Shown here: piece by piece, positions 1 through 64,000 of the stretch | Layout of the letters: each line of letters opens with the position of its first letter | Numbering within the stretch: the first letter of the stretch is position 1 | Assembly: GCA_965140345.1 (NCBI GenBank) | Contig: OZ223197.1 | Span: 79,481 to 143,480 of the forward strand | Origin: Candidatus Kapaibacterium sp. | GTDB taxonomy: Bacteria > Bacteroidota > Ignavibacteria > Kapaibacteriales > UBA2268 | DNA: 64,000 nt | Reading direction: 5' to 3' | Program-made: the position numbers and the translations under genes | Notes under the pieces: generated by a model | What the model saw: the letters and a program-made list of their open reading frames with translations, nothing else | Told to the model about the DNA's origin: nothing | Database searches by the model: none

Positions 1-135
1 ATTATCTTTATTTTTGTCTTTATCTCTGTCTTTGTGATAAAAAGATTGGGCGGTAGCCTCAGAAGTTGGTAGAATTAAAACAACTCCGGCTACAACAATA
101 AAGCAAGCAATAACAATAACAGAAACCTTATACAT
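1..135 (-). CDS. Partial CDS (N-terminus only, continues off window): small membrane-anchored protein
   Basis: Reverse-strand ATG at 135..133; translation MYKVSVIVIACFIVVAGVVLILPTSEATAQSFYHKDRDKDKNKDN shows one hydrophobic TM/signal segment followed by a charged tail; runs off the 5' edge. Confidence 0.3.
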   Translation of the reverse strand, partial: MYKVSVIVIACFIVVAGVVLILPTSEATAQSFYHKDRDKDKNKDN

Positions 136-374
136 CTTGTCTAACATAACTCTCTCTCCATTAGTTTTTTAATTTTAGAATTATTAGGAACAGAATTTAA
201 AACTTATTTATCTATAGTAATTATTAACTAATACGAGGAGAGGCATAGTTTGTTACCAAAGTGATTGATTTTTTGTGACGGGAGAAAAGTAATCACAATA
301 TTAGCATTGTAAGACAAGTAATTAATGAGTATTTTTAGATTGCTGGTCATTGTAATATTTTTGTTGATGATAAC

Positions 375-3077
375 ATGAAAAACATAGTTGCCTACTTCGC
401 TGACTGTTATTTTGCTGATAAAAACCGTAAATATATCAGAGACATTTTTAATAAGGATATAGAATTTCTTTCCTTTATGTACGGTAAAGAAGAGCTCATC
501 AACGGCTTTTTTCCTTTTGTATCTATAGATGGAGAATATGCAGAAAGTCTTAGTAAAAAGGCATATATATACCGCAAAGAAAAGGAAATTTTATACTGCA
601 CAGGTTTATTAGTTGGAATAAAACACAATGAGCAGGGGAGTGATTTCTTTTGTTCTCCCATTTTAATGCAGAATGCAAATATATTACAAAACGATACTGA
701 ATATTCTATTGAGCTACAGCCCGGGACCTTGACATTTAATGATATGTTGATAGAAAGTATCACGGAATATGATTTACAAAATGGCAACGAGTTTCAGGAG
801 ATATTATCAGGCGAATCAGCTTTATCTAATAATTCTATTGCAACAATAACAAGACTTCTTGAAGAAAGAGTAAATAATATAAAAACTCTGGAATTTACTA
901 AGTTCCCAAATTTGATTTCTGAGAAAGAACTAAAGAGAATTATCAAAAATATCAAATCACAAAAAGACGATTATTTTGAGCTGATTCCATGCTCTTTTAT
1001 AGCTTTGGCGAATAAGCCGAATGAAGCGAGAGGTGTTGTTGATGAGCTGGATAGAATAATTCAGCAGAATGATTATTCAAAAGTGCTAAAATCTATCTTT
1101 GAGAGTAAACCTAATTCTGTTAGTAAAACCAATACTGATACTTGTTTTGTTCCCGCCGTGCTTAGTCATGCTCAGGAATCAATAATGCATTCTATTGAAA
1201 GTGGAGATCACACTTTGATAATCGGTCCTCCCGGTACCGGTAAATCATATACTATTGCTGCTTTGACTATTGAACAGCTGAATCGTGGCAAAAGTGTTCT
1301 TATTGCTTCAAAGATGAATCAAGCTGTTGATGTAATTGCAGATAAAATTCAAAATCAACTTAATATTAGCGGGTGTGTAGTTAGGGGAGGCAAGCAAAGT
1401 TATCTTAAGGAGCTGAAGGAGTTCTTAAAACGACTTCTAAATAGCATGTATAATGATGCTTCTGTTGACTCAAAAACTATAGGCAGATTAAGGAAAGAGA
1501 TTTTAAACTTAGATGTGATTATACAAAAAACTGAGAAAAAACTCGAAAAGCATAGCCAAAGTGAAATTAAATATGGAGGGGTGATTTCCGGAGAGGAAAA
1601 ATCTATTCTTTTATCTATTCAGAGTTGGTTCTTTAAATTGGGTAATAAAACTCCACTTTGGGAGATATATGAGGAATATGATGCACTTTTAAATCAAAAA
1701 ATCAGCAAGATTAGCAACTTTACCAGTGATAATAATACGCTTCGTATTAATACTTCACTTAAAAAACACAGAGCAATTCTTAATACTTTTCTTAAGGCTA
1801 TAAGCAGTAGGACTGGTGGCAAGCAAGAGGATTTATTTAATTCTATTGATTTTTCAATTTTATTACAGATCTTTCCTGTTTGGCTTGTTAATTTGAGTGA
1901 CATACATAAAGTTCTACCTCTGAAAAAAGAACTATTTGATGTTGTAATCATCGATGAAGCCACACAGTGTGATGTTGCTTCATGTGTACCTGCTCTGCAA
2001 AGAGCAAAGAAAGCAGTTATAGCAGGAGACCCTAACCAACTTAGGCATATTTCATTCCTATCAAAAGCAAAGCAGGCTGAGTTTCTTGCAAAGTATGAGA
2101 TGGCAGAAACATCAGAATACGATTACAGAAATACTTCAATTTTGGATTTGTTCGCTGAGAAAATTCAAAGCCAGGAAAATGTTATTTTTCTTAATGAGCA
2201 TTATCGTTCTTTGCCTGATATTATTAGTTTTTCTAACAGAGAGTTTTATGATTCTCGTCTAAAAATAATGACTGAAAAGCCTATAAATTATAGAAAAAGA
2301 CCAGTGATATTTCACAATTGCAAAGATGGCAGAAGAAATGAATCCGGTTATAATGAAGTAGAGGCAAAGGCAATTATAGAAAAGATTAAACTTATAATAG
2401 AAAGTCAAGAACTAACGCCACCGAGCATTGGAATATTATCGCCCTTTAGAAAACAGGTGGATCACATTTCTTCAGAAATATTGAAAAACTTCTCTTTAGA
2501 TACTATAAACAGATATAATATTTTGGTTGGAACAGCCCATTCATTTCAGGGAGAAGAGCGGGACATAATGTTTATATCTCTGTCAGTTGATGCAGATTCT
2601 CATAGTGCAAGCTTCCGTTTTATAGATAATCCAAATGTCTTTAATGTTGCCATAACACGTGCTAAATCGGAACAATATATATTTCATTCCATAGAGAAGC
2701 AGCACTTAAAGCCCGGTGCAATGCTTTATAAATTTTTCGACTACTATCAGAATCCGGTACATAAGAAGCTAGATAATCATAATAAAGTCTTCGACAAATT
2801 CGCAAAAGATGTCTGCGAAGTTCTGAATAAACATAATATATCCACACAAGTAGCACTTCCAATTGCGGGGCACACAATGGATATAGTTGCGAATAACGAT
2901 CACAAAGCCATCGGCATTGATCTAATCGGCTTCCCCGGAGATTTTGCAGAGGCTTACCCTGTGGAAAGATACAAAATGTTCAATCGTGCCGGCATGAAAG
3001 TGATACCACTCCCATACTCAAATTGGGTGAATTCAAGAGAAGAATCGATTCAGTATGTATTGAAGAGTTTGAGGTAA
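375..3077 (+). CDS. SF1B (Upf1/Dna2/AAA_11-AAA_12-like) helicase with N-terminal ~270-aa domain of unknown function and C-terminal Vsr/DUF559-like restriction-endonuclease-fold domain
   Basis: Q-motif-like LSHAQESIMHSI, Walker A LIIGPPGTGKSYTIAAL, Walker B VVIIDEATQC, AAA_12 motifs HYRSLPDIISFSNREFY and VGTAHSFQGEERDIMFISL, TRA at ITRAKS; C-terminal TMDIVANNDHKAIGIDLIGFPGD...ERYKMFNRAGMKVIPLPYSNW resembles DUF559/Vsr endonuclease core. Confidence 0.8.
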   Translation: MKNIVAYFADCYFADKNRKYIRDIFNKDIEFLSFMYGKEELINGFFPFVSIDGEYAESLSKKAYIYRKEKEILYCTGLLVGIKHNEQGSDFFCSPILMQNANILQNDTEYSIELQPGTLTFNDMLIESITEYDLQNGNEFQEILSGESALSNNSIATITRLLEERVNNIKTLEFTKFPNLISEKELKRIIKNIKSQKDDYFELIPCSFIALANKPNEARGVVDELDRIIQQNDYSKVLKSIFESKPNSVSKTNTDTCFVPAVLSHAQESIMHSIESGDHTLIIGPPGTGKSYTIAALTIEQLNRGKSVLIASKMNQAVDVIADKIQNQLNISGCVVRGGKQSYLKELKEFLKRLLNSMYNDASVDSKTIGRLRKEILNLDVIIQKTEKKLEKHSQSEIKYGGVISGEEKSILLSIQSWFFKLGNKTPLWEIYEEYDALLNQKISKISNFTSDNNTLRINTSLKKHRAILNTFLKAISSRTGGKQEDLFNSIDFSILLQIFPVWLVNLSDIHKVLPLKKELFDVVIIDEATQCDVASCVPALQRAKKAVIAGDPNQLRHISFLSKAKQAEFLAKYEMAETSEYDYRNTSILDLFAEKIQSQENVIFLNEHYRSLPDIISFSNREFYDSRLKIMTEKPINYRKRPVIFHNCKDGRRNESGYNEVEAKAIIEKIKLIIESQELTPPSIGILSPFRKQVDHISSEILKNFSLDTINRYNILVGTAHSFQGEERDIMFISLSVDADSHSASFRFIDNPNVFNVAITRAKSEQYIFHSIEKQHLKPGAMLYKFFDYYQNPVHKKLDNHNKVFDKFAKDVCEVLNKHNISTQVALPIAGHTMDIVANNDHKAIGIDLIGFPGDFAEAYPVERYKMFNRAGMKVIPLPYSNWVNSREESIQYVLKSLR

Positions 3078-3126
3078 GGGGTAGGGTTGAAATTGGTTGT
3101 TATGAAATTATTAAAGGGAATTAGAC

Positions 3127-3663
3127 ATGGAAAAATTTGATCCAAAAATCTATCATGTAGATAGACATGACCATGTGTTAAAGGAAGGTGAGGACGTTGA
3201 CTTTATTAGTTATTATGATGTTAGTCATGATGATGTAGACTTTGAGTTGAAAGATAAATATTTTAGAGAAGAGGACAGACTTATTGCTTTTTTGATTGAT
3301 ATCTTTTTAGATGGTAGAAGTGTATCGGAATTGTTGATAAAAGGAGAATCTCAATGGGATATTGATCGACATGAAATGAAAACACTGGACAAGCAACATG
3401 TAGAAATATTGAAGATGTTATATAAAAGTGATGAGGAGTTTAGGATTGAATCTAAAGAAGATTTAATATTATTACTAACATTATCACTTAGAGAGCGTAT
3501 TAAAACAAAGATAAAGTTTACTGAGATGATATTTTCTTCTGGATATGATTTGTGTTTATACTTCCAGAATATTGATTATCAATATTTGAAAAGATTTGTA
3601 GAAAAGCATCAACTTCATATTTTGGGTAGTTGGTATTTGGATATATGGGATGATACATTTTAG
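3127..3663 (+). CDS. Hypothetical acidic protein, co-operonic with the upstream helicase-nuclease
   Basis: 178-aa ORF 50 bp downstream of helicase stop, same strand, followed by a strong rho-independent terminator; Asp/Glu/His-rich N-terminus (YHVDRHDHVLKEGEDVDFISYYDVSHDDVDFE); no recognisable domain. Confidence 0.5.
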   Translation: MEKFDPKIYHVDRHDHVLKEGEDVDFISYYDVSHDDVDFELKDKYFREEDRLIAFLIDIFLDGRSVSELLIKGESQWDIDRHEMKTLDKQHVEILKMLYKSDEEFRIESKEDLILLLTLSLRERIKTKIKFTEMIFSSGYDLCLYFQNIDYQYLKRFVEKHQLHILGSWYLDIWDDTF

Positions 3664-3715
3664 GAGGCAGTGTAAAAAAAACTCTGTCTTTCTTATATCT
3701 AAAGAAAAAAAATCT

Positions 3716-3763
3716 AGGATGTGATAGAAAAGATATTACTTTTTGTATCACATCCTTTTTTTT
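3716..3763. terminator. Rho-independent terminator (bidirectional position between convergent genes)
   Basis: Inverted repeat aGGATGTGATAga...tGTATCACATCCt (10-bp perfect stem) followed by T7 run; sits between + strand ORF end (3663) and - strand LRR gene end (3819). Confidence 0.75.
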
Positions 3764-3766
3764 CCC

Positions 3767-3791
3767 CTGCACAAAAACAACCAGTTAGTAT
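3767..3791 (+). repeat. Direct repeat copy A (CTGCACAAAAACAACCAGTTAGTAT) flanking the LRR gene
   Basis: 23/25 identical to copy at 5278..5302 (CTGCACAAAAACAACCACTCAGTAT); same orientation; the two copies bracket the 3819..5186 LRR gene. Confidence 0.7.
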
Positions 3792-3818
3792 ATTATAATA
3801 CAAAAGATCATTTGTTCT

Positions 3819-5186
3819 TTAAATATAAATAATTATCTGACCTTCCTGATTGTAACTCGGGAAATAAGAAAATAACTTTAATTTTTCTTCTTCATTCAAA
3901 GCATTGAATCCAAGATCAAGATGTTTTAGGTTTGTTAAATTGTGCATTGATTGTGGTACTTTCGTAAGTTTATTATAAAATAAATCTAAAGACTGAAGTT
4001 GTGTCAGATTCCCAAAAGATTCTGGTATGCTACTAAGCATATTTTCGTGAAGACTAATCTCTTTTAGTTGTTCAAGTTTACTTAATGATTCCGGAAAAAA
4101 TTTTAGAGAATTGTTCCCCAAAAATAATGATTTTAGGTTTGAACATTTTTGTATAGTATCAGGTATTTCCGTTAGATTGTTTTCAGCTACACTTAGCCAT
4201 TCAAGCTTAGATAAATTGCCTATAGCCTCTGGTAGATGATGTATTTCATTTTCAGTTAAATCCAGTTTTAGTAGGCTATGAAGAAGTCCAATCGCATCAG
4301 AAATATTCTCCATTTCATTTGCAGAAAAATTCAAATCTTGAAGATTCTTTAAAAGAGTAATTGTTTCCGGGAAAGATGAAAAGTTATTACAGCTTAAATC
4401 AAGCTCTCTAAGGTTTGGTAAGTCACCACTTTTTAAAGATATATTTTTTAATAAGTTAGACCTGAGATTCAGTTCTTCAAGATTTATAATTTCACCAAAA
4501 GATGCAGGTAAAAATTCGATACTGTTTGATTCTAAATTTAATTTCCTAAGCTGTTTTAAATTGCCGATTGAATCAGGTAAATGGTCAATCTTTGTATAGC
4601 TCAAATTTAGTTCTATAAGAGTGTCTAATTTACCAATAGTATTATCGATATTTATATTAAGATTATGTGCTAAATTGAGACTTACAATACTCTTCAGATT
4701 ACTTATTAACTGTGGCAATTCAGTAAGTTTATTATTAAATAATGTAAGCTTTCTAAGTTTGACTAGTTTCCCGATTGATTCAGGCAGGTTTGATAAATTA
4801 TTAGAATAGATACTAAGAGTTGTCAGATTTTCTAAATTACCTATAGACTCAGGTAAATCAGTAAGCTGGTTTTCACCTAAATTCAGTTCCTTAAGATTAG
4901 TCATAAAACCGATAGAGTCAGGCAAACTAGTCAATTCATTTCTACTTAAATCGAGTGAAGTTAGGTTTGTAAGCTTTCTAATTGATTCAGGTAAATGTGT
5001 AATGCCTCTATAGCTTAAATTAAGTTCTGTTGGGTTAGATTGAATTATTTCTTCTAAAACTTCTTTAGATATTGTTTTAGGGGGGTCTTCAATTCTTGAA
5101 ATTTCTGTAGATCTTCCTGTTTCAGTTTCTCTTATAGTCCAAAGTAGACCATTTCTTTCATATTGCTCAATTATCTTATCTGCCAT
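3819..5186 (-). CDS. Leucine-rich repeat (LRR) protein, no signal peptide (cytoplasmic LRR-only protein)
   Basis: About 17 tandem 23-residue LRRs of the form LxxLxxLxLxxNxLxxLPxSIGxLxx (e.g. LTNLTSLDLSRNELTSLPDSIGFMTNLKELNLGENQLTDLPESIGNLENL); N-terminus MADKIIEQYERNGLLWTIRETETGR lacks hydrophobic leader. Confidence 0.9.
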   Translation of the reverse strand: MADKIIEQYERNGLLWTIRETETGRSTEISRIEDPPKTISKEVLEEIIQSNPTELNLSYRGITHLPESIRKLTNLTSLDLSRNELTSLPDSIGFMTNLKELNLGENQLTDLPESIGNLENLTTLSIYSNNLSNLPESIGKLVKLRKLTLFNNKLTELPQLISNLKSIVSLNLAHNLNINIDNTIGKLDTLIELNLSYTKIDHLPDSIGNLKQLRKLNLESNSIEFLPASFGEIINLEELNLRSNLLKNISLKSGDLPNLRELDLSCNNFSSFPETITLLKNLQDLNFSANEMENISDAIGLLHSLLKLDLTENEIHHLPEAIGNLSKLEWLSVAENNLTEIPDTIQKCSNLKSLFLGNNSLKFFPESLSKLEQLKEISLHENMLSSIPESFGNLTQLQSLDLFYNKLTKVPQSMHNLTNLKHLDLGFNALNEEEKLKLFSYFPSYNQEGQIIIYI

Positions 5187-5277
5187 TGCTTTATTTAGAT
5201 TGTACTTAGAAAATTGTAAAGTTTAAAGGAATACGATATAGCTTATAGTTTGTTACTATAGTAATGTATTTAAAAGT

Positions 5278-5302
5278 CTGCACAAAAACAACCACTCAGT
5301 AT
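5278..5302 (+). repeat. Direct repeat copy B (CTGCACAAAAACAACCACTCAGTAT), ~90 bp upstream of LRR gene start
   Basis: See copy A; located in the LRR gene 5' region / flagellar operon upstream region. Confidence 0.7.
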
Positions 5303-5525
5303 GCTAATATTGTGCATTGGCTAAAAATGTACTGCTTTTATTACTCATCTTTTTATCAGGTTTCTATACCATTATAAATGTGGAAAAGCTTGTAAGATCT
5401 TTATTGTCAAGTAAATATGAATTTTGGAACTTCCAGATTTGTTTAAACTCTTAAAACTTGGTATCAATTTTATACCTGTATGTGGGAAGATAATTCAGGA
5501 TGGACAATAATAACAGTTATTTGAC

Positions 5526-5798
5526 ATGGAAAAGAAAAACTTCAGAGATGCCATGAACTTACTTTTTGAAGCAAAGGACGCGCAAATAGAAGTAAGCAAT
5601 GCAGGACGCAAAGGCTCTCTTACTAGAAGTATCATCTCACTTAATCGCAAAAGGAATTTGGATATCGAGAGAGATGATCAGATAATGAAACTATTGGCGA
5701 AGCTGGAGGCGAAAGGAAATGTGCCTATCAGACTTCACGATGCAATAGCAGATATTGTAGGAAAGATGTTTTTAAATAGCAGTCGGGCTTTTTCATAA
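5526..5798 (+). CDS. Hypothetical small protein immediately upstream of flgF (possible flagellar accessory/regulatory protein)
   Basis: 90-aa ORF co-directional with flagellar rod genes, 27 bp before flgF; no convincing FlgM signature. Confidence 0.4.
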   Translation: MEKKNFRDAMNLLFEAKDAQIEVSNAGRKGSLTRSIISLNRKRNLDIERDDQIMKLLAKLEAKGNVPIRLHDAIADIVGKMFLNSSRAFS

Positions 5799-5825
5799 TA
5801 GAAATAAGATGCAGGAAGCAGCAAA

Positions 5826-6605
5826 ATGTTAAAGGAATTATTCACAGCGGCTCTTGGTATGCAAAATCAGCATACTAAACTTGAAGTAACAGCTAATAAC
5901 TTATCTAATGCAAATACTTCAGGCTATAAGCGTTCAGAAGCTTTTGAGCGTAACCTTATAGATGCCCGCGCTAATTTCTATAACACGCCCGGCGATGTTG
6001 AACAAAATGACCCGCCAATCGGTTCTTATGTCGATTATTCAGCAGGAAGCTTTAATCAGACTGAAAACCAATTGGATGTGGCGATTGAAAATAAGGGATT
6101 TTTTGCACTCCAGGATGGAGAAGGAAAGAAATTTCTTACTCGTGCCGGAAGGTTTAAAGTTACTGAAGACGGAACAATTACTGCCATGGATGGCAAGACC
6201 TTACTGGGCAAGGAAGGCCCCATAAATGTATTTCAAGAGTTCATGGAAGAAGGTACAGCAAACATGGATGTTCGCTCTCTTGAAATTAAAATTAATGAAA
6301 AAGGTCAGGTCTTTGCAAATGCCAAGGAAGTAGGTTCTATCGCAATTTATAACCCGAAGGACGAAAAAACTTTGCAACGTATCTCTAACTCTGAATTTAT
6401 AGCTACAAATTGGTCTGATATAGAAGAACTGGACGAAAGTCAGATGACTCTAAGGCAAGGATGGCTGGAAGGATCAAACGTAAATGTAGTAAATGAAATG
6501 ATAGAGATGATTGAGCTTCAAAGGATGTTCGAAGCAGGAAGCAAAGTAATTAAGACAAATGATGACACCCTTACTAATAGTATTCGCCTGGGCAGATATT
6601 ATTAA
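5826..6605 (+). CDS. flgF: Flagellar basal-body rod protein FlgF
   Basis: N-terminal rod motif LGMQNQHTKLEVTANNLSNANTSGYKR and C-terminal LRQGWLEGSNVNVVNEMIEMIELQRMFEAGSKVIKTNDD (FlgF/FlgG family termini); position upstream of flgG. Confidence 0.85.
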   Translation: MLKELFTAALGMQNQHTKLEVTANNLSNANTSGYKRSEAFERNLIDARANFYNTPGDVEQNDPPIGSYVDYSAGSFNQTENQLDVAIENKGFFALQDGEGKKFLTRAGRFKVTEDGTITAMDGKTLLGKEGPINVFQEFMEEGTANMDVRSLEIKINEKGQVFANAKEVGSIAIYNPKDEKTLQRISNSEFIATNWSDIEELDESQMTLRQGWLEGSNVNVVNEMIEMIELQRMFEAGSKVIKTNDDTLTNSIRLGRYY

Positions 6606-6641
6606 TGGATTAATATTCTAAATGTTACATGGAGGTAACTT

Positions 6642-7430
6642 ATGGATAAGACGCTACGCACAGCATCGACCGGCTTATCTGCCCAGCAGCGTTATGTAGA
6701 GATTATCTCTAATAACCTTGCCAATGTAAATACGACCGGTTTCAAAAAAGTAAGACCTGAATTTCAGGATTTGTTATACGAGACTCTTCGCCCGGCAGGC
6801 AATGTTGCAAGAAGTGGGGTAGAGCCTCTTAATGAAGTTCAAATCGGTTCAGGTACAGAACTTACTGCTACTACTAAACATTTCGGTAATGGTGTTGTAG
6901 AATCTACAAATAACCAGCTTGACATGGCAATTGACGGTAATGGTTTTTTTGTACTTCAAAAGCCTGACAATAGCTTTGCATATACACGCGACGGTTCATT
7001 CAAACTAAATAAAAACGGCGTTATTGTAAATAACCAAGGTTATGCGCTTGATCCCGGTTTCACAATTCCTTCTGATGCAATTGAAGTTAGCGTATCTCCT
7101 GATGGCGTAGTAAGTTATTTATCAGAAAATTCTACACAGTTTAATACACTTGGACAATTATCCCTAGCTAGGTTCATTAATCCTGCCGGCTTAAGAGCTG
7201 AAGGTAATAACCTTTATCTGGAAACTCCTGCTTCAGGGGATGCTGTATTTGAAGTCCCCGGTGAAAATAACACAGGCCAGGTTCTTCAATCACACCTGGA
7301 ATCATCAAATGTAGATATAGTAGAAGAAATGGTAAATATGATCACTGCTCAAAGAGCGTATGAATTAAACTCTAAATCTGTGCAAACTGCAGACAGTATT
7401 TTAAGTACAGCAGTTGGGCTTAAACGCTAA
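6642..7430 (+). CDS. flgG: Flagellar basal-body distal rod protein FlgG
   Basis: MDKTLRTASTGLSAQQRYVEIISNNLANVNTTGFKK ... LQSHLESSNVDIVEEMVNMITAQRAYELNSKSVQTADSIL; 262 aa typical FlgG length. Confidence 0.9.
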   Translation: MDKTLRTASTGLSAQQRYVEIISNNLANVNTTGFKKVRPEFQDLLYETLRPAGNVARSGVEPLNEVQIGSGTELTATTKHFGNGVVESTNNQLDMAIDGNGFFVLQKPDNSFAYTRDGSFKLNKNGVIVNNQGYALDPGFTIPSDAIEVSVSPDGVVSYLSENSTQFNTLGQLSLARFINPAGLRAEGNNLYLETPASGDAVFEVPGENNTGQVLQSHLESSNVDIVEEMVNMITAQRAYELNSKSVQTADSILSTAVGLKR

Positions 7431-8155
7431 TGAAAATATTTTTTACATATAGCCTGTTTTTGTTTTTGCTTGCGTATGCAGGCAATGCAGCTTCTACTTT
7501 CAAAGGCGAAAGACTGGAAGCTGCTGCAAAAAGCTATATAGAATCTAAACTTGAAGGTGATTTTGAAGTAAAAACTTTCGGTCTAACCGATGATGTAGTT
7601 ATAGATAAAGATAATATACATGCAGAAATAAAAGAATCAGCTGATTTGAAAGGGATAATATCAGTTCCTATCATTTTCAAATCAGGTGACAAAGTAGAAA
7701 AATCTATTTCGGTGAAGCTCGAAGTTAAAACATTTGAGTTAGTTCCGGTAGCCTCAAAATATCTTAAGCAAGGCGACGAAATAACATCTCAAGATTTTAC
7801 TTTGAATCGCATTGAAACATCGTTATTAAAAAAACAGAATTATAACTCAAATGAGCTTATTGGCAGAACTATGGCGAAAAATGTTCGCAGTGGTGAACCT
7901 ATAGCTCTCAGCGACACTAAAGGGCCATTACTCATCAAACGTGGTGATGTAGTGGAGCTGTCCGTTATTTCCGGTGCTGTAAGAATCAGAGCAAATGCTG
8001 TTTCATTACAGGACGCATCTGCCGGAGATCGGGTTCGGATTAAAAGAGATGGCGAGAGCAAAGTATTACAGGGAATCGTTGCCAGAGATGGCAGCGTTCT
8101 AATAGCTCCGCCTGAATACTACAAGGATGTATCATCAATTTCAGGGACGAAATGA
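7430..8155 (+). CDS. flgA: Flagellar P-ring assembly chaperone FlgA (SAF-domain)
   Basis: Signal peptide; C-terminal IKRGDVVELSVISGAVRIRANAVSLQDASAGDRVRIKRDGESKVLQGIV matches FlgA/CpaB SAF beta-clip; ATGA start overlap with flgG stop and with flgH start. Confidence 0.8.
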   Translation: MKIFFTYSLFLFLLAYAGNAASTFKGERLEAAAKSYIESKLEGDFEVKTFGLTDDVVIDKDNIHAEIKESADLKGIISVPIIFKSGDKVEKSISVKLEVKTFELVPVASKYLKQGDEITSQDFTLNRIETSLLKKQNYNSNELIGRTMAKNVRSGEPIALSDTKGPLLIKRGDVVELSVISGAVRIRANAVSLQDASAGDRVRIKRDGESKVLQGIVARDGSVLIAPPEYYKDVSSISGTK

Positions 8156-8736
8156 TTTTTATCCGAAACATAGTAATCGCTGCATATTTAATTGGCATTT
8201 GCGGATTTTATTCCGCGAATGCTCAATTTGTACAAAGCAGCCAGCGTTCGCTTTTTTCCGATGTAAAAGCATTCCAGACCGGAGACGCGGTTATGGTTTA
8301 CATTATGGAAGACACAGAAGCCGATAATTCTGCAGAAACTAGCACAGGAAGAAGCACTGATTTAAGCCTGGGAGTTTCCGGTAATGCCGGAAGCGCAGGA
8401 GGGAGTGCAGGCGTAGGAATCGGAACTGGTAATAAACACACTGCTTCCGGAAATACAGGAAGAAGTGAAAAAATCAGATCAAAACTGAGTGCCAGAGTTG
8501 TAGAAGTTTTGGAAAACGGTGACTTAAAGATACAAGGTACACGTACTACAAAAATTAACAACGAAGAACAGAAAATATTTATAGAAGGGATTGTCAGAAG
8601 AGTAGACATTGCTCCTGATAACTCCGTAATGTCATATAATATTCTGGACTTAACTCTCCGCCTGGAAGGCGAAGGTGAAGTTTCAGAAATTCAGGAACCG
8701 GGTTTAATTACTAAGTTTTTGAGAATGCTGTTTTGA
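8152..8736 (+). CDS. flgH: Flagellar L-ring protein FlgH
   Basis: LFSDVKAFQTGDAVMVYIMEDTEADNSAETSTGRS...LSARVVEVLENGDLKIQGTRTTKINNEEQKIFIEGIVRRVDIAPDNSVMSYNILDLTLRLEG is the FlgH signature. Confidence 0.9.
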   Translation: MIFIRNIVIAAYLIGICGFYSANAQFVQSSQRSLFSDVKAFQTGDAVMVYIMEDTEADNSAETSTGRSTDLSLGVSGNAGSAGGSAGVGIGTGNKHTASGNTGRSEKIRSKLSARVVEVLENGDLKIQGTRTTKINNEEQKIFIEGIVRRVDIAPDNSVMSYNILDLTLRLEGEGEVSEIQEPGLITKFLRMLF

Positions 8737-9866
8737 TAAACAAGGCAATAAATATTACTATCATACTCGCAACTCTTTTGGTAATGCTGTTTTTACCTCT
8801 TGAGTTATCTGCTGCGCGCATAAAGGATATTGCCAGCATAGAAGGTAATTCTCACGTACAGGTTATTGGCTACGGCTTAGTTACCGGGCTTAACCAGTCA
8901 GGAGATAATCAACAGACCTCCTATACTGTGCAATCTGTATCCAATATGCTTAAACGTTTCGGTCTTACTATCCCCAAAAACAATCCAAGAGTTAGAAACG
9001 TAGCAGCAGTAATGGTAACGGCAAATATCCCTGCCTTCTCCAATCGTGGTGCAAAAATCGATGTAGTAGTTTCATCCATTGGTGATGCAACTTCTCTACA
9101 GGGCGGGGTTTTGCTTATGACTCCAATCTCGATGAGTAACGGAACTATAGTTGGTATGGCTCAAGGGCCTGTCTCAATAGGTGGTTTTGACTATAGAGCT
9201 CTTGGATCAATGGTAAGTAAAAACTCCACTACAACAGGCAGAGTGCCCAATGGTCTAATTTTGGAAATGCAGATGGATAGTGAGGTGATTACTAACCAGC
9301 AGGTGAATATTAGCCTCAAAGAACCAGATTTTACTACTGCCACTATCATAGCAAATGCAATCAATAATGCTGCATTAGCAGGGTTGGATGCAGGTGCTGC
9401 AAAGGTAATTGATCCGGGAACAGTGCAAGTGCAACTTCCTGCAAATCAAGATGTTGCAGAATCTATGCAAACTTTGGCAGCTATAGAAACTATAGATAAT
9501 ATTCAATCTGATCCTATCGCTAAGGTCGTTATAAATGAAAGGACTGGCACAGTAGTTGTCGGAGGTAATGTAGAGCTTTTACCTGCGACTATTGCTCACG
9601 GTGGTTTAGAAATCACTATAGAAAAACAAGTGTTGGTGCCGCAACCGGCCCCTTTCACAATAAGACCACCACAACCTGCCGAAACTGCAGAAATATCTGC
9701 AGAAGAGGAAGTCAAAAAAGCAATAGCTATCGATGGTGTAGGTGCTAATGTACAGGATATGTCAAATGCTCTTAATTTACTTGAAGTAAGACCGAGAGAT
9801 CTAATTGCCATATTCCAGGCACTCAAAGAAGCAGGCTCATTGCAAGGTGAACTAATTATCCAGTAG
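8733..9866 (+). CDS. flgI: Flagellar P-ring protein FlgI
   Basis: Signal peptide then RIKDIASIEGNSHVQVIGYGLVTGLNQSGDN...AAVMVTANIPAFSNRGAKIDVVVSSIGDATSLQGGVLLMTPI (FlgI signature). Confidence 0.9.
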   Translation: MINKAINITIILATLLVMLFLPLELSAARIKDIASIEGNSHVQVIGYGLVTGLNQSGDNQQTSYTVQSVSNMLKRFGLTIPKNNPRVRNVAAVMVTANIPAFSNRGAKIDVVVSSIGDATSLQGGVLLMTPISMSNGTIVGMAQGPVSIGGFDYRALGSMVSKNSTTTGRVPNGLILEMQMDSEVITNQQVNISLKEPDFTTATIIANAINNAALAGLDAGAAKVIDPGTVQVQLPANQDVAESMQTLAAIETIDNIQSDPIAKVVINERTGTVVVGGNVELLPATIAHGGLEITIEKQVLVPQPAPFTIRPPQPAETAEISAEEEVKKAIAIDGVGANVQDMSNALNLLEVRPRDLIAIFQALKEAGSLQGELIIQ

Positions 9867-9870
9867 AACA

Positions 9871-10752
9871 ATGAATGTTACTGAATTAAATAATCTGTCT
9901 AACGGCGAATCCTTATTCAAATCTAAGCTGAATCAGCTTAGTGGAGTAAAATCTATTTCTGTAAAAAGAGATTTGAGCAAAGAGGAGAGAGCACAGTACG
10001 AAAAAGCAGCTCGTGGCTTTGAATCTATGTTTGTTAATATGCTTATCAAACAAATGAAAAGCTCAATGCTGGAAGATAAAAAAGAAGAAACAACATTCGG
10101 CGCGGATACATTAGGTGGTTATACTGACATGCTTCTATCAGATGATATTTCTAAAACCGGAAAAGGTATCGGTATCGCTGAGATGGTTTTTAAACAACTA
10201 ACAGGCGGTCAGGAAATCAGTAATATAACAAACTCTGTAGAGGGATATTCTGATTTAATTAGACATAATTCAATTCCGATCTTTGAAGAACAATCAGAAG
10301 CCAAAGAAGTAAATAAAGTAGTAAAGACTCTAAGTTCAAATAGCTTGAGTGACAGAATAGAACAATATATGCCGATAATTCAAGATGCGGCAAGTAAATT
10401 TGGTATATCGGAAAATTTGATAAAAAGTGTTATTAGAACCGAGTCTGCAGGCAAACATGACGCTGTTTCACCGGTTGGTGCAAAAGGTCTTATGCAGCTG
10501 ATGGATGGGACTGCAAGTGACATGGGAGTAGAAGACTCTTTCGATCCTAAGCAAAATATTATGGGTGGAGCAAAATACTTAAAATATTTGATGGATCGTT
10601 TTGAAAATGACACTGAAACTGCACTAGCTGCATATAATGCAGGTCCGGGCAATGTTGAGAAGTATGGAGGAATTCCTCCTTTCAACGAAACACAAAATTA
10701 TGTAAAAAAAGTGCTTAATTATCTCGGTAAATATGACGAGAACTTAAAGTAG
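9871..10752 (+). CDS. flgJ: FlgJ-like protein: N-terminal rod-binding domain fused to C-terminal SLT-family lytic transglycosylase
   Basis: Rod-binding motif EKAARGFESMFVNMLIKQMKSS near N-terminus; SLT domain ES(A)G motif IRTESAGKHDAVSPVGAKGLMQLMDGTASD and AYNAGPGNVEKYGGIPPFNETQNYVKKV at C-terminus. Confidence 0.8.
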   Translation: MNVTELNNLSNGESLFKSKLNQLSGVKSISVKRDLSKEERAQYEKAARGFESMFVNMLIKQMKSSMLEDKKEETTFGADTLGGYTDMLLSDDISKTGKGIGIAEMVFKQLTGGQEISNITNSVEGYSDLIRHNSIPIFEEQSEAKEVNKVVKTLSSNSLSDRIEQYMPIIQDAASKFGISENLIKSVIRTESAGKHDAVSPVGAKGLMQLMDGTASDMGVEDSFDPKQNIMGGAKYLKYLMDRFENDTETALAAYNAGPGNVEKYGGIPPFNETQNYVKKVLNYLGKYDENLK

Positions 10753-10761
10753 GGAGTAACC

Positions 10762-11199
10762 ATGCTGACACAACTATTTACATATTTAAAATACGAGCAG
10801 CAATTACTCGAGCAGCTTATATCTTATGCCCAAGAGCAGCAGGAAGCGTTGGTTAAGATTGATATAGAAAAAGTTGCAAGCACTGCGGAGCTTCAAAATG
10901 AAGCTTTGAAATTGCTGAGAAGTGCTGAAAATCAGAGAATAAAACTGACGCAGAACTGGTTAAAAATCTCCAGAACATCTGCTATGCAAATGAAAATGTC
11001 TGATTTAGTGAAACATTTTCAAGGCGAAGAACTTAAGGAATTATCTGCACTTAAGGAATATATGCAGATATTAACTGATAGATTGAAAAAAATCAATATG
11101 GATAATAGAATTTTATCCAACAGAGCAAGACGCAGTTTCGCTGAATTTTTGGAAGTATTCAGAGAAAACCAGAAACACGTCTGTAATGTTACGGTTTAA
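10762..11199 (+). CDS. flgN: FlgN-like flagellar export chaperone
   Basis: Leu/Gln-rich coiled-coil N-terminus MLTQLFTYLKYEQQLLEQLISYAQEQQEALVKIDIEKV...LLRSAENQRIKL resembles FlgN family; located just before flgK. Confidence 0.6.
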   Translation: MLTQLFTYLKYEQQLLEQLISYAQEQQEALVKIDIEKVASTAELQNEALKLLRSAENQRIKLTQNWLKISRTSAMQMKMSDLVKHFQGEELKELSALKEYMQILTDRLKKINMDNRILSNRARRSFAEFLEVFRENQKHVCNVTV

Positions 11200-11228
11200 A
11201 GGACTAAGCAAGGTACAAGGAGGTACTA

Positions 11229-11582
11229 ATGAGTTCACCTAAAAGCATAACAAGCACAAATGTATGGCAGATTACTGACATATTTGTGCGCTCAATCAAT
11301 GAATTAACAGAAAGCATTCCTGCTTCCGAAATATACGGAGTAAAAGTTAGATTAAATGAATGCGCTAACTCAGTTCCAAAAAGTTTGGAAGAGGGAATGA
11401 AACAAAGCAAGAGAATCGAAAGGATTCGCTCACTTATCAAAGCAACAGGCTTTTTAGATGAATGCAAAGACTATTTGAATTTGATCAATAAATTGAAATA
11501 TTCAGATACAAATAATTTGTTATCAATGGCTGATGAGATTTCTGAAGTAATAAAAGAGCATCAGTTCACAGGTTTTAATTGA
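11229..11582 (+). CDS. Hypothetical protein between flgN-like gene and flgK (possible flagellar accessory factor)
   Basis: 117-aa ORF with RBS-like AAGGAGG upstream; no recognisable motif. Confidence 0.45.
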   Translation: MSSPKSITSTNVWQITDIFVRSINELTESIPASEIYGVKVRLNECANSVPKSLEEGMKQSKRIERIRSLIKATGFLDECKDYLNLINKLKYSDTNNLLSMADEISEVIKEHQFTGFN

Positions 11583-11626
11583 GATTAAAGATACTGCCAG
11601 GATGGCACTAAAACGAAAGGAATTCT

Positions 11627-13069
11627 ATGAGTAGCTTTTCTTCATTAGAGATAGGCAAAAGGGCACTGCTTGCTCAAAAATTCGGGTTAGATGTTACTTC
11701 TAATAACATAGCTAACATTAATACTGTTGGTTATTCCCGAAGACAAGCTGTTATGTCTGAAACCACTCCTGTTAACATTTCCGGCCAATTCCTTGGCACA
11801 GGTGTTATCACGGATAATTTACGCTCTTTTAGAAGTGAAATGCAAGACAAAGAAATTCGTAACAATACCTCAAGAAATGCAGGCTACGAACTGCAGGAAT
11901 CCTTGCTCACAAGATTAGAATCAATACTTGCTGAACCGTCTGATAACGGACTTAGCGAGCTGACTACTTCCTTTTTTAATACTTTTGATGAAATCTCAAC
12001 TAATCCACATGATACTGCGCTTAGAGATCACCTCCTAGACACAGCAAAACAGCTGACTGATAGATTCAATCTTACTGCTAAACAAATAGTAGATATGAGA
12101 GATGATGTGCGAAGCAATATAGAATCTGATGTAAGCAACATCAACCATTTACTTAAAGATATTGCAGAGCTAAACAGATCTATCGGATTGACTAAAGCAG
12201 AAACCAGCATTGAGGCTCAAACCTATGTGGACGAAAGAGAAGTTAAGTTAGAGAAGCTATCTAAATATGCTAATATTCATCTCGGGACAAATGATAATGG
12301 TTCAGTAAATGTGTTTATGAACGGTATTAATGTTATAACTGATACCATGTACAATGAAGTAAAAGCACAGGAATCATTGAACTCTGCTACCGGCGAAAGA
12401 ACTATTACAATAATCTCTTCCGACTTGCAGGGTAATCATCCTGAAAATTTGGATTTGCAGAATGGTGAGCTTGCTACTAAACTTAAGATCTATAATGAAA
12501 CTTTAGATGATAATGATAGCAGCTCCGGTTATTCAGTTGCAAAAAAATTAGATGAATATGCAAATGGAATAGTTCAGCAGGTAAATGCATTAATGAATAC
12601 CGGTTTTGGTTTGAATGATACAGGCACTACTCCTCCGGGAAGAAATTTCTTTGAGCCGGTTGTTGGTAATGCAAAAGCCATCAATATAAGAGTTTCTGAT
12701 GATGTATGGAACAAACCTGATGATATACCTCTATCTGATGTTGCCGGAGAAGATGGTAATAACAGTATAGCTCTGCAGATTGCTAGGCTAAGTTCTAATG
12801 AAAGCTTCATTGGAGATAGTACACCTACTGAGTTTTATGCTACTATATTAAATAAAATTGGTAACATGGGCAAAGAAGCTAAAAGTGGAAGACAAACTAC
12901 CCAGCTTATAGGTCAGCAACTTGAAACACAAAGAGAATCTATAATCGGTGTGAATCTCGATGAAGAGGCTATTTCTTTAGTAAAATTCCAAAAGGCATTC
13001 GAAGCATCATCCCGTATTGTAAATGTAACGGATGAAATACTTTCAACAATTGTAAACTTAGGCAGATAG
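11627..13069 (+). CDS. flgK: Flagellar hook-associated protein 1 FlgK
   Basis: MSSFSSLEIGKRALLAQKFGLDVTSNNIANINTVGYSRR N-terminus and C-terminal LDEEAISLVKFQKAFEASSRIVNVTDEILSTIVNL. Confidence 0.9.
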   Translation: MSSFSSLEIGKRALLAQKFGLDVTSNNIANINTVGYSRRQAVMSETTPVNISGQFLGTGVITDNLRSFRSEMQDKEIRNNTSRNAGYELQESLLTRLESILAEPSDNGLSELTTSFFNTFDEISTNPHDTALRDHLLDTAKQLTDRFNLTAKQIVDMRDDVRSNIESDVSNINHLLKDIAELNRSIGLTKAETSIEAQTYVDEREVKLEKLSKYANIHLGTNDNGSVNVFMNGINVITDTMYNEVKAQESLNSATGERTITIISSDLQGNHPENLDLQNGELATKLKIYNETLDDNDSSSGYSVAKKLDEYANGIVQQVNALMNTGFGLNDTGTTPPGRNFFEPVVGNAKAINIRVSDDVWNKPDDIPLSDVAGEDGNNSIALQIARLSSNESFIGDSTPTEFYATILNKIGNMGKEAKSGRQTTQLIGQQLETQRESIIGVNLDEEAISLVKFQKAFEASSRIVNVTDEILSTIVNLGR

Positions 13070-13082
13070 GAGGTATTAAAAA

Positions 13083-14078
13083 ATGAGAGTTACCTCTAAT
13101 TCTTCATATATTGGATTTGGAAATAACATCAGCAGAGTACAGGAAGAAAAGTATCGAGCTGAAATCCAAACATCTACAGGTCAGGCACTAATAACAATGG
13201 CTGATGATCCGGAAGCTATGATTGATATCAAAAAGCTAACTAACCGTATGTCTGAAAATGATCAGTATATCCGGGTTAATGATAAAGCAATCGGTGAGCT
13301 TTATGCTGTAGATGAATCAATAACAGCAATATCTAATCATCTTAATAATATCAGAGATTTAGCAGTTGATGGTTCAAAAACCGGCAATCTCGGGAATCTA
13401 CAAACTTTAGGTATATATATTCGCGGTTTGCTGGACGATATAGTCAAAGAATCAAATGCAGAATTTAACGGAAATTATCTTTTCTCCGGCAACAAAACAA
13501 CTCCTGAATCTTTAGATCGCACTCCTCCGGCAGAAAATAATATGCCATTTGAATTAGTTGAAGGTGAGCCAACGGAAGATAATCCTTCCGGATTGACAGT
13601 GGTTTTTAAAGGGAACTTCAAAGAAAGAATGATCAATAAAGATGTTCAAACACAAGAGCAGGTAAATACTACTCCGGATAAAATGTTTGGCAGCGAAGGC
13701 ACAGAAATGTTTGATTCTATCATAAATCTATATAATCTATTTGCTTATAATGAAAATGGTGGATTGCGTGAGAAAGATGATACTTTCAATAAAGCTGATA
13801 TAGGTTTACTGGATCAATTTCAAAGAGAAATTGCTGAATTTAATGAGAAAATTATTGATCAAGCAGGAAGAAACGGTTCTAAAATCAATAGAATAGAACA
13901 GGGCGTTATGCTTCTTAAAGAAGAAAATACGAGATTAAATGCCTTCAAATCTGAATCAAACGATACTGATATCGCTGAAGCAACCATTAATCTGAAAAAA
14001 AACGAAATTGCTCTTCAATACGCCTTACAAATAGGAGCTAAAATCTCTCAAAATACTTTATTTGATTTTCTCAGATAA
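13083..14078 (+). CDS. flgL: Flagellar hook-associated protein 3 FlgL (flagellin-fold)
   Basis: MRVTSNSSY... flagellin-like N-terminus; C-terminal INLKKNEIALQYALQIGAKISQNTLFDFL; position after flgK. Confidence 0.85.
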   Translation: MRVTSNSSYIGFGNNISRVQEEKYRAEIQTSTGQALITMADDPEAMIDIKKLTNRMSENDQYIRVNDKAIGELYAVDESITAISNHLNNIRDLAVDGSKTGNLGNLQTLGIYIRGLLDDIVKESNAEFNGNYLFSGNKTTPESLDRTPPAENNMPFELVEGEPTEDNPSGLTVVFKGNFKERMINKDVQTQEQVNTTPDKMFGSEGTEMFDSIINLYNLFAYNENGGLREKDDTFNKADIGLLDQFQREIAEFNEKIIDQAGRNGSKINRIEQGVMLLKEENTRLNAFKSESNDTDIAEATINLKKNEIALQYALQIGAKISQNTLFDFLR

Positions 14079-14096
14079 TACCAATAAATTGCCTAT

Positions 14097-14927
14097 ATGA
14101 AAATCAGCACAATCATAGGTGTTATCGTCGGTTTTGTGGCGATATTCGGAGGTTACTTATTGGAAGGCGGAACTTTTGATTCGCTTTTCATGTTGCCTGC
14201 TATGCTTATTGTTTTTGGTGGCACACTTGCCGCAGGAACAGCAGCCACTTCTCTTGAGCAAATGTTTAGAATTCCTACCCTTTTTAAAATTGCATTTGTT
14301 CCTCCAAAATATGATTTGGAAGCAATCATCAATCAGATTGTATTTTTTGCGGGAGTGGCAAGAAGAGAAGGTATTTTATCTTTAGAAGACCGATTAGATC
14401 AAGTCAAACATCCTTATTTAAAAAAACTATTTGAAATTAGTATTGATGGTACAGATCCTGAAATACTCCAAACAATAGTAGAAAATGAAATGCAGTATAT
14501 CACCGAAAGACATGAGCAAAACATTGGTTTATTTATGAAACTTGGTGGATATAGCCCTACAATGGGTATTATTGGTACTGTAATGGGATTGATCGCTACA
14601 CTTGCTGCGGCTGGTGAAGACGTAACGGAATTAGTAAGGCATATCTCTACTGCATTTATTGCTACAATGTGGGGTATTCTTATGGCTAATATAGTTTGGC
14701 TTCCTGTGGGCGATAAACTACGCAAAATTCACGAAGATGAGATGTACATCATGCAAGTGATGCTTGAAGGTGTGCATTCAGTTCAGCTTGGTGAAACTCC
14801 GTCAGTAATCCGAAATAAACTAATCAGTGCTTTTCCTCTATCTACTCAGCAGAAATTACTTAAAGGAAATATGGATGTTCTACGTCAAGATATACCTACA
14901 AAGACGGATAACGAACAAACTAATTAA
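14097..14927 (+). CDS. motA: Flagellar stator protein MotA/PomA (MotA/TolQ/ExbB proton-channel family)
   Basis: N-terminal TM MKISTIIGVIVGFVAIFGGYLLEGG, plug/cytoplasmic loop, C-terminal TMs MGIIGTVMGLIATLAAAGEDVTELVRHISTAFIATMWGILMANIVWLPVGDKL; adjacent to flgL. Confidence 0.85.
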   Translation: MKISTIIGVIVGFVAIFGGYLLEGGTFDSLFMLPAMLIVFGGTLAAGTAATSLEQMFRIPTLFKIAFVPPKYDLEAIINQIVFFAGVARREGILSLEDRLDQVKHPYLKKLFEISIDGTDPEILQTIVENEMQYITERHEQNIGLFMKLGGYSPTMGIIGTVMGLIATLAAAGEDVTELVRHISTAFIATMWGILMANIVWLPVGDKLRKIHEDEMYIMQVMLEGVHSVQLGETPSVIRNKLISAFPLSTQQKLLKGNMDVLRQDIPTKTDNEQTN

Positions 14928-14936
14928 TGAGGAAAA

Positions 14937-15479
14937 ATGATGAAGAAGATTCTATTAGTGTTGATAATGAGTATGGCATTCCTATCAACACCGGCAAAAG
15001 CTGCGTATAACAACAATATTTCAGCGGATCCATTCTCCCTAATTAACTGGGGAAGGTTTAATATAACCTATGAGCATAAAGTAAGTAGAATTAATTCTTT
15101 TACTGTGTTTTTTGAGTCATATAACAAAGACTATCACAAATACTGGAACGGGTATGGTATAGGTGGTTCGTACAGGTGGTATATTTCTCCATTCAATGAT
15201 CGCAAAACAAGTTTAGAAGGTTTTTCTTTTGGACCTTTAGCAATTTTATCTTTCTGGAATACTGATGGTTATTATAGAAAAGTAGGCAAGAATAATGTAT
15301 TCTATAAAGATGGAACGGGTTCAGCTCTAACAATAGGTGGTGAAGCTGCTTACAAATGGGTATGGGGTGGATTTTCTCTTGAACCATCAATTGTTCTCCT
15401 GTTGGATGTTAAAGGAGTAGACGACAGAGGTGATATAGATCCTCTAAGCTTGAATGTAAAAATTGGCTATGCCTGGTAG
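14937..15479 (+). CDS. Small secreted protein, probable outer-membrane beta-barrel (C-terminal aromatic residue)
   Basis: Signal peptide MMKKILLVLIMSMAFLSTPAKA; alternating amphipathic strands rich in Y/W/G; ends KIGYAW; no OmpA/MotB peptidoglycan-binding motif. Confidence 0.55.
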   Translation: MMKKILLVLIMSMAFLSTPAKAAYNNNISADPFSLINWGRFNITYEHKVSRINSFTVFFESYNKDYHKYWNGYGIGGSYRWYISPFNDRKTSLEGFSFGPLAILSFWNTDGYYRKVGKNNVFYKDGTGSALTIGGEAAYKWVWGGFSLEPSIVLLLDVKGVDDRGDIDPLSLNVKIGYAW

Positions 15480-15501
15480 AAATATAGATGATTTGCTATT
15501 T

Positions 15502-15537
15502 AGCCCAATTGAACCTCAATTCTCTTGGGCTTTTTTG
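15502..15537 (+). terminator. Rho-independent terminator after the flagellar/motA operon
   Basis: Stem AGCCCAA...TTGGGCT followed by T6 run immediately downstream of ORF stop at 15479. Confidence 0.55.
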
Positions 15538-15670
15538 TTGACAAAAATCGTTTGTTGAGTTCAATTTCCTCTTATCCTTTTATTATCACTCCAAAAATGA
15601 TTATTTTGCGTAGTTCAAAAAGTGGTTGTTTTATAAGTGAAAATACAATTAATATTACAGCAACTACCAC

Positions 15671-15826
15671 GCCCTTCGGGCACCTCTTTACTTCGGCTAG
15701 GCTCAGCACATCGCTTGAAAAGAAGGGGAATGTTTAGAGTAGTTGTAGTATCGCTTTAGTATTTATTAGATAATTAGCTTAAAGAATTCCCCTCTTTGAA
15801 AAGAGGGGTGGCACATCGAAGATGTG
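15671..15826. other. Structured non-coding region: UUCG-tetraloop hairpin plus two tandem hairpins
   Basis: GCCCttcgGGC (15671..15681), CCCCTCTTtgaaaAGAGGGG (15789..15808) and CACATCgaaGATGTG (15812..15826); 420-bp non-coding gap between operons; the 70-aa ORF 15525..15737 has no coding character. Confidence 0.3.
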
Positions 15827-15956
15827 ACGGGGTGTTTAATACCACAACCTTTAACAACACAGCTCCAATTTTGCTGGCATGTAAATATATTATTGATCTA
15901 TCAGACAGCATAATCTTGAGATTTTATCTAATAAAACTCAAACAGAAAAATCAAGC

Positions 15957-17042
15957 ATGAGTAAAATAAGACTTCAAAATATAAAAAAAGTATATCCAAA
16001 TGGTATCACTGCAGTTAGTGACGCCAATTTTGAGATAAATCAAGGCGAATTCCTGGTACTTGTCGGGCCTTCCGGTTGTGGTAAATCTACAATGCTGCGA
16101 ATGATTGCAGGATTAGAGGAAATTAGCAGCGGAGATCTGTTTTTTGATGACGTCAGAATCAATGATGTTGAACCAAAAAACAGAGATATAGGTATGGTTT
16201 TTCAGAACTATGCATTATATCCTCATAAGACAGTTTTTGAAAATATTGCTTTTCCGCTTAAAGTGAGGAAAACACCAAAAGCTGAAATGAAAAAACGTGT
16301 TACTGAAGTAGCTGAGTCTTTGGAACTGGATGCGCTTCTCAATAGAAAACCTAAGGAACTTTCCGGTGGGCAAAGGCAGCGTGTTGCTCTTGGTCGAGCT
16401 ATTATAAGGAATCCAAAGCTGTTTTTATTCGACGAACCGCTTTCAAATCTAGATGCTAAGCTTAGAGTGCAGATGCGTTCAGAGATTCAACAGCTACATC
16501 GAAATTTGGGAACAACTGCGATTTACGTTACTCATGATCAGGTTGAAGCTATGACTATGGGAAGCCGTTTAGTAGTGATGAATAAAGGTGAAATTCAGCA
16601 AATTGCACCACCACAGGAGCTTTACGACAGACCTGCGAATAAGTTTGTAGCAGGATTTCTTGGAAGTCCACAAATGAATTTCTTTGAAGGTACATTAGAA
16701 TATAAAAACGGTTTGAATTTTAGCGAACCAAACGGACTCAGCTTGGATTTACCCGAAAACATAAACAGCAAAACAAATTCAGCTTCTATGAAAGTGACTT
16801 TGGGGATTCGTCCGGAAGATATTATGCTTGAACAAAAAGCTAATACAATTCAGGTATCACTTAAAGTTGAAAATATAGAATATCTTGGGCATGAACAGCT
16901 TGTATATTTCAGAAGCTCAGGCAACTTGAAATGTTTAAGAACAGAAAACAGCAAATCACTAAAAATTGGTGAAGAATTTAAAGCATTTGTAAATTTAGAC
17001 AAACTGCATTTCTTTGATGAATTAGATAAACGAATAGATTAA
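15957..17042 (+). CDS. ABC transporter ATP-binding protein of the MalK/UgpC/MsmK sugar-import family (no cognate permease adjacent)
   Basis: Walker A GPSGCGKST, signature LSGGQRQRVALGRA, Walker B LFLFDEPLSNLD, H-loop; C-terminal TOBE-like regulatory domain (361 aa). Confidence 0.85.
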   Translation: MSKIRLQNIKKVYPNGITAVSDANFEINQGEFLVLVGPSGCGKSTMLRMIAGLEEISSGDLFFDDVRINDVEPKNRDIGMVFQNYALYPHKTVFENIAFPLKVRKTPKAEMKKRVTEVAESLELDALLNRKPKELSGGQRQRVALGRAIIRNPKLFLFDEPLSNLDAKLRVQMRSEIQQLHRNLGTTAIYVTHDQVEAMTMGSRLVVMNKGEIQQIAPPQELYDRPANKFVAGFLGSPQMNFFEGTLEYKNGLNFSEPNGLSLDLPENINSKTNSASMKVTLGIRPEDIMLEQKANTIQVSLKVENIEYLGHEQLVYFRSSGNLKCLRTENSKSLKIGEEFKAFVNLDKLHFFDELDKRID

Positions 17043-17055
17043 CATCGGTATATAA

Positions 17056-18993
17056 ATGATTACAATAGCCAATCTTTCAATAGAATTTAGCGGTAAAAAG
17101 CTATTTGACAATATTTCATTTAATGTCCAAAGCGGAGACAGAATAGGTTTAATCGGTAGAAATGGTGCCGGTAAATCTACTCTTTTAAAGATATTTGCAG
17201 GTGTACTTAATCCTGAAACAGGGAATATTAGCAAGCCTAATGATTATACTATCGGTTATTTGCCGCAGGAAGTGGAAACAAGCTCAACTCTTCCAATCTT
17301 CGAAGAGGCTGCTGCAGCACTTTCTGAAATAAAAGAAATTGAAAAAAGAATTGAAGAAACAACAACTGAAATAGCTAACAGAGAAGATTACGAATCTGCA
17401 GATTATGCAAAATTACTCGAAATTCTTGCTGAAGATAATGACAGACTTCAAATTTTAGGAGGTCATTCCATAGAAGCAGAAGTTGAGCGGGTGCTCACTG
17501 GGCTTGGCTTTACTCATGATGAGCTTCAAAAGCCTATGAATGAATTTAGCGGCGGTTGGCAAATGCGTGTTGAGTTAGCTAAATTACTGCTTGCTCGCCC
17601 TGACTGCATTCTTCTGGATGAGCCTACAAACCACCTTGATATTGAATCAATCGGTTGGGTGGAAATCTTTTTAAAATCCTATCCCGGGGAAGTCATTCTT
17701 GTTTCGCACGATAGACAGTTTCTGGATAATATAACAAACCGAACTGTAGAAATATCTTTAGGCAAAATGTATTCAAACACAATGCCTTATTCGAAATTTG
17801 TAGAATACAGAGCAATCCAAAGAGAGCAGGATCAAAATGCTTATGCTAATCAGCAGAAACAGATAGCTCAGCAGGAAAGATTCATTGAGCGATTTAAATC
17901 TAAAGCTACACTTGCTTCAAGAGCTCAATCTAAAATGAAGCTATTGGATAAGATAGAAAGAATTGAAATAGAAGAAGAAGATAATTCTAAAATAGTTCTC
18001 CGCTTTCCTGAACCTCCTCGTTCCAGTAGATTAGTGGCAGAATGCAAAAAATTATCTAAAAGCTACGGCGAAAATTTAGTGCTTTCTAATGTCAATTTTG
18101 ATATTGAAAGAGGGCAAAGAGTTGCTTTTGTAGGTAAAAACGGCGAAGGAAAATCTACTTTATCTAAAATATTAGGCAAATTTGAAAGCTATGACGGCAC
18201 AGTTAACTATGGGAATAATATTGAATTAGGGTATTTCGGTCAGCATCAGGCTCAAATGCTTGATGAAAATGCAGCTGTTTTTGATATAATTGACAGTGCT
18301 GCAACGGGAGATATGCGAAAAAATATTAGAAATTTGTTAGGTGCATTTCTGTTTAGCGGAGATGATGTTTATAAAAAAGTAAAAGTACTTTCCGGTGGTG
18401 AAAAGGCAAGGTTGTCTTTAGCAAGACTATTACTACAACCTGTAAACTTTCTTATCATGGATGAGCCTACAAATCACCTTGATATGAATTCTAAAGACGT
18501 ACTTAAAAATGCACTTATGAATTATACAGGAACTCTAATAGTTGTTTCTCATGATAGAGATTTTCTTCGAGGGCTAACTGAACGCACAATTGAGTTTAAA
18601 AACAGAAAACTAAAAACTTATGAAGGCGATATTGACTTTTTCCTTGAAAAACAGCAACTAGCTTCTCTTCAAGAGTTAGAAAAGAAAGACAAAATAAAGA
18701 AAGATGAGAAAGAATCTGTAGGTAATGCGCAGGAACAAAGAGAAAAACGAAAAGCTTTGCAGAGAGAAAAGAATAAAATTCAAAAGCTATTGGATTCTTG
18801 TGAAAGCAGAATTGCTGAACTGGAAGAAAAATCAGCTGTATTGGAAGAACTTTTTGCTAATCCTGAATTTTTTAACGACGTTGAAACTTCGCAGGAAAAA
18901 CAAAAAGAACATAATATTATGCAGGAAGAACTTGAATCTAAAATGGAAGAATGGGCTGAATTGCAGGAGCGAATGGATAAAATAGAAGAGTAA
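17056..18993 (+). CDS. ABC-F family ATPase (tandem ABC domains with inter-domain linker and C-terminal coiled coil; Uup/YbiT/EttA-like translation factor)
   Basis: Two ABC cassettes (GRNGAGKST...FSGGWQMRVELAKLL...LLDEPTNHLD; GKNGEGKST...LSGGEKARLSLARLL...LIMDEPTNHLD), no TMD, Lys/Glu-rich coiled-coil tail. Confidence 0.85.
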   Translation: MITIANLSIEFSGKKLFDNISFNVQSGDRIGLIGRNGAGKSTLLKIFAGVLNPETGNISKPNDYTIGYLPQEVETSSTLPIFEEAAAALSEIKEIEKRIEETTTEIANREDYESADYAKLLEILAEDNDRLQILGGHSIEAEVERVLTGLGFTHDELQKPMNEFSGGWQMRVELAKLLLARPDCILLDEPTNHLDIESIGWVEIFLKSYPGEVILVSHDRQFLDNITNRTVEISLGKMYSNTMPYSKFVEYRAIQREQDQNAYANQQKQIAQQERFIERFKSKATLASRAQSKMKLLDKIERIEIEEEDNSKIVLRFPEPPRSSRLVAECKKLSKSYGENLVLSNVNFDIERGQRVAFVGKNGEGKSTLSKILGKFESYDGTVNYGNNIELGYFGQHQAQMLDENAAVFDIIDSAATGDMRKNIRNLLGAFLFSGDDVYKKVKVLSGGEKARLSLARLLLQPVNFLIMDEPTNHLDMNSKDVLKNALMNYTGTLIVVSHDRDFLRGLTERTIEFKNRKLKTYEGDIDFFLEKQQLASLQELEKKDKIKKDEKESVGNAQEQREKRKALQREKNKIQKLLDSCESRIAELEEKSAVLEELFANPEFFNDVETSQEKQKEHNIMQEELESKMEEWAELQERMDKIEE

Positions 18994-19041
18994 AAATAAT
19001 CAAAATCTTATATTATATAATTGTATAATATTAGTATTGAG

Positions 19042-19075
19042 TACCCTTATGTTGTAACAATGTAAGGGTATTTTC
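19042..19075 (+). terminator. Probable rho-independent terminator after ABC-F gene
   Basis: TACCCTTATg...TAAGGGTA stem followed by TTTT. Confidence 0.4.
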
Positions 19076-19201
19076 GTAGATAAGACAGACTATGTAATAT
19101 GAAAAATAATATTGCTTTGACGTAATATAAAAAATACATTTTCGATTCTTGCTCTCAAAGCATTTAAATCTGTAAATTGCGACTATGATATTTATACAAA
19201 C

Positions 19202-20701
19202 TTGTATCAAGGTATAGAAATGGGTAATTTAACTAGATTTTATAGAAATGGTATGACATCACTTGTTATTTCATTATTGGTTTTGATTGTAAGTGCTTGT
19301 GGTGGTGATGAAGATAATAATGTAAATCAACCCACGCAAAATGTAGAAATAACAGTTCTTTATACAAATGACGAACACGGTTGGATTGATAAAAACTGGG
19401 ATAATGCCGGAGCATCCGGGTTGCTGGATTTATGGAAAAACCAGGAAGGATATAAACCTGAAGGTAATTTTATAGTCATCAGTGGTGGTGATAGTTTTTC
19501 AGGGCAGTCAATTTCAACATTCTCCGAAGGTGAATCTGCAATTGAAGTGATGAATGAAATAGGTTACGACTTATCTACTGTAGGGAATCATGAATTTGAT
19601 TTCGGTCAGAACATCTTCGAAGAAAGAGCAGAACAAGCTAATTTCCCTTATATTTCATGTAATATAATCGACGAAACTACAGGAGAAATACCTTCTTATA
19701 TTTCCCCATATGTAATGAAAGAAATTGCCGGTGTAAAAGTAGCAATTATTGGTCTGACTACAGTAAAAACGCCGCTTGAAACAAGAAAAGAATATGTAGA
19801 TAATCTTAAATTTACTGATTATAACGAAGCTTTGGATAAGTGGGTACCTAAAGTTAAAAGTCTTGGTGCGAAAGTAATTTTACTTTCCTGCCATGTACCT
19901 AATTTCGAGTTAAATGAAGTAAAAGCAAAAGCTCAAGAACTAGGTGTTTCGTTCATCGGTGCTGCTCATAGCCACCAAACTTTCAGCGAAGTTACCAATA
20001 AAGTCGCAATGGTAGAGGCAAATTGCTTTTATAATAAATATGTAGTGGCAAAAATTAGTTATGATAAAACCAATAATGTTGTAACCAATGTAACTGTAGA
20101 AATTAAGCCAAATAAAACTGATAATTCAGATGATAAAGTTGATGCAATCATTGAAAAATGGAAGAAAAAAATGGAAAGCGAGCTCGGTACAGTTATAGGT
20201 TACACAGATACTGAAATTTACAGATACTCCGGCGCAATGCAGAATTTAGTTTGCGATTCATGGCTATATTATTTCCCAAATGCAGATATTTCTGTAAGTA
20301 ATATAGGTGGATTAAGAGCTAGTATTCCTCAGGGAGAAATCACAAATGCATCTGTGATGGATGTGCTTCCATTTGATAATATCATATACGAACTTGAATT
20401 AACAGGAAGCGCAATCAAAGATTGTTTAACTCCTGAAGATGCTATTTATGGCGGAGTGTATGAAGACAGTGGCTTACATTTTATTAGTGGCAGAGAGTTT
20501 CATCCTGATTCGACTTATGTAGTTCTAACAAGCAACTATATGTATACCAGTGATAATTATAAATTCAATCAATACGATACAGAGCCGTATAATACAGGTA
20601 TAAACTGGAGAGTTCCTGTTGCAAAATGGATACAAGATATGAATTCCAATCCGTCTAATTCTTTATTCCAATATGTAGATACTCTCAGCAGAAGACAGTA
20701 A
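19202..20701 (+). CDS. Bifunctional metallophosphatase/5'-nucleotidase (UshA-like) lipoprotein
   Basis: Lipobox LIVSACGG; calcineurin-like phosphoesterase motifs VLYTNDEHGW, GGDSFSG, GNHEFDFG; C-terminal 5'-nucleotidase substrate-binding domain. Confidence 0.8.
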   Translation: MYQGIEMGNLTRFYRNGMTSLVISLLVLIVSACGGDEDNNVNQPTQNVEITVLYTNDEHGWIDKNWDNAGASGLLDLWKNQEGYKPEGNFIVISGGDSFSGQSISTFSEGESAIEVMNEIGYDLSTVGNHEFDFGQNIFEERAEQANFPYISCNIIDETTGEIPSYISPYVMKEIAGVKVAIIGLTTVKTPLETRKEYVDNLKFTDYNEALDKWVPKVKSLGAKVILLSCHVPNFELNEVKAKAQELGVSFIGAAHSHQTFSEVTNKVAMVEANCFYNKYVVAKISYDKTNNVVTNVTVEIKPNKTDNSDDKVDAIIEKWKKKMESELGTVIGYTDTEIYRYSGAMQNLVCDSWLYYFPNADISVSNIGGLRASIPQGEITNASVMDVLPFDNIIYELELTGSAIKDCLTPEDAIYGGVYEDSGLHFISGREFHPDSTYVVLTSNYMYTSDNYKFNQYDTEPYNTGINWRVPVAKWIQDMNSNPSNSLFQYVDTLSRRQ

Positions 20702-20753
20702 AAGCTATTTAAAAAAAATATAGATTTTATTATATAAATTAAGGTCAGCGTAC

Positions 20754-21668
20754 ATGAATGTGCTTGAGGTAAAAAATATCATCAAAAAATTTGGTGATTA
20801 TTATGCCAATAACGATATCAGCTTTGATGTGCCAAAAGGTAAAATCTTTGGTTTACTAGGGCCGAACGGAGCAGGTAAAACAACTATGATCAGGATGATT
20901 ACGAATATTCTTATTCCTGATAGTGGTAGTATTAGTTTATTTGATCAAAAGATGAACTCGGAACTTCAAAATAACATTGGTTATTTACCAGAAGAAAGAG
21001 GGCTTTACAAAAAAGTTAAAGTTATAGAGCAACTTGTTTACTTTGCCAGATTAAAAGGGCTTAGTCAATCAGAAGCTCATAAAAGAGCTAAAATGTGGTT
21101 GGATCATCTAGAAATTTCCGATTGGGCTAATAAAAAAGTTCAGGAACTATCTAAAGGTATGCAGCAAAAAGTGCAGTTTATATCTACGATTCTGCATGAT
21201 CCGGATTTTATTATTCTTGACGAACCATTTTCAGGGTTTGACCCGGTGAATACTGAGGTACTTAAAAATATAATTCTGGAGTTAAAAGATAAGGGTAAAA
21301 CTATTATTTTGTCTACACACGTTATGCATCAGGTAGAACAGCTGTGCGATGAGATGCTTTTAATTAATAAAGGTAAAGTGGTTTTAAGTGGTAATGTTAC
21401 TGAGGTAAAACGCAGCTTTGGTAGAAACAATGCATTTATAGAATTTGATGGCTCTTCAGCTATATTACAGAAAATACCCGGTGTATCGGTAATAAATAAA
21501 ACTGAAAATACTGCAGAAATTGCAATTGATAAATCGTTGATTACTCCTCCTGCACTGCTTAGAGAACTTGTTGAAAAATTAGATATCTATAAATTTGATA
21601 CTAAAGAACCTAGCCTGCACGAGATATTTATAGAGGTAGTTTCTAAGAAGGAGGGAAGTAATGAGTAA
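20754..21668 (+). CDS. ABC transporter ATP-binding protein (ABC-2/NatA-like)
   Basis: Walker A GPNGAGKTT, signature LSKGMQQKVQFISTIL, Walker B IILDEPFSGFD; overlaps downstream permease gene. Confidence 0.85.
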   Translation: MNVLEVKNIIKKFGDYYANNDISFDVPKGKIFGLLGPNGAGKTTMIRMITNILIPDSGSISLFDQKMNSELQNNIGYLPEERGLYKKVKVIEQLVYFARLKGLSQSEAHKRAKMWLDHLEISDWANKKVQELSKGMQQKVQFISTILHDPDFIILDEPFSGFDPVNTEVLKNIILELKDKGKTIILSTHVMHQVEQLCDEMLLINKGKVVLSGNVTEVKRSFGRNNAFIEFDGSSAILQKIPGVSVINKTENTAEIAIDKSLITPPALLRELVEKLDIYKFDTKEPSLHEIFIEVVSKKEGSNE

Positions 21669-22944
21669 TTCTAAGATTATGACTATTATTTCGCATGAAT
21701 ACATGCTAAAGTTGAAATCAAAAGGTTTTATAATAGGTACATTTATAGCACCTGTTTTGATGGCTGCTATGTTGGTTTTACCTACTTTGATTATGATGGC
21801 TACAGAAGATGATATATCGAAAAAAATCTATGTTTTGGATGAAACAGGGATATTATATGACGATATCATTGCATCTGATACAGCTACTTTTGCGAAAGCC
21901 ACAAATACTCTTGAAGAGCTAAAAGAAAAAACTCAAAATCAGGAAATTGACGGATATATATATTTGCCTTCAAATGTTATCAAAGAAGGTAAAGTGGAAG
22001 TAAATTCTATAGGTGGTGGAGGTATTAGCTTTATCCAGTCTTTGAAGTCAACTCTTCGTTCTTCTATCAGAAGTGAAAGACTGAAAAATGCAGGCATTGA
22101 TCTCCAGACATTAGAGGATGCAGGAAAAGGTATTGAAATTATAACAAAGAAAATCAGTAAAGAAGGTAAGGTTGAAGAAGATAACAATGAAATTTTAGCT
22201 GGTGTTGGTTTTATTTTTGGTTTTGCTAATTACTTCCTGATGCTTATGTATGGAGGAATGGTACTTAGAGCTGTTATAGACGAAAAAGCTAATAGAATCA
22301 TAGAAGTTATTGCTTCATCTGTTCGTCCATTTGACATCATGTTTGGTAAAATTATAGGTATCGGACTTGCAGGCTTAACTCAGGTATCTGCCTGGATGAT
22401 TTTATCTTCTGTGGTACTTATGCTTGGATTGTCTCCTGCTGAAACAACTATAACAGGAGTTGATGCACAACAAATGCAACAGGCACAAATGTTATTTGGT
22501 GAAATTCCAATGCCGGATATATCTATTTGGATGATTTTAGGATTTCTATTCTACTTCATCTCAGGTTATTTTATTTTTGCAAGTTTGTATGCGGCCATTG
22601 GTTCTGCAGTAGATCAGGAACAAGACGCACAGCAATTGCAAATGCCTGTTACAATGATAATTATAGTGCCAATTCTTTTCTTAACATCAATGATAACAAA
22701 CCCGGAAAGCACTGTAGCTATAGTAGCTTCGCATATCCCTCTATTTTCACCAATTTTAATGCCGGTGAGAATGTTTGCAACACAAATGCCTATCTGGGAA
22801 ATTGCTATATCTGTAGTAGCTATGATAGCCACATTTTTTGGAATAGTATGGGTAGCAGCAAGGATATATAGAGTAGGTATTTTGATGACAGGTAAAAAGC
22901 CTTCATTCAAAGAACTTTTTAAATGGATTAAACTTGCCAAGTAA
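21661..22944 (+). CDS. ABC-2 family transporter permease (NatB-like), partner of upstream ATPase
   Basis: N-terminal TM, large periplasmic loop, then 5 C-terminal TM helices (427 aa); start overlaps ATPase stop. Confidence 0.75.
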   Translation: MSNSKIMTIISHEYMLKLKSKGFIIGTFIAPVLMAAMLVLPTLIMMATEDDISKKIYVLDETGILYDDIIASDTATFAKATNTLEELKEKTQNQEIDGYIYLPSNVIKEGKVEVNSIGGGGISFIQSLKSTLRSSIRSERLKNAGIDLQTLEDAGKGIEIITKKISKEGKVEEDNNEILAGVGFIFGFANYFLMLMYGGMVLRAVIDEKANRIIEVIASSVRPFDIMFGKIIGIGLAGLTQVSAWMILSSVVLMLGLSPAETTITGVDAQQMQQAQMLFGEIPMPDISIWMILGFLFYFISGYFIFASLYAAIGSAVDQEQDAQQLQMPVTMIIIVPILFLTSMITNPESTVAIVASHIPLFSPILMPVRMFATQMPIWEIAISVVAMIATFFGIVWVAARIYRVGILMTGKKPSFKELFKWIKLAK

Positions 22945-22972
22945 TTAATCAGGAAAAGTTATTTAAATTAAA

Positions 22973-23011
22973 AGTAGAGATGTGTTTAGAAACGCATCTC
23001 TACTTTTTTTT
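22973..23011. terminator. Bidirectional rho-independent terminator between convergent genes
   Basis: GTAGAGATG...CATCTCTAC 9-bp stem, A-run upstream and T8 run downstream. Confidence 0.75.
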
Positions 23012-23069
23012 CTTAGATTTTCTAAAAAAACAGTAGAGTAGTAATGCTTTGCGACTTACATAAAACTAT

Positions 23070-26000
23070 CTACCTCACTATCAGCACTTTTCTTCTTTCT
23101 ACATAAGTTAGAGTTTGTAACTGTATAATATAATACCCAGCGCTTATGTGTGAAATGTCTTTTATTACCTTCATATCTTTAAATTCTGATATATTTTCAT
23201 CAAACAAAATAGAAATAGTTTTTCCGAGCATATCAATTAAAGAGATTGTAGTGGTACCTTTCTCAATAACTGAAAAATCTATTTGTAGAATTGTTTCAGC
23301 AGGATTAGGAGATAAATTTGAAATACCTACAATGCCTTCAGGGTTGACCAGACGCTTTCCTCCCTGTTCGCAGAGATCAGATATCTTTAAGCTTCCTGAT
23401 TTGGTATCTATTATCAACATATCGTCTTTAGCAATAAGTTTATCAAATTGTATAGGGCTAATCTCTTTATCACCCAGCATCACTTTGAAGGGAATTAGCG
23501 TCAAAGTATCGCCTACATTTCTTTTTATAGAAAATTCGTCAGTTGTCAATTTCGCAATATTGCCTGAAATTTCAGCAGTTCTGTCAGATGGTAACATTAC
23601 GTAACTATTGAAACTAATATTTGCAATCAATCCGTCAGCTACTAATTTACTCATATTTTCCGACTCTTCCAGTATAAGCGGCAGATAAATTGTTTCACCT
23701 GTCTCAGCCACAATATTTGGGATAGAGATGGAAATTCTAGGAAGAATTGATTTAATGGCTTCTCCCGTAACGCGAATTAGTTCAGGAGTAGCTGAATGAT
23801 TATGAGATATAGATATATTTACTGACTTATACCCGATAGTTTGCGGTGCAAAAGATAGATCTACAAAAAGTGTATCTCCTGAGTTGAGAATTAATGCTTG
23901 GAATCCGTTTCCAGGAATAAAATCCTGCAAATCTGTTCCGGTTAAAAGTATATCTGAAATTACTAAATTTTCGGTTCCTGTATTCCTAAGTATAGCTATC
24001 CTGCTACTGTCTATTTGTTGGCCTACTTCTATAGTGGCATATTCAATATTGGAAGTAATAATCTCAAAACTTTTTTGAATCGCTCGACCATCTACATTTT
24101 TAGTTATAGTATCATTCTGACATATCATATATAGAGTGGTATGTTTATCTCCTATACTAGTAGGAGAGAAGCTGATTTCTAAATTATGACCTGCGTTTGC
24201 ATCTATGGGAAATGGTAAACTGAGATTTTTAATTTCAAACTGGCCAAAATCTCCATCCTTTAAATAAACTTCCTCTACTATATTACTGTAAATCCCAGTA
24301 TTGTAGAAATAAGTACTAATTATTGAATCATTTGATTTGCCAATAAGTTGATCAGTGAAATGTACATCGCTAATATTAACTGTATTTGTGCTTATTCCTG
24401 TTCCTCTAAGATTTACTTGAGCTGGAGAGTTCAGCGAATGAAAGTGAAATAGTAATTTAGCGGAACTAGGAGCAACATTATTGGCAGTATACCTTAAATC
24501 CATACGGCATGTATCACCAGACTTTAAAGTGAAAGGAGCTGCTCCATTCAATATTGAATAATCAGAAGCATTAACTCCTGAAATTTCAGTTTTAGTTATA
24601 TCAACAGGAGAATTGTTTATGTTTGTAATTGTGATCGCATTTAAGGTATCTTTATCAGTCCCTACTTTGACTGTACCGAAATCAATTTCTTTATTGACTA
24701 TTACAATAGCAGGCTCAATTCCTTCTCCTCTGATTTTACGACGTAATGAATCAGTTTGAGATATTATTACAACATCTGCTTCATAATGACGCACTTCTTT
24801 TGGTGAAAAACGAATTTTTGAAGACTGGTCTTTCCTTCCAGGGACAGTATAAACTGGTTGAGGATTCAATAGTTGAAAAAATTGAGAGTCAGTTCCGTCA
24901 AAATAGACCGAATCTACTCTACAAGGCCAATTTGTAATATTTACAATAAAAGAATCAAAAGTTGAATCAGTATCAGAGTTTATAATTGCTTTACCAAAGT
25001 CAATATCATTACTTGTAACTCTGGGTATAACAATGGAAAATACATTGTCTGAAGTATCTGAAAGGAAAATACTTTCATCTGGAGAAAATTTTATAAGTAA
25101 ATTATCAGTGTTACCAAAACTCTCTTCAAAATCTCCATCAGTGGAATTAGTAGAGCCTCCAAGAATAAAACCATTATCTACTGATTTTTGGCAACATTCT
25201 AATACATCGCTAAAGTTTCCGCCCAGCGTTTGCTCCCACAATAAACTTCCGTTATTATCAATTTCAAAAATCCATATATCAAGTAAGCCATTGTTTTTTG
25301 ATAAATCACCATCATCCGACCAAGAATAGGCAAAGATCATAAAATCACCGTTATCAGACGTTTTTATGGATGTAGGATAATCTTCTCTTGATCCTCCATA
25401 AGACTTTTGCCACTCCAAAACACCTGTTTTGTTCAGTTTTACGACCCAAATGTCATTTGCTCCATAGTTAGAAGTAACATCACCGTCTATTGATGAAGAG
25501 GAGCCTAAAAATATAAACCTCCGTCATTGGTTTCTTCAATCGATTTAGCAGAATCAAATAAAGAGCCTCCATAAGTATTATTCCATTCAATATTTCCCGC
25601 CTTGTCTAACTTTATAACCCAAGCATCCGAAGAGCCGCGGTTTTTGTTTAAATCGCCGAATCACTAGAAGATGAATAACCGCATAATATATAGCCTCCGT
25701 CTGATGTTGATTTTGCTTCATTGGCATGATCATTGTCTGAACCACCAATTACTTCCTGCCATTCAATAGTCCCGGAATTGCTCAATTTTATAAGCCACAA
25801 ATCAAATGCTCCGATTGACTTAGGCACATCACCATCAGTAGATTTAGTTGTCGCCAGGATAAAATAATCCCCCGTCAATACTAGGCGCTACAGAAATTGG
25901 ATAATCAGTATTGGAGCCTCCAAATATTTTATTCCATTCAATATTGCCATCAAAATCTAATTTTACAATCCACAAATCATTTGCTCTTTTAGAACAGTTC

Positions 26001-27744
26001 CGGGAATATCATCTGAATCAGTAAATCCGACTAAAATGTATCCTCCATCATCAGTAAGCTTTATATCTATAGCCTGATCTGATCCTCTTCCTCCGTAAGA
26101 TTTTTTCCCATTCTATTGTCCCAAACAGATCTGTTTTTACCAGCCAAATGTCTCTTTTGCCATGATTGTTTGAAATCTGTCCATCTGTAGAATTAGTAGA
26201 GCTAGCAATTATAAACCCACCATCTATTGTGTTATCAATAGAGTAAATACTTTCAAAAGAGTTGCCACCCATAGTTTTATACCACTCAAACTCAGAAATT
26301 CCTTCTTTTTGGTGAGTAACAGAAACGAGGCATTTATTAGAGTTTGTATTTTTATCGATTTTCCAATTATAATTCAGGTTTTGTTCGTTGTTAGATATTT
26401 CAGTCCAATTTTTCCCATTATCTTTGCTAAATTTTATATCAACAGGCTCATTTAATTTTAAGCCTTCCCATTCAATCAAAGTATCTGTGCCGGCATAAAA
26501 TATCTCGCCTCCGTTTGGAGTAAGCAATTCTAAATACTTTTTATCATTAGCATATTTCGAGTAATAGGAGAAAGTTTTAAAAGAAATTGTACAAGGTGAT
26601 GCATCAATTTCTATTTCAGTAGATTTGAAGTTACTGTCTTGTGGTGTATAGCTGACAGTTAATACTTGAGTTTCATTTTCATCCAGAGTAAAAGATTTTG
26701 GGGAAATATCACAATCAGGATTATTTGTTTTAATATCATTAATAATGTAATCAGATCCAATAGCAGATAATTCAATTGTTGAGCTTGTTTTTATTCCAAG
26801 GGGTTCATCAATAAATGACAGTCCAACAGGTTCTAATTTTAAATTAGAAGTTGAACCTTCCGGTGGAGAATAAGAAAATGTACCCACAGATCCATTTTTA
26901 TAAGTCATTTCGACATTAATTAAACCAGTTTCGCAAAATTGTCACTTTCCCAAACAATGCGACAAGGAGTGAGTTGATGAGAATAATGTAGAATATCATT
27001 AAAAGCTTCTCTAGCTTCAGCAACTGAAGTAATATGATCAAAATATAAGCCACCGGTAGAATATGTGATACTCTTCAAAATATCAGGGCATATGGCATTA
27101 ATTATTATACAATAAACAGTTATATCGTAGTTTTTTGCTCTGTTGATGATAAGACTCTGGTTGCCGGTTGCATCACCATCCGAGATCAAAATCATTATTT
27201 TTTTGTGAGGAGCATTTTGCAATATCCGCAAACCACCTGCTTGAGCATTAATAAAAGCAGCATCAAAACTAGTCCCTTCCGTAGTATCTTTAATATCTTC
27301 TAAGTTGTTAATTGCACTTTTTATTAGATTCTTATTATTAGTAAAATCTTGCTCTAGTTTATTCTCTTCACTAAAGGATGTGACAGCACACTCTCCAATA
27401 TTTAATGGCAACTCTTCTACCCAGTTATATGCAGCTTCTTTAGCAATTTGGAAATTTTCTCCTGCCATAGAGCCACTTATGTCGAATGTAAGCAAATTCG
27501 AAACAGTATCTAATTCTATTGCCTCTTTACAATTTACAGAGATAATGTTTCGAATCTCACCATTTTCTGTAATAGTCAAATCCTTGAGTGAGATATTCTT
27601 TATTCTCTTACCGCGATCATCCGTGGCGTAAAAAGTAGCCTTGATAAGTGGATATTCTGATGAATCAATATCAAGGATATTTATTGATTGACTATTTGAT
27701 TGGTAATAGATTAGAGATAAAAATATAAAGTAAAAATATCTCAT
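23070..27744 (-). pseudogene. Large secreted adhesin-like protein (signal peptide + VWA domain + SBBP-like beta-propeller repeats + Ig-like domains + T9SS C-terminal sorting domain), disrupted by multiple frameshifts
   Basis: ORFs 26920..27744 (signal peptide, VWA MIDAS DISGSMAG...ILISDGDATG), 26051..26908, 25648..25878 and 23070..25418 abut without intergenic space and carry the same ~58-aa repeat (..W..K..GGS..D...SI..T.DGG[FY]I..G.S.S.DGD..). Frame continuity is restored by single-base shifts, e.g. at T5 run ~25506 (GGLYF/LGSSSSIDGD). C-terminus SPNPAETILQIDFSV...ISLIDMLGKTISIL...SAGYYIIQLQT...KVLIVR matches the T9SS type-A CTD. Confidence 0.65.
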
Positions 27745-28110
27745 ATATTTTGCCTATTAAATAATTATAAAGTAACAATATAGTAAAAAATTAAAATAGC
27801 AGCATATAAAAAGTTATAAATATCATTATATACATATTATTGATATCAAAAGGAATTTGAATTGATAGTATGCATTACAATATAAAAATTGAAAAAAGTA
27901 CTTGTAGGAAATTAGACCTAAATAAAAAAAATACAAATGCACTCCTAAATGATAAATTTAATGCAATAAAATAGCCATTAAGTAGTAATACGTAATACGG
28001 GTATGTAAATTTTCTCTAATCGTTATAAAATGTAATGTATATTTTGTATACATTATTATATCATTCTAAAGGAATATAGTTGTTATTTTTCTTTTATTGG
28101 AGATTGCCTT

Positions 28111-29391
28111 ATGCAAAGACATTGCAATGTCAAGTATTATAAAACACTCTTAATTATTATGCTGTCGATTTTGGTCGTTAGTTGTAGCGATGACGATGAT
28201 GGTCCAATTACTCCAACTTCCAAAATTTTGGATATAGAAACCCAGCAGGCTCTGCATTACATGATGGATACAATGACCTCGAATAGGGGAATACCTGGAG
28301 CCATCGTCATGGTGCAAAAAGCCGGATATGAACCGTGGTATACTTCAGTAGGTTATAGAGATATAAGTACAAAAGACACATTGCTTCCTACACATCGTTT
28401 TCTAGTAGGTAGTATCTCAAAAACATTTGTAGGAGCAGTAATTCTTCAGCTTATTCAAGATGGAAAATTAGGACTAGATGATAAGTTAGTAGATCATCTT
28501 GATGCTGTAACTTTAAATCCGGACGTATACGACACAAGTATGTATAAGTTCTCTGAGATAACAATTAGAGAAATGCTTAACCACACTAGTGGAATGGGGA
28601 ATTATCTGAATGAGTATTTTGTTCCTTGGGCATTTGAAAACAGATCATCTTCAATAACTCGCGAAGCTCTGACTGATTCTTTGAATTCTGATGGACTTTA
28701 TTTCGCACCTGGAACAGGTGTGCAATACTCTAACTCTGCTTACATCACTCTTGGTTTGCTAGCAGAAAAAGTAACAGGCAAAAAGATAGAAGATTTAGTT
28801 AAAGACAGATATATAGATCCTATGGGACTATCCAATTCTTACTTCCCAAGTACTCTTTCTGAAACATCAGCATGGTTGGATGATAATACTCATGGTTATG
28901 CAATTTACTTGGATGGCAATCAACATGATGTAACAGATTTTGATCCTTCATATACTTGGGCTGCAGGCGCAGTAGTTTCTAACGCAGAAGATTTACTTGT
29001 TCACCTTAAAGAAATGTTGACTGGTAGCAAGATGCTTAATCCACAAATCCAGGCAGAAAGATTAAAATTTGAAGAAACAGAAATGCATGGATATGGCAAA
29101 GCTGGATTTGGCTTAGCGATAGCTGAAATCGGTGATTTATACAGAGGTCACTCGGGTGGCTGGATTGGATATAATACTAATATTTATTACAGAAAAGATA
29201 AAGATGCATATATCATAACATTTGTAAACAGATATTCCGGTGGTGAAAATCCTGCCTGGGATTTATTCTTGTATGCTAATGAAGTAGTGTTCCCTAATTC
29301 ACCTGTACAAAAAATAGCTCCTGCAAATGAGATTCAGGGACTAAAATATTCAATTGACCCTCAAAGTACCAATTTTTTCAAAATTAAGTAG
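28111..29391 (+). CDS. Beta-lactamase-fold serine hydrolase lipoprotein (class C beta-lactamase / D-Ala-D-Ala peptidase-like PBP family)
   Basis: Lipobox LVVSCSDDDD; SxxK GSISKTF, YxN YSNSAY, H/KxG HSGGWIGY; 426 aa. Confidence 0.8.
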   Translation: MQRHCNVKYYKTLLIIMLSILVVSCSDDDDGPITPTSKILDIETQQALHYMMDTMTSNRGIPGAIVMVQKAGYEPWYTSVGYRDISTKDTLLPTHRFLVGSISKTFVGAVILQLIQDGKLGLDDKLVDHLDAVTLNPDVYDTSMYKFSEITIREMLNHTSGMGNYLNEYFVPWAFENRSSSITREALTDSLNSDGLYFAPGTGVQYSNSAYITLGLLAEKVTGKKIEDLVKDRYIDPMGLSNSYFPSTLSETSAWLDDNTHGYAIYLDGNQHDVTDFDPSYTWAAGAVVSNAEDLLVHLKEMLTGSKMLNPQIQAERLKFEETEMHGYGKAGFGLAIAEIGDLYRGHSGGWIGYNTNIYYRKDKDAYIITFVNRYSGGENPAWDLFLYANEVVFPNSPVQKIAPANEIQGLKYSIDPQSTNFFKIK

Positions 29392-29402
29392 AGGTAATAG
29401 AA

Positions 29403-29891
29403 ATGGCACAAGTAGAAAACTTGGCACAAAACCAAACAGCCACAGCCAATAATATCGTAAATAAGTACATCTGGTGGGCTGCCGGAGGTGGTGCGATTCC
29501 ACTTCCAATATTTGATATTGCAGCAGTAAGTGCTGTGCAGTTGAAAATGCTAAAATCACTTGCAGAGCATTATGAAATCGAATTTAAGCAGGACTGGGGT
29601 AAATCCTTCATTGCTGCTTTATTGGGCGGTATCGCTGCAGATCAATTAACTCGCAGTACAATCACTAGCTGGGTTAAAGCTATTCCCATCGTTGGCATAG
29701 TTGCAACTCTTTCAATGCCTATTTACTCAGGAGCAATGACTTACGCTGTTGGTAAAGTATTTATTCAGCATTTCGAATCAGGTGGTACTTTCCTTGATTT
29801 TAATCCTGATAAAGTAAAAGCTTACTTCGCAGAAATGTTCAAAGAAGGCACTCAAAAAGGTGCTACTGCAACTGCTACAAAAAAAGCATAA
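29403..29891 (+). CDS. Hypothetical protein with DUF697/YcjF-like glycine-rich membrane-associated motif
   Basis: WAAGGGAIPLPIFDIAAVSAVQLKMLKSLAEHYEIEF resembles DUF697 core; 12 bp after the serine hydrolase gene; domain name recalled from memory, not searched. Confidence 0.45.
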   Translation: MAQVENLAQNQTATANNIVNKYIWWAAGGGAIPLPIFDIAAVSAVQLKMLKSLAEHYEIEFKQDWGKSFIAALLGGIAADQLTRSTITSWVKAIPIVGIVATLSMPIYSGAMTYAVGKVFIQHFESGGTFLDFNPDKVKAYFAEMFKEGTQKGATATATKKA

Positions 29892-29905
29892 CTTCTTTTT
29901 TCTAT

Positions 29906-29947
29906 CCGGGAGCAAGTTCTAAAGGCTTGCTTTCGGATTTTATTTTT
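29906..29947 (+). terminator. Rho-independent terminator upstream of the PKS-NRPS megasynthase gene
   Basis: CCGGGAGCAAG...CTTGCTTTCGG 11-bp stem (two G-U pairs) followed by ATTTTATTTTT. Confidence 0.55.
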
Positions 29948-29991
29948 GAAAAAATGAGAATACTGACTAGAAAGCACATATTGGAGATGAA

Positions 29992-32900
29992 ATGAAAAAC
30001 TTAATAGAATTATTGGCAAACATCAGAAACAGCTCTAAAGGAATAACATTTTATACTAGCACAGGAACATCTGAATTTTATTCTTACCAATATTTATATC
30101 TTTCATCTCAGTCTAGACTTCAACATTTTAATCAGAATAATATAGATTCTTCTTTTCAGGCGGTTTTTCAAATCTCTTCAGATAAAAACTTTATTGAATC
30201 ACTATGGGCTTGTATCCTTGGTGGAATTACAGTTGTTCCATTACCTCTAGCCGATAGTAAGGAATCAGAGCAAAAATTAAGGAATATATTAGACTTACTT
30301 GATAACCCTATTATTCTAAGTGATTCTGATGCTATAATTGAAGACTATGATGCAATAGATGTTTCCGAGACTTTTGTAGAATCTGAAATTGAATTAGAGT
30401 TTAAATCTCAAAATCCACTTCTGATTCAATTTTCATCCGGTTCGACAGGCTCACCTAAAGGAGTCATTGTATCGCATGAAAATTTAATTTCAAATCTGGA
30501 ATCAATGAGAACAACTTTGGAGTTCAGGAAAGATGAAGTTTTTCTTTCATGGGCACCACTGACCCATAGTTCAGGTATGATACTCGCACACTTGAATGCC
30601 GTCAGAGGCGATTATAATCAGATTCAAATAGAACGTCAGGCTTTCATTTCTAATCCTTTAAACTGGATCTATCTGACAGATAAACATAAAGCTACATTTA
30701 TTTTTGCACCAAATTTTGGTTACAAATATTTTTTATCTGCATTGGATAAAAAAGTTAATTACGAATGGGATCTAAGTTCTGTGCGATATATTATGAATGG
30801 CTCAGAACAAATCTCTGCTGAAATAGCAAATGAGTTTACCTACACTCTTTCAAAATATAGACTAAATTCTAAAGCTATGACTACCATATATGGCCTGGCT
30901 GAAGCAACACTCGCTGTCAGTTGCGAATCAATTTATGAAGAGCTTCAATATCTGAATGTAAATAGGAATTCTATAAATCTTGGTGGTTCTATAGAAGTAA
31001 GTAAAGATGACAAAAACTCACTCAAACTTGTATCACAAGGTAAAGCTGTAGCAAATACTCAGATTAGAATATTCGATGAAGAAGTTCTTTCTGACAATAT
31101 GGTAGGAGAGATTCAGGTTAGAAGTGATTCTGTTATATCATCCTATTATAAAAATCCAACTGCTACAGAATCTTTACTAACTCCTGATTCTTGGCTTAAA
31201 ACAGGTGACTTAGGATTTTTAAGAGATGGTAAGTTATATGTATGCGGAAGACAGAAAGAACTTATAATCATCAACGGAATAAATTACTACCCTGATGATA
31301 TAGAAAGGCAACTTGCTTCTTTAATTGATATCTCTCAAAATCATATTATAGTCTCTTCAAAAATAAATGAGACAAGTGGAACGGAAGAAATTGTATGCGG
31401 AGTTGCTTCTGAGAGAGATTTAGATGTAGAATCGATAAAAAAGAATTTCATTGCTAAATACGGTATTGTTATATCTCACATTAGAAAAATCGAATCGATA
31501 CCAACTACTTCAAACGGTAAGAAACAGAGAATCAAGTTCGCTAAAGACTTCATTATTGAGCATGATAAAACTGATAATAATATCAGTATCAATAATTTGG
31601 ATCTTTGGCAAATTAGAGATGTTATAATCAAAGTGGCAGAGAAATTTGTAGAAAGCAATTTTGATTCGAATAAAAACTTTGCTCTTCAGGGATTCAACTC
31701 CATTAAAACAGTTGAATTTGTTTCTGACTTGTCTAAAATACTGAATATAAATTTAGATGCATTCGTAGTTTTTAATAATCCTGATGTACAATCTTTAAGC
31801 AATTATATAAGCTCAAAGATGAGTTATTTGGAAGCTAAAAAAGATATATCTGAAGATCAGAATTATGAAGATATCGCTATCATTGGTATAGATTGCAGAT
31901 TTCCAAAAGCTAAAAATGCAGATGAGTTCTATAGAAATCTGATAAGCCACATTGATTGTATTTCAGAGATTCCAAAATCGCGTTGGGATGTATCAAAAAT
32001 AGCTGATTCTAAGATCAAGGAGATACCAAATTATGGAGGTTTCCTATCTGACTTTGATCTTTTTGACAATGAATTCTTTAATATCCTACCAATTGAAGCA
32101 AAATCCCTTGATCCTCAGCAACGCCTGCTTTTGGAAACAACAATACATGCTCTGGAAGATGCAAATATTAAAATTGAAGATATTCGTAATTCAGATTGTG
32201 GAGTCTATGTAGGAATCGCAAACAGTGATTATGCGGCAGTAGAAGCAAAATCTTCTGAACTTCAAAAAATAACACCTTACAGTTTCACGGGTTACACTCC
32301 AAGCACTGCCGCAGGTAGAATTTCTTATTTTCTAGGTTTACATGGTCCAAACTTAGCAATAGATACAGCTTGCTCTTCATCGCTCGCGGCATTGCATTAT
32401 GCATCTCGTGGTATTCAAAATAAAGAATGTAAACTGGCTATTGTATCCGGAGTAAATCTTATTCTAAGTCCGGAAATGAATATTGGGCTTTATGAAATGG
32501 GAGTGCTTTCTGAAGATGGCAGATGCAAAACATTTGATAAAAAAGCCAATGGATATGTCCGTTCTGAAGGCTGTGCAACTCTAATTATTAAAAGTTTAAA
32601 ACAAGCAGAGGAAGATGGAGACAGAGTTTATGGTGTGGTTAAAGCGTCTGCTCTATCTCATGATGGTGCTAGCAACGGTTTAACTGCTCCAAACGGTGTG
32701 GCACAAGTCAAAGTAATGCAAAAATCTTTGGGAATCGCAAAGCTACATGCTAAAGATATAAACTACTTTGAAGCACATGGCACAGGCACAGTTGTTGGAG
32801 ATTTGCAGGAACTTAATTCAATAAGTGAATTATGCGGAAAGATAGAACCTCATCAGAAAGTTGGTGCTGTTAAATCAAATATAGGTCATACTGAAGCGGC

Positions 32901-35900
32901 AGCAGGTCTTGCGGGTGTTATTAAAATTCTAAAAGCTTATGAAAAAGGTACACTGCCGGGGAATCTACATTTCAATCACTTACCTGAAAATTCTCATGTA
33001 GATATTTCTGATTCTAATATAGTATCTAAAAATATTGATATTTTTGAACTTCTCAGTGAAGCAAATTCTGATAAGCTCAGAGCTTCAATCAATTCATTCG
33101 GATATAGTGGAACGAATGTCAATCTGATTCTGGAGCAATACCCAAATGCTAATATAAAAACGAAAGTAACACATTCTTCTAATGCAATCCGAGTATTACC
33201 ATTAACAGCAAAAACTAGCGAATCTCTGGATAAAACCATGCAAGCATACTCCGAATTGCTAAATAAAGAAGCTATACATATCGATGATTTAATTGCAAAT
33301 CTAGAGCTTTTTAGAGACAAGTATAAGCATAGAGCAGCTATAGTTTCTACTAATTCGAATATTATTGATATCCTTTCAGATCCTACTTCTAGCAAGATTA
33401 AATACAAAGTACTGAAAAGTAGTAGTATAACAGAAAGTAAGGGTATTGTTTTTACCTATCCAGGTGGCGGAGCTCAGCGTCTTAAAATGGGGCAGGAGCT
33501 TATACAAAAAGACTCAGTTTTTGCAGATAATATGCTCAAGTGTGATAAATTGTTATCTAATTACCTCAATACATCTATAATTGATATAATCAACAATAAC
33601 AAAGAAAAACTCGGTAAACTTGAGTTTGCTCAGCCAGCGCTTTTTGCAATTGAATATTCTCTAAGTCAGATGTTTGTTTCTTATGGATTAACTCCGCAAG
33701 CTGTAATAGGGCATAGCACGGGTGAGTATGCTGCAGCGTGCATTGCGGGGATTATCTCACTGGAAGATGCTGTAAAAATGATCTCTGTCAGAGCTAAACT
33801 TATGGATAGCATTGACACAAAAGGCAAAATGGTTGCTGTATATACTAATTCTGAAACAGTTGGGAAATATCTGACTGATTATCAGAAATATGTAAGTATA
33901 GCTACTATTAATTCTTCTGAAAATGTTGTTATATCAGGTAGTAGCGAAAAAGTTGATGAGATCGTTCAAAAAATTAAAGCAGACGGTATTGAATTCAAAG
34001 AACTCAAGATCTCACAAGCTTCACATTCACCGATTATGGAAGAAATTATTGATCCATATAGAGAAGCGATTAAATATATTGAATTTAAAGAAGCAAAGAT
34101 TGATTACTACAACAATATAACAGGAAAGAAGCTTGAAAAAGGAACTATCTTAGATGCAGAATATTGGTGTAATCATATTCTGGAATGTGTAAATTTTGCT
34201 GCTTCATTACAAAATATCCGAGAAGACGGATTCCATATATTCCTTGAATTAGGACCATCTCCTGTATTGACAGGGGTAGGTTTGCAGGATTATCCGGATG
34301 ATCTTTTTATATCAGCATTTGCTAAAGACTTTGATGAATACGAACAAATACAGCGTGTTCTAGGAGAACTTTATGTAAATGGTATTGATTTAAGCTTTTC
34401 TAAAATATATAAGATAGAGCAATTTAATAAGATAGAATTGCCGAAATATCAATTCTCTCAAAAGCGTTTTTATCAGGATCCAAATCATGGTCTTTATAAA
34501 CAAAACAATCAAATATATCAAACTGTTACAAGTATTCCGGAGCAAGTAAAGATGAAAACATCAAGAAACTATAAGAACGAAATTCTTGAAATTATTGCTG
34601 ATAAAACCGGATTAGAGAAAGAACAGCTTGATATCAATACCGGATTTTTCCAAATGGGAATGGATTCGCTTACTTTAGTGAAAATGAGGCAAGAGATAAA
34701 CAAAAAGTATGCTATTTCTGTCTCAATGACTGATTTGGTTAAAAACTATGATACAGTATCCAAGCTTTCTGAATTTGTAAGCAGCAATATGCCTGAAGAA
34801 CCGGAAGTGATTGAAAATTCTACTTATGAGCCGGTACAGCCTTTACAAAACCATCAACAAACAAGCTCTAATCAAAATGTTAGTTATGTTGAATCCATAA
34901 TTCAGCAGCAAATGCAAATAATGCAACAGCAGCTGAATTTACTTCAAAATTCGGCGCAAGTAATTTCTGAACCAGTTCAACAAAAGAAAGTCAAGAAACA
35001 AAGCAAACCTACAAATTTCAGATCTCTAAAGCTGGATGGTGACAATTTAAGCGTTGAGCAGGAAAAGTTTATAAATGATTTGATTGAAAAATACAATCAT
35101 AAAACTAAAAGCTCGATGGAATATGCTCAAAAGCATAGAAAGCACCTCTGTGATTGGATAAATACTCTTTCTTTCCGCTTTAGTCTAAAAAAAATGAGCT
35201 ATCCTTTTGTTTCTTCCAGATCTGAAGGCGGTTATGTTTGGGATTTAGATGGTAATAAATACATTGATATAGCTAATGGTTATGGAGTTCACTTCTTCGG
35301 TCATAGACCAAAATTTGTAGAAGAAGCTATTTTGCAGCAAATAGACAAAGGCTTTGAACTTGGTCCACAATCTGCAATTGTAGGTGAGACAGCGGAACTT
35401 CTTGCTCGCCTCAGTAAAAACGAAAGGGTTACTTTCTGTAACACGGGCTCTGAAGCTATCATGGTCGCTATTAGAGTAGCACGTGCAAAGACAGGTAGAG
35501 ATGAAATAGTGATCTTTGGTGGTTCTTATCATGGTACATTTGACGGCGTACTAGCTGTCCCTGATGATGATGGTGATTCACGCCCTGTTTCCATTGGTGT
35601 TCCTGAAGGTATGGTAGAGAATGTAAAAGTCTTAGATTATGGTTCTGATGAAGCTTTAGAATATATTAAAATCAAAAGCCAAAATATTGCTGCAGTTATC
35701 TGCGAACCAGTTCAAAGTAGAAAACCGCATTTACAACCTAAGGAGTTTATAAAAGAACTCAGAGAAATCACTCAAAACTCTGGGACTACTCTGATCTTTG
35801 ATGAAGTTGTAAACGGGTTTAGAATTTCAGCCGGAGGGGCTCAGGAATTTTATGGTATAAAAGCTGATTTGGTTACTTATGGCAAAGTAATTGGCGGTGG

Positions 35901-38900
35901 TATGCCATTGGGAGTACTTGCCGGAAAAGCTGAATTCCTTGATTATATTGATGGAGGAAATTGGGATTTTGCTGATAACTCTGTACCTGAAAATGATATA
36001 ATATTTTTTGGAGGCACTTTTTGTAAACATCCTCTTACAATGGCTGCGTGCAATGCAGTATTGAAAAAAATAGAAAAAGAAGGGGACGAGCTATATAACA
36101 GACTAAATAGTATGACTGCTGATTTTGCAGATAAAGCGAATAAGTTATTCAAAGAACTACGAGTTCCCTTGACTTGTACTTACTTTGCATCTCAGTTTCG
36201 CATAGATGGTCAAAACGAATACAGCTTACTTTTAAAACCTATTGAGCTCGATATATTCTTCTACTTGATGATATACAAAGGTGTTTATTTCTGGGAAAGA
36301 AAGGTAAACTTCTTCTCCACTGAAACATCTAAAGAAGATGTAGAATACATCCTGAAAGCGATGCGCGAAGCTCTTACGGAAATGATTGATAATGGGTTCT
36401 TTCCTGATGAAACTAGAAAAATATCTCCAATTAAAATAATGGAAGCTTCTACATCTCAAAAGAGAATGTTCCTATTAAGTCAGTATGAAGGTGGAGAAAT
36501 AGCTTATCATATCACACTTCCATTTTTAGTAAAAGGCAAACTAGAAACCAATAAACTTGAAGCAGCTATAAGCAAAATTGTTGATCGCCATGAAATATTA
36601 CGTACTAAATTTTATCTGAAAGATAGTAAGATAATAAGCGAAGTAGTTGATAATTATGATTTTAAATTGACTCATTTTGAAATAGAAGATGATTTACAAA
36701 GTGGAATAAATAAGTTTATTCAAAGCTTTGATTTATCTTCATTACCACTATTTAGATTTGGTTTGGCTAAGATAAATGAAAACGAGCATCTACTTGTTTT
36801 GGATATCCATCATATTATCTTCGATGGTCTTTCTATTGCTGTTCTGATAGATGAATTGTGCAAGTTCTATGTTGGTGAAGAAGTTGACTATCAGCCAGTA
36901 CAATTTAAGAGATTTTTGAATTTAGAAGAAAAGTATTTTGGCAGCAAAGATTTTCAAATCGATAAAGAATATTGGCTTGAAAATCTAAAAGATTTGCCAG
37001 TAGCCGCTGATTTACTTCATGATTTTAGCAGACCACCAAAAACAACATTTGAAGGTGATCAGTTACATTTTCAAATAGATTCTGAATTAACAACTAAGAT
37101 ATTTAAATATTCTAGAGAAAAAGGAATTACTCTAAATACCGTACTTCTAAGTGCTTATGCCTTGATGTTAAATAAACTATCCGGTGCAGAGGATTTTGTT
37201 ATAGGTTGTCCTGCTTCTATTAGATCAATAGATGATGATCTTGATACTGCAATTGGTCTGATGGCTAATACAGTTCCTCACAGAATCAAATTGGATAAAA
37301 TTCAAAAGTTCTCAGAATTTGCTCAAAAGCAAGCTATACAAACAACTGAAAATTATGAGCATTCCATATATCCAATTGAAAAGATTATTGAAGACCTTGC
37401 TCTTGAAAATTATGGCAATAGGCATCCTTTGTTTGATTCTCTTTTCATTTTTGAAGCAGCTGATAGTAGGCTTTTTGATATAGAAGGACTTAGCTTTGAA
37501 AGATATAAATATCAGAAACAAACAACAATGTCCGATCTGGTATTTGAAGCTATAAAAGAGTCCGGTGTTATAAATTGTAGTATTGAATATGATAAGAATC
37601 TATTTGAAAAAGCTACGATTCAGAGATTTATAGTTTATTATAATAATATTCTTTCTCAGATAATATCTGATAACGATGTTTCAATTCAAGATGTTAACAT
37701 AATTCCTGAAAAAGAATATCAAATACTAAAATCCGGATTGATGGATTATAATCATGAGGCAAAACTAGAATCAGCTTTAGATATATTTACAAAAAATGTA
37801 GCTAATAATCCTTATAAAAAAGCTGTAATTACCTCTGATAAAACTATTCTTTATAAAGATTTAGATAAATTATCTAATTCCATTGCTTATCATATTCAAA
37901 ATAATATCAACAGAACAGATGCAAAAGTTGCATTGCTCTTGGATAGAAATGAATACTTAATAGCAGCTATTCTTGCATGCTATAAACTTGGAGTTCCTTA
38001 TATTCCATTAGATAAAAGTACTCCTCAAGAACGCAATGAGTACATTTTGCAAGACTCTATGGCTGATTTGCTTATCACCGAAGATGATATGAAAATATCC
38101 ATTCCACAACTTCATTTGAGTGGAATTGATTTTTCTGAAGATCACATTGTAGAGTATAATTCTGATTTAAATTCTCTAGCGTATATCACTTATACTTCAG
38201 GTTCTACAGGAAAGCCCAAAGGTGTAATTATCCGACAAGAGAATATAGTTGCGTTTGTAGATAACTTTGATAAAGTCTTTAATTTCCAGAGAGATGAAAA
38301 AATTCTTGCAGTTACAACTGTCTCTTTTGACATCTCGAATCTTGAAATTATCTGCTCTCTACTTTACGGAATGACAGTTGTTCTCGCTTCTGACGCTGAA
38401 ATCAATAATCTAAATCTGCTCAAGGAATTATGTCACATAAACCATATTGAGAATATTCAGTTAACTCCCAGCCGCTGCAATCTTTTATATCAGGAACTAG
38501 GCAAACCATTCTTAACAAGCTTTAAAACAATTCTTGTTGGTGGTGAAGCAATGCCTAAATCACTGTATAATGAACTTAAACACTTCAAAAATACCAGAGT
38601 CATAAACGTTTACGGGCCAACAGAAACTACTATTTGGTCGAGCTCTAAGCTGATTAATGATAGTGAATTGAATATCGGTAGAGCCTTAGTCGGAGAGAAA
38701 ATCTTTATATTGGATCAAGAGAATAATCCTGTACCAATCGGCGTCAAAGGTGATATATGTATAGCAGGAACAGGAGTAGGAAATGGTTATTATAATCGCA
38801 AAGATCTTACAAAAGATAGATTTATAAAAGCTGATTTTATTGATGATATAATCTATAAAACAGGTGATATAGGAAGGATCAATAATAACCTTGAAGTGGA

Positions 38901-41900
38901 GATTTTTGGCAGAAACGATAACCAGATAAAAATCAGAGGTTATAGGGTAGAACTTGAAGAAATTGAAAATATAGCAAATTCGATTAGTGGTGTGCAAAGT
39001 GCAGTTTGTAAACTTGAGAATGACTCTACATTAGCAATGTTTTATATAGGGATTATAACAGAGCAGGAGCTTAAAAAAGAGCTTAGAGATAAGCTACCTG
39101 CATATATGCTACCAGCATATTTTACCAAAGTTGAGAATTTTCCACAAACTCCAAATGGAAAAATAAATCGCAAAGCATTAAAGTCAGAAATAAAGAATGA
39201 AAAGATAGAGTATTTAGATAAGCAATTGAATAATAAAGAATCTAAGTTTATTGAAATACTGAAAGAAGTTTTAGGTTTGGATTCAAAAATATCTCTCGAT
39301 TCAGATTATTTTGAGATAGGTGGAGATTCTATAAAGTCTATAAAACTAATCTCAGCTTTGTATAAAGAAGTAATAGAAGTAGATTTTAAAACTCTTTTCA
39401 CAGCTGACAGTATAGCTGAAATCATTCAAAAGGCTACATTTAAAGATAATATTAAAGATGATAATGAAATAGAAATATCTGATATGCTTGACTTGCTACC
39501 AATGCAGGAAGGTATGCTCTTTGAATCATTAGGTAAAGATAAATCTATATATCACGAGCAGCTATCATTCAGTCTTCAAGGGGATTTAGATTTCAAGAGA
39601 TATAAAAATGCCTGGAATAAAGTTTTAGGTCATTTTGATATTTTCAAATCAACTCTGCAAACAGATGAGAATTATAAATATAAACGCAAAATAAATAATC
39701 ATATGACAGGCAAGGGATTTATCTCTGAAAATAGTGATTTCGAAGTACTTAAACGCAATGATTTAGAGAATAACTTTTCTATTGAGAATGGCGAACTATA
39801 TAGATTGTATTTAAATAAACGCAATGATATCACTGATGTTATATTCAGTTATCATCACCTGATTTTAGACGGCTGGTCTTTGACAATTCTTTTTGATCTG
39901 ATACGGAAATTATATAAGAATCCAGAGTATGATATCTCTGAGATTCCTGATACATATTCTCAAATATCTCAAAAGATAATTAAAAATAACGCTAGTGTGT
40001 CTATTCAGGACGCCACACAATCTTTACTTGGATTAGAGAATTTAAAAGAAACTAAACTCTGTATTCAATCAAATGACATGTTAGAAAATATAGAATCTGT
40101 TTCGACTACTCTAAATGTAGTAACTCTAGATAAGTTAAAAGATTATGCTACTAAGCAGAAAGTGAGTTTGCAAAGTATTTTACTGGGAGCTTGGACAAAG
40201 CAACTAAGCATGCAAAATCAGTCAGATACAGCATGCTTTGCTTTAAGTATTTCAGGAAGGAATTACTCATATCCTGATATTGATAAAGCAGTCGGTTTGT
40301 TGATGAATACATTACCTATGAAAATAAATACTGATAATAATATCAATACAAGTATAAAAGAAGTACATGCAAAACTAGCTTCAGTATTGGATTATCAGCA
40401 TATTTCTTTAGCGGAGATTATTGCTAACTTTGATAACAAAAATATATATGATCATATAATTGTGATCGAAAATTACCAACCTACTGATTTATCAGTTTCA
40501 GATACAGTAAAAGTAGAAAATATTGATTTTTATGAGAATACAGATACTCCTGCAGTAGTTTATTTCTCAATAGAAGATGGTATTATTATACGTATAAATT
40601 CTAAAACTGCTGATAAAGCAAGTTTAGAAGCATTTTTAGAATCTTATAAATCTCAACTGCTTGCTATCACAGGAGATAATAAGGACAAAGGATTACCTGA
40701 AAAAGATATATCTAAACAAGTTATCTCATTATTTGAAAAAATACTAGAAGTAAAAAATCTTAGTTTAAACAGCGATTTCTTTGACTTTGGCGGACACAGC
40801 CTTAAGATTATAAGACTTCTGACAGCTATGTACAAAGAATTTAATTTTAAGATGGAAGTGGAAGAACTTTATAAAAATCCTACTCCATTAAAAATCGCAA
40901 GTTTAATAGAGAAAGCTTCAAATACAGATTTATCAGTTACTCAAGAGATATATCCATTACCTCCTAAAGAAAAGTATGATTTATCTTATGCTCAAAGGCG
41001 ATTATGGCTCTTTGCAGAACGTTTTCCTGAAAATACATCTTATAATGTTTTTGGTAATTTAATTTTTGAAGGTGATTTGGATATAAATGCTTTTGAAAAA
41101 ACTATTAGAACAATCCTTGAGATAAATCCGATTTTTCGAATAGCTATCGATAATGAAGGAGGTATGCCTTCTCAAAGAATTATGGCAAATGATTTTGTGT
41201 TAAAGGTAAACGAATTTGAGAATAAAAAAGAAATAGAAGAGTATGTAGAATCTTTTTCTAGAACAGAGATGCAGCTTAATAAAGGCAATCTATTTAGAAT
41301 AGAGCTGATTAAGTTGAATCATAGTAAATATATTTTCCTTTTTAATGCTCATCATATAATTTTTGACGGTTGGTCAAATGATCTGTTACTGAAACAAATA
41401 CAAACAATATACAGAGATATAGTAAAAGGACAAGCAATTGATATTCAAACTGGCTCTATAAACTACTTTGATTATGCTCACTGGCACAATCAAGGCGTTA
41501 TGAACGGAAAATTTCATAGCCAGAAATTGTATTGGCAGAATCAACTGCAAGATATACAGGAAATATCTATTTTAAAAGGAGATCTTTCTACCGAAATAAA
41601 TATTCCTGCTCTCAGCATATACAAAGAGCTAAAACTCAATGAACTTATAATATCAAGAAGATATTCTAAATTTACCATTCTTACTGCTGCAGTTACTATG
41701 CTTATCTCAGCTTATGAAAATAGAGATAAGATTATACTTGGAATCCCTGTATCAGGCAGAACCCCACAAATAGAATTATCCTCATTAATGGGGTATTTTA
41801 TCAATACTTTACCACTGGTTGTGGATATAAATAAAGAATCCGGAGTGGAAGATTATTTGGAAGAAATTACTGAGAAAATCAGCAACATAAATTCTAATCA

Positions 41901-42303
41901 ATTATATCCTCTCGAATTGCTTGATGAGCTAAACCAGAATGATGATATGGCATTAAACAAGCTATTTAATGTTATAGTTAACAGTTTTGATAGCAATCTT
42001 GATAATTTAAAACTAGATAATATCAGAATAACTGAATATCCTGTAAAAGCAAATCAGAGTAAATACGACTTGCAATTCTACTTTGAAGAGAAAGAAGAAG
42101 TAAAACTCCTAATTGAATATAGTTCAAAGATATACAGCTCTAAGTTTATAGATAAATTGACTCAAAAACTTGAAACAATACTAAATATGATGCAGGTCTC
42201 TCAGATTAAAATAAAGGATATTTTAAATTCAATATCTGAGCAAGCTTTATATAAACGAGATGACTTTTTAAGAGACATAGACAATATTGACGAGGAATTT
42301 TAA
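29992..42303 (+). CDS. Hybrid fatty-acyl-AMP ligase / PKS / aminotransferase / NRPS megasynthase (iturin/mycosubtilin MycA-like): AL-ACP-KS-AT-ACP-AMT-C-A-PCP-C-PCP-C
   Basis: Approximate nt ranges: AL 29992-31600 (FSSGSTGSPKGV, YGLAEATLAV); ACP ~31640-31840; KS 31860-33130 (DTACSSSL, EAHGTGT, NIGHTEAAAG); AT 33430-34350 (GHSTGEYAA); ACP ~34560-34780 (GMDSLTL); class-III aminotransferase 35150-36420 (GSEAIMVAIRVARA, PLP-Lys TYGKVIGGGMP); C 36440-37720 (HHIIFDGLS); A 37750-39180 (YTSGSTGKPKGV, NVYGPTETT, YKTGD, IRGYRVELEEIE); PCP ~39300 (GGDSIKSI); C 39470-40690 (HHLILDGWS); PCP ~40790 (GGHSLKII); C 40950-42303 (HHIIFDGWS). Uninterrupted 4103-aa ORF. Confidence 0.95.
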   Translation: MKNLIELLANIRNSSKGITFYTSTGTSEFYSYQYLYLSSQSRLQHFNQNNIDSSFQAVFQISSDKNFIESLWACILGGITVVPLPLADSKESEQKLRNILDLLDNPIILSDSDAIIEDYDAIDVSETFVESEIELEFKSQNPLLIQFSSGSTGSPKGVIVSHENLISNLESMRTTLEFRKDEVFLSWAPLTHSSGMILAHLNAVRGDYNQIQIERQAFISNPLNWIYLTDKHKATFIFAPNFGYKYFLSALDKKVNYEWDLSSVRYIMNGSEQISAEIANEFTYTLSKYRLNSKAMTTIYGLAEATLAVSCESIYEELQYLNVNRNSINLGGSIEVSKDDKNSLKLVSQGKAVANTQIRIFDEEVLSDNMVGEIQVRSDSVISSYYKNPTATESLLTPDSWLKTGDLGFLRDGKLYVCGRQKELIIINGINYYPDDIERQLASLIDISQNHIIVSSKINETSGTEEIVCGVASERDLDVESIKKNFIAKYGIVISHIRKIESIPTTSNGKKQRIKFAKDFIIEHDKTDNNISINNLDLWQIRDVIIKVAEKFVESNFDSNKNFALQGFNSIKTVEFVSDLSKILNINLDAFVVFNNPDVQSLSNYISSKMSYLEAKKDISEDQNYEDIAIIGIDCRFPKAKNADEFYRNLISHIDCISEIPKSRWDVSKIADSKIKEIPNYGGFLSDFDLFDNEFFNILPIEAKSLDPQQRLLLETTIHALEDANIKIEDIRNSDCGVYVGIANSDYAAVEAKSSELQKITPYSFTGYTPSTAAGRISYFLGLHGPNLAIDTACSSSLAALHYASRGIQNKECKLAIVSGVNLILSPEMNIGLYEMGVLSEDGRCKTFDKKANGYVRSEGCATLIIKSLKQAEEDGDRVYGVVKASALSHDGASNGLTAPNGVAQVKVMQKSLGIAKLHAKDINYFEAHGTGTVVGDLQELNSISELCGKIEPHQKVGAVKSNIGHTEAAAGLAGVIKILKAYEKGTLPGNLHFNHLPENSHVDISDSNIVSKNIDIFELLSEANSDKLRASINSFGYSGTNVNLILEQYPNANIKTKVTHSSNAIRVLPLTAKTSESLDKTMQAYSELLNKEAIHIDDLIANLELFRDKYKHRAAIVSTNSNIIDILSDPTSSKIKYKVLKSSSITESKGIVFTYPGGGAQRLKMGQELIQKDSVFADNMLKCDKLLSNYLNTSIIDIINNNKEKLGKLEFAQPALFAIEYSLSQMFVSYGLTPQAVIGHSTGEYAAACIAGIISLEDAVKMISVRAKLMDSIDTKGKMVAVYTNSETVGKYLTDYQKYVSIATINSSENVVISGSSEKVDEIVQKIKADGIEFKELKISQASHSPIMEEIIDPYREAIKYIEFKEAKIDYYNNITGKKLEKGTILDAEYWCNHILECVNFAASLQNIREDGFHIFLELGPSPVLTGVGLQDYPDDLFISAFAKDFDEYEQIQRVLGELYVNGIDLSFSKIYKIEQFNKIELPKYQFSQKRFYQDPNHGLYKQNNQIYQTVTSIPEQVKMKTSRNYKNEILEIIADKTGLEKEQLDINTGFFQMGMDSLTLVKMRQEINKKYAISVSMTDLVKNYDTVSKLSEFVSSNMPEEPEVIENSTYEPVQPLQNHQQTSSNQNVSYVESIIQQQMQIMQQQLNLLQNSAQVISEPVQQKKVKKQSKPTNFRSLKLDGDNLSVEQEKFINDLIEKYNHKTKSSMEYAQKHRKHLCDWINTLSFRFSLKKMSYPFVSSRSEGGYVWDLDGNKYIDIANGYGVHFFGHRPKFVEEAILQQIDKGFELGPQSAIVGETAELLARLSKNERVTFCNTGSEAIMVAIRVARAKTGRDEIVIFGGSYHGTFDGVLAVPDDDGDSRPVSIGVPEGMVENVKVLDYGSDEALEYIKIKSQNIAAVICEPVQSRKPHLQPKEFIKELREITQNSGTTLIFDEVVNGFRISAGGAQEFYGIKADLVTYGKVIGGGMPLGVLAGKAEFLDYIDGGNWDFADNSVPENDIIFFGGTFCKHPLTMAACNAVLKKIEKEGDELYNRLNSMTADFADKANKLFKELRVPLTCTYFASQFRIDGQNEYSLLLKPIELDIFFYLMIYKGVYFWERKVNFFSTETSKEDVEYILKAMREALTEMIDNGFFPDETRKISPIKIMEASTSQKRMFLLSQYEGGEIAYHITLPFLVKGKLETNKLEAAISKIVDRHEILRTKFYLKDSKIISEVVDNYDFKLTHFEIEDDLQSGINKFIQSFDLSSLPLFRFGLAKINENEHLLVLDIHHIIFDGLSIAVLIDELCKFYVGEEVDYQPVQFKRFLNLEEKYFGSKDFQIDKEYWLENLKDLPVAADLLHDFSRPPKTTFEGDQLHFQIDSELTTKIFKYSREKGITLNTVLLSAYALMLNKLSGAEDFVIGCPASIRSIDDDLDTAIGLMANTVPHRIKLDKIQKFSEFAQKQAIQTTENYEHSIYPIEKIIEDLALENYGNRHPLFDSLFIFEAADSRLFDIEGLSFERYKYQKQTTMSDLVFEAIKESGVINCSIEYDKNLFEKATIQRFIVYYNNILSQIISDNDVSIQDVNIIPEKEYQILKSGLMDYNHEAKLESALDIFTKNVANNPYKKAVITSDKTILYKDLDKLSNSIAYHIQNNINRTDAKVALLLDRNEYLIAAILACYKLGVPYIPLDKSTPQERNEYILQDSMADLLITEDDMKISIPQLHLSGIDFSEDHIVEYNSDLNSLAYITYTSGSTGKPKGVIIRQENIVAFVDNFDKVFNFQRDEKILAVTTVSFDISNLEIICSLLYGMTVVLASDAEINNLNLLKELCHINHIENIQLTPSRCNLLYQELGKPFLTSFKTILVGGEAMPKSLYNELKHFKNTRVINVYGPTETTIWSSSKLINDSELNIGRALVGEKIFILDQENNPVPIGVKGDICIAGTGVGNGYYNRKDLTKDRFIKADFIDDIIYKTGDIGRINNNLEVEIFGRNDNQIKIRGYRVELEEIENIANSISGVQSAVCKLENDSTLAMFYIGIITEQELKKELRDKLPAYMLPAYFTKVENFPQTPNGKINRKALKSEIKNEKIEYLDKQLNNKESKFIEILKEVLGLDSKISLDSDYFEIGGDSIKSIKLISALYKEVIEVDFKTLFTADSIAEIIQKATFKDNIKDDNEIEISDMLDLLPMQEGMLFESLGKDKSIYHEQLSFSLQGDLDFKRYKNAWNKVLGHFDIFKSTLQTDENYKYKRKINNHMTGKGFISENSDFEVLKRNDLENNFSIENGELYRLYLNKRNDITDVIFSYHHLILDGWSLTILFDLIRKLYKNPEYDISEIPDTYSQISQKIIKNNASVSIQDATQSLLGLENLKETKLCIQSNDMLENIESVSTTLNVVTLDKLKDYATKQKVSLQSILLGAWTKQLSMQNQSDTACFALSISGRNYSYPDIDKAVGLLMNTLPMKINTDNNINTSIKEVHAKLASVLDYQHISLAEIIANFDNKNIYDHIIVIENYQPTDLSVSDTVKVENIDFYENTDTPAVVYFSIEDGIIIRINSKTADKASLEAFLESYKSQLLAITGDNKDKGLPEKDISKQVISLFEKILEVKNLSLNSDFFDFGGHSLKIIRLLTAMYKEFNFKMEVEELYKNPTPLKIASLIEKASNTDLSVTQEIYPLPPKEKYDLSYAQRRLWLFAERFPENTSYNVFGNLIFEGDLDINAFEKTIRTILEINPIFRIAIDNEGGMPSQRIMANDFVLKVNEFENKKEIEEYVESFSRTEMQLNKGNLFRIELIKLNHSKYIFLFNAHHIIFDGWSNDLLLKQIQTIYRDIVKGQAIDIQTGSINYFDYAHWHNQGVMNGKFHSQKLYWQNQLQDIQEISILKGDLSTEINIPALSIYKELKLNELIISRRYSKFTILTAAVTMLISAYENRDKIILGIPVSGRTPQIELSSLMGYFINTLPLVVDINKESGVEDYLEEITEKISNINSNQLYPLELLDELNQNDDMALNKLFNVIVNSFDSNLDNLKLDNIRITEYPVKANQSKYDLQFYFEEKEEVKLLIEYSSKIYSSKFIDKLTQKLETILNMMQVSQIKIKDILNSISEQALYKRDDFLRDIDNIDEEF

Positions 42304-44158
42304 AATGTGCGGAATTGCTGGAATATTTGACCCTAAAACAAAAAGCTCTTTTAATACTAAAACTTTAAAGAGAATGGCTGATAAGATAGTACATCGTGGA
42401 CCGGATGATGATGGCTATTTTGTGGATAGTATGTGCGGACTTGCATTCAGAAGACTTTCAATTGTAGATTTATCCACAGCTGGTAATCAGCCGTTTTATA
42501 ACGAAGAAAAGTCAATTGTATCAGTTACAAATGGCGAAATTTACAACTATCCTGAACTTAGGAAAGATCTTTTGGCTAAAGGACACAAATTAAATTCTAA
42601 CTGTGATACTGAGATAATAAATCATCTTTATGAAGAGTATGGAGATACTTTTGTAGAAAAGCTTGACGGTCAGTTTGCAGTAGCACTTTATGATAAAAAC
42701 CTGCAATCCTTGCTTCTTGCCAGAGATTTTGTGGGAGTAGCACCTTTGTTTTGGACTAAGCATAATGGTGTTATATATTTTGCTTCAGAGATAAAAGCGA
42801 TATTAGCTAATCAAGATATAACACGAGAGATTGACCTGACTTCTCTGGATTCTATGTTTACATTTCCATCAATTGTTTCGCCAAGAACGATGTTCAAAGG
42901 TATTCACTCATTAAAGCCGGGACATATTCTAAAAATCCATTCTGATGAAGCTAAAGAATTGAAATATTACGATTTAGACTATCCACAGGAAATAGATTTA
43001 GATTCAGAAAAATCTGTTGATGAGCATATAGAAAATATTGATTTTCTACTTGGAAAAGCTGTTAAAAAAAGATTGCAGGCAGATGTTCCTGTGGGCTGTT
43101 ATATAAGTGGTGGACTCGATTCTTCTATAATATCATCTCTCACTCGTAAAGAATTGTCAAATAGAGACCTAAATTCATATTCTATTCTTTTCGATGATAA
43201 CAAAATAGATGAAAGAAAATATCAAAGAATGATGTCTCAGCAGATTGCTTCCAATCACAATGAAATAGAATTCGATTGGCAGAGCATTAGCAATTATCTG
43301 CAAAAAGCTGTGTACCATGCGGAAACACCTCTTAAAGAAACATATAATACCTGTTCACTGGCACTTTCTGAAAAAGTGAATGATTCAGGATTAAAAGTGA
43401 TTCTAACAGGTGAAGGAGCTGATGAGATTTTTGCAGGCTATGTAGGCTATAGATTGGATTTGGAACGTGAGCCTGAAGAATTAGAACCTGAAATAATCGA
43501 AGATCAGGCTATTAGAGAAGATTTGTGGGGAGATTCGCAATTTATATACGAAAGAAGCTTTGTCGAGCTGAATGAGCTTAAAAATGCGATTTATGGAGAT
43601 AATATCGTTTCTTCGCTTAATGATTTTAATGCAGCATTCTCAAAACCTGTAAATAAAGAATATTTGCAGGGTAGACATATAAATCATAAACGCTCTTATT
43701 TAGATTTCAAACTAAGAATTTCTGATCACTTAGTTGCTGATCATGGCGACAGAGTAACTTTTGCTAATTCAATCGAAGGCAGATATCCATTTCTTGATAA
43801 AGATCTCTTAGATTACACAAGAAAGATACATCCTAAGTATTTAATAGAAAATGGAATAGAGAAATCAATTCTAAAAAAATATGCTGCTAAGATTGTTCCT
43901 GATGAAATTAGGAATAGAGAAAAGTTTGCATTTGTTGCGCCGGGTAGCCAATATCTGCTTCAGCATAATTATGAGTTTGTATCAGATTATCTTTCCTATG
44001 ACAGTATAAAAAGTGCAGGATATTTTAATCCTGCCACCATAGAAAGACTCAAAAAAATGTATTTAAGGCCGGATTTTTCGATAAATCAAACATTTGAAAA
44101 CGACATTCTGATGATAGTTTTGACTTTTAATATCTTATTAGAACAGTACAAAATATAA
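42287..44158 (+). CDS. Asparagine synthetase (glutamine-hydrolysing) family amidotransferase (AsnB-like)
   Basis: N-terminal Ntn Cys MCGIAGIF (class-II GATase), PP-loop SGGLDSS, 623 aa; start overlaps megasynthase stop; embedded between NRPS genes. Confidence 0.85.
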   Translation: MTRNFKMCGIAGIFDPKTKSSFNTKTLKRMADKIVHRGPDDDGYFVDSMCGLAFRRLSIVDLSTAGNQPFYNEEKSIVSVTNGEIYNYPELRKDLLAKGHKLNSNCDTEIINHLYEEYGDTFVEKLDGQFAVALYDKNLQSLLLARDFVGVAPLFWTKHNGVIYFASEIKAILANQDITREIDLTSLDSMFTFPSIVSPRTMFKGIHSLKPGHILKIHSDEAKELKYYDLDYPQEIDLDSEKSVDEHIENIDFLLGKAVKKRLQADVPVGCYISGGLDSSIISSLTRKELSNRDLNSYSILFDDNKIDERKYQRMMSQQIASNHNEIEFDWQSISNYLQKAVYHAETPLKETYNTCSLALSEKVNDSGLKVILTGEGADEIFAGYVGYRLDLEREPEELEPEIIEDQAIREDLWGDSQFIYERSFVELNELKNAIYGDNIVSSLNDFNAAFSKPVNKEYLQGRHINHKRSYLDFKLRISDHLVADHGDRVTFANSIEGRYPFLDKDLLDYTRKIHPKYLIENGIEKSILKKYAAKIVPDEIRNREKFAFVAPGSQYLLQHNYEFVSDYLSYDSIKSAGYFNPATIERLKKMYLRPDFSINQTFENDILMIVLTFNILLEQYKI

Positions 44159-44168
44159 GGGGAAAAGT

Positions 44169-45020
44169 ATGAAGGTGATTATATACTCTCTAATAATATC
44201 AATGTTTTACATAGTCGTTTTAAAAGCAGATGATAATAAAGAATCTCATCCTAATGATTCACAATGGTGGCTAAAAAGCCCGATGGATAATCCTGAATTA
44301 TATAATCAGACTCTTTACCATGTGGAAGGATCATATTCTTTTACAAATATGACAGGTAATATTGAAGGTAGTGTTCATAAAGGTACTCTCTTGAACTTTC
44401 TACGCTATAATGACTTTACATTTCATTTTAATATGATGGTTGATAAGTATAGAATAACTACATATTATGACAATTCAGGAAAGATTGAGTCTGAGAAAAC
44501 TGTTACTTCAGATCATCAAATAGCTGAGTTTGCTGTCGACTTTAACCTCTCTAAATATTTTAACATCGAAGGTGGAGTTATTTGGGAAAAAGATCAAAAA
44601 CAATCTGTGCTTGACAGATGGTCTTATTATGCAGGTCTTGGATTTAATCATCACTTTGATAATCACTATCTCGATTTTATTGTAGCAGGAGGCATGGTTG
44701 ATATAGACTATGATATACCTTCCTATATTCTAAATCTATTTGATGTTCAAAAAGAACCTGATGCTTATTTGTTCTTAATACAGAGTTACTCCTGGGCTAT
44801 CACAAAGGGAGTAATGTTTAAAGAAAAATTTCAATTTTTCCCAAATCTGTCTGAAACTAAAAGATATAGATATGGTCTTGATGTTTCAATGATCTTTAAT
44901 GTTTGGAAATCCTTGTCTGTTATGGTAGAACATATTAGAAATTATGACAACGATGCTAAAAATATTGAAGCGTACAGCACTGACACAAAAACTCTTATCG
45001 GTATCCAACTGCAATATTAG
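44169..45020 (+). CDS. Probable outer-membrane beta-barrel protein (DUF481-like) embedded in the BGC
   Basis: Signal peptide MKVIIYSLIISMFYIVVLKA; alternating aromatic/hydrophilic strands; C-terminal ...TLIGIQLQY. Confidence 0.5.
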   Translation: MKVIIYSLIISMFYIVVLKADDNKESHPNDSQWWLKSPMDNPELYNQTLYHVEGSYSFTNMTGNIEGSVHKGTLLNFLRYNDFTFHFNMMVDKYRITTYYDNSGKIESEKTVTSDHQIAEFAVDFNLSKYFNIEGGVIWEKDQKQSVLDRWSYYAGLGFNHHFDNHYLDFIVAGGMVDIDYDIPSYILNLFDVQKEPDAYLFLIQSYSWAITKGVMFKEKFQFFPNLSETKRYRYGLDVSMIFNVWKSLSVMVEHIRNYDNDAKNIEAYSTDTKTLIGIQLQY

Positions 45021-45035
45021 AAACTGAGGCAAATA

Positions 45036-48000
45036 ATGAACAAGAAAATATATTACACGGTTTTTGACTCTATAGCAAAGCAATATCCGAATAATATTGC
45101 TATTGAAGAACAAAACAGAACAATTACTTACCGGGAATTAAAAGAAAAGTCTGATCAAATAGCGGCACATATATTAAACCTGAATATTGGGCTATCCAAA
45201 GTAATAGCTATATCTATTTCTGAATCTATAGAATATGTTGCAACAGCTCTTGGTGTTATGAAGTCAGGCAATATTTTTATGCCATTGGATTTAAAACATC
45301 CGCATGAACGATTGAATAGAATTATAAAGAAAACTTCACCGGAGCTTTTAATATATAATGAAGTATCAGTAGTTAATAGATTGATACATAAGAGTATTAG
45401 CTATGATGCATTGCTCATGGATGTTGTTAATAATACCTTGCCTGAAATGTCAGGTGAAGAACCGTGTTATATCATTTCTACATCCGGTTCTACCGGAGAA
45501 CCTAAGTCAATATTAGGAATGCACAAAAGCTTTTCCCATTTTATGCACTGGGAAAGTAAAGAGTTTGAAATAAGCGAAAATGATAGAGTACCTCTGATAG
45601 CTCCTACTACTTTCGATGTGAGCTTCAGAGATATATTTGTTCCGCTTATGAATGGGGCGACTTTAGTTATTCCTCCAATTGATATTAAAAAAGATATAAA
45701 AGAATTATGTAAGTGGTTGGAAGAAAAGAATATTACATTGCTTCATATAGTGCCTTCTATCTTTAGAATGATTACTAAGATTGCAGAAAAAGATCAACAA
45801 TATAAGTTCAATAATCTTAAGCATGTTTTACTTGCAGGCGAACCTCTTTACGGAAGAGATGTTCAAGCATGGAGGAATGTATTTGGATCTAATACAGAGC
45901 TGATTAATCTATACGGCCCTTCTGAAACTACCCTGGCAAAAATTTTCAACAGACTTGGTGAGAAGCAATTTGAAGACAATAGAATTATCCCACTTGGGCA
46001 ACCAATAAGTAACACAGCAGTTCTAATTTTAAATAGAGGCAAACTTTGCGATATAGGTGAGCAAGGTGAAATTTACATAAAAACACCATTCCGTTCTTTG
46101 GGATATATAGGAGATACAAAGTTAAATGGTGAGGTGTTTGTACAAAATCCTTTAAAAGAGGAAGCAGATATAGTTTATAAAACAGGTGATATGGGTAGAT
46201 ATTTACCGGATCACTCTATCGAATTTATTGGTAGAATCGACAGGCAGATTAAAATCTCAGGAAATAGAGTTGAGTTAAATGAAATCGAATCCGCTTTTAA
46301 AGATTTTGAAGCTATTGATGATGTTATAATTATTCCTCAGAAAGATTCTGATAAAAATATTCGTCTATGTGCTTATTACACAGCAAAACATGAAATTAAT
46401 CAGTCTGAATTGAGATCTTTTTTAAGCGAAAAATTGACTGATTATATGATGCCGTCTTATTTTGTTGAGATGAAGGAATTTCCTCTTAACTTCAATGGCA
46501 AGATAGACAAAAAGGCACTTCCAAAACCTGAAGATATGCTTTATGAGAAAATTAAGTTTGTAGAAGCTGATTCAGAAATTCAAAAGACTTTAGTTCAAAT
46601 ATGGCGAGAAATATTCGAAATATCCAGAATTGGAATAAATAATAAATTTACTGATTTTGGTGGCAATTCTATGCTTGCCATAAAACTAATTGCAAAAATA
46701 TATCAAACATTCGGTAAATCAATCAGTATAAAAGAGCTTTTTGAAGATGGTTCAATAAAATCAATATCCGATACAATTTCTATTGATAATATCACTGAAA
46801 TTTCTATTGCAAAAGCTGTAAAGAAGGAAATGTACAAATTGTCATTCCAACAAGAACGACTTTGGATTTTATCACAAATTGAAGAAGCAAATGCTTCGTA
46901 TAACATTGCTTCAGCTTATAGTGTAAAAGGAAGCTTTGATGTTGGATTATTTGAAAAAGCTATAAATTTGGTGCTGAATAGACATGATGTGTTCAGAACT
47001 TCATTTCATGCTCTAAATGGGCAGCCTTTTGCAAAGATTCAGGATTTCGTAGATTTTCAAATTGATGTAGAAGTTTCACAACATCGTAATTTAGAGCAAA
47101 CGTTATCTAAAGAATCAGCAATCCAGTTCGATTTGACTCAAGCACCTCTTTGCAAGTGTAAAGTCTTTCAATTGTCTGAGGAAGAGAGAATTCTTTTCTT
47201 TAATATACATCATATCGTTGCTGATGGGAATTCATTACGTTTACTTGTAAAAGAAATAAATGATGTATATAAGCAATTGAAAAACAATAGTATTACAGAG
47301 TTTATCGATGATAGATTAAATTATGTAGATTACGCTGAATGGCAACAAGAATATTTGAAATCAGAAGAAGCAAAAGAATTCCACAACTTCTTTAGAGATA
47401 AGTTAAATGGTGAGTTGCCAATATTGACTCTACCTACCGAGTATGCCAGAACTAATTCCAAGTCTTATAATGGAAGTAGAATTAATTTAGCACTGGATTT
47501 TGAAACTACACAAGCATTAGATAGCATTTCGAACGATCTGTCTGTATCTAAGTTTACTGTGTTTGTGGCTGCAATGAACTTAATATTTAGAAAGCTTGCT
47601 GGCACAAATGATATAATTACAGGGACAGTAGCAAAAAACCGTTCATTGTCGCAATTAGAGAATATGCAGGGGTATTTCTCTAATACTCTGCCACTTAGAG
47701 TTAAAATTGACCGAGAAAAGCCTGCAAATGAATTCATCAGTCAAGTAAAAAAAGAGATATTATCAACACTTGATAAACAAATCTATCCATTTGATAAAAT
47801 CATTTCTGAATTAGATCTTGTTAGAGATTTTTCCAGAAATCCTGTGTTTGATGTGATGCTAATGTACCGAGAGAATGTGCAGGAAGATTTAAATATTCAG
47901 GGTGCTGAAATTCAAGAAATAGAAATTCCTGAAAGTCTAAGCAGAATTGAACTTGCATTTGAACTCATAGAAGCAGGTGATGATTATAAACTGGAAATAT

Positions 48001-51000
48001 CTTACAATTCTGATCTTTACTCAGAAGAACAGGTAAGAGAATATCAAAAATATTTTTCTGAAATACTAAAACAAATTTCAGTAAATAATACTAAAAGAGT
48101 TAAAGATATTTCGCTTCTATCTCAGCAAGAAACCTTAGAGTTGATTTCTAATTCTTATAGAAAATCTGAATATTCTTATCAGCAAAATATTTATAGTTTG
48201 TTCGCAGATACAGCTACTAAATATTCAGATTATAATTCTTTAAGTAACGAAGATTCTACAATAACATACTCAGAACTAGTTTCAGATGTAAATAAGATAG
48301 CAGAGTTTTTTGTTCAAGATGGCATCAAAGAAGGTGATATTGTAGCAGTTAAATCAGGTAGAACAGGAAAGCGTGTGGCTATTGTTCTAGCTCTATGGAA
48401 AATCGGAGCTGCATATCTACCGATTATAGATTCACTTCCTCAGGAAAGGATAAATTTTATATTAGCTGATTCAGGAGCTAGGTATTATGAAGAAAATTCT
48501 ATCACAGTGCCTTCTAAAAGCTCAATAGAAATAGCAATATCAGACAAAATGTTAAATCCTGCTTATGTGATCTATACTTCGGGTACGACCGGCAAGCCAA
48601 AGGGTGTAAAGGTTTCACATGCAAGCTTCCTAAATCAACTTCTGCACCAGAAAGAAGAACTGAAAATTGATGAAAAATCTGCAGTTTTGCAATTCCACGA
48701 ACATTCATTTGATGGTGCGATGGTTGAGCAGTTTCTTCCTATGATTGCAGGTGCTAAATCAGTAATAGCTACAAAAGAAATTATTGAAGATATAAGCAAC
48801 ATATACAGCTTATGTGAAAAAGAGCAAGTTACTCATGCCATTTTCCCGCCTTCGTACTTAAGCTTATTAGATATTTCCAAGCTTAATTCTTTGAAAATGA
48901 TTGCTACTGCCGGCGATGTGCCTAATATAAAAACTATCCAGGCTGTTCTTGATGCAGGAATTGAATATTATAATCTTTATGGACCAACTGAAACTTCATG
49001 CACTACTTCGATACAAAAAGTCGATCATATTGAACCTGAAATACCTTTGGGTAAACCTGTTTATAATACTTATATGTTTATAGTAGATGAGGATATGCAG
49101 GTACTTCCGCAGAGAGCTATGGGCGAAATATGTATTTCAGGAGCAGCACTAAGTCTTGGTTATATCAATAATTCTAATGACGATTCTTTTACTAAGTTAT
49201 CTTCATTAAATAATATATCTGTTTATAAAACAGGCGACGTAGCTAAAGTTGATAAAAACGGCAATTTGGTTTATATCGGAAGGAAAGATAATAGGATTAA
49301 GATACGTGGTTATAGATTAGATCCACAGGAAATAAGACAAGAAATATTGAAAGAAAATTCAGTGGTAGATGTAGAAGTAATAGCTCATAAACAGCAGCTT
49401 AAGGCTTTTGTGAAGTCTTCCAATACTTTGGATACTAATGAACTCAAAAGTCATCTGGCAACTATTCTTCCAAATTATGCTATTCCTGAGATATATTTTG
49501 TAGATACTATACCTAAAAATGCAAATAACAAAACAGACTTTGATGCATTACTTAAGCTATCTGATTTTTACGATTATCAATCAATCGAAGATGAGCTAAG
49601 TGATTTTCAGTCAGAAGTTAGGCTTGTTTTAAAAGAAGTTTTGCCGATAGAAAATATAAGACTAGACGATAACTTCTTTAAGCTAGGCGGTCATAGTCTA
49701 CTGGCGATAAGCTTAATAAGTAAAATAAATGAGAAGTTTACCAGCGATGTTAAGATAAAAGATTTCTTTAAGAATCCGACATTGAGACATTTAGCAAGCA
49801 TTATCGAAGAGGCATCTGAAAAGAATATTGTAAAACTTAAAAAAGCTCCTGTTCAAGAATCTTTTGAATTAAGTTCTCAGCAAAAAAGGATATATTCAGT
49901 TGCAAAAATGGGTGGGGATCAGGCATATAATGCACCTATTGCTATTCGATTTGAGAATTTGGACATAGAACTTTTTTCTAGAGCTTTAAACAATGTGATT
50001 CAAAAACATCCAATGCTTCGTGCTAGGATCCAAGAACATAATGGTGAACCTTGCTTATTTATCAGGGAGCATTTTGAGTATACTCCTGAAGTATTCCTTG
50101 TATCTAATGTAAACAACAAAGCTATAACTGAGAAATTGGTGGACAAACTTTCTACTGATTATCTCAATATTTCAGATTATCCTCTTTTCAAAATCTCATT
50201 CATAAAAGATGAGTTCCAAAATTCAGTTATGATCTTGAATATTCATCACGTAATAGCTGATGGTATTTCTTTAAATATCTTTGTAAAAGATTTAACAAAA
50301 GAGTATAACCATTTGAAAAGCAATGTAGTAACAGTTGAAAGAAAAGAAAATTATATTTATTTAGATTATATTTATAATCAACAATATGAAGTTGAATTAG
50401 AGAGAAACAAGACAGCTAGGGAATACTGGAAAAACAAATTACAAGGTGAACTCACCGTATTGGATTTGCCTACTAAAACTGTTAGGTCACAAGTACAGAC
50501 TTACAACGGATTGGTAGTCCATTCAACTATTGATAAGAGAAATCTAAATAAACTGAATAGAATTGCAGGTGAGTTAGGTGTTTCAAAATTCTCCATGGCG
50601 GTGGCGTTAGTAAAAATCCTTTTAAGGAGATATACGGGGCAAAATGATATTATATTGGGCACAGCTGTTTCCGGTAGAGAATATAAAGAATATGAAGATA
50701 TTATAGGGCTTTTCTCAAATATTATTCCATTAAGGGATAATATTGAAAAATCAGATACGCTTGTGAACATAATTGAAAAAGTAAGCAAGACAATTAATGA
50801 AAGCTTTGAGTATCAAGCGTATCCATTTGAAAAAATGATTGAAGACTTAGCTCTAGAAAGAGACATGAGCCGAGGTGCAATTTTCGATTTTGCAATGACT
50901 TATGGTTATAAAGATGAAGCACAATTTGAGTTTGACGGAGTTAAAGCTGAGTATCTTCAAAATAAAGGCTATTACAGTAAATTTGATATATTATTCTCTT

Positions 51001-54000
51001 TCATTGAAAGTGATAATAAGCTTGATCTTGAATTGACTTATAATACAGATTTATATGAAGACAAGTTTATTGCCTCTATTTCAGGCCATCTAGAACAAAT
51101 AATAGAAGAGATCACAATCTCAATCAATCAGCCTGTAGATTCTATCAATATTCTGACTCAAAATGAATTGGATCAATTACTAAAATTCAATAAGACAGAG
51201 TATAAATACTCGGATAATTCCTCAATTACGGACTATGTAGATCAGATAGCAGAAAAATATCCTGAAAATACAGCTCTTACTCTAAAAGACAAAAGTATAA
51301 GCTATAAAGAATTGAAAAAACGATCTGATGTGATAGCTGCTAATATATTGAAAAATAATGACATTAGGATTGGTGATAATGTCGCAGTCTTTACTAAAAG
51401 AGATATTGATTTTGTACCGATAATGCTTGGCGTTATGAAAACAGGGGCTATATATGTTCCGATAGATGAAGAAACTCCTCTAATTAGATTGAAAAAAATC
51501 CTCAATAATTGCTCTGCAAAGATGTTGATAACTGATAAAATAATTGATGTCGATGTTCAGGTCGTAGATAAAAACAATCTTATAAACACTGATATATCTA
51601 TGATTCAACTAGCTAAACTTGAGTCCAAAACTCCTGCATATATAATTTACTCATCAGGAACAACAGGTGAGCCAAAAGGAATTGTTGCTACTCATTCCAA
51701 CTTGATCAACACAATAGAAGATCAGATTCATGCTTTTGAGATAGATACAAATTCTAAAGTGATGCAATTTTACTCAACTGCTTTTGATGCTTCTATGTTG
51801 GAAGTATATTTGGCTCTTTTTGCCGGTGCTGAACTTGTGGTAACCCCAAAAGAAATTATATCAGACAAAACAATGATAGAAAGCTATTTGCAAGAAAAAC
51901 AAGTTAGTTTTGCATTTTTCCCTCCTTCATATCTAAAGATATTGGATAAAGAAAAACTTGCTAATGTTAAGACCATAGTTACCGGAATGGAACCGCCGAT
52001 ATTAGAAGACGCTTCCTATTTTGCGGAAAAAGGAAATTATTTCAATATTTATGGCCCTACAGAAACAACTGTAATTTGCTCTTATCACAAAGTTGATCCT
52101 AGAGAGAATAATAATTCGGCTATTCCTATCGGTAAACCGATGCGAAATTATTCTATGTATATCATGAATGATGAACTTCAAATTCAGCCGATTGGATTTC
52201 CGGGAGAAATCTGCATAGAAGGTGAGGGGCTGGCTTTGGGATATCTTAACGATAAAGATTTAACTGACTCTAAGTTTAAAATCAATCCATTGACAGGCCA
52301 CAGGATCTTCTGTTCAGGTGATATTGGTAAAATGCTACCAAACGGCGATATAGTTTATCTGTCTCGTAAAGACAAACAGGTCAAAATAAGAGGATATAGA
52401 ATTGAGACCGGAGAAATTAAAGCTAATATTGACAAAATAGATGGAATAAGAGAATCTTATATTAATGTTATTGATGAAAATGGCAATAAAGAGTTAGCTG
52501 CTTATGCTATTTCTAATAGCTTGAAAGAGTCTGAAATCAGACAGAGACTAAAATCTATGCTTCCTCAGTACATGATTCCGAAATATATTAAGCTAATAGA
52601 TGTTATGCCTCTTACTCTAAACGGCAAGATTGATAAGAATGCGTTGCCAACTGATTTCTCAGATGAAATAGATAACAAACATGAGAATCAGGAACTTAAC
52701 GAAAAAGAGAGTATGGTACTTGAAATTTGGAAAAATGTTTTGGCAAAAGAAGTTATAGGAATAAACCGCAATTTTTTTGAACTGGGTGGTGATTCTATAA
52801 AAGCTATACAGATTTGCTCTCTATTAGCACAAAAAGGCTATTTAGCGAATGTTAGAGACGTTTTTTCACATAATACCATCAAAGATTTAGCTAGTGTTCT
52901 AAAAGCTAAGGAAACTCGAATTGAGCAGGATCTCGAACCCGGCATATATCCTCTCAGCCCTATTCAAAAATGGTTTATAGATCAAAACCATGGGATAGTG
53001 GATCATTTCAATCAGGCACAATGCTATGAATTTACTTCAAAAATCGATTCCGCTAAATTTAAAGAAGCTATTGATTTTGTAATGAAAAGGCATTCTGCCT
53101 TTAGAACAAAGTATATTAAAACTGAGAATGGGTACGCTCAAGAATTAATGGAATCGCCAACAGAATATAAATATTTTGAAGTGCTTGAACAGAAGTTTGA
53201 CAAAGACAACATACTGTCAATCTCAGAAGAGATGAATAAATCTATGAATCCTCAAAAAGGAGAGATGATTAAATTCAAGATTATCAGAGAAGAAAATGTT
53301 GATTATCTAATCATTGTAGCACATCACTTTATTATAGATGGTGTTTCATGGAGAATCCTAACACAAGAGCTAGAGACTGCTTATAAGGCTTTAGAATCCG
53401 GTTCCAAAATTTCCCTTCCGGAAGAATCAGATAGTTTTCAAATATGGACGCAAAATATTGAATCTGTGTTCAGTAGTAAAAAGCCTAATATTGAATACTG
53501 GAATAAATTTGAAACAAACGAATATATAGTTGAATTTCAACAAAAAGAAACGAAATTTTATACAGCTTCATTTGAATTGGATCAAGAATATACTCGCAAA
53601 TTATTAGAAGATTGCAACAAGGCATTTAGTACAGAGATAAACGATGTTTTACTAACAGCAGTTAATATCGGATTTGCTGATATGTTCCCTAAACATAATC
53701 ATATTGATATAATGCTTGAAAGTCATGGTCGAGAACATGATTTTAAAAATATAAATATATCCGACACAATTGGTTGGTTTACAACATTTTATCCTGTCTC
53801 TTTTTCGGTAAAATCTAATCTCAAAGAAAGCATTGTCGAAGTTAAAGATAAGCTGAGATCTGTTCCGAATAAAGGATTTGATTTTATTGCTCTAAAGTAT
53901 ATATCAAATGAGCTTAAGCATATTAAAGAACCTAAAATTACATTCAATTACTTAGGTATATTTAATGAAGTAGGAGAGTCTAGTCTGTTGAAAATAAAAG

Positions 54001-54272
54001 ATATAGAGATGTATTCTGTGATGAGTGGTGATATATCTTTTCATCAGGACTTTGTTATAAATGCAGTAGTCGAAAATGGGAAATTTAAGCTGTTTTTGGA
54101 TTCAAAATATAATAAACAAGTCTCCGAGCAATTGTCTGGTTTTATTAAACAACAGCTTATAAAAACAATAGATTTTCTATCCTCTTATGAAGAACAAGAA
54201 ATTACAAAAACAGATATAGATTTCGATGGATTTGAGTCAGATGAGTTAGACGACTTTTTAAATACTCTTTAG
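45036..54272 (+). CDS. Non-ribosomal peptide synthetase, three modules: A-PCP-C-A-PCP-C-A-PCP-E (+C-terminal acidic docking tail)
   Basis: A cores IISTSGSTGEPKSI (~45480), YVIYTSGTTGKPKGV (~48575), YIIYSSGTTGEPKGI (~51645); PCPs GGNSMLAIKLI, GGHSLLAISLI, GGDSIKAIQI; C domains HHIVADGNS (~47210), HHVIADGIS (~50250); epimerisation domain PLSPIQKWF...AHHFIIDGVSWRIL (~52930-54200); tail DFDGFESDELDDFLNTL. Confidence 0.95.
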   Translation: MNKKIYYTVFDSIAKQYPNNIAIEEQNRTITYRELKEKSDQIAAHILNLNIGLSKVIAISISESIEYVATALGVMKSGNIFMPLDLKHPHERLNRIIKKTSPELLIYNEVSVVNRLIHKSISYDALLMDVVNNTLPEMSGEEPCYIISTSGSTGEPKSILGMHKSFSHFMHWESKEFEISENDRVPLIAPTTFDVSFRDIFVPLMNGATLVIPPIDIKKDIKELCKWLEEKNITLLHIVPSIFRMITKIAEKDQQYKFNNLKHVLLAGEPLYGRDVQAWRNVFGSNTELINLYGPSETTLAKIFNRLGEKQFEDNRIIPLGQPISNTAVLILNRGKLCDIGEQGEIYIKTPFRSLGYIGDTKLNGEVFVQNPLKEEADIVYKTGDMGRYLPDHSIEFIGRIDRQIKISGNRVELNEIESAFKDFEAIDDVIIIPQKDSDKNIRLCAYYTAKHEINQSELRSFLSEKLTDYMMPSYFVEMKEFPLNFNGKIDKKALPKPEDMLYEKIKFVEADSEIQKTLVQIWREIFEISRIGINNKFTDFGGNSMLAIKLIAKIYQTFGKSISIKELFEDGSIKSISDTISIDNITEISIAKAVKKEMYKLSFQQERLWILSQIEEANASYNIASAYSVKGSFDVGLFEKAINLVLNRHDVFRTSFHALNGQPFAKIQDFVDFQIDVEVSQHRNLEQTLSKESAIQFDLTQAPLCKCKVFQLSEEERILFFNIHHIVADGNSLRLLVKEINDVYKQLKNNSITEFIDDRLNYVDYAEWQQEYLKSEEAKEFHNFFRDKLNGELPILTLPTEYARTNSKSYNGSRINLALDFETTQALDSISNDLSVSKFTVFVAAMNLIFRKLAGTNDIITGTVAKNRSLSQLENMQGYFSNTLPLRVKIDREKPANEFISQVKKEILSTLDKQIYPFDKIISELDLVRDFSRNPVFDVMLMYRENVQEDLNIQGAEIQEIEIPESLSRIELAFELIEAGDDYKLEISYNSDLYSEEQVREYQKYFSEILKQISVNNTKRVKDISLLSQQETLELISNSYRKSEYSYQQNIYSLFADTATKYSDYNSLSNEDSTITYSELVSDVNKIAEFFVQDGIKEGDIVAVKSGRTGKRVAIVLALWKIGAAYLPIIDSLPQERINFILADSGARYYEENSITVPSKSSIEIAISDKMLNPAYVIYTSGTTGKPKGVKVSHASFLNQLLHQKEELKIDEKSAVLQFHEHSFDGAMVEQFLPMIAGAKSVIATKEIIEDISNIYSLCEKEQVTHAIFPPSYLSLLDISKLNSLKMIATAGDVPNIKTIQAVLDAGIEYYNLYGPTETSCTTSIQKVDHIEPEIPLGKPVYNTYMFIVDEDMQVLPQRAMGEICISGAALSLGYINNSNDDSFTKLSSLNNISVYKTGDVAKVDKNGNLVYIGRKDNRIKIRGYRLDPQEIRQEILKENSVVDVEVIAHKQQLKAFVKSSNTLDTNELKSHLATILPNYAIPEIYFVDTIPKNANNKTDFDALLKLSDFYDYQSIEDELSDFQSEVRLVLKEVLPIENIRLDDNFFKLGGHSLLAISLISKINEKFTSDVKIKDFFKNPTLRHLASIIEEASEKNIVKLKKAPVQESFELSSQQKRIYSVAKMGGDQAYNAPIAIRFENLDIELFSRALNNVIQKHPMLRARIQEHNGEPCLFIREHFEYTPEVFLVSNVNNKAITEKLVDKLSTDYLNISDYPLFKISFIKDEFQNSVMILNIHHVIADGISLNIFVKDLTKEYNHLKSNVVTVERKENYIYLDYIYNQQYEVELERNKTAREYWKNKLQGELTVLDLPTKTVRSQVQTYNGLVVHSTIDKRNLNKLNRIAGELGVSKFSMAVALVKILLRRYTGQNDIILGTAVSGREYKEYEDIIGLFSNIIPLRDNIEKSDTLVNIIEKVSKTINESFEYQAYPFEKMIEDLALERDMSRGAIFDFAMTYGYKDEAQFEFDGVKAEYLQNKGYYSKFDILFSFIESDNKLDLELTYNTDLYEDKFIASISGHLEQIIEEITISINQPVDSINILTQNELDQLLKFNKTEYKYSDNSSITDYVDQIAEKYPENTALTLKDKSISYKELKKRSDVIAANILKNNDIRIGDNVAVFTKRDIDFVPIMLGVMKTGAIYVPIDEETPLIRLKKILNNCSAKMLITDKIIDVDVQVVDKNNLINTDISMIQLAKLESKTPAYIIYSSGTTGEPKGIVATHSNLINTIEDQIHAFEIDTNSKVMQFYSTAFDASMLEVYLALFAGAELVVTPKEIISDKTMIESYLQEKQVSFAFFPPSYLKILDKEKLANVKTIVTGMEPPILEDASYFAEKGNYFNIYGPTETTVICSYHKVDPRENNNSAIPIGKPMRNYSMYIMNDELQIQPIGFPGEICIEGEGLALGYLNDKDLTDSKFKINPLTGHRIFCSGDIGKMLPNGDIVYLSRKDKQVKIRGYRIETGEIKANIDKIDGIRESYINVIDENGNKELAAYAISNSLKESEIRQRLKSMLPQYMIPKYIKLIDVMPLTLNGKIDKNALPTDFSDEIDNKHENQELNEKESMVLEIWKNVLAKEVIGINRNFFELGGDSIKAIQICSLLAQKGYLANVRDVFSHNTIKDLASVLKAKETRIEQDLEPGIYPLSPIQKWFIDQNHGIVDHFNQAQCYEFTSKIDSAKFKEAIDFVMKRHSAFRTKYIKTENGYAQELMESPTEYKYFEVLEQKFDKDNILSISEEMNKSMNPQKGEMIKFKIIREENVDYLIIVAHHFIIDGVSWRILTQELETAYKALESGSKISLPEESDSFQIWTQNIESVFSSKKPNIEYWNKFETNEYIVEFQQKETKFYTASFELDQEYTRKLLEDCNKAFSTEINDVLLTAVNIGFADMFPKHNHIDIMLESHGREHDFKNINISDTIGWFTTFYPVSFSVKSNLKESIVEVKDKLRSVPNKGFDFIALKYISNELKHIKEPKITFNYLGIFNEVGESSLLKIKDIEMYSVMSGDISFHQDFVINAVVENGKFKLFLDSKYNKQVSEQLSGFIKQQLIKTIDFLSSYEEQEITKTDIDFDGFESDELDDFLNTL

Positions 54273-54281
54273 GAGAGAATA

Positions 54282-54659
54282 ATGAGTGAAATGAACAAAG
54301 TTCAAAACCAAGTTAAACCAAAAATATGGTTGCTTAATATAGCAGAAAAAGAAATCGGTATAGCTCGTCTTTTTGATGAAAAATTCAAAAAAGAGTTTAA
54401 AGACAGATATGAAATGATTACTTCTGCTAACAATATCCAAAAGCAACAAAATGATTTAGTTGTGGAGCTACATAGCACTTATAATGGACTGTTTTTCGCT
54501 ACTGCTATTAAGTTCTATAAATTTCAAGAAGTTAATAAAGAAATTATATGGCGTTCTATTGGAGAGTCAAGCATATCTGTCTATAAAGACACAAAATATT
54601 TTGACATAGCAAGAGATTACTATCAGATTACAAAAAGAAGCTTAGAACAATACCTCTAG
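54282..54659 (+). CDS. Hypothetical small protein between NRPS genes (not MbtH-like)
   Basis: 125-aa ORF; 9 bp after NRPS stop, 10 bp before next NRPS start; basic, no MbtH W/P signature. Confidence 0.5.
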   Translation: MSEMNKVQNQVKPKIWLLNIAEKEIGIARLFDEKFKKEFKDRYEMITSANNIQKQQNDLVVELHSTYNGLFFATAIKFYKFQEVNKEIIWRSIGESSISVYKDTKYFDIARDYYQITKRSLEQYL

Positions 54660-54669
54660 GGAATACGAT

Positions 54670-57600
54670 ATGCTCAAGAAAGAGAATATTAAAAATATTA
54701 TACCAATGTCGCCTTTGCAAGAGGCGATGTACTTCCGTAAAACAATGGATGAAAAGTCCTCTGCATACTTCAATCAAATAGCTTTTACTTTGAAAGGGTG
54801 CTTTGATTTCGAACTTTTTCGCAAATCTTGGGAGCTCATTTTTGAAAGACATGATGCATTCAGAACAGCTTTTGTACATGAAAATGCACCCAGACCGCTC
54901 CAAATTATTCTCAAGGAACGAAAACCTGAAATAAATTTACAAGGTGATTTCGAAGAAAATAAGTTTGTAGAATATAAGCAATTTGATTTGGAGAGAGGGT
55001 TTAATTTCAAAACACATCCTCTGATGAGATTCTCTTTGTGGACAATAGATCAAGATACAGTAAAAGTTTTATGGAGCTTCCATCATATTATTATGGATGG
55101 CTGGTGTAATAGTATACTATTCTCAGAATTTGAGCAAATTTATTCTTCTCTAATTGATAATAAACAATGGAACTTAGATCCAGCATCTTCATACTCTGGC
55201 TATATCAAATGGATAGAGTCAATAGATAAGTCCAAATCTGAATCTTATTGGAGAGAATATCTATCAGATTTTGAAGAGGCTAGTCTAATTGCTAAAAAGA
55301 ATGATGAGGCTCTGTATAGCCTCTCTAAATCTAAACTCAAACTTGATATTGACACTAGTAATAAACTTAAAGAAATAGCTCAAATCCAGGGTTTAACATT
55401 AACGAATCTTATTAAAGCAATTTGGAGCGTCATACCTGCAAAATTAAATGATACAAATCGATCCTGTTTTGCATATACTATTTCAGGAAGAGATTATCCT
55501 ATCGAAAATATTGAAAAAATGGTAGGTCTTTTTATCAATACATTGCCTCAGTTTATTGATCTGGATAAGCATCAATCTATACCTGATTTAGCCATGAGTA
55601 TTCAGAATGATGATATCAAGAATAAAGAGTACGGCTTTGTTGCAGGTGCAGATATTGCTTCTTATACCGGCAAAGATATATTATATGATCATATATTGAT
55701 ATTTGAGAATTATCCCATAGAGAGTGGCGAAGATTCGTTTTTTGAATACAGTGACTTTGAAGATTTTGAACAGACAGACTTTCCTCTGGCTCTTTATGTG
55801 AGTATGGGAGCAGAAATTAAAATTACTTATAAATATAATAAAAATGAGATAAGTGATTGTAAAATAGATAATATACGGATGTATTTTAAAACTTTAGTTT
55901 CTCAGTTTCTTGCAAATGCTTATATGCCATTAGCTGATTACAAATTACTCTCTAAAGAAGAGGAAACGGAAATTATCAAAATAAACTCAGGGGAAAATTT
56001 CTCAATCGACAGCTCTAAAGATTTAGCTGCATTATTTAAGTCTCAGGTTATAAATAATCCTGACAGAGTTATTCTTGTAACTAAAAACAAATCTTATACA
56101 TATAAGCAGGTTGATCTGCTGTCAAACTCAGTTGCAAATATGCTAATGACAGAATCTTCTGAAATTGTCGGAGTTTATCTTGAGAGATCAGAGTTGATAA
56201 TTATTTCTATTTTAGGTATTCTCAAAGCAGGTAAAGCTTTTTTACCACTATCTACTGAACATCCTTTTGATAGAAATCAATACATAATTAGGGATAGCGA
56301 TGTTAAAACCATAATCAGTGATCAGACTACAAACTTTGGCATTAAGAGAATTATCAATCCTGATAATTTCTCTGAAGAAACTTTGCATCAAGAGAAAAGC
56401 AGAGATATCAGCGATACTGCTTATCTGATTTATACATCTGGTACAACGGGTAAACCAAAGGGTGTACTTCTAAAACAAGAAAATCTAATTAGTTTTACTC
56501 AAAATCTGACTCAAACATTTGGGATAGATGATCAGGACTCTCTTCTTGCGATAACTACTCATACTTTTGATATTTCAATACTAGAGATGATAAGCACTTT
56601 ACTGGTAGGTATTAAAGTGTATTTCTGCGATAAAGAAGAAGCTTTAAACCCTAAAAAAATATCAGAGATTATTGAAAAATATAGAATAAATACTCTTCAG
56701 ATTACACCTTCACATCTAGCAGGAATAATTGACGTTGTAGGAATTGAATTTCTGAATAATCTTAAGACTATACTTGTAGGTGGTGAGGAGTTCCCAATTT
56801 CTCTTATGAATAGTCTTGAATCAATAGTAAATACAAATATTTATAATGTTTATGGGCCAACTGAAACTTGTATTTGGTCAACTGCTAAGCTATTGAAAGG
56901 TGAGATGAGCATTGGTCAGCCTCTATTAGGTGAAAAAGTCTATATTCTCGACAGACATAATCACATTATGCCACAAGGATATATCGGTGAGATATGTATA
57001 GGTGGTATTGGTGTTGGTGTTGGATATCATAATAAAAAAGAGCTGTCACAAGAGAGATTCATTCAAGTGGATAATATCCCTGATTCTGTCATATATAAAA
57101 CAGGCGACTACGGATATTATGATGAAAACAAAGAGATTAAATTTGTAGGTAGAAAAGATTTTCAATTAAAAGTCAGAGGATTTAGGATAGAGGAACAAGA
57201 AATTGTAAAAGCGATTTTATCGATTGACTATATAAAGGATTGTGTAATCTTAAAAGGTGAAAGTGATAACTTAATAGCATATCTTGTTGCAAATAAAGAA
57301 TATACGAACGATTATATTAAGAAATGTCTTAACGATATTCTACCCAAATATATGATCCCTGACACATATATGTTTATCGACAACTTTCCTTTGAATGCAA
57401 ATGGCAAAATAGATAGAAATGCTCTGCCAAAACCTAATTCTAAACGTATAGTTTCAGATGAGTTTACAACCCATCAATATCAAATCGCATCAGTTTGGTC
57501 TAAGATTTTAGGGCATAATAACTTTGATTCGAAAACAAGTTTTATGACTGCAGGGGGACACAGCCTTAAAGCTATGAGATTAGTTGCTTTATTCAATAAG

Positions 57601-60600
57601 AAATTTGAAAAGCAGCTGGAAATTACAGCTTTTATGAAAGAACCTACAATCGAGTTTATGGAGACTTTTCTACAGAGTGTAGAAGATAACAAAATAGAGA
57701 TTGAAAAACTTGAAAAAGCTGAGTTATATAAACCATCTTCTAATCAGAAAAGACTCTGGGTTCTACAAAAACACTCAGGCAGCTCTGTCGATTATAATAT
57801 GCCATCTGCCTTTTTAATTAAAGGGAATATAGATTTAGCTAGACTTGAAAATGCATTTAATAAACTGATTCAAAAATATGATATTCTAAGAACCAGATTT
57901 ATAGAGGAAAACGGCGAGCCATATTTAAAAGTAAGTACTAGTTTGGACTATAAGATACCTAAGATAAATATTTATGACATACAGGCATGCAAGGAAAAGA
58001 TTGAAAATTTAGCCCTTAAAGAATTGAAATTAGATGAGCTTCCGCTTTTTGATGTAAGATTCTTTTCTTGCAATGATGATAATCAAATTCTTTACTTTAA
58101 TATTCACCATTCAATTTCAGATGGCTGGTCTCAGGATATATTATTTAAAGAATGGATAGAAATATATAACGGTAAAGAGCCGCTTGACAATCATTTGCAA
58201 TACCAAGATTTAATTGCAGATATTGCAAAAAATGCGGAATCGCTTGAAAATAAAGAATATTGGTTGCATCGGCTTTCAGGCTTCGAGAAAGCAGGATCTA
58301 ATCTGGTTAATTACGAATATTCAGTTCCCGGAAGCTCAATATTTAGAATGGATCTTACACATCTTTCAGATCAGGAAATTAGAGATTATTGCAACAGAAT
58401 CGGAGTTTCAATCTATAGCTATTTCTTAGGATTAACTTCTTTATTGCTAAAAAGATATTCAGATGCTAATGAAGTGTGTATTGCTACTGTATCAGCAGGA
58501 AGAGATAATCATGATTTGCAAATAGCTCCCGGATATTTTGCCAATACTATGGTTTTTAGAAGTAAAACTCATATTGATGAATCAAGTGAAATATATCTTA
58601 AAAATATTCAAAATAGATTGTATAGAGACCTTGAACATCAACATTATCCGTATGATAAAGTTCTGAATATATTGGCTAAAGAATCTAACTTGAATATAAA
58701 TGAAATTGTAGATACTATATTTGTTTTCCAAGAGAATGAAGAAATAGATGCCGGTTTCGAGGGAACAAGTTTAGAACAACTGGATATTAGTGTTCCTCTT
58801 AAGCGTTTTGGACTAGCCATACATCTTGCTAGAAAAGAGAGTAAATACTCCTGCGAGATCATATATGAAAACAAAAGATTTTCTGAGAGCATGATTGCCA
58901 GAATGTGTTTGCATTTACAACAGCTCAGCAGAGAAATTATTGATAAACCGAGTAAACCATGTCTAAAACTAGATATTCTAAGTTCATTTGAGGAGAAACT
59001 ATATCAAAATATAAATGAGAATTATTTAGGCTTTGATATACCTCAAAATTGTTTCCAAATTGTAAATGCTATCTCAAAAAGAAATGCTGATTCATGTGCA
59101 GTTATATCTGATCTAATGCAATTATCTTACAAAGATTTGATTGCAAAAACTAATGAGATTGCAGAAAAGTGGAAAGCAAAACATAAAATAAAAAGGGGAG
59201 ATGTCATTGCATTTTATGATCACAAATCTCCTGAAATGATCTCTGCTATTTTAACGATATGGAGACTTGGTTGTGTTTATTTACCGATTGATGTTGGTTT
59301 ACCCCAAGATAGAGTTACTTATATTCTTGAAGACAGTAATGTAAGGTTTATCACTAATAGTCATCTAAATCTAGAGAAGAATAGAGCTTATGATGAAGCT
59401 CATAAGATAAGTGTCGATGCGGCATATATTATCTATACCTCAGGAACTACCGGTAGACCAAAAGGAGTTGCTGTTAAGCATGCGGCTCTTGCTAATACCA
59501 TTTTTAATCAAATAGAGCAGTTTGAAATTCAAAATAATGATACTGTTTTGCAGTTTGCTTCATTATCATTTGATGCTTCAATTTCTGAAATATGTCAGGC
59601 ACTTTTTTCAGGAGCAAGAATAGCAATACCCCAATTAGAAAAAATTAAAGACCCTGAGGATTTGGCTGAGTTTATTAGGAAATATAAAGTGAGTGTTGCA
59701 ACAATACCTCCTTCCATGCTAGGCTTCTTGAAAGGTAAAAATGTTCTTACTCTAAAATCTATTATTAGTGCCGGAGAGCAAGCTGTTAAGTCTGATATGG
59801 TATATTTCTCAAATATTGCTAATGTCTTTAATGCTTATGGACCTACAGAAACAGCTATCTGTTCTACTATTTACAAAGTCAATGATACAGATATACATTT
59901 ACCTCAAGTACCTATCGGTAAACCTTTGGCAAATACTCAGGTTTTGCTTTTAGATTCAAATATGAATCAGGTTCCGGTTTCTTCTATAGGTGATTTATAT
60001 TTATTTGCACCAAATACTGAAAACTGCTATTTCAGCAGCGAAAGACTAAATAAAGAAGCTTTTATTCAAGTAGGAAATCAAACTTACTATAAATCAGGTG
60101 ATAGAGCATACTCTATGGAAACAGGTGATTTAGTTTTTGCTGGCAGAAGCGATGATCAGGTAAAGGTTAGAGGGTACAGAATAGAACCTCAGGAGATTTC
60201 AAAGGCGATTAAAGAAATAAGAGGTGTGTCAAATGCTTTTGTTTTAATAAAAGGCAAACACATCCAAAAACAAATTGTTGCTTTTATAGTAGGTAAACAG
60301 GATGAGCGTTTTATTCGTGACTCGTTGAGAAGACACCTCCCTGATTATATGATTCCGTCAGAATATGTATTTCTTGAAAGATTGCCTTTGAATAAAAATG
60401 GGAAAATAGATAAAATTACCCTACAATTGATGAACAATAAAGATTCAAATTTTGAGAAAATTCAAAATGAGGACGAAAAAGCTGTTATTGCAATAATGGC
60501 TGAAGTTACAGGGAATTATCAAATAGAAGTAGAAGACAGTTTTTTCGAGTCAGGTGGAAACTCTTTGTTAGTTATTTTATTCAGACAGAAACTGGAAACA

Positions 60601-61368
60601 AAATTCAGAAAACAAATATCAATAGCTGACTTATATAATCTTCAGTCAGCAAGAAATATCTCAGATTATCTTTCAACTGAAGAGAAAAAAAAATCTGCAG
60701 TGATTCATTTTGATAACGGAAATGAGAATTTAATTTTTGCATTTCCTTCTATATTTGGGAATGCTTCTGAATATGAGTCACTTTCCAATTATCTGCAGTC
60801 TAATCAAATTATAGCTTTTGATTTCAATTCCAGAGATAGTATTGATATTAATCAGCTCACCGATGAGATTAAACAACTTGCCGCAAACAGAAGATTTTCT
60901 CTAATGGGATATTCTGTAGGAGGTGCTATGGCTTATCTGGTTGCAGAAAAACTAAAAGAAGCTGAACTTGAACCAGAAATGATATTTATGTTAGATTCTC
61001 ATTTGTTTGATCCGAAGAATTATCTTGTAGATGACAATAATATAGATATATTGGTAAAAAATAGTAATACAGGAATAAATCTTGATAAAAATATGAAAAA
61101 CAAGATATATACGTATTTAGATATTCTTGCCGGCAGCGAATATAATCACAAAATATCAAGCAGAATTGTACAGCTTAATTCAAATGATATTTATGAAAAC
61201 GATAAACGTTTTGCTTGGCAGGCACTTACAGATAAAAAACTAGAGGTATATCAGGGATTAGGAATGCACAGCCAAATGCTTAGTGAACCTTACGCTTTTG
61301 AAAATGCTGTGATTTTGAATGGGATATTATCAAACAATAAATACAAAAAAGATGAAAAGCGAAAATAA
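54670..61368 (+). CDS. Non-ribosomal peptide synthetase, two modules with terminal thioesterase: C-A-PCP-C-A-PCP-TE
   Basis: C (HHIIMDGWCNSILF ~55090, N-terminal MSPLQEAMYF, follows an E domain so probably D-C-L type); A YLIYTSGTTGKPKGV (~56425); PCP GGHSLKAMRL; C HHSISDGWS (~58105); A YIIYTSGTTGRPKGV (~59435); PCP GGNSLLVILF; TE GYSVGGAMAY (GxSxG ~60910). Confidence 0.95.
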   Translation: MLKKENIKNIIPMSPLQEAMYFRKTMDEKSSAYFNQIAFTLKGCFDFELFRKSWELIFERHDAFRTAFVHENAPRPLQIILKERKPEINLQGDFEENKFVEYKQFDLERGFNFKTHPLMRFSLWTIDQDTVKVLWSFHHIIMDGWCNSILFSEFEQIYSSLIDNKQWNLDPASSYSGYIKWIESIDKSKSESYWREYLSDFEEASLIAKKNDEALYSLSKSKLKLDIDTSNKLKEIAQIQGLTLTNLIKAIWSVIPAKLNDTNRSCFAYTISGRDYPIENIEKMVGLFINTLPQFIDLDKHQSIPDLAMSIQNDDIKNKEYGFVAGADIASYTGKDILYDHILIFENYPIESGEDSFFEYSDFEDFEQTDFPLALYVSMGAEIKITYKYNKNEISDCKIDNIRMYFKTLVSQFLANAYMPLADYKLLSKEEETEIIKINSGENFSIDSSKDLAALFKSQVINNPDRVILVTKNKSYTYKQVDLLSNSVANMLMTESSEIVGVYLERSELIIISILGILKAGKAFLPLSTEHPFDRNQYIIRDSDVKTIISDQTTNFGIKRIINPDNFSEETLHQEKSRDISDTAYLIYTSGTTGKPKGVLLKQENLISFTQNLTQTFGIDDQDSLLAITTHTFDISILEMISTLLVGIKVYFCDKEEALNPKKISEIIEKYRINTLQITPSHLAGIIDVVGIEFLNNLKTILVGGEEFPISLMNSLESIVNTNIYNVYGPTETCIWSTAKLLKGEMSIGQPLLGEKVYILDRHNHIMPQGYIGEICIGGIGVGVGYHNKKELSQERFIQVDNIPDSVIYKTGDYGYYDENKEIKFVGRKDFQLKVRGFRIEEQEIVKAILSIDYIKDCVILKGESDNLIAYLVANKEYTNDYIKKCLNDILPKYMIPDTYMFIDNFPLNANGKIDRNALPKPNSKRIVSDEFTTHQYQIASVWSKILGHNNFDSKTSFMTAGGHSLKAMRLVALFNKKFEKQLEITAFMKEPTIEFMETFLQSVEDNKIEIEKLEKAELYKPSSNQKRLWVLQKHSGSSVDYNMPSAFLIKGNIDLARLENAFNKLIQKYDILRTRFIEENGEPYLKVSTSLDYKIPKINIYDIQACKEKIENLALKELKLDELPLFDVRFFSCNDDNQILYFNIHHSISDGWSQDILFKEWIEIYNGKEPLDNHLQYQDLIADIAKNAESLENKEYWLHRLSGFEKAGSNLVNYEYSVPGSSIFRMDLTHLSDQEIRDYCNRIGVSIYSYFLGLTSLLLKRYSDANEVCIATVSAGRDNHDLQIAPGYFANTMVFRSKTHIDESSEIYLKNIQNRLYRDLEHQHYPYDKVLNILAKESNLNINEIVDTIFVFQENEEIDAGFEGTSLEQLDISVPLKRFGLAIHLARKESKYSCEIIYENKRFSESMIARMCLHLQQLSREIIDKPSKPCLKLDILSSFEEKLYQNINENYLGFDIPQNCFQIVNAISKRNADSCAVISDLMQLSYKDLIAKTNEIAEKWKAKHKIKRGDVIAFYDHKSPEMISAILTIWRLGCVYLPIDVGLPQDRVTYILEDSNVRFITNSHLNLEKNRAYDEAHKISVDAAYIIYTSGTTGRPKGVAVKHAALANTIFNQIEQFEIQNNDTVLQFASLSFDASISEICQALFSGARIAIPQLEKIKDPEDLAEFIRKYKVSVATIPPSMLGFLKGKNVLTLKSIISAGEQAVKSDMVYFSNIANVFNAYGPTETAICSTIYKVNDTDIHLPQVPIGKPLANTQVLLLDSNMNQVPVSSIGDLYLFAPNTENCYFSSERLNKEAFIQVGNQTYYKSGDRAYSMETGDLVFAGRSDDQVKVRGYRIEPQEISKAIKEIRGVSNAFVLIKGKHIQKQIVAFIVGKQDERFIRDSLRRHLPDYMIPSEYVFLERLPLNKNGKIDKITLQLMNNKDSNFEKIQNEDEKAVIAIMAEVTGNYQIEVEDSFFESGGNSLLVILFRQKLETKFRKQISIADLYNLQSARNISDYLSTEEKKKSAVIHFDNGNENLIFAFPSIFGNASEYESLSNYLQSNQIIAFDFNSRDSIDINQLTDEIKQLAANRRFSLMGYSVGGAMAYLVAEKLKEAELEPEMIFMLDSHLFDPKNYLVDDNNIDILVKNSNTGINLDKNMKNKIYTYLDILAGSEYNHKISSRIVQLNSNDIYENDKRFAWQALTDKKLEVYQGLGMHSQMLSEPYAFENAVILNGILSNNKYKKDEKRK

Positions 61369-63010
61369 ATATACATTACTTGATTTTATTAAAAGAGAAT
61401 CCAAAAAGTCGCATAAGAATATATTAGGTGTAGCCGCTGTTTCGGGTATTGCTAATGCTCTGGTACTAGGTATTATTAATAGTGCCAGCAAGGTAGCGCA
61501 ACACGAAGAAGTAAGCTTTCAATACTTAGTTCTTTTTATGCTTAGTTTGACTCTTTTTATTATAACTGAAAGATATATTCTCAAAAATGGTGCTATCATC
61601 ATGGAGGGAATTGTAGATAGTATTAGAAAAAGATTAGCAGACAAAATCAGAAAAGCTGATTTACTTAGTTTAGAGAATATCGGACCTGCTCAGATATATA
61701 ACAGACTTACAAATGAAACAACGGCAATATCGCAGTCTGCCGGTCTTATTGTAGCAACTATGCAATCTGTTGTTATGCTGATCTTTGTTGTCTTTTATAT
61801 GGCGTATCTTTCTATTACTGCATTTGTTCTTATAGTTATTCTATTGATTGCAGGAATAGGAGTCTATCTAAGAAACGAGAAGATTCTAAAAAAAGAACTT
61901 AGACAAACAAATCAGACTGAAATTAAGTTTTTTGATACATTAACTTCGATATTAGAAGGTATCAAAGAAATCAAATTCAACAAAAACAGAAGTGATGAAA
62001 TATATTCATCTGCTGATTATATCTCTACTCGATTAAAGAATTTAAAAATCAGCTCTAGCATCAAATATGCTCAAAATTATATTTTTTCCCAGTCATTTTT
62101 CTTTGTGTCTATAGCAGTCATTGTTTTTATCCTTCCTAGGTTAGAACTCTCTGATACAGATGTAATAACACAATCAACTGCTGCAATTTTATTTATGATA
62201 GGGCCTGTTTCAAACATAGCAGCCGTAATTCCTGTAATGAATCAAGTAAGTCAATCTATAAATCATATTTATGAATTAGAAGATCAAATTAACAAAATAC
62301 AAGATACTCACCTCACAGATAGCGATGATACCAAATTCCACAACTTTAATAATATCTCAATAAAAAATCTGGAATTTACTTTTCCAAATGGGAATGGGAG
62401 CTCAAAATTCTCTATTGGCCCTATTGATTTAGATATTAAAAAGGGAGAGAAAATATTTGTTGTAGGTGGCAATGGTAGTGGTAAAACTACATTTATCAAA
62501 AATATGACAAAACTCTATCAACCTGACTCAGGTGAAATACTGATAGATGGTGAAGCTTTGAAGGAAGAAGATATTTGCAGTTATAGAGAGCTTTTCTCAG
62601 GAATCTTTGCAGAGTTCCATTTGTTCAGAAAGCTTTATGGTTTGAGTAAAATCGATAAAGAAAGAGTAAATGAGCTTCTTACATTAATGGAAATAGAGCA
62701 TAAAACAAAGTATATGGATGGTGCATTTACTAATCTGGATCTTTCTACAGGGCAAAGAAAAAGACTTGCATTAGTAGTCACGATGCTTGAAGATAAACCT
62801 ATTTGTATTTTTGATGAATGGGCTGCTGATCAAGATCCAATCTTCCGCCAGTTTTTCTATGAAACTTTATTAGATAAATTAATCAGTCAGGGTAAAACTG
62901 TGATTGCAGTCAGCCACGATGATAGATATTTTGGATTTGCCGATAAAGTAATAAAAATGGAATATGGCAAAATAATAGAAGTGCTTGACAATACTAAACT
63001 TAAGAGTTAG
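61319..63010 (+). CDS. Fused permease-ATPase ABC exporter of the cyclic-peptide/siderophore export type (SyrD/PvdE-like)
   Basis: 6 N-terminal TM helices then ABC domain (Walker A GGNGSGKTT, signature LSTGQRKRLALVV, Walker B IFDEWAADQD); annotated start overlaps NRPS 3' end by 50 nt; an internal Met at ~61352 (MKSENKY) is an alternative start. Confidence 0.85.
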   Translation: MGYYQTINTKKMKSENKYTLLDFIKRESKKSHKNILGVAAVSGIANALVLGIINSASKVAQHEEVSFQYLVLFMLSLTLFIITERYILKNGAIIMEGIVDSIRKRLADKIRKADLLSLENIGPAQIYNRLTNETTAISQSAGLIVATMQSVVMLIFVVFYMAYLSITAFVLIVILLIAGIGVYLRNEKILKKELRQTNQTEIKFFDTLTSILEGIKEIKFNKNRSDEIYSSADYISTRLKNLKISSSIKYAQNYIFSQSFFFVSIAVIVFILPRLELSDTDVITQSTAAILFMIGPVSNIAAVIPVMNQVSQSINHIYELEDQINKIQDTHLTDSDDTKFHNFNNISIKNLEFTFPNGNGSSKFSIGPIDLDIKKGEKIFVVGGNGSGKTTFIKNMTKLYQPDSGEILIDGEALKEEDICSYRELFSGIFAEFHLFRKLYGLSKIDKERVNELLTLMEIEHKTKYMDGAFTNLDLSTGQRKRLALVVTMLEDKPICIFDEWAADQDPIFRQFFYETLLDKLISQGKTVIAVSHDDRYFGFADKVIKMEYGKIIEVLDNTKLKS

Positions 63011-63012
63011 AT

Positions 63013-63894
63013 ATGAAGGATAAGAAATCATTCTCATACAAAATGACATACCAGTATCGAAAGTTTAAATATAACATGATGCGACTTTGGTTCCTTCATA
63101 AGTTTAAACTATCGATTATAACTGTAGTTTTGGGACTACTGATTACCTATTTCTGGCAGGGAATATTTGTATCTATCGGTTCCGGTGAGCAAGGTGTTCT
63201 CTGGTATCGAATTACAGGTACTAATATGGATCAGATTTATGACGAAGGTTTACATCTCGTTTTTCCTTGGGATAAAATGTATGTCTATAATGTCAGGATT
63301 CAATCAGTTAATGATACTATGTCAATTCTAACTTCTCAGGGATTAACTGTTAAGTTTCATATTACTTACAGATTCTATCCGGATAAAAATGAATTGCCAA
63401 AGATACATAAAATACTTGGCCCTGAATATAATGCTACTTATGTGAAGCCAGAGATAAAAGCGGCTGCCATGTCAATACTCGGTAATTATACTCCTGAGAA
63501 GCTTTATACCATGTCTACTCAGGTGATTCAGGCAACTATTAAACAGTATGTACTAAAAGAACTTTACGATCAGGATATTATTCTGGAAGACTTTTTAATA
63601 AATAAGATAGAATTACCGATAAAAATTGCATCAGCAATTGAAGATAAATTAGCAAAAGAACAGCTACTTTTAGAATTTGATTATAGAATAGGAATAGCAG
63701 AGAAAGAAAAGCTAAGAAAAGGAATTGAAGCAGATGGAATCAAAAAGTTCGAAGATATTTCCGGAGTATCTATACTTAAATGGCGTGGTATAGAAGCAAC
63801 AGAAAAGCTTACGACTTCTCCTAATTCTAAAGTTATCATAGTGGGTACAAGCGATAAAGATTTACCTGTCATCCTTAATTCGGAGTCTAAATAG
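63013..63894 (+). CDS. SPFH/band-7 (prohibitin/stomatin-like) membrane protein
   Basis: N-terminal TM IITVVLGLLITYFW followed by SPFH core EQGVLWYRITGT...TSQGLTVKFHITYRF...IKAAAMSILGNYTPEKLY; C-terminal coiled coil; starts 3 bp after ABC exporter stop. Confidence 0.75.
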   Translation: MKDKKSFSYKMTYQYRKFKYNMMRLWFLHKFKLSIITVVLGLLITYFWQGIFVSIGSGEQGVLWYRITGTNMDQIYDEGLHLVFPWDKMYVYNVRIQSVNDTMSILTSQGLTVKFHITYRFYPDKNELPKIHKILGPEYNATYVKPEIKAAAMSILGNYTPEKLYTMSTQVIQATIKQYVLKELYDQDIILEDFLINKIELPIKIASAIEDKLAKEQLLLEFDYRIGIAEKEKLRKGIEADGIKKFEDISGVSILKWRGIEATEKLTTSPNSKVIIVGTSDKDLPVILNSESK

Positions 63895-63907
63895 CTTGCT
63901 TAAATAT

Positions 63908-64000
63908 TTGAAAATACTGCTCCTCATGTTATTGTTAATCCCGAAAGCAAACGCAGAAAAGATAAGAATACATATTGACGGAGACTTGGGTGCTGATTAT
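63908..64000 (+). CDS. Partial CDS (N-terminus; continues off window): secreted protein with signal peptide
   Basis: LKILLLMLLLIPKANAEKIRIHIDGDLGADY in frame to window end; start codon uncertain (TTG 63908 or ATG 63926). Confidence 0.3.
   Translation, partial: MKILLLMLLLIPKANAEKIRIHIDGDLGADY

Follow-up and report, generated by a model that had tools for sequence, protein, structure and literature searches.

A conserved pairing of an AsnB-type amidotransferase with an A-T didomain in nonribosomal peptide clusters and its proposed role in amidating aspartate

In the 64,000-nucleotide stretch of Candidatus Kapaibacterium sp. DNA analyzed here (contig OZ223197.1 of assembly GCA_965140345.1; hereafter the window), a hybrid PKS-NRPS ends in a C domain whose acceptor A-T didomain opens the next NRPS protein, and two genes lie between them. 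Why should an AsnB-family amidotransferase and an outer-membrane barrel be encoded at such a junction? The position of both genes between the orphan C domain and its cognate A-T, described in an earlier sequence-only reading, was confirmed by the open reading frames and domain maps (Table 1), and the interpretation offered there was partly supported. The genes for N1, the AsnB-like enzyme, the DUF481 barrel, and N2 were all on the plus strand, with spacers of 1, 10, and 15 nt in which no terminator was found, and they form a single tightly packed operon. This gene order was conserved in relatives with AsnB identities of 99%, 88%, and about 54%. Immediately upstream of its final C domain, N1 also holds an A-less C-T module that the earlier reading had overlooked; it was kept at loci L002 and L168. 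The 125-aa open reading frame between N2 and N3 showed no Pfam or NCBIfam match.

Table 1. Features of the cluster, in coordinates of the window
Feature	Position	Strand	Evidence
Beta-lactamase-fold (serine hydrolase) protein, upstream edge of the cluster	28111..29391	+	Pfam/NCBIfam
DUF697 protein, recurrent accessory set	29403..29891	+	Pfam; 41-55% identical homologues in L172, L173
N1, hybrid PKS-NRPS, 4103 aa: FAAL-ACP-KS-AT-ACP-aminotransferase-C-A(Gly)-T-C-T-C	29992..42303	+	Pfam domains, motif map, internal BLAST, HMM domain map
N1 A domain, code DILQLGVIWK (Gly)	37750..39195	+	Stachelhaus extraction vs GrsA, hand-checked
N1 A-less C-T module: C = HHLILDG, T = FGGHSL, no A between	39463..40935	+	Motif/HMM domain maps
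N1 terminal C domain, HHIIFDG, aa 3653-4095; acceptor A-T opens N2	40948..42276	+	Motif/HMM domain maps
AsnB-family glutamine-dependent amidotransferase, 617 aa, Met-Cys start, PP-loop SGGLDS; member of NRPS-associated clade	42305..44158	+	Pfam, TIGR01536, motifs, tree
DUF481 outer-membrane 12-strand beta-barrel, signal peptide, 283 aa	44169..45020	+	Pfam, AF2 model
N2 as a whole	45036..54272	+	
N2 module 1, A-T, aa 1-590, A code DVRHLALLAK; proposed partner of AsnB-like enzyme	45036..46805	+	Code extraction, HMM map, A-domain tree
N2 remainder: C-A(DGVIAALCTK, unknown)-T-C-A(DALFVGIVIK, hydrophobic)-T-E	46806..54272	+	Pfam, motif/HMM maps, code extraction
125-aa ORF between N2 and N3, function unknown	54282..54659	+	No family match
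N3: C-A(Gly)-T-C-A(DASTIAAICK, Tyr)-T-TE	54670..61368	+	Pfam, motif/HMM maps, code extraction
Cyclic-peptide-type ABC exporter	61319..63010	+	TIGR01194, 358 bits vs cutoff 286
SPFH/Band 7 protein, recurrent accessory set	63013..63894	+	Pfam; 43% identical homologue in L173

The mechanical start of the AsnB-like open reading frame was a TTG at 42287; the true initiation codon is the ATG at 42305, which follows the N1 stop codon by one base and gives a protein beginning Met-Cys-Gly-Ile-Ala-Gly. The protein matched the Pfam families Asn_synthase (234 bits) and GATase_7 (137 bits) and the "equivalog" model TIGR01536 (468.6 bits; cutoff, 267.1), and it scored 340 bits against the AsnB equivalog model NF006949, under the cutoff of 499. 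It carries the Ntn-Cys, the glutamine-site residues R50, N76, E78, and D101, and the PP-loop S268-G-G-L-D-S273. As judged from these matches and motifs, the protein is an intact glutamine-dependent AsnB-type amidotransferase, and in this respect the earlier description was borne out. Its best solved relatives were E. coli AsnB (1ct9, 182 bits) and TsnB9 (7ylz, 164 bits). In the synthetase half, clade-specific residues including E345, Y347, and N348 aligned to the "TTIR" segment of E. coli AsnB, where most outgroup sequences carry Arg.

The A domains of the window showed, in order, codes for Gly, an Asp type (DVRHLALLAK), an unknown residue, a hydrophobic residue, Gly, and Tyr. Stachelhaus extraction found no canonical Asn, Gln, Asp, or Glu code in any of them, so the suggestion that the enzyme supplies the abundant Asn or Gln of an iturin-like peptide is unsupported; the predicted peptide is also not iturin-like. 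Of the flanking specificities that the earlier reading had considered, Asn, Gln, and canonical Asp or Glu were thus absent, and the Asp-type code lay directly downstream, in the first A domain of N2 (N2-A1). The product would be a lipopeptide starting with a beta-amino fatty acid, with the predicted order beta-amino acyl, Gly, the residue of the A-less module, Asx, X, D-hydrophobic, Gly, and Tyr, followed by TE release.

The pocket code of the N2-A1 lineage is D-x-R-H-x-A-L-L/M-x-K (here DxRH). The N2-A1 code was identical at 9 of 10 positions to that of Zmn16-A1 (DPRHLALLAK), which installs a side-chain-linked Asp in prezeamine; by NMR and MS, residue 1 of prezeamine is a "gamma-aspartate" with its alpha-carboxylate free. 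The FclI-A1 code, DPRHVSLLAK, is tabulated as Asp for fabclavine (Asp-Phe-Asn-Asn-Thr-Val) (PMC12283262), although the main text of the same paper terms it "Asn-activating," against its own table. The link from code to substrate involves two characterized domains, Zmn16-A1 and FclI-A1, compared by code and not by aligned sequences, and side-chain linkage is not readable from sequence. McyE and McyB2 of microcystin synthesis (iso-linked D-Glu and D-MeAsp) may also carry a D-x-R-H code; the searchable papers contained no confirmation of these two codes.

We surveyed AsnB homologues of at least 40% identity, which represented 35 lineages in about 10 phyla. A D-x-R-[H/T] A domain was found within 10 kb of the homologue in 28 of the 35, mostly directly downstream of asnB and opening its own protein, and the clusters bearing it were unrelated in overall architecture. 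The pairing occurred in Ignavibacteria-like bacteria, Chitinophaga, Flavihumibacter, Desulfobacterota, Acidobacteriota, Verrucomicrobiota, Lentisphaerota, Methylococcales, Paenibacillus, other Bacillota, Streptomyces, Kitasatospora, and Embleya. At about 125 loci with AsnB homologues of 31 to 39% identity, no DxRH A domain was found. Seven of the 35 lineages were without a DxRH neighbor, three of them on truncated contigs. No DxRH domain was present in the visible flanks of L016, L020, and L091, and no DxRH A-T was present within 10 kb at the Desulfatitalea locus; the clade member at L092 adjoined an A domain with the canonical Asn code DLTKVGEVCK. Asp/Glu-family racemase genes were located within the cassette in three lineages (Desulfatitalea, Streptomyces NBC_01216, and Kitasatospora), and the combination of a racemase with an activating enzyme and an AsnB homologue recurred at L086, L175, and L177.

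In a neighbor-joining tree, the AsnB proteins of at least 40% identity formed one clade containing every NRPS-linked member, and the 27 DxRH A domains formed an exclusive clade among 135 neighboring A domains. The mirror-tree correlation of AsnB with its A-domain partner was 0.79 (Mantel, 0/5000), whereas the remaining A domains at these loci gave 0.46; part of this signal is shared species phylogeny. AsnB and a polypeptide-opening A-T are a conserved cassette in many phyla, and the pairing of AsnB with a DxRH A-T, although widespread, is apparently undescribed as far as open-access text shows. We suggest that asnB and the A-T(-C) are inherited as one mobile cassette whose A domain opens its own polypeptide, which would explain why asnB lies between C and A. 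The wedged position is real, but it is not accidental.

We consider it somewhat better than an even chance that the AsnB-like enzyme is a dedicated partner of the DxRH Asp-loading A-T and amidates the remaining carboxylate of Asp, most likely to yield isoasparagine. The N2 A domain would load Asp onto its T domain, the Ntn-Cys domain would draw ammonia from glutamine, and the PP-loop domain would adenylate the Asp carboxylate that is outside the thioester. Conversion of this carboxylate to a carboxamide would leave isoasparagine in the finished peptide or, if the Asp linkage is alpha, asparagine. The sequence-only reading had suggested amidation of an Asp or Glu side chain on the tethered peptide. 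An Asp carboxylate is indeed the favored target, but the alpha-carboxylate of a side-chain-linked Asp is more likely than a side-chain carboxyl, because the sole characterized domains with a DxRH code, Zmn16-A1 and FclI-A1, install side-chain-linked Asp. Beyond the observed gene and domain anatomy, catalytic motifs, clade structure, co-occurrence, and co-divergence, we infer the substrate, the targeted carboxylate, and the stage at which amidation occurs (on the free amino acid, the T-bound residue, or the finished peptide). If the proposal is true, amidation of Asp takes away one negative charge.

An ordinary asparagine synthetase that feeds the free Asn pool, with a DxRH A domain that activates Asn or is unrelated, would account for the comfortable pass of TIGR01536 with all catalytic motifs present, and it could matter where the host otherwise makes Asn on tRNA only. 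The Asn-code neighbor at L092 and the wording "Asn-activating" for DPRHVSLLAK point the same way. We nevertheless regard this explanation as unlikely. The window is without any Asn code, the table in PMC12283262 assigns the FclI code to Asp, and prezeamine has Asp at this position. Canonical Asn modules were not enriched near the homologues, with one Asn code among the 135 A domains, and the clade departs from the outgroup where it aligns with the Asp-binding motif of E. coli AsnB. Precursor supply also gives no reason for adjacency and co-divergence with one A-domain lineage in about 10 phyla.

Amidation might instead be directed at the peptide C terminus or another acid after release, independently of the Asp module, since the substrates of the AsnB family are diverse (e.g., mDAP for AsnB1 and trichostatic acid for TsnB9) and timing is not readable from sequence. 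However, the N3 TE beside the Tyr module and the beta-amino starter suggest release as a macrolactam, in which no C terminus would remain free, and the strong, specific association with DxRH A-T across unrelated architectures points to the Asp residue as the likely target; this alternative appears improbable. Still less probable is the use of another nitrogen nucleophile, such as hydroxylamine or a hydrazine carrier, to turn the Asp carboxylate into a hydroxamate or hydrazide. The hydroxyamidotransferase TsnB9 is the second-best solved relative, and a luciferase-like monooxygenase is encoded after asnB in both Chitinophaga varians and Streptomyces NBC_01431, but E. coli AsnB scored higher, the monooxygenase is missing from most cassettes, and no N-oxygenase or related gene was found in the window cluster. 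Lactam closure by an enzyme resembling beta-lactam synthetase (beta-LS), carbapenam synthetase (CarA), or lasso cyclase, which the earlier reading had raised and which shares the superfamily, is very improbable. The scores against beta-LS and CarA were only 32 and 29 bits, and those against the lasso cyclase and macrolactam cyclase models were 242 (cutoff, 525) and 53 (cutoff, 300). The glutamine site is dispensable in ATP-only cyclases (beta-LS, CarA, and lasso families), whereas the Ntn-Cys and the complete glutamine site were strictly conserved across the clade.

The second inserted gene has a separate affiliation. Its product matched PF04338 with 47.2 bits (threshold, 21.1) and carried a signal-like helix at its N terminus, ending LKA|DD, with LQY at the C terminus. 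The AF2 model (pLDDT 80.4) resembled FapF, autotransporter, and COG4313-type channels. The subfamily is small and divergent (188 representatives at E<=1e-3 among 1.84 billion), and all five distinct contexts examined were NRPS clusters. Distant relatives in AsnB-less NRPS clusters adjoined homologues of the window ABC exporter (46% identical, beside the DUF481 gene in L173), SPFH protein (43%), and DUF697 protein (41-55%). Judged from these neighborhoods, the DUF481 gene is an element separate from the AsnB cassette and is grouped with the exporter, SPFH, and DUF697 genes. Both inserted genes are present as the sequence-only reading described, but DUF481 recurs without AsnB. The proposal that the barrel is an outer-membrane exit or self-protection element fits its gene neighbors, and the protein probably serves lipopeptide passage or tolerance at the outer membrane.

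Finally, we compared the locus with known systems. The window barrel resembles the DUF481/YdiY family in its above-threshold match, signal peptide, beta-barrel, and C-terminal aromatic residue, but it belongs to the small, divergent subfamily described above. The enzyme shares its two-domain architecture, Ntn-Cys, and PP-loop with E. coli AsnB and TsnB9, but these matches were modest in score, and the "TTIR" segment of E. coli AsnB is replaced. N1 resembles the MycA type of mycosubtilin and iturin synthesis, in which fatty-acyl ligase, ACP, KS, and aminotransferase precede C-A-T loading and the first protein likewise stops at a C domain, with the matching A domain opening the next; this MycA architecture is reportedly the one described by Duitman and colleagues in 1999. 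In contrast, the window host is a Gram-negative, Ignavibacteria-like bacterium, the AT is integrated, an extra A-less C-T module is present, Asn, Gln, Pro, and Ser modules are lacking, and the C|A junction holds two additional genes. The zeamine and fabclavine clusters (Zmn16 and FclI module 1) have near-identical Asp codes, but they are without an AsnB homologue, have the C-N hydrolase Zmn15 in its place, and keep the carboxylate free; their Asp module is a starter, whereas that of the window is internal. A known NRPS route to isoasparagine is the AMDH domain of CysH (cystobactamid). Like the route proposed here, it yields an isoasparagine residue by way of a PP-loop ATP-binding enzyme and a carrier-bound residue, but AMDH is inserted in an Asn-specific A domain and isomerizes tethered Asn, whereas a free-standing glutamine amidotransferase would amidate side-chain-loaded Asp in the window system. 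AsnB-family enzymes also act on cell wall precursors: AsnB1, LtsA, and B. subtilis AsnB amidate mDAP, and in L. lactis, AsnH acts on D-Asp already ligated through its beta-carboxyl and amidates the alpha-carboxyl; together with the racemase RacD and the beta-carboxyl-activating ligase AslA, it turns D-Asp into the D-isoAsn of the peptidoglycan cross-bridge. The proposed reaction resembles that of AsnH in amidating the free alpha-carboxylate of an Asp attached via its beta-carboxyl, and the racemase, activating enzyme, and AsnB triads of L086, L175, and L177 are comparable. The two systems are likened by function and not by sequence, with an NRPS A-T didomain here in the place of an ATP-grasp ligase and a secondary-metabolite peptide in the place of a lipid-linked muropeptide.

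The sequence-only reading had placed two genes between the C domain that ends N1 and the A-T pair that starts N2, the first two of the three successive megasynthase/NRPS genes (N1, N2, and N3) of the lipopeptide cluster, and this observation was confirmed at the coordinates listed in the table. The four genes from N1 to N2 are tightly packed on the plus strand, with spacers of 1, 10, and 15 nt. A consensus scan found no intergenic terminator between the four genes and promoter-like sites at chance level only, and an Rfam search of the window gave no match. N1 starts with an iturin-like loading region for a beta-amino fatty acid, which is followed by one complete module, an A-less C-T module, and the terminal C domain. 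The A-less module is kept in relatives at 88% and 54% AsnB identity, and in Paenibacillus tyrfis asnB comes after a comparable T-C-C-T-C end; there, the partner A-T is free-standing and has a D-x-R-H pocket code (the DxRH lineage of A domains). Distances between T domains singled out no A domain as the loader of the A-less module of N1. The serine hydrolase encoded directly upstream of the cluster could act in peptide hydrolysis, cyclization, or resistance. Elsewhere, the window carries a flagellar operon (5826-14927: flgF, flgG, flgA, flgH, flgI, an SLT-domain protein gene, flgK, flgL, and motA) and a gene for a T9SS C-terminal-sorting-domain protein (23070-25418, minus strand); together with a GC content of 32%, these genes suggest an Ignavibacteria-like member of the FCB group and not one of the classical Bacteroidia. 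The left end of the window encodes a 900-aa SF1 helicase (375-3077) and a 455-aa leucine-rich-repeat protein with at least eight LRR units (3819-5186, minus strand).

Features of the lipopeptide cluster and its edges in the window
Feature	Position	Strand	Domains or remarks
Beta-lactamase-fold serine hydrolase	28111-29391		Directly upstream of the cluster; PF00144, 160 bits
DUF697 protein	29403-29891		Edge of the cluster
N1, 4103 aa	29992-42303	+	FAAL-ACP-KS-AT-ACP-aminotransferase-C-A-T-C-T-C
A-less C-T module of N1	39463-40935		After the Gly module, before the terminal C; C, HHLILDG; T, FGGHSL
AsnB-family glutamine amidotransferase	42305-44158	+	ATG at 42305 (start gives MCGIAG); ORF listed from 42287
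DUF481 barrel protein, 283 aa	44169-45020	+
N2, 3078 aa	45036-54272	+	A-T-C-A-T-C-A-T-E
125-aa ORF	54282-54659		Between N2 (E-domain end) and N3 (C-domain start); no Pfam or NCBIfam match
N3			Downstream of the 125-aa ORF; C-A-T-C-A-T-TE
ABC exporter, cyclic-peptide type	61319-63010		Edge of the cluster
SPFH/Band-7 protein	63013-63894		Edge of the cluster

By its sequence, the first of the two intervening genes encodes an AsnB-family glutamine amidotransferase. The protein matched Pfam Asn_synthase (PF00733) at 233.8 bits (cut-off, 21), GATase_7 at 137 bits, and TIGR01536 at 468.6 bits (cut-off, 267.1). The nucleophile Cys directly follows the initiator Met, and this C2 is invariant in 21 homologues; the glutamine site (R50, N76, E78, and D101, corresponding to R49, N74, E76, and D98 in E. 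coli) and the PP-loop (S268-G-G-L-D-S273) are likewise aligned and invariant. Both motifs behind the earlier assignment to a glutamine-dependent enzyme with an Ntn-Cys and a PP-loop are intact. The Asp-binding segment of bona fide asparagine synthetases (ETYDVTTIRAS in E. coli, with Thr/Thr/Arg) was not matched by the corresponding ETPLKETY--NTCS, where a gap makes residue equivalence approximate. In the synthetase half, the clade has its own E345, Y347, and N348; in most of the outgroup, position 345 is Arg. These residues, which lie opposite the E. coli TTIR, would be consistent with a changed acceptor, without identifying it.

Narrower family assignments were rejected on score. The E. coli-type AsnB model NF006949 gave 340.4 bits against a cut-off of 499, with chiefly the N-terminal domain aligned, and the values were 241.9 against 525 for the lasso-peptide cyclase NF033535, 53.2 against 300 for the macrolactam cyclase NF033561, 386.6 against 816.9 for the XrtA/PEP-CTERM amidotransferase TIGR03108, and 354.2 against 570.1 for the NAGGN amidotransferase TIGR03104. 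NCBIfam holds no specific model for the NRPS-linked AsnB clade or its outgroup. Exact-sequence look-ups of the AsnB and DUF481 proteins of the window returned no record, and close relatives were found by homology search.

Specificity codes of the six A domains in the window were extracted against GrsA, for which the control returned DAWTIAAICK, and were then checked by hand. The first A domains of N1 and N3 share the code DILQLGVIWK, read as Gly, and the second A domain of N3 has DASTIAAICK, read as Tyr. In N2, the first A domain (N2-A1) has the Asp-type code DVRHLALLAK, the second has DGVIAALCTK, with no assigned reading, and the third, which is followed by the E domain, has the hydrophobic code DALFVGIVIK. 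A canonical Asn, Gln, Asp, or Glu code was absent from all six. The proposal that the enzyme supplies Asn or Gln for an iturin-like peptide therefore found no counterpart among these codes, and the iturin analogy is limited to the loading logic. The window matches iturin-family synthetases in the FAAL-ACP-KS-(AT)-ACP-aminotransferase-C loading region and in a first subunit ending in C, whereas it departs from their set of seven alpha-amino-acid modules, in which Asn, Gln, Pro, Ser, and Tyr are frequent, by having six A domains and one A-less module. As for the A domains flanking asnB, where an Asp- or Glu-activating module had been sought, an Asp-type domain does follow directly after the two intervening genes, although its code is not a canonical one for Asp or Glu.

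The code of N2-A1 has counterparts in characterized assembly lines. Zmn16-A1, an A domain of the zeamine synthetase, has the code DPRHLALLAK, which a predictor called 2-aminoadipate, and the zeamine cluster is without an asparagine synthetase gene (PMC3547906). In the prezeamine structure determined by NMR and MS, the residue at this position is "gamma-aspartate", an Asp whose side-chain carboxyl makes the linkage and whose alpha-carboxylate stays free (PMC5811116). The fabclavine A domain FclI-A1 has the code DPRHVSLLAK and is listed as Asp(12) in Table S15 of the supplement of PMC12283262, which also gives the fabclavine Ia peptide as Asp-Phe-Asn-Asn-Thr-Val; the main text of that paper labels the same code "Asn-activating", at odds with its own table. 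N2-A1 is identical to Zmn16-A1 at 9 of 10 code positions and fits the pattern D-P/x-R-H-L/V-A/S-L-L-A-K shared by the two domains. The iso-linked D-Glu and D-MeAsp modules of microcystin may also have D-x-R-H codes; open-access full text yielded no confirmation of these microcystin codes. The simplest reading of the code is that N2-A1 is an Asp-type A domain, predicted to load Asp.

We then compared AsnB homologue loci, collected with their flanks from representative genomes, JGI metagenomes, protein-database contigs, and plasmids, and mapped the C, A, and T domains and the A-domain codes of every locus; all counts refer to the matches listed. At 40% AsnB identity or more, 28 of 35 lineages had an A domain of the type D-x-R-[H/T]-x-[A/S]-[L/F/M]-[L/M/I]-x-K in the flank, one of them as a partial A domain ending FDASLRD. 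For three of the seven unpaired lineages, the contig runs out within about 1.8 kb on the 3' side of asnB. The lineages are the window family, a second family at 54% identity, Chitinophaga varians, Flavihumibacter, Desulfamplus, Desulfatitalea, Methylomonas/Methylococcales, Pyrinomonadaceae and other Acidobacteriota, Thermoanaerobaculia, Verrucomicrobiota, Lentisphaerota, Omnitrophota, Paenibacillus tyrfis, other Bacillota, Streptomyces, Kitasatospora, and Embleya. None of about 125 listed loci at 31 to 39% AsnB identity had a DxRH domain or any adjoining C domain, and many of them had a free-standing acyl-ligase-like gene instead. In a neighbor-joining tree, the 35 NRPS-linked AsnB proteins formed one clade, and no NRPS-linked protein occurred among the 35 sampled from the outgroup. 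In a tree of 135 A domains from these loci, which did not include Zmn16 and FclI, the 27 full-length DxRH A domains likewise grouped together to the exclusion of all others. Pairwise distances of AsnB and the partner A domain were correlated (r = 0.79; Mantel 0/5000), compared with 0.46 for the remaining A domains in these loci. We found no earlier description of this pairing in open-access full text.

The DxRH A domain is usually the first domain of the gene immediately 3' of asnB. The gene thus normally lies between a C domain and "its" A domain; DxRH A domains characteristically begin their own polypeptide as an A-T-C unit, with asnB in front. Several clusters have two or three DxRH modules in a row. 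In Chitinophaga varians (JABAIA010000004.1, 10001-21878), a luciferase-like monooxygenase gene comes after asnB and is itself followed by genes for three consecutive one-module A-T-C proteins with the codes DVRHLALLAK or DVRHFALLA-, and this order predicts a run of three beta-Asx residues. Two other loci, L089 and L090, resemble it; in L090, two DARH-type A domains (11867-16021 and 16994-21154) each have an insertion of about 290 aa without a Pfam match, located between the A-domain core and the C-terminal subdomain. Genes of Asp/Glu-family racemases lie inside the cassette in three lineages. In Desulfatitalea (1-13778), an NRPS ending in two C domains is followed by asnB, a DUF481 gene, and a racemase gene (104 bits on TIGR00035; cut-off, 93); within the 10 kb covered there was no DxRH A-T, and the acceptor of the last C domain was not in that stretch. 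A plasmid of Streptomyces sp. NBC_01216 (15001-21693) has a compact operon of asnB, an A-T with the code DARTASLMTK, a C-domain protein that starts with a WbuX-like PP-loop domain, and a racemase scoring 188.7 bits on the cysteate-racemase model (cut-off, 190) and 127.6 on TIGR00035. In Kitasatospora, the order is asnB, racemase, A-T.

In zeamine, a Zmn16-A1-type pocket without asnB accompanies a free carboxylate, whereas the window combines a near-identical code with asnB. Since the same pocket occurs with and without asnB, and the free carboxylate is kept where asnB is absent, the simplest reading is that the DxRH A domain would load Asp in both cases. The AsnB-like enzyme would then amidate the Asp carboxylate that is outside the thioester or peptide bond, giving isoasparagine if the residue is linked through its side chain, as in prezeamine, and asparagine if it is alpha-linked; the two products are isobaric. 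Because a single asnB per cluster serves up to three modules, the enzyme acts in trans. The substrate, the targeted carboxylate, and the stage of amidation (free amino acid, T-bound residue, or peptide) are inferences. Overall, asnB and the Asp module form a conserved cassette that probably yields isoasparagine. The earlier interpretation is thus partly supported: amidation of an Asp fits the co-inherited Asp-type A domain, and isoasparagine, amidated at the alpha-carboxylate, is likelier than the side-chain amide that had been proposed. More tentatively, and at rather less than even confidence, we propose a cassette mobile across phyla, consisting of asnB, a side-chain-activating A(Asp)-T(-C), and in some cases an Asp racemase, in which each AsnB enzyme would cover one, two, or three tandem modules, acting in trans on the carrier-bound or nascent beta-aspartyl residue to give (D/L-)isoasparagine. 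In the window, the A-less C-T module might also be served, if loaded by the same A domain.

Other roles for the enzyme were weighed against this amidation. Plain supply of Asn has a low probability; it accounts neither for the missing Asn modules nor for the co-inheritance by lineage and the racemases of the cassettes. A hydroxylamine-type transfer is suggested by the hydroxyamidotransferase TsnB9 (7ylz), the second-best solved relative, and is considered less likely, as is amidation elsewhere on the peptide. Closure of a lactam ring, put forward earlier by analogy with beta-lactam synthetase and carbapenam synthetase, is also less likely; the scores to these enzymes (1jgt and 1q15) were only 32 and 29 bits, and the glutaminase site is fully conserved rather than degenerate. 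Loading of an A-less T domain by AsnB was rejected on the same conserved site and on the lack of an A-less module in most cassettes. Amidation of a loaded Asp remains the preferred reading.

The second intervening gene encodes a predicted outer-membrane barrel. Its product matched PF04338 (DUF481) at 47.2 bits (cut-off, 21.1), has a signal-like helix at residues 2 to 22 and an invariant C-terminal ...GIQLQY, and was modeled by AlphaFold as a 12-strand barrel (pLDDT, 80.4), in agreement with the signal-peptide beta-barrel recognized earlier. A fold search against the PDB returned generic outer-membrane barrels only (FapF, autotransporter beta-domains, OmpG, COG4313, and KdgM; TM-scores of about 0.45 to 0.5) and no catalytic or specific transporter family. 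The subfamily has few members (at E <= 1e-3, 188 representatives among 1.84 billion), and a word-indexed search with the DUF481 profile added no further homologues. AsnB and DUF481 also occur together in the 54% family, with 49% identity for DUF481 and the same frame N1...Gly-T-C-T-C / A(DVRHLALLAK), and in Desulfatitalea (DUF481 29% identical; E = 1e-26); more distant DUF481 relatives occur in NRPS clusters without AsnB. In one of these clusters (L173, 6517-12560), DUF481 lies beside homologues of the ABC exporter (46%), SPFH protein (43%), and DUF697 protein (41 to 50%) of the window, together with MbtH and a ParA-like ATPase, and another (L172, 1-2332) has the order DUF697 (55%), trans-AT, DUF481, NRPS. 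In the window, the edges of the cluster carry the same DUF697, ABC, and SPFH genes. Judged from gene content, DUF481 belongs to an accessory set that recurs in the lipopeptide clusters of diderm bacteria, and the AsnB cassette and DUF481 are best seen as two independent additions to the cluster. The suggestion that the barrel is an outer-membrane exit or a self-protection element gains from this company of exporter, SPFH, and DUF697 genes; by association only, it may plausibly serve in outer-membrane passage or in tolerance.

The pairing spans a wide range of lineages and has predictive value. The DxRH lineage is now miscalled by predictors, Zmn16-A1 as 2-aminoadipate and Xlt-A1 as serine, and, if the proposal is true, genome-based structure prediction would be improved, since amide and acid at the DxRH position could be told apart by whether a cluster has the clade-specific asnB. 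Orphan clusters of Streptomyces, Paenibacillus, Chitinophaga, Desulfobacterota, Acidobacteriota, and others would be affected. The cassette would also be a portable tailoring unit, in which an A-T-C exchange unit and one trans enzyme provide a beta-linked, charge-neutral Asx for NRPS engineering. The function-less DUF481 family would gain a first testable context, as the outer-membrane component of an export or tolerance set of ABC, SPFH, DUF697, and DUF481 proteins.

A close functional parallel is found in the cell wall. In Lactococcus lactis, RacD forms D-Asp, AslA attaches it through its beta-carboxyl, and the AsnB-family enzyme AsnH then amidates the alpha-carboxyl; AsnB1 likewise amidates mDAP, and asnB1 adjoins murE (PMC4155827). 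Among the peptidoglycan amidotransferases (AsnH, AsnB1, and LtsA), the precedents are this placement of asnB1 and the joint work of asnH with aslA and racD; asnB likewise adjoins the gene of the enzyme that would attach the residue, being immediately 5' of its partner A-T in most of the 28 paired lineages. If the proposal holds, cell-wall D-isoAsn formation would thus have a mechanistic parallel in secondary metabolism. The isoasparagine of cystobactamid is made by an unrelated route, through the AMDH domain of CysH; the AsnB route would be a second one and would bring the first AsnB-family enzyme into NRPS assembly-line logic.
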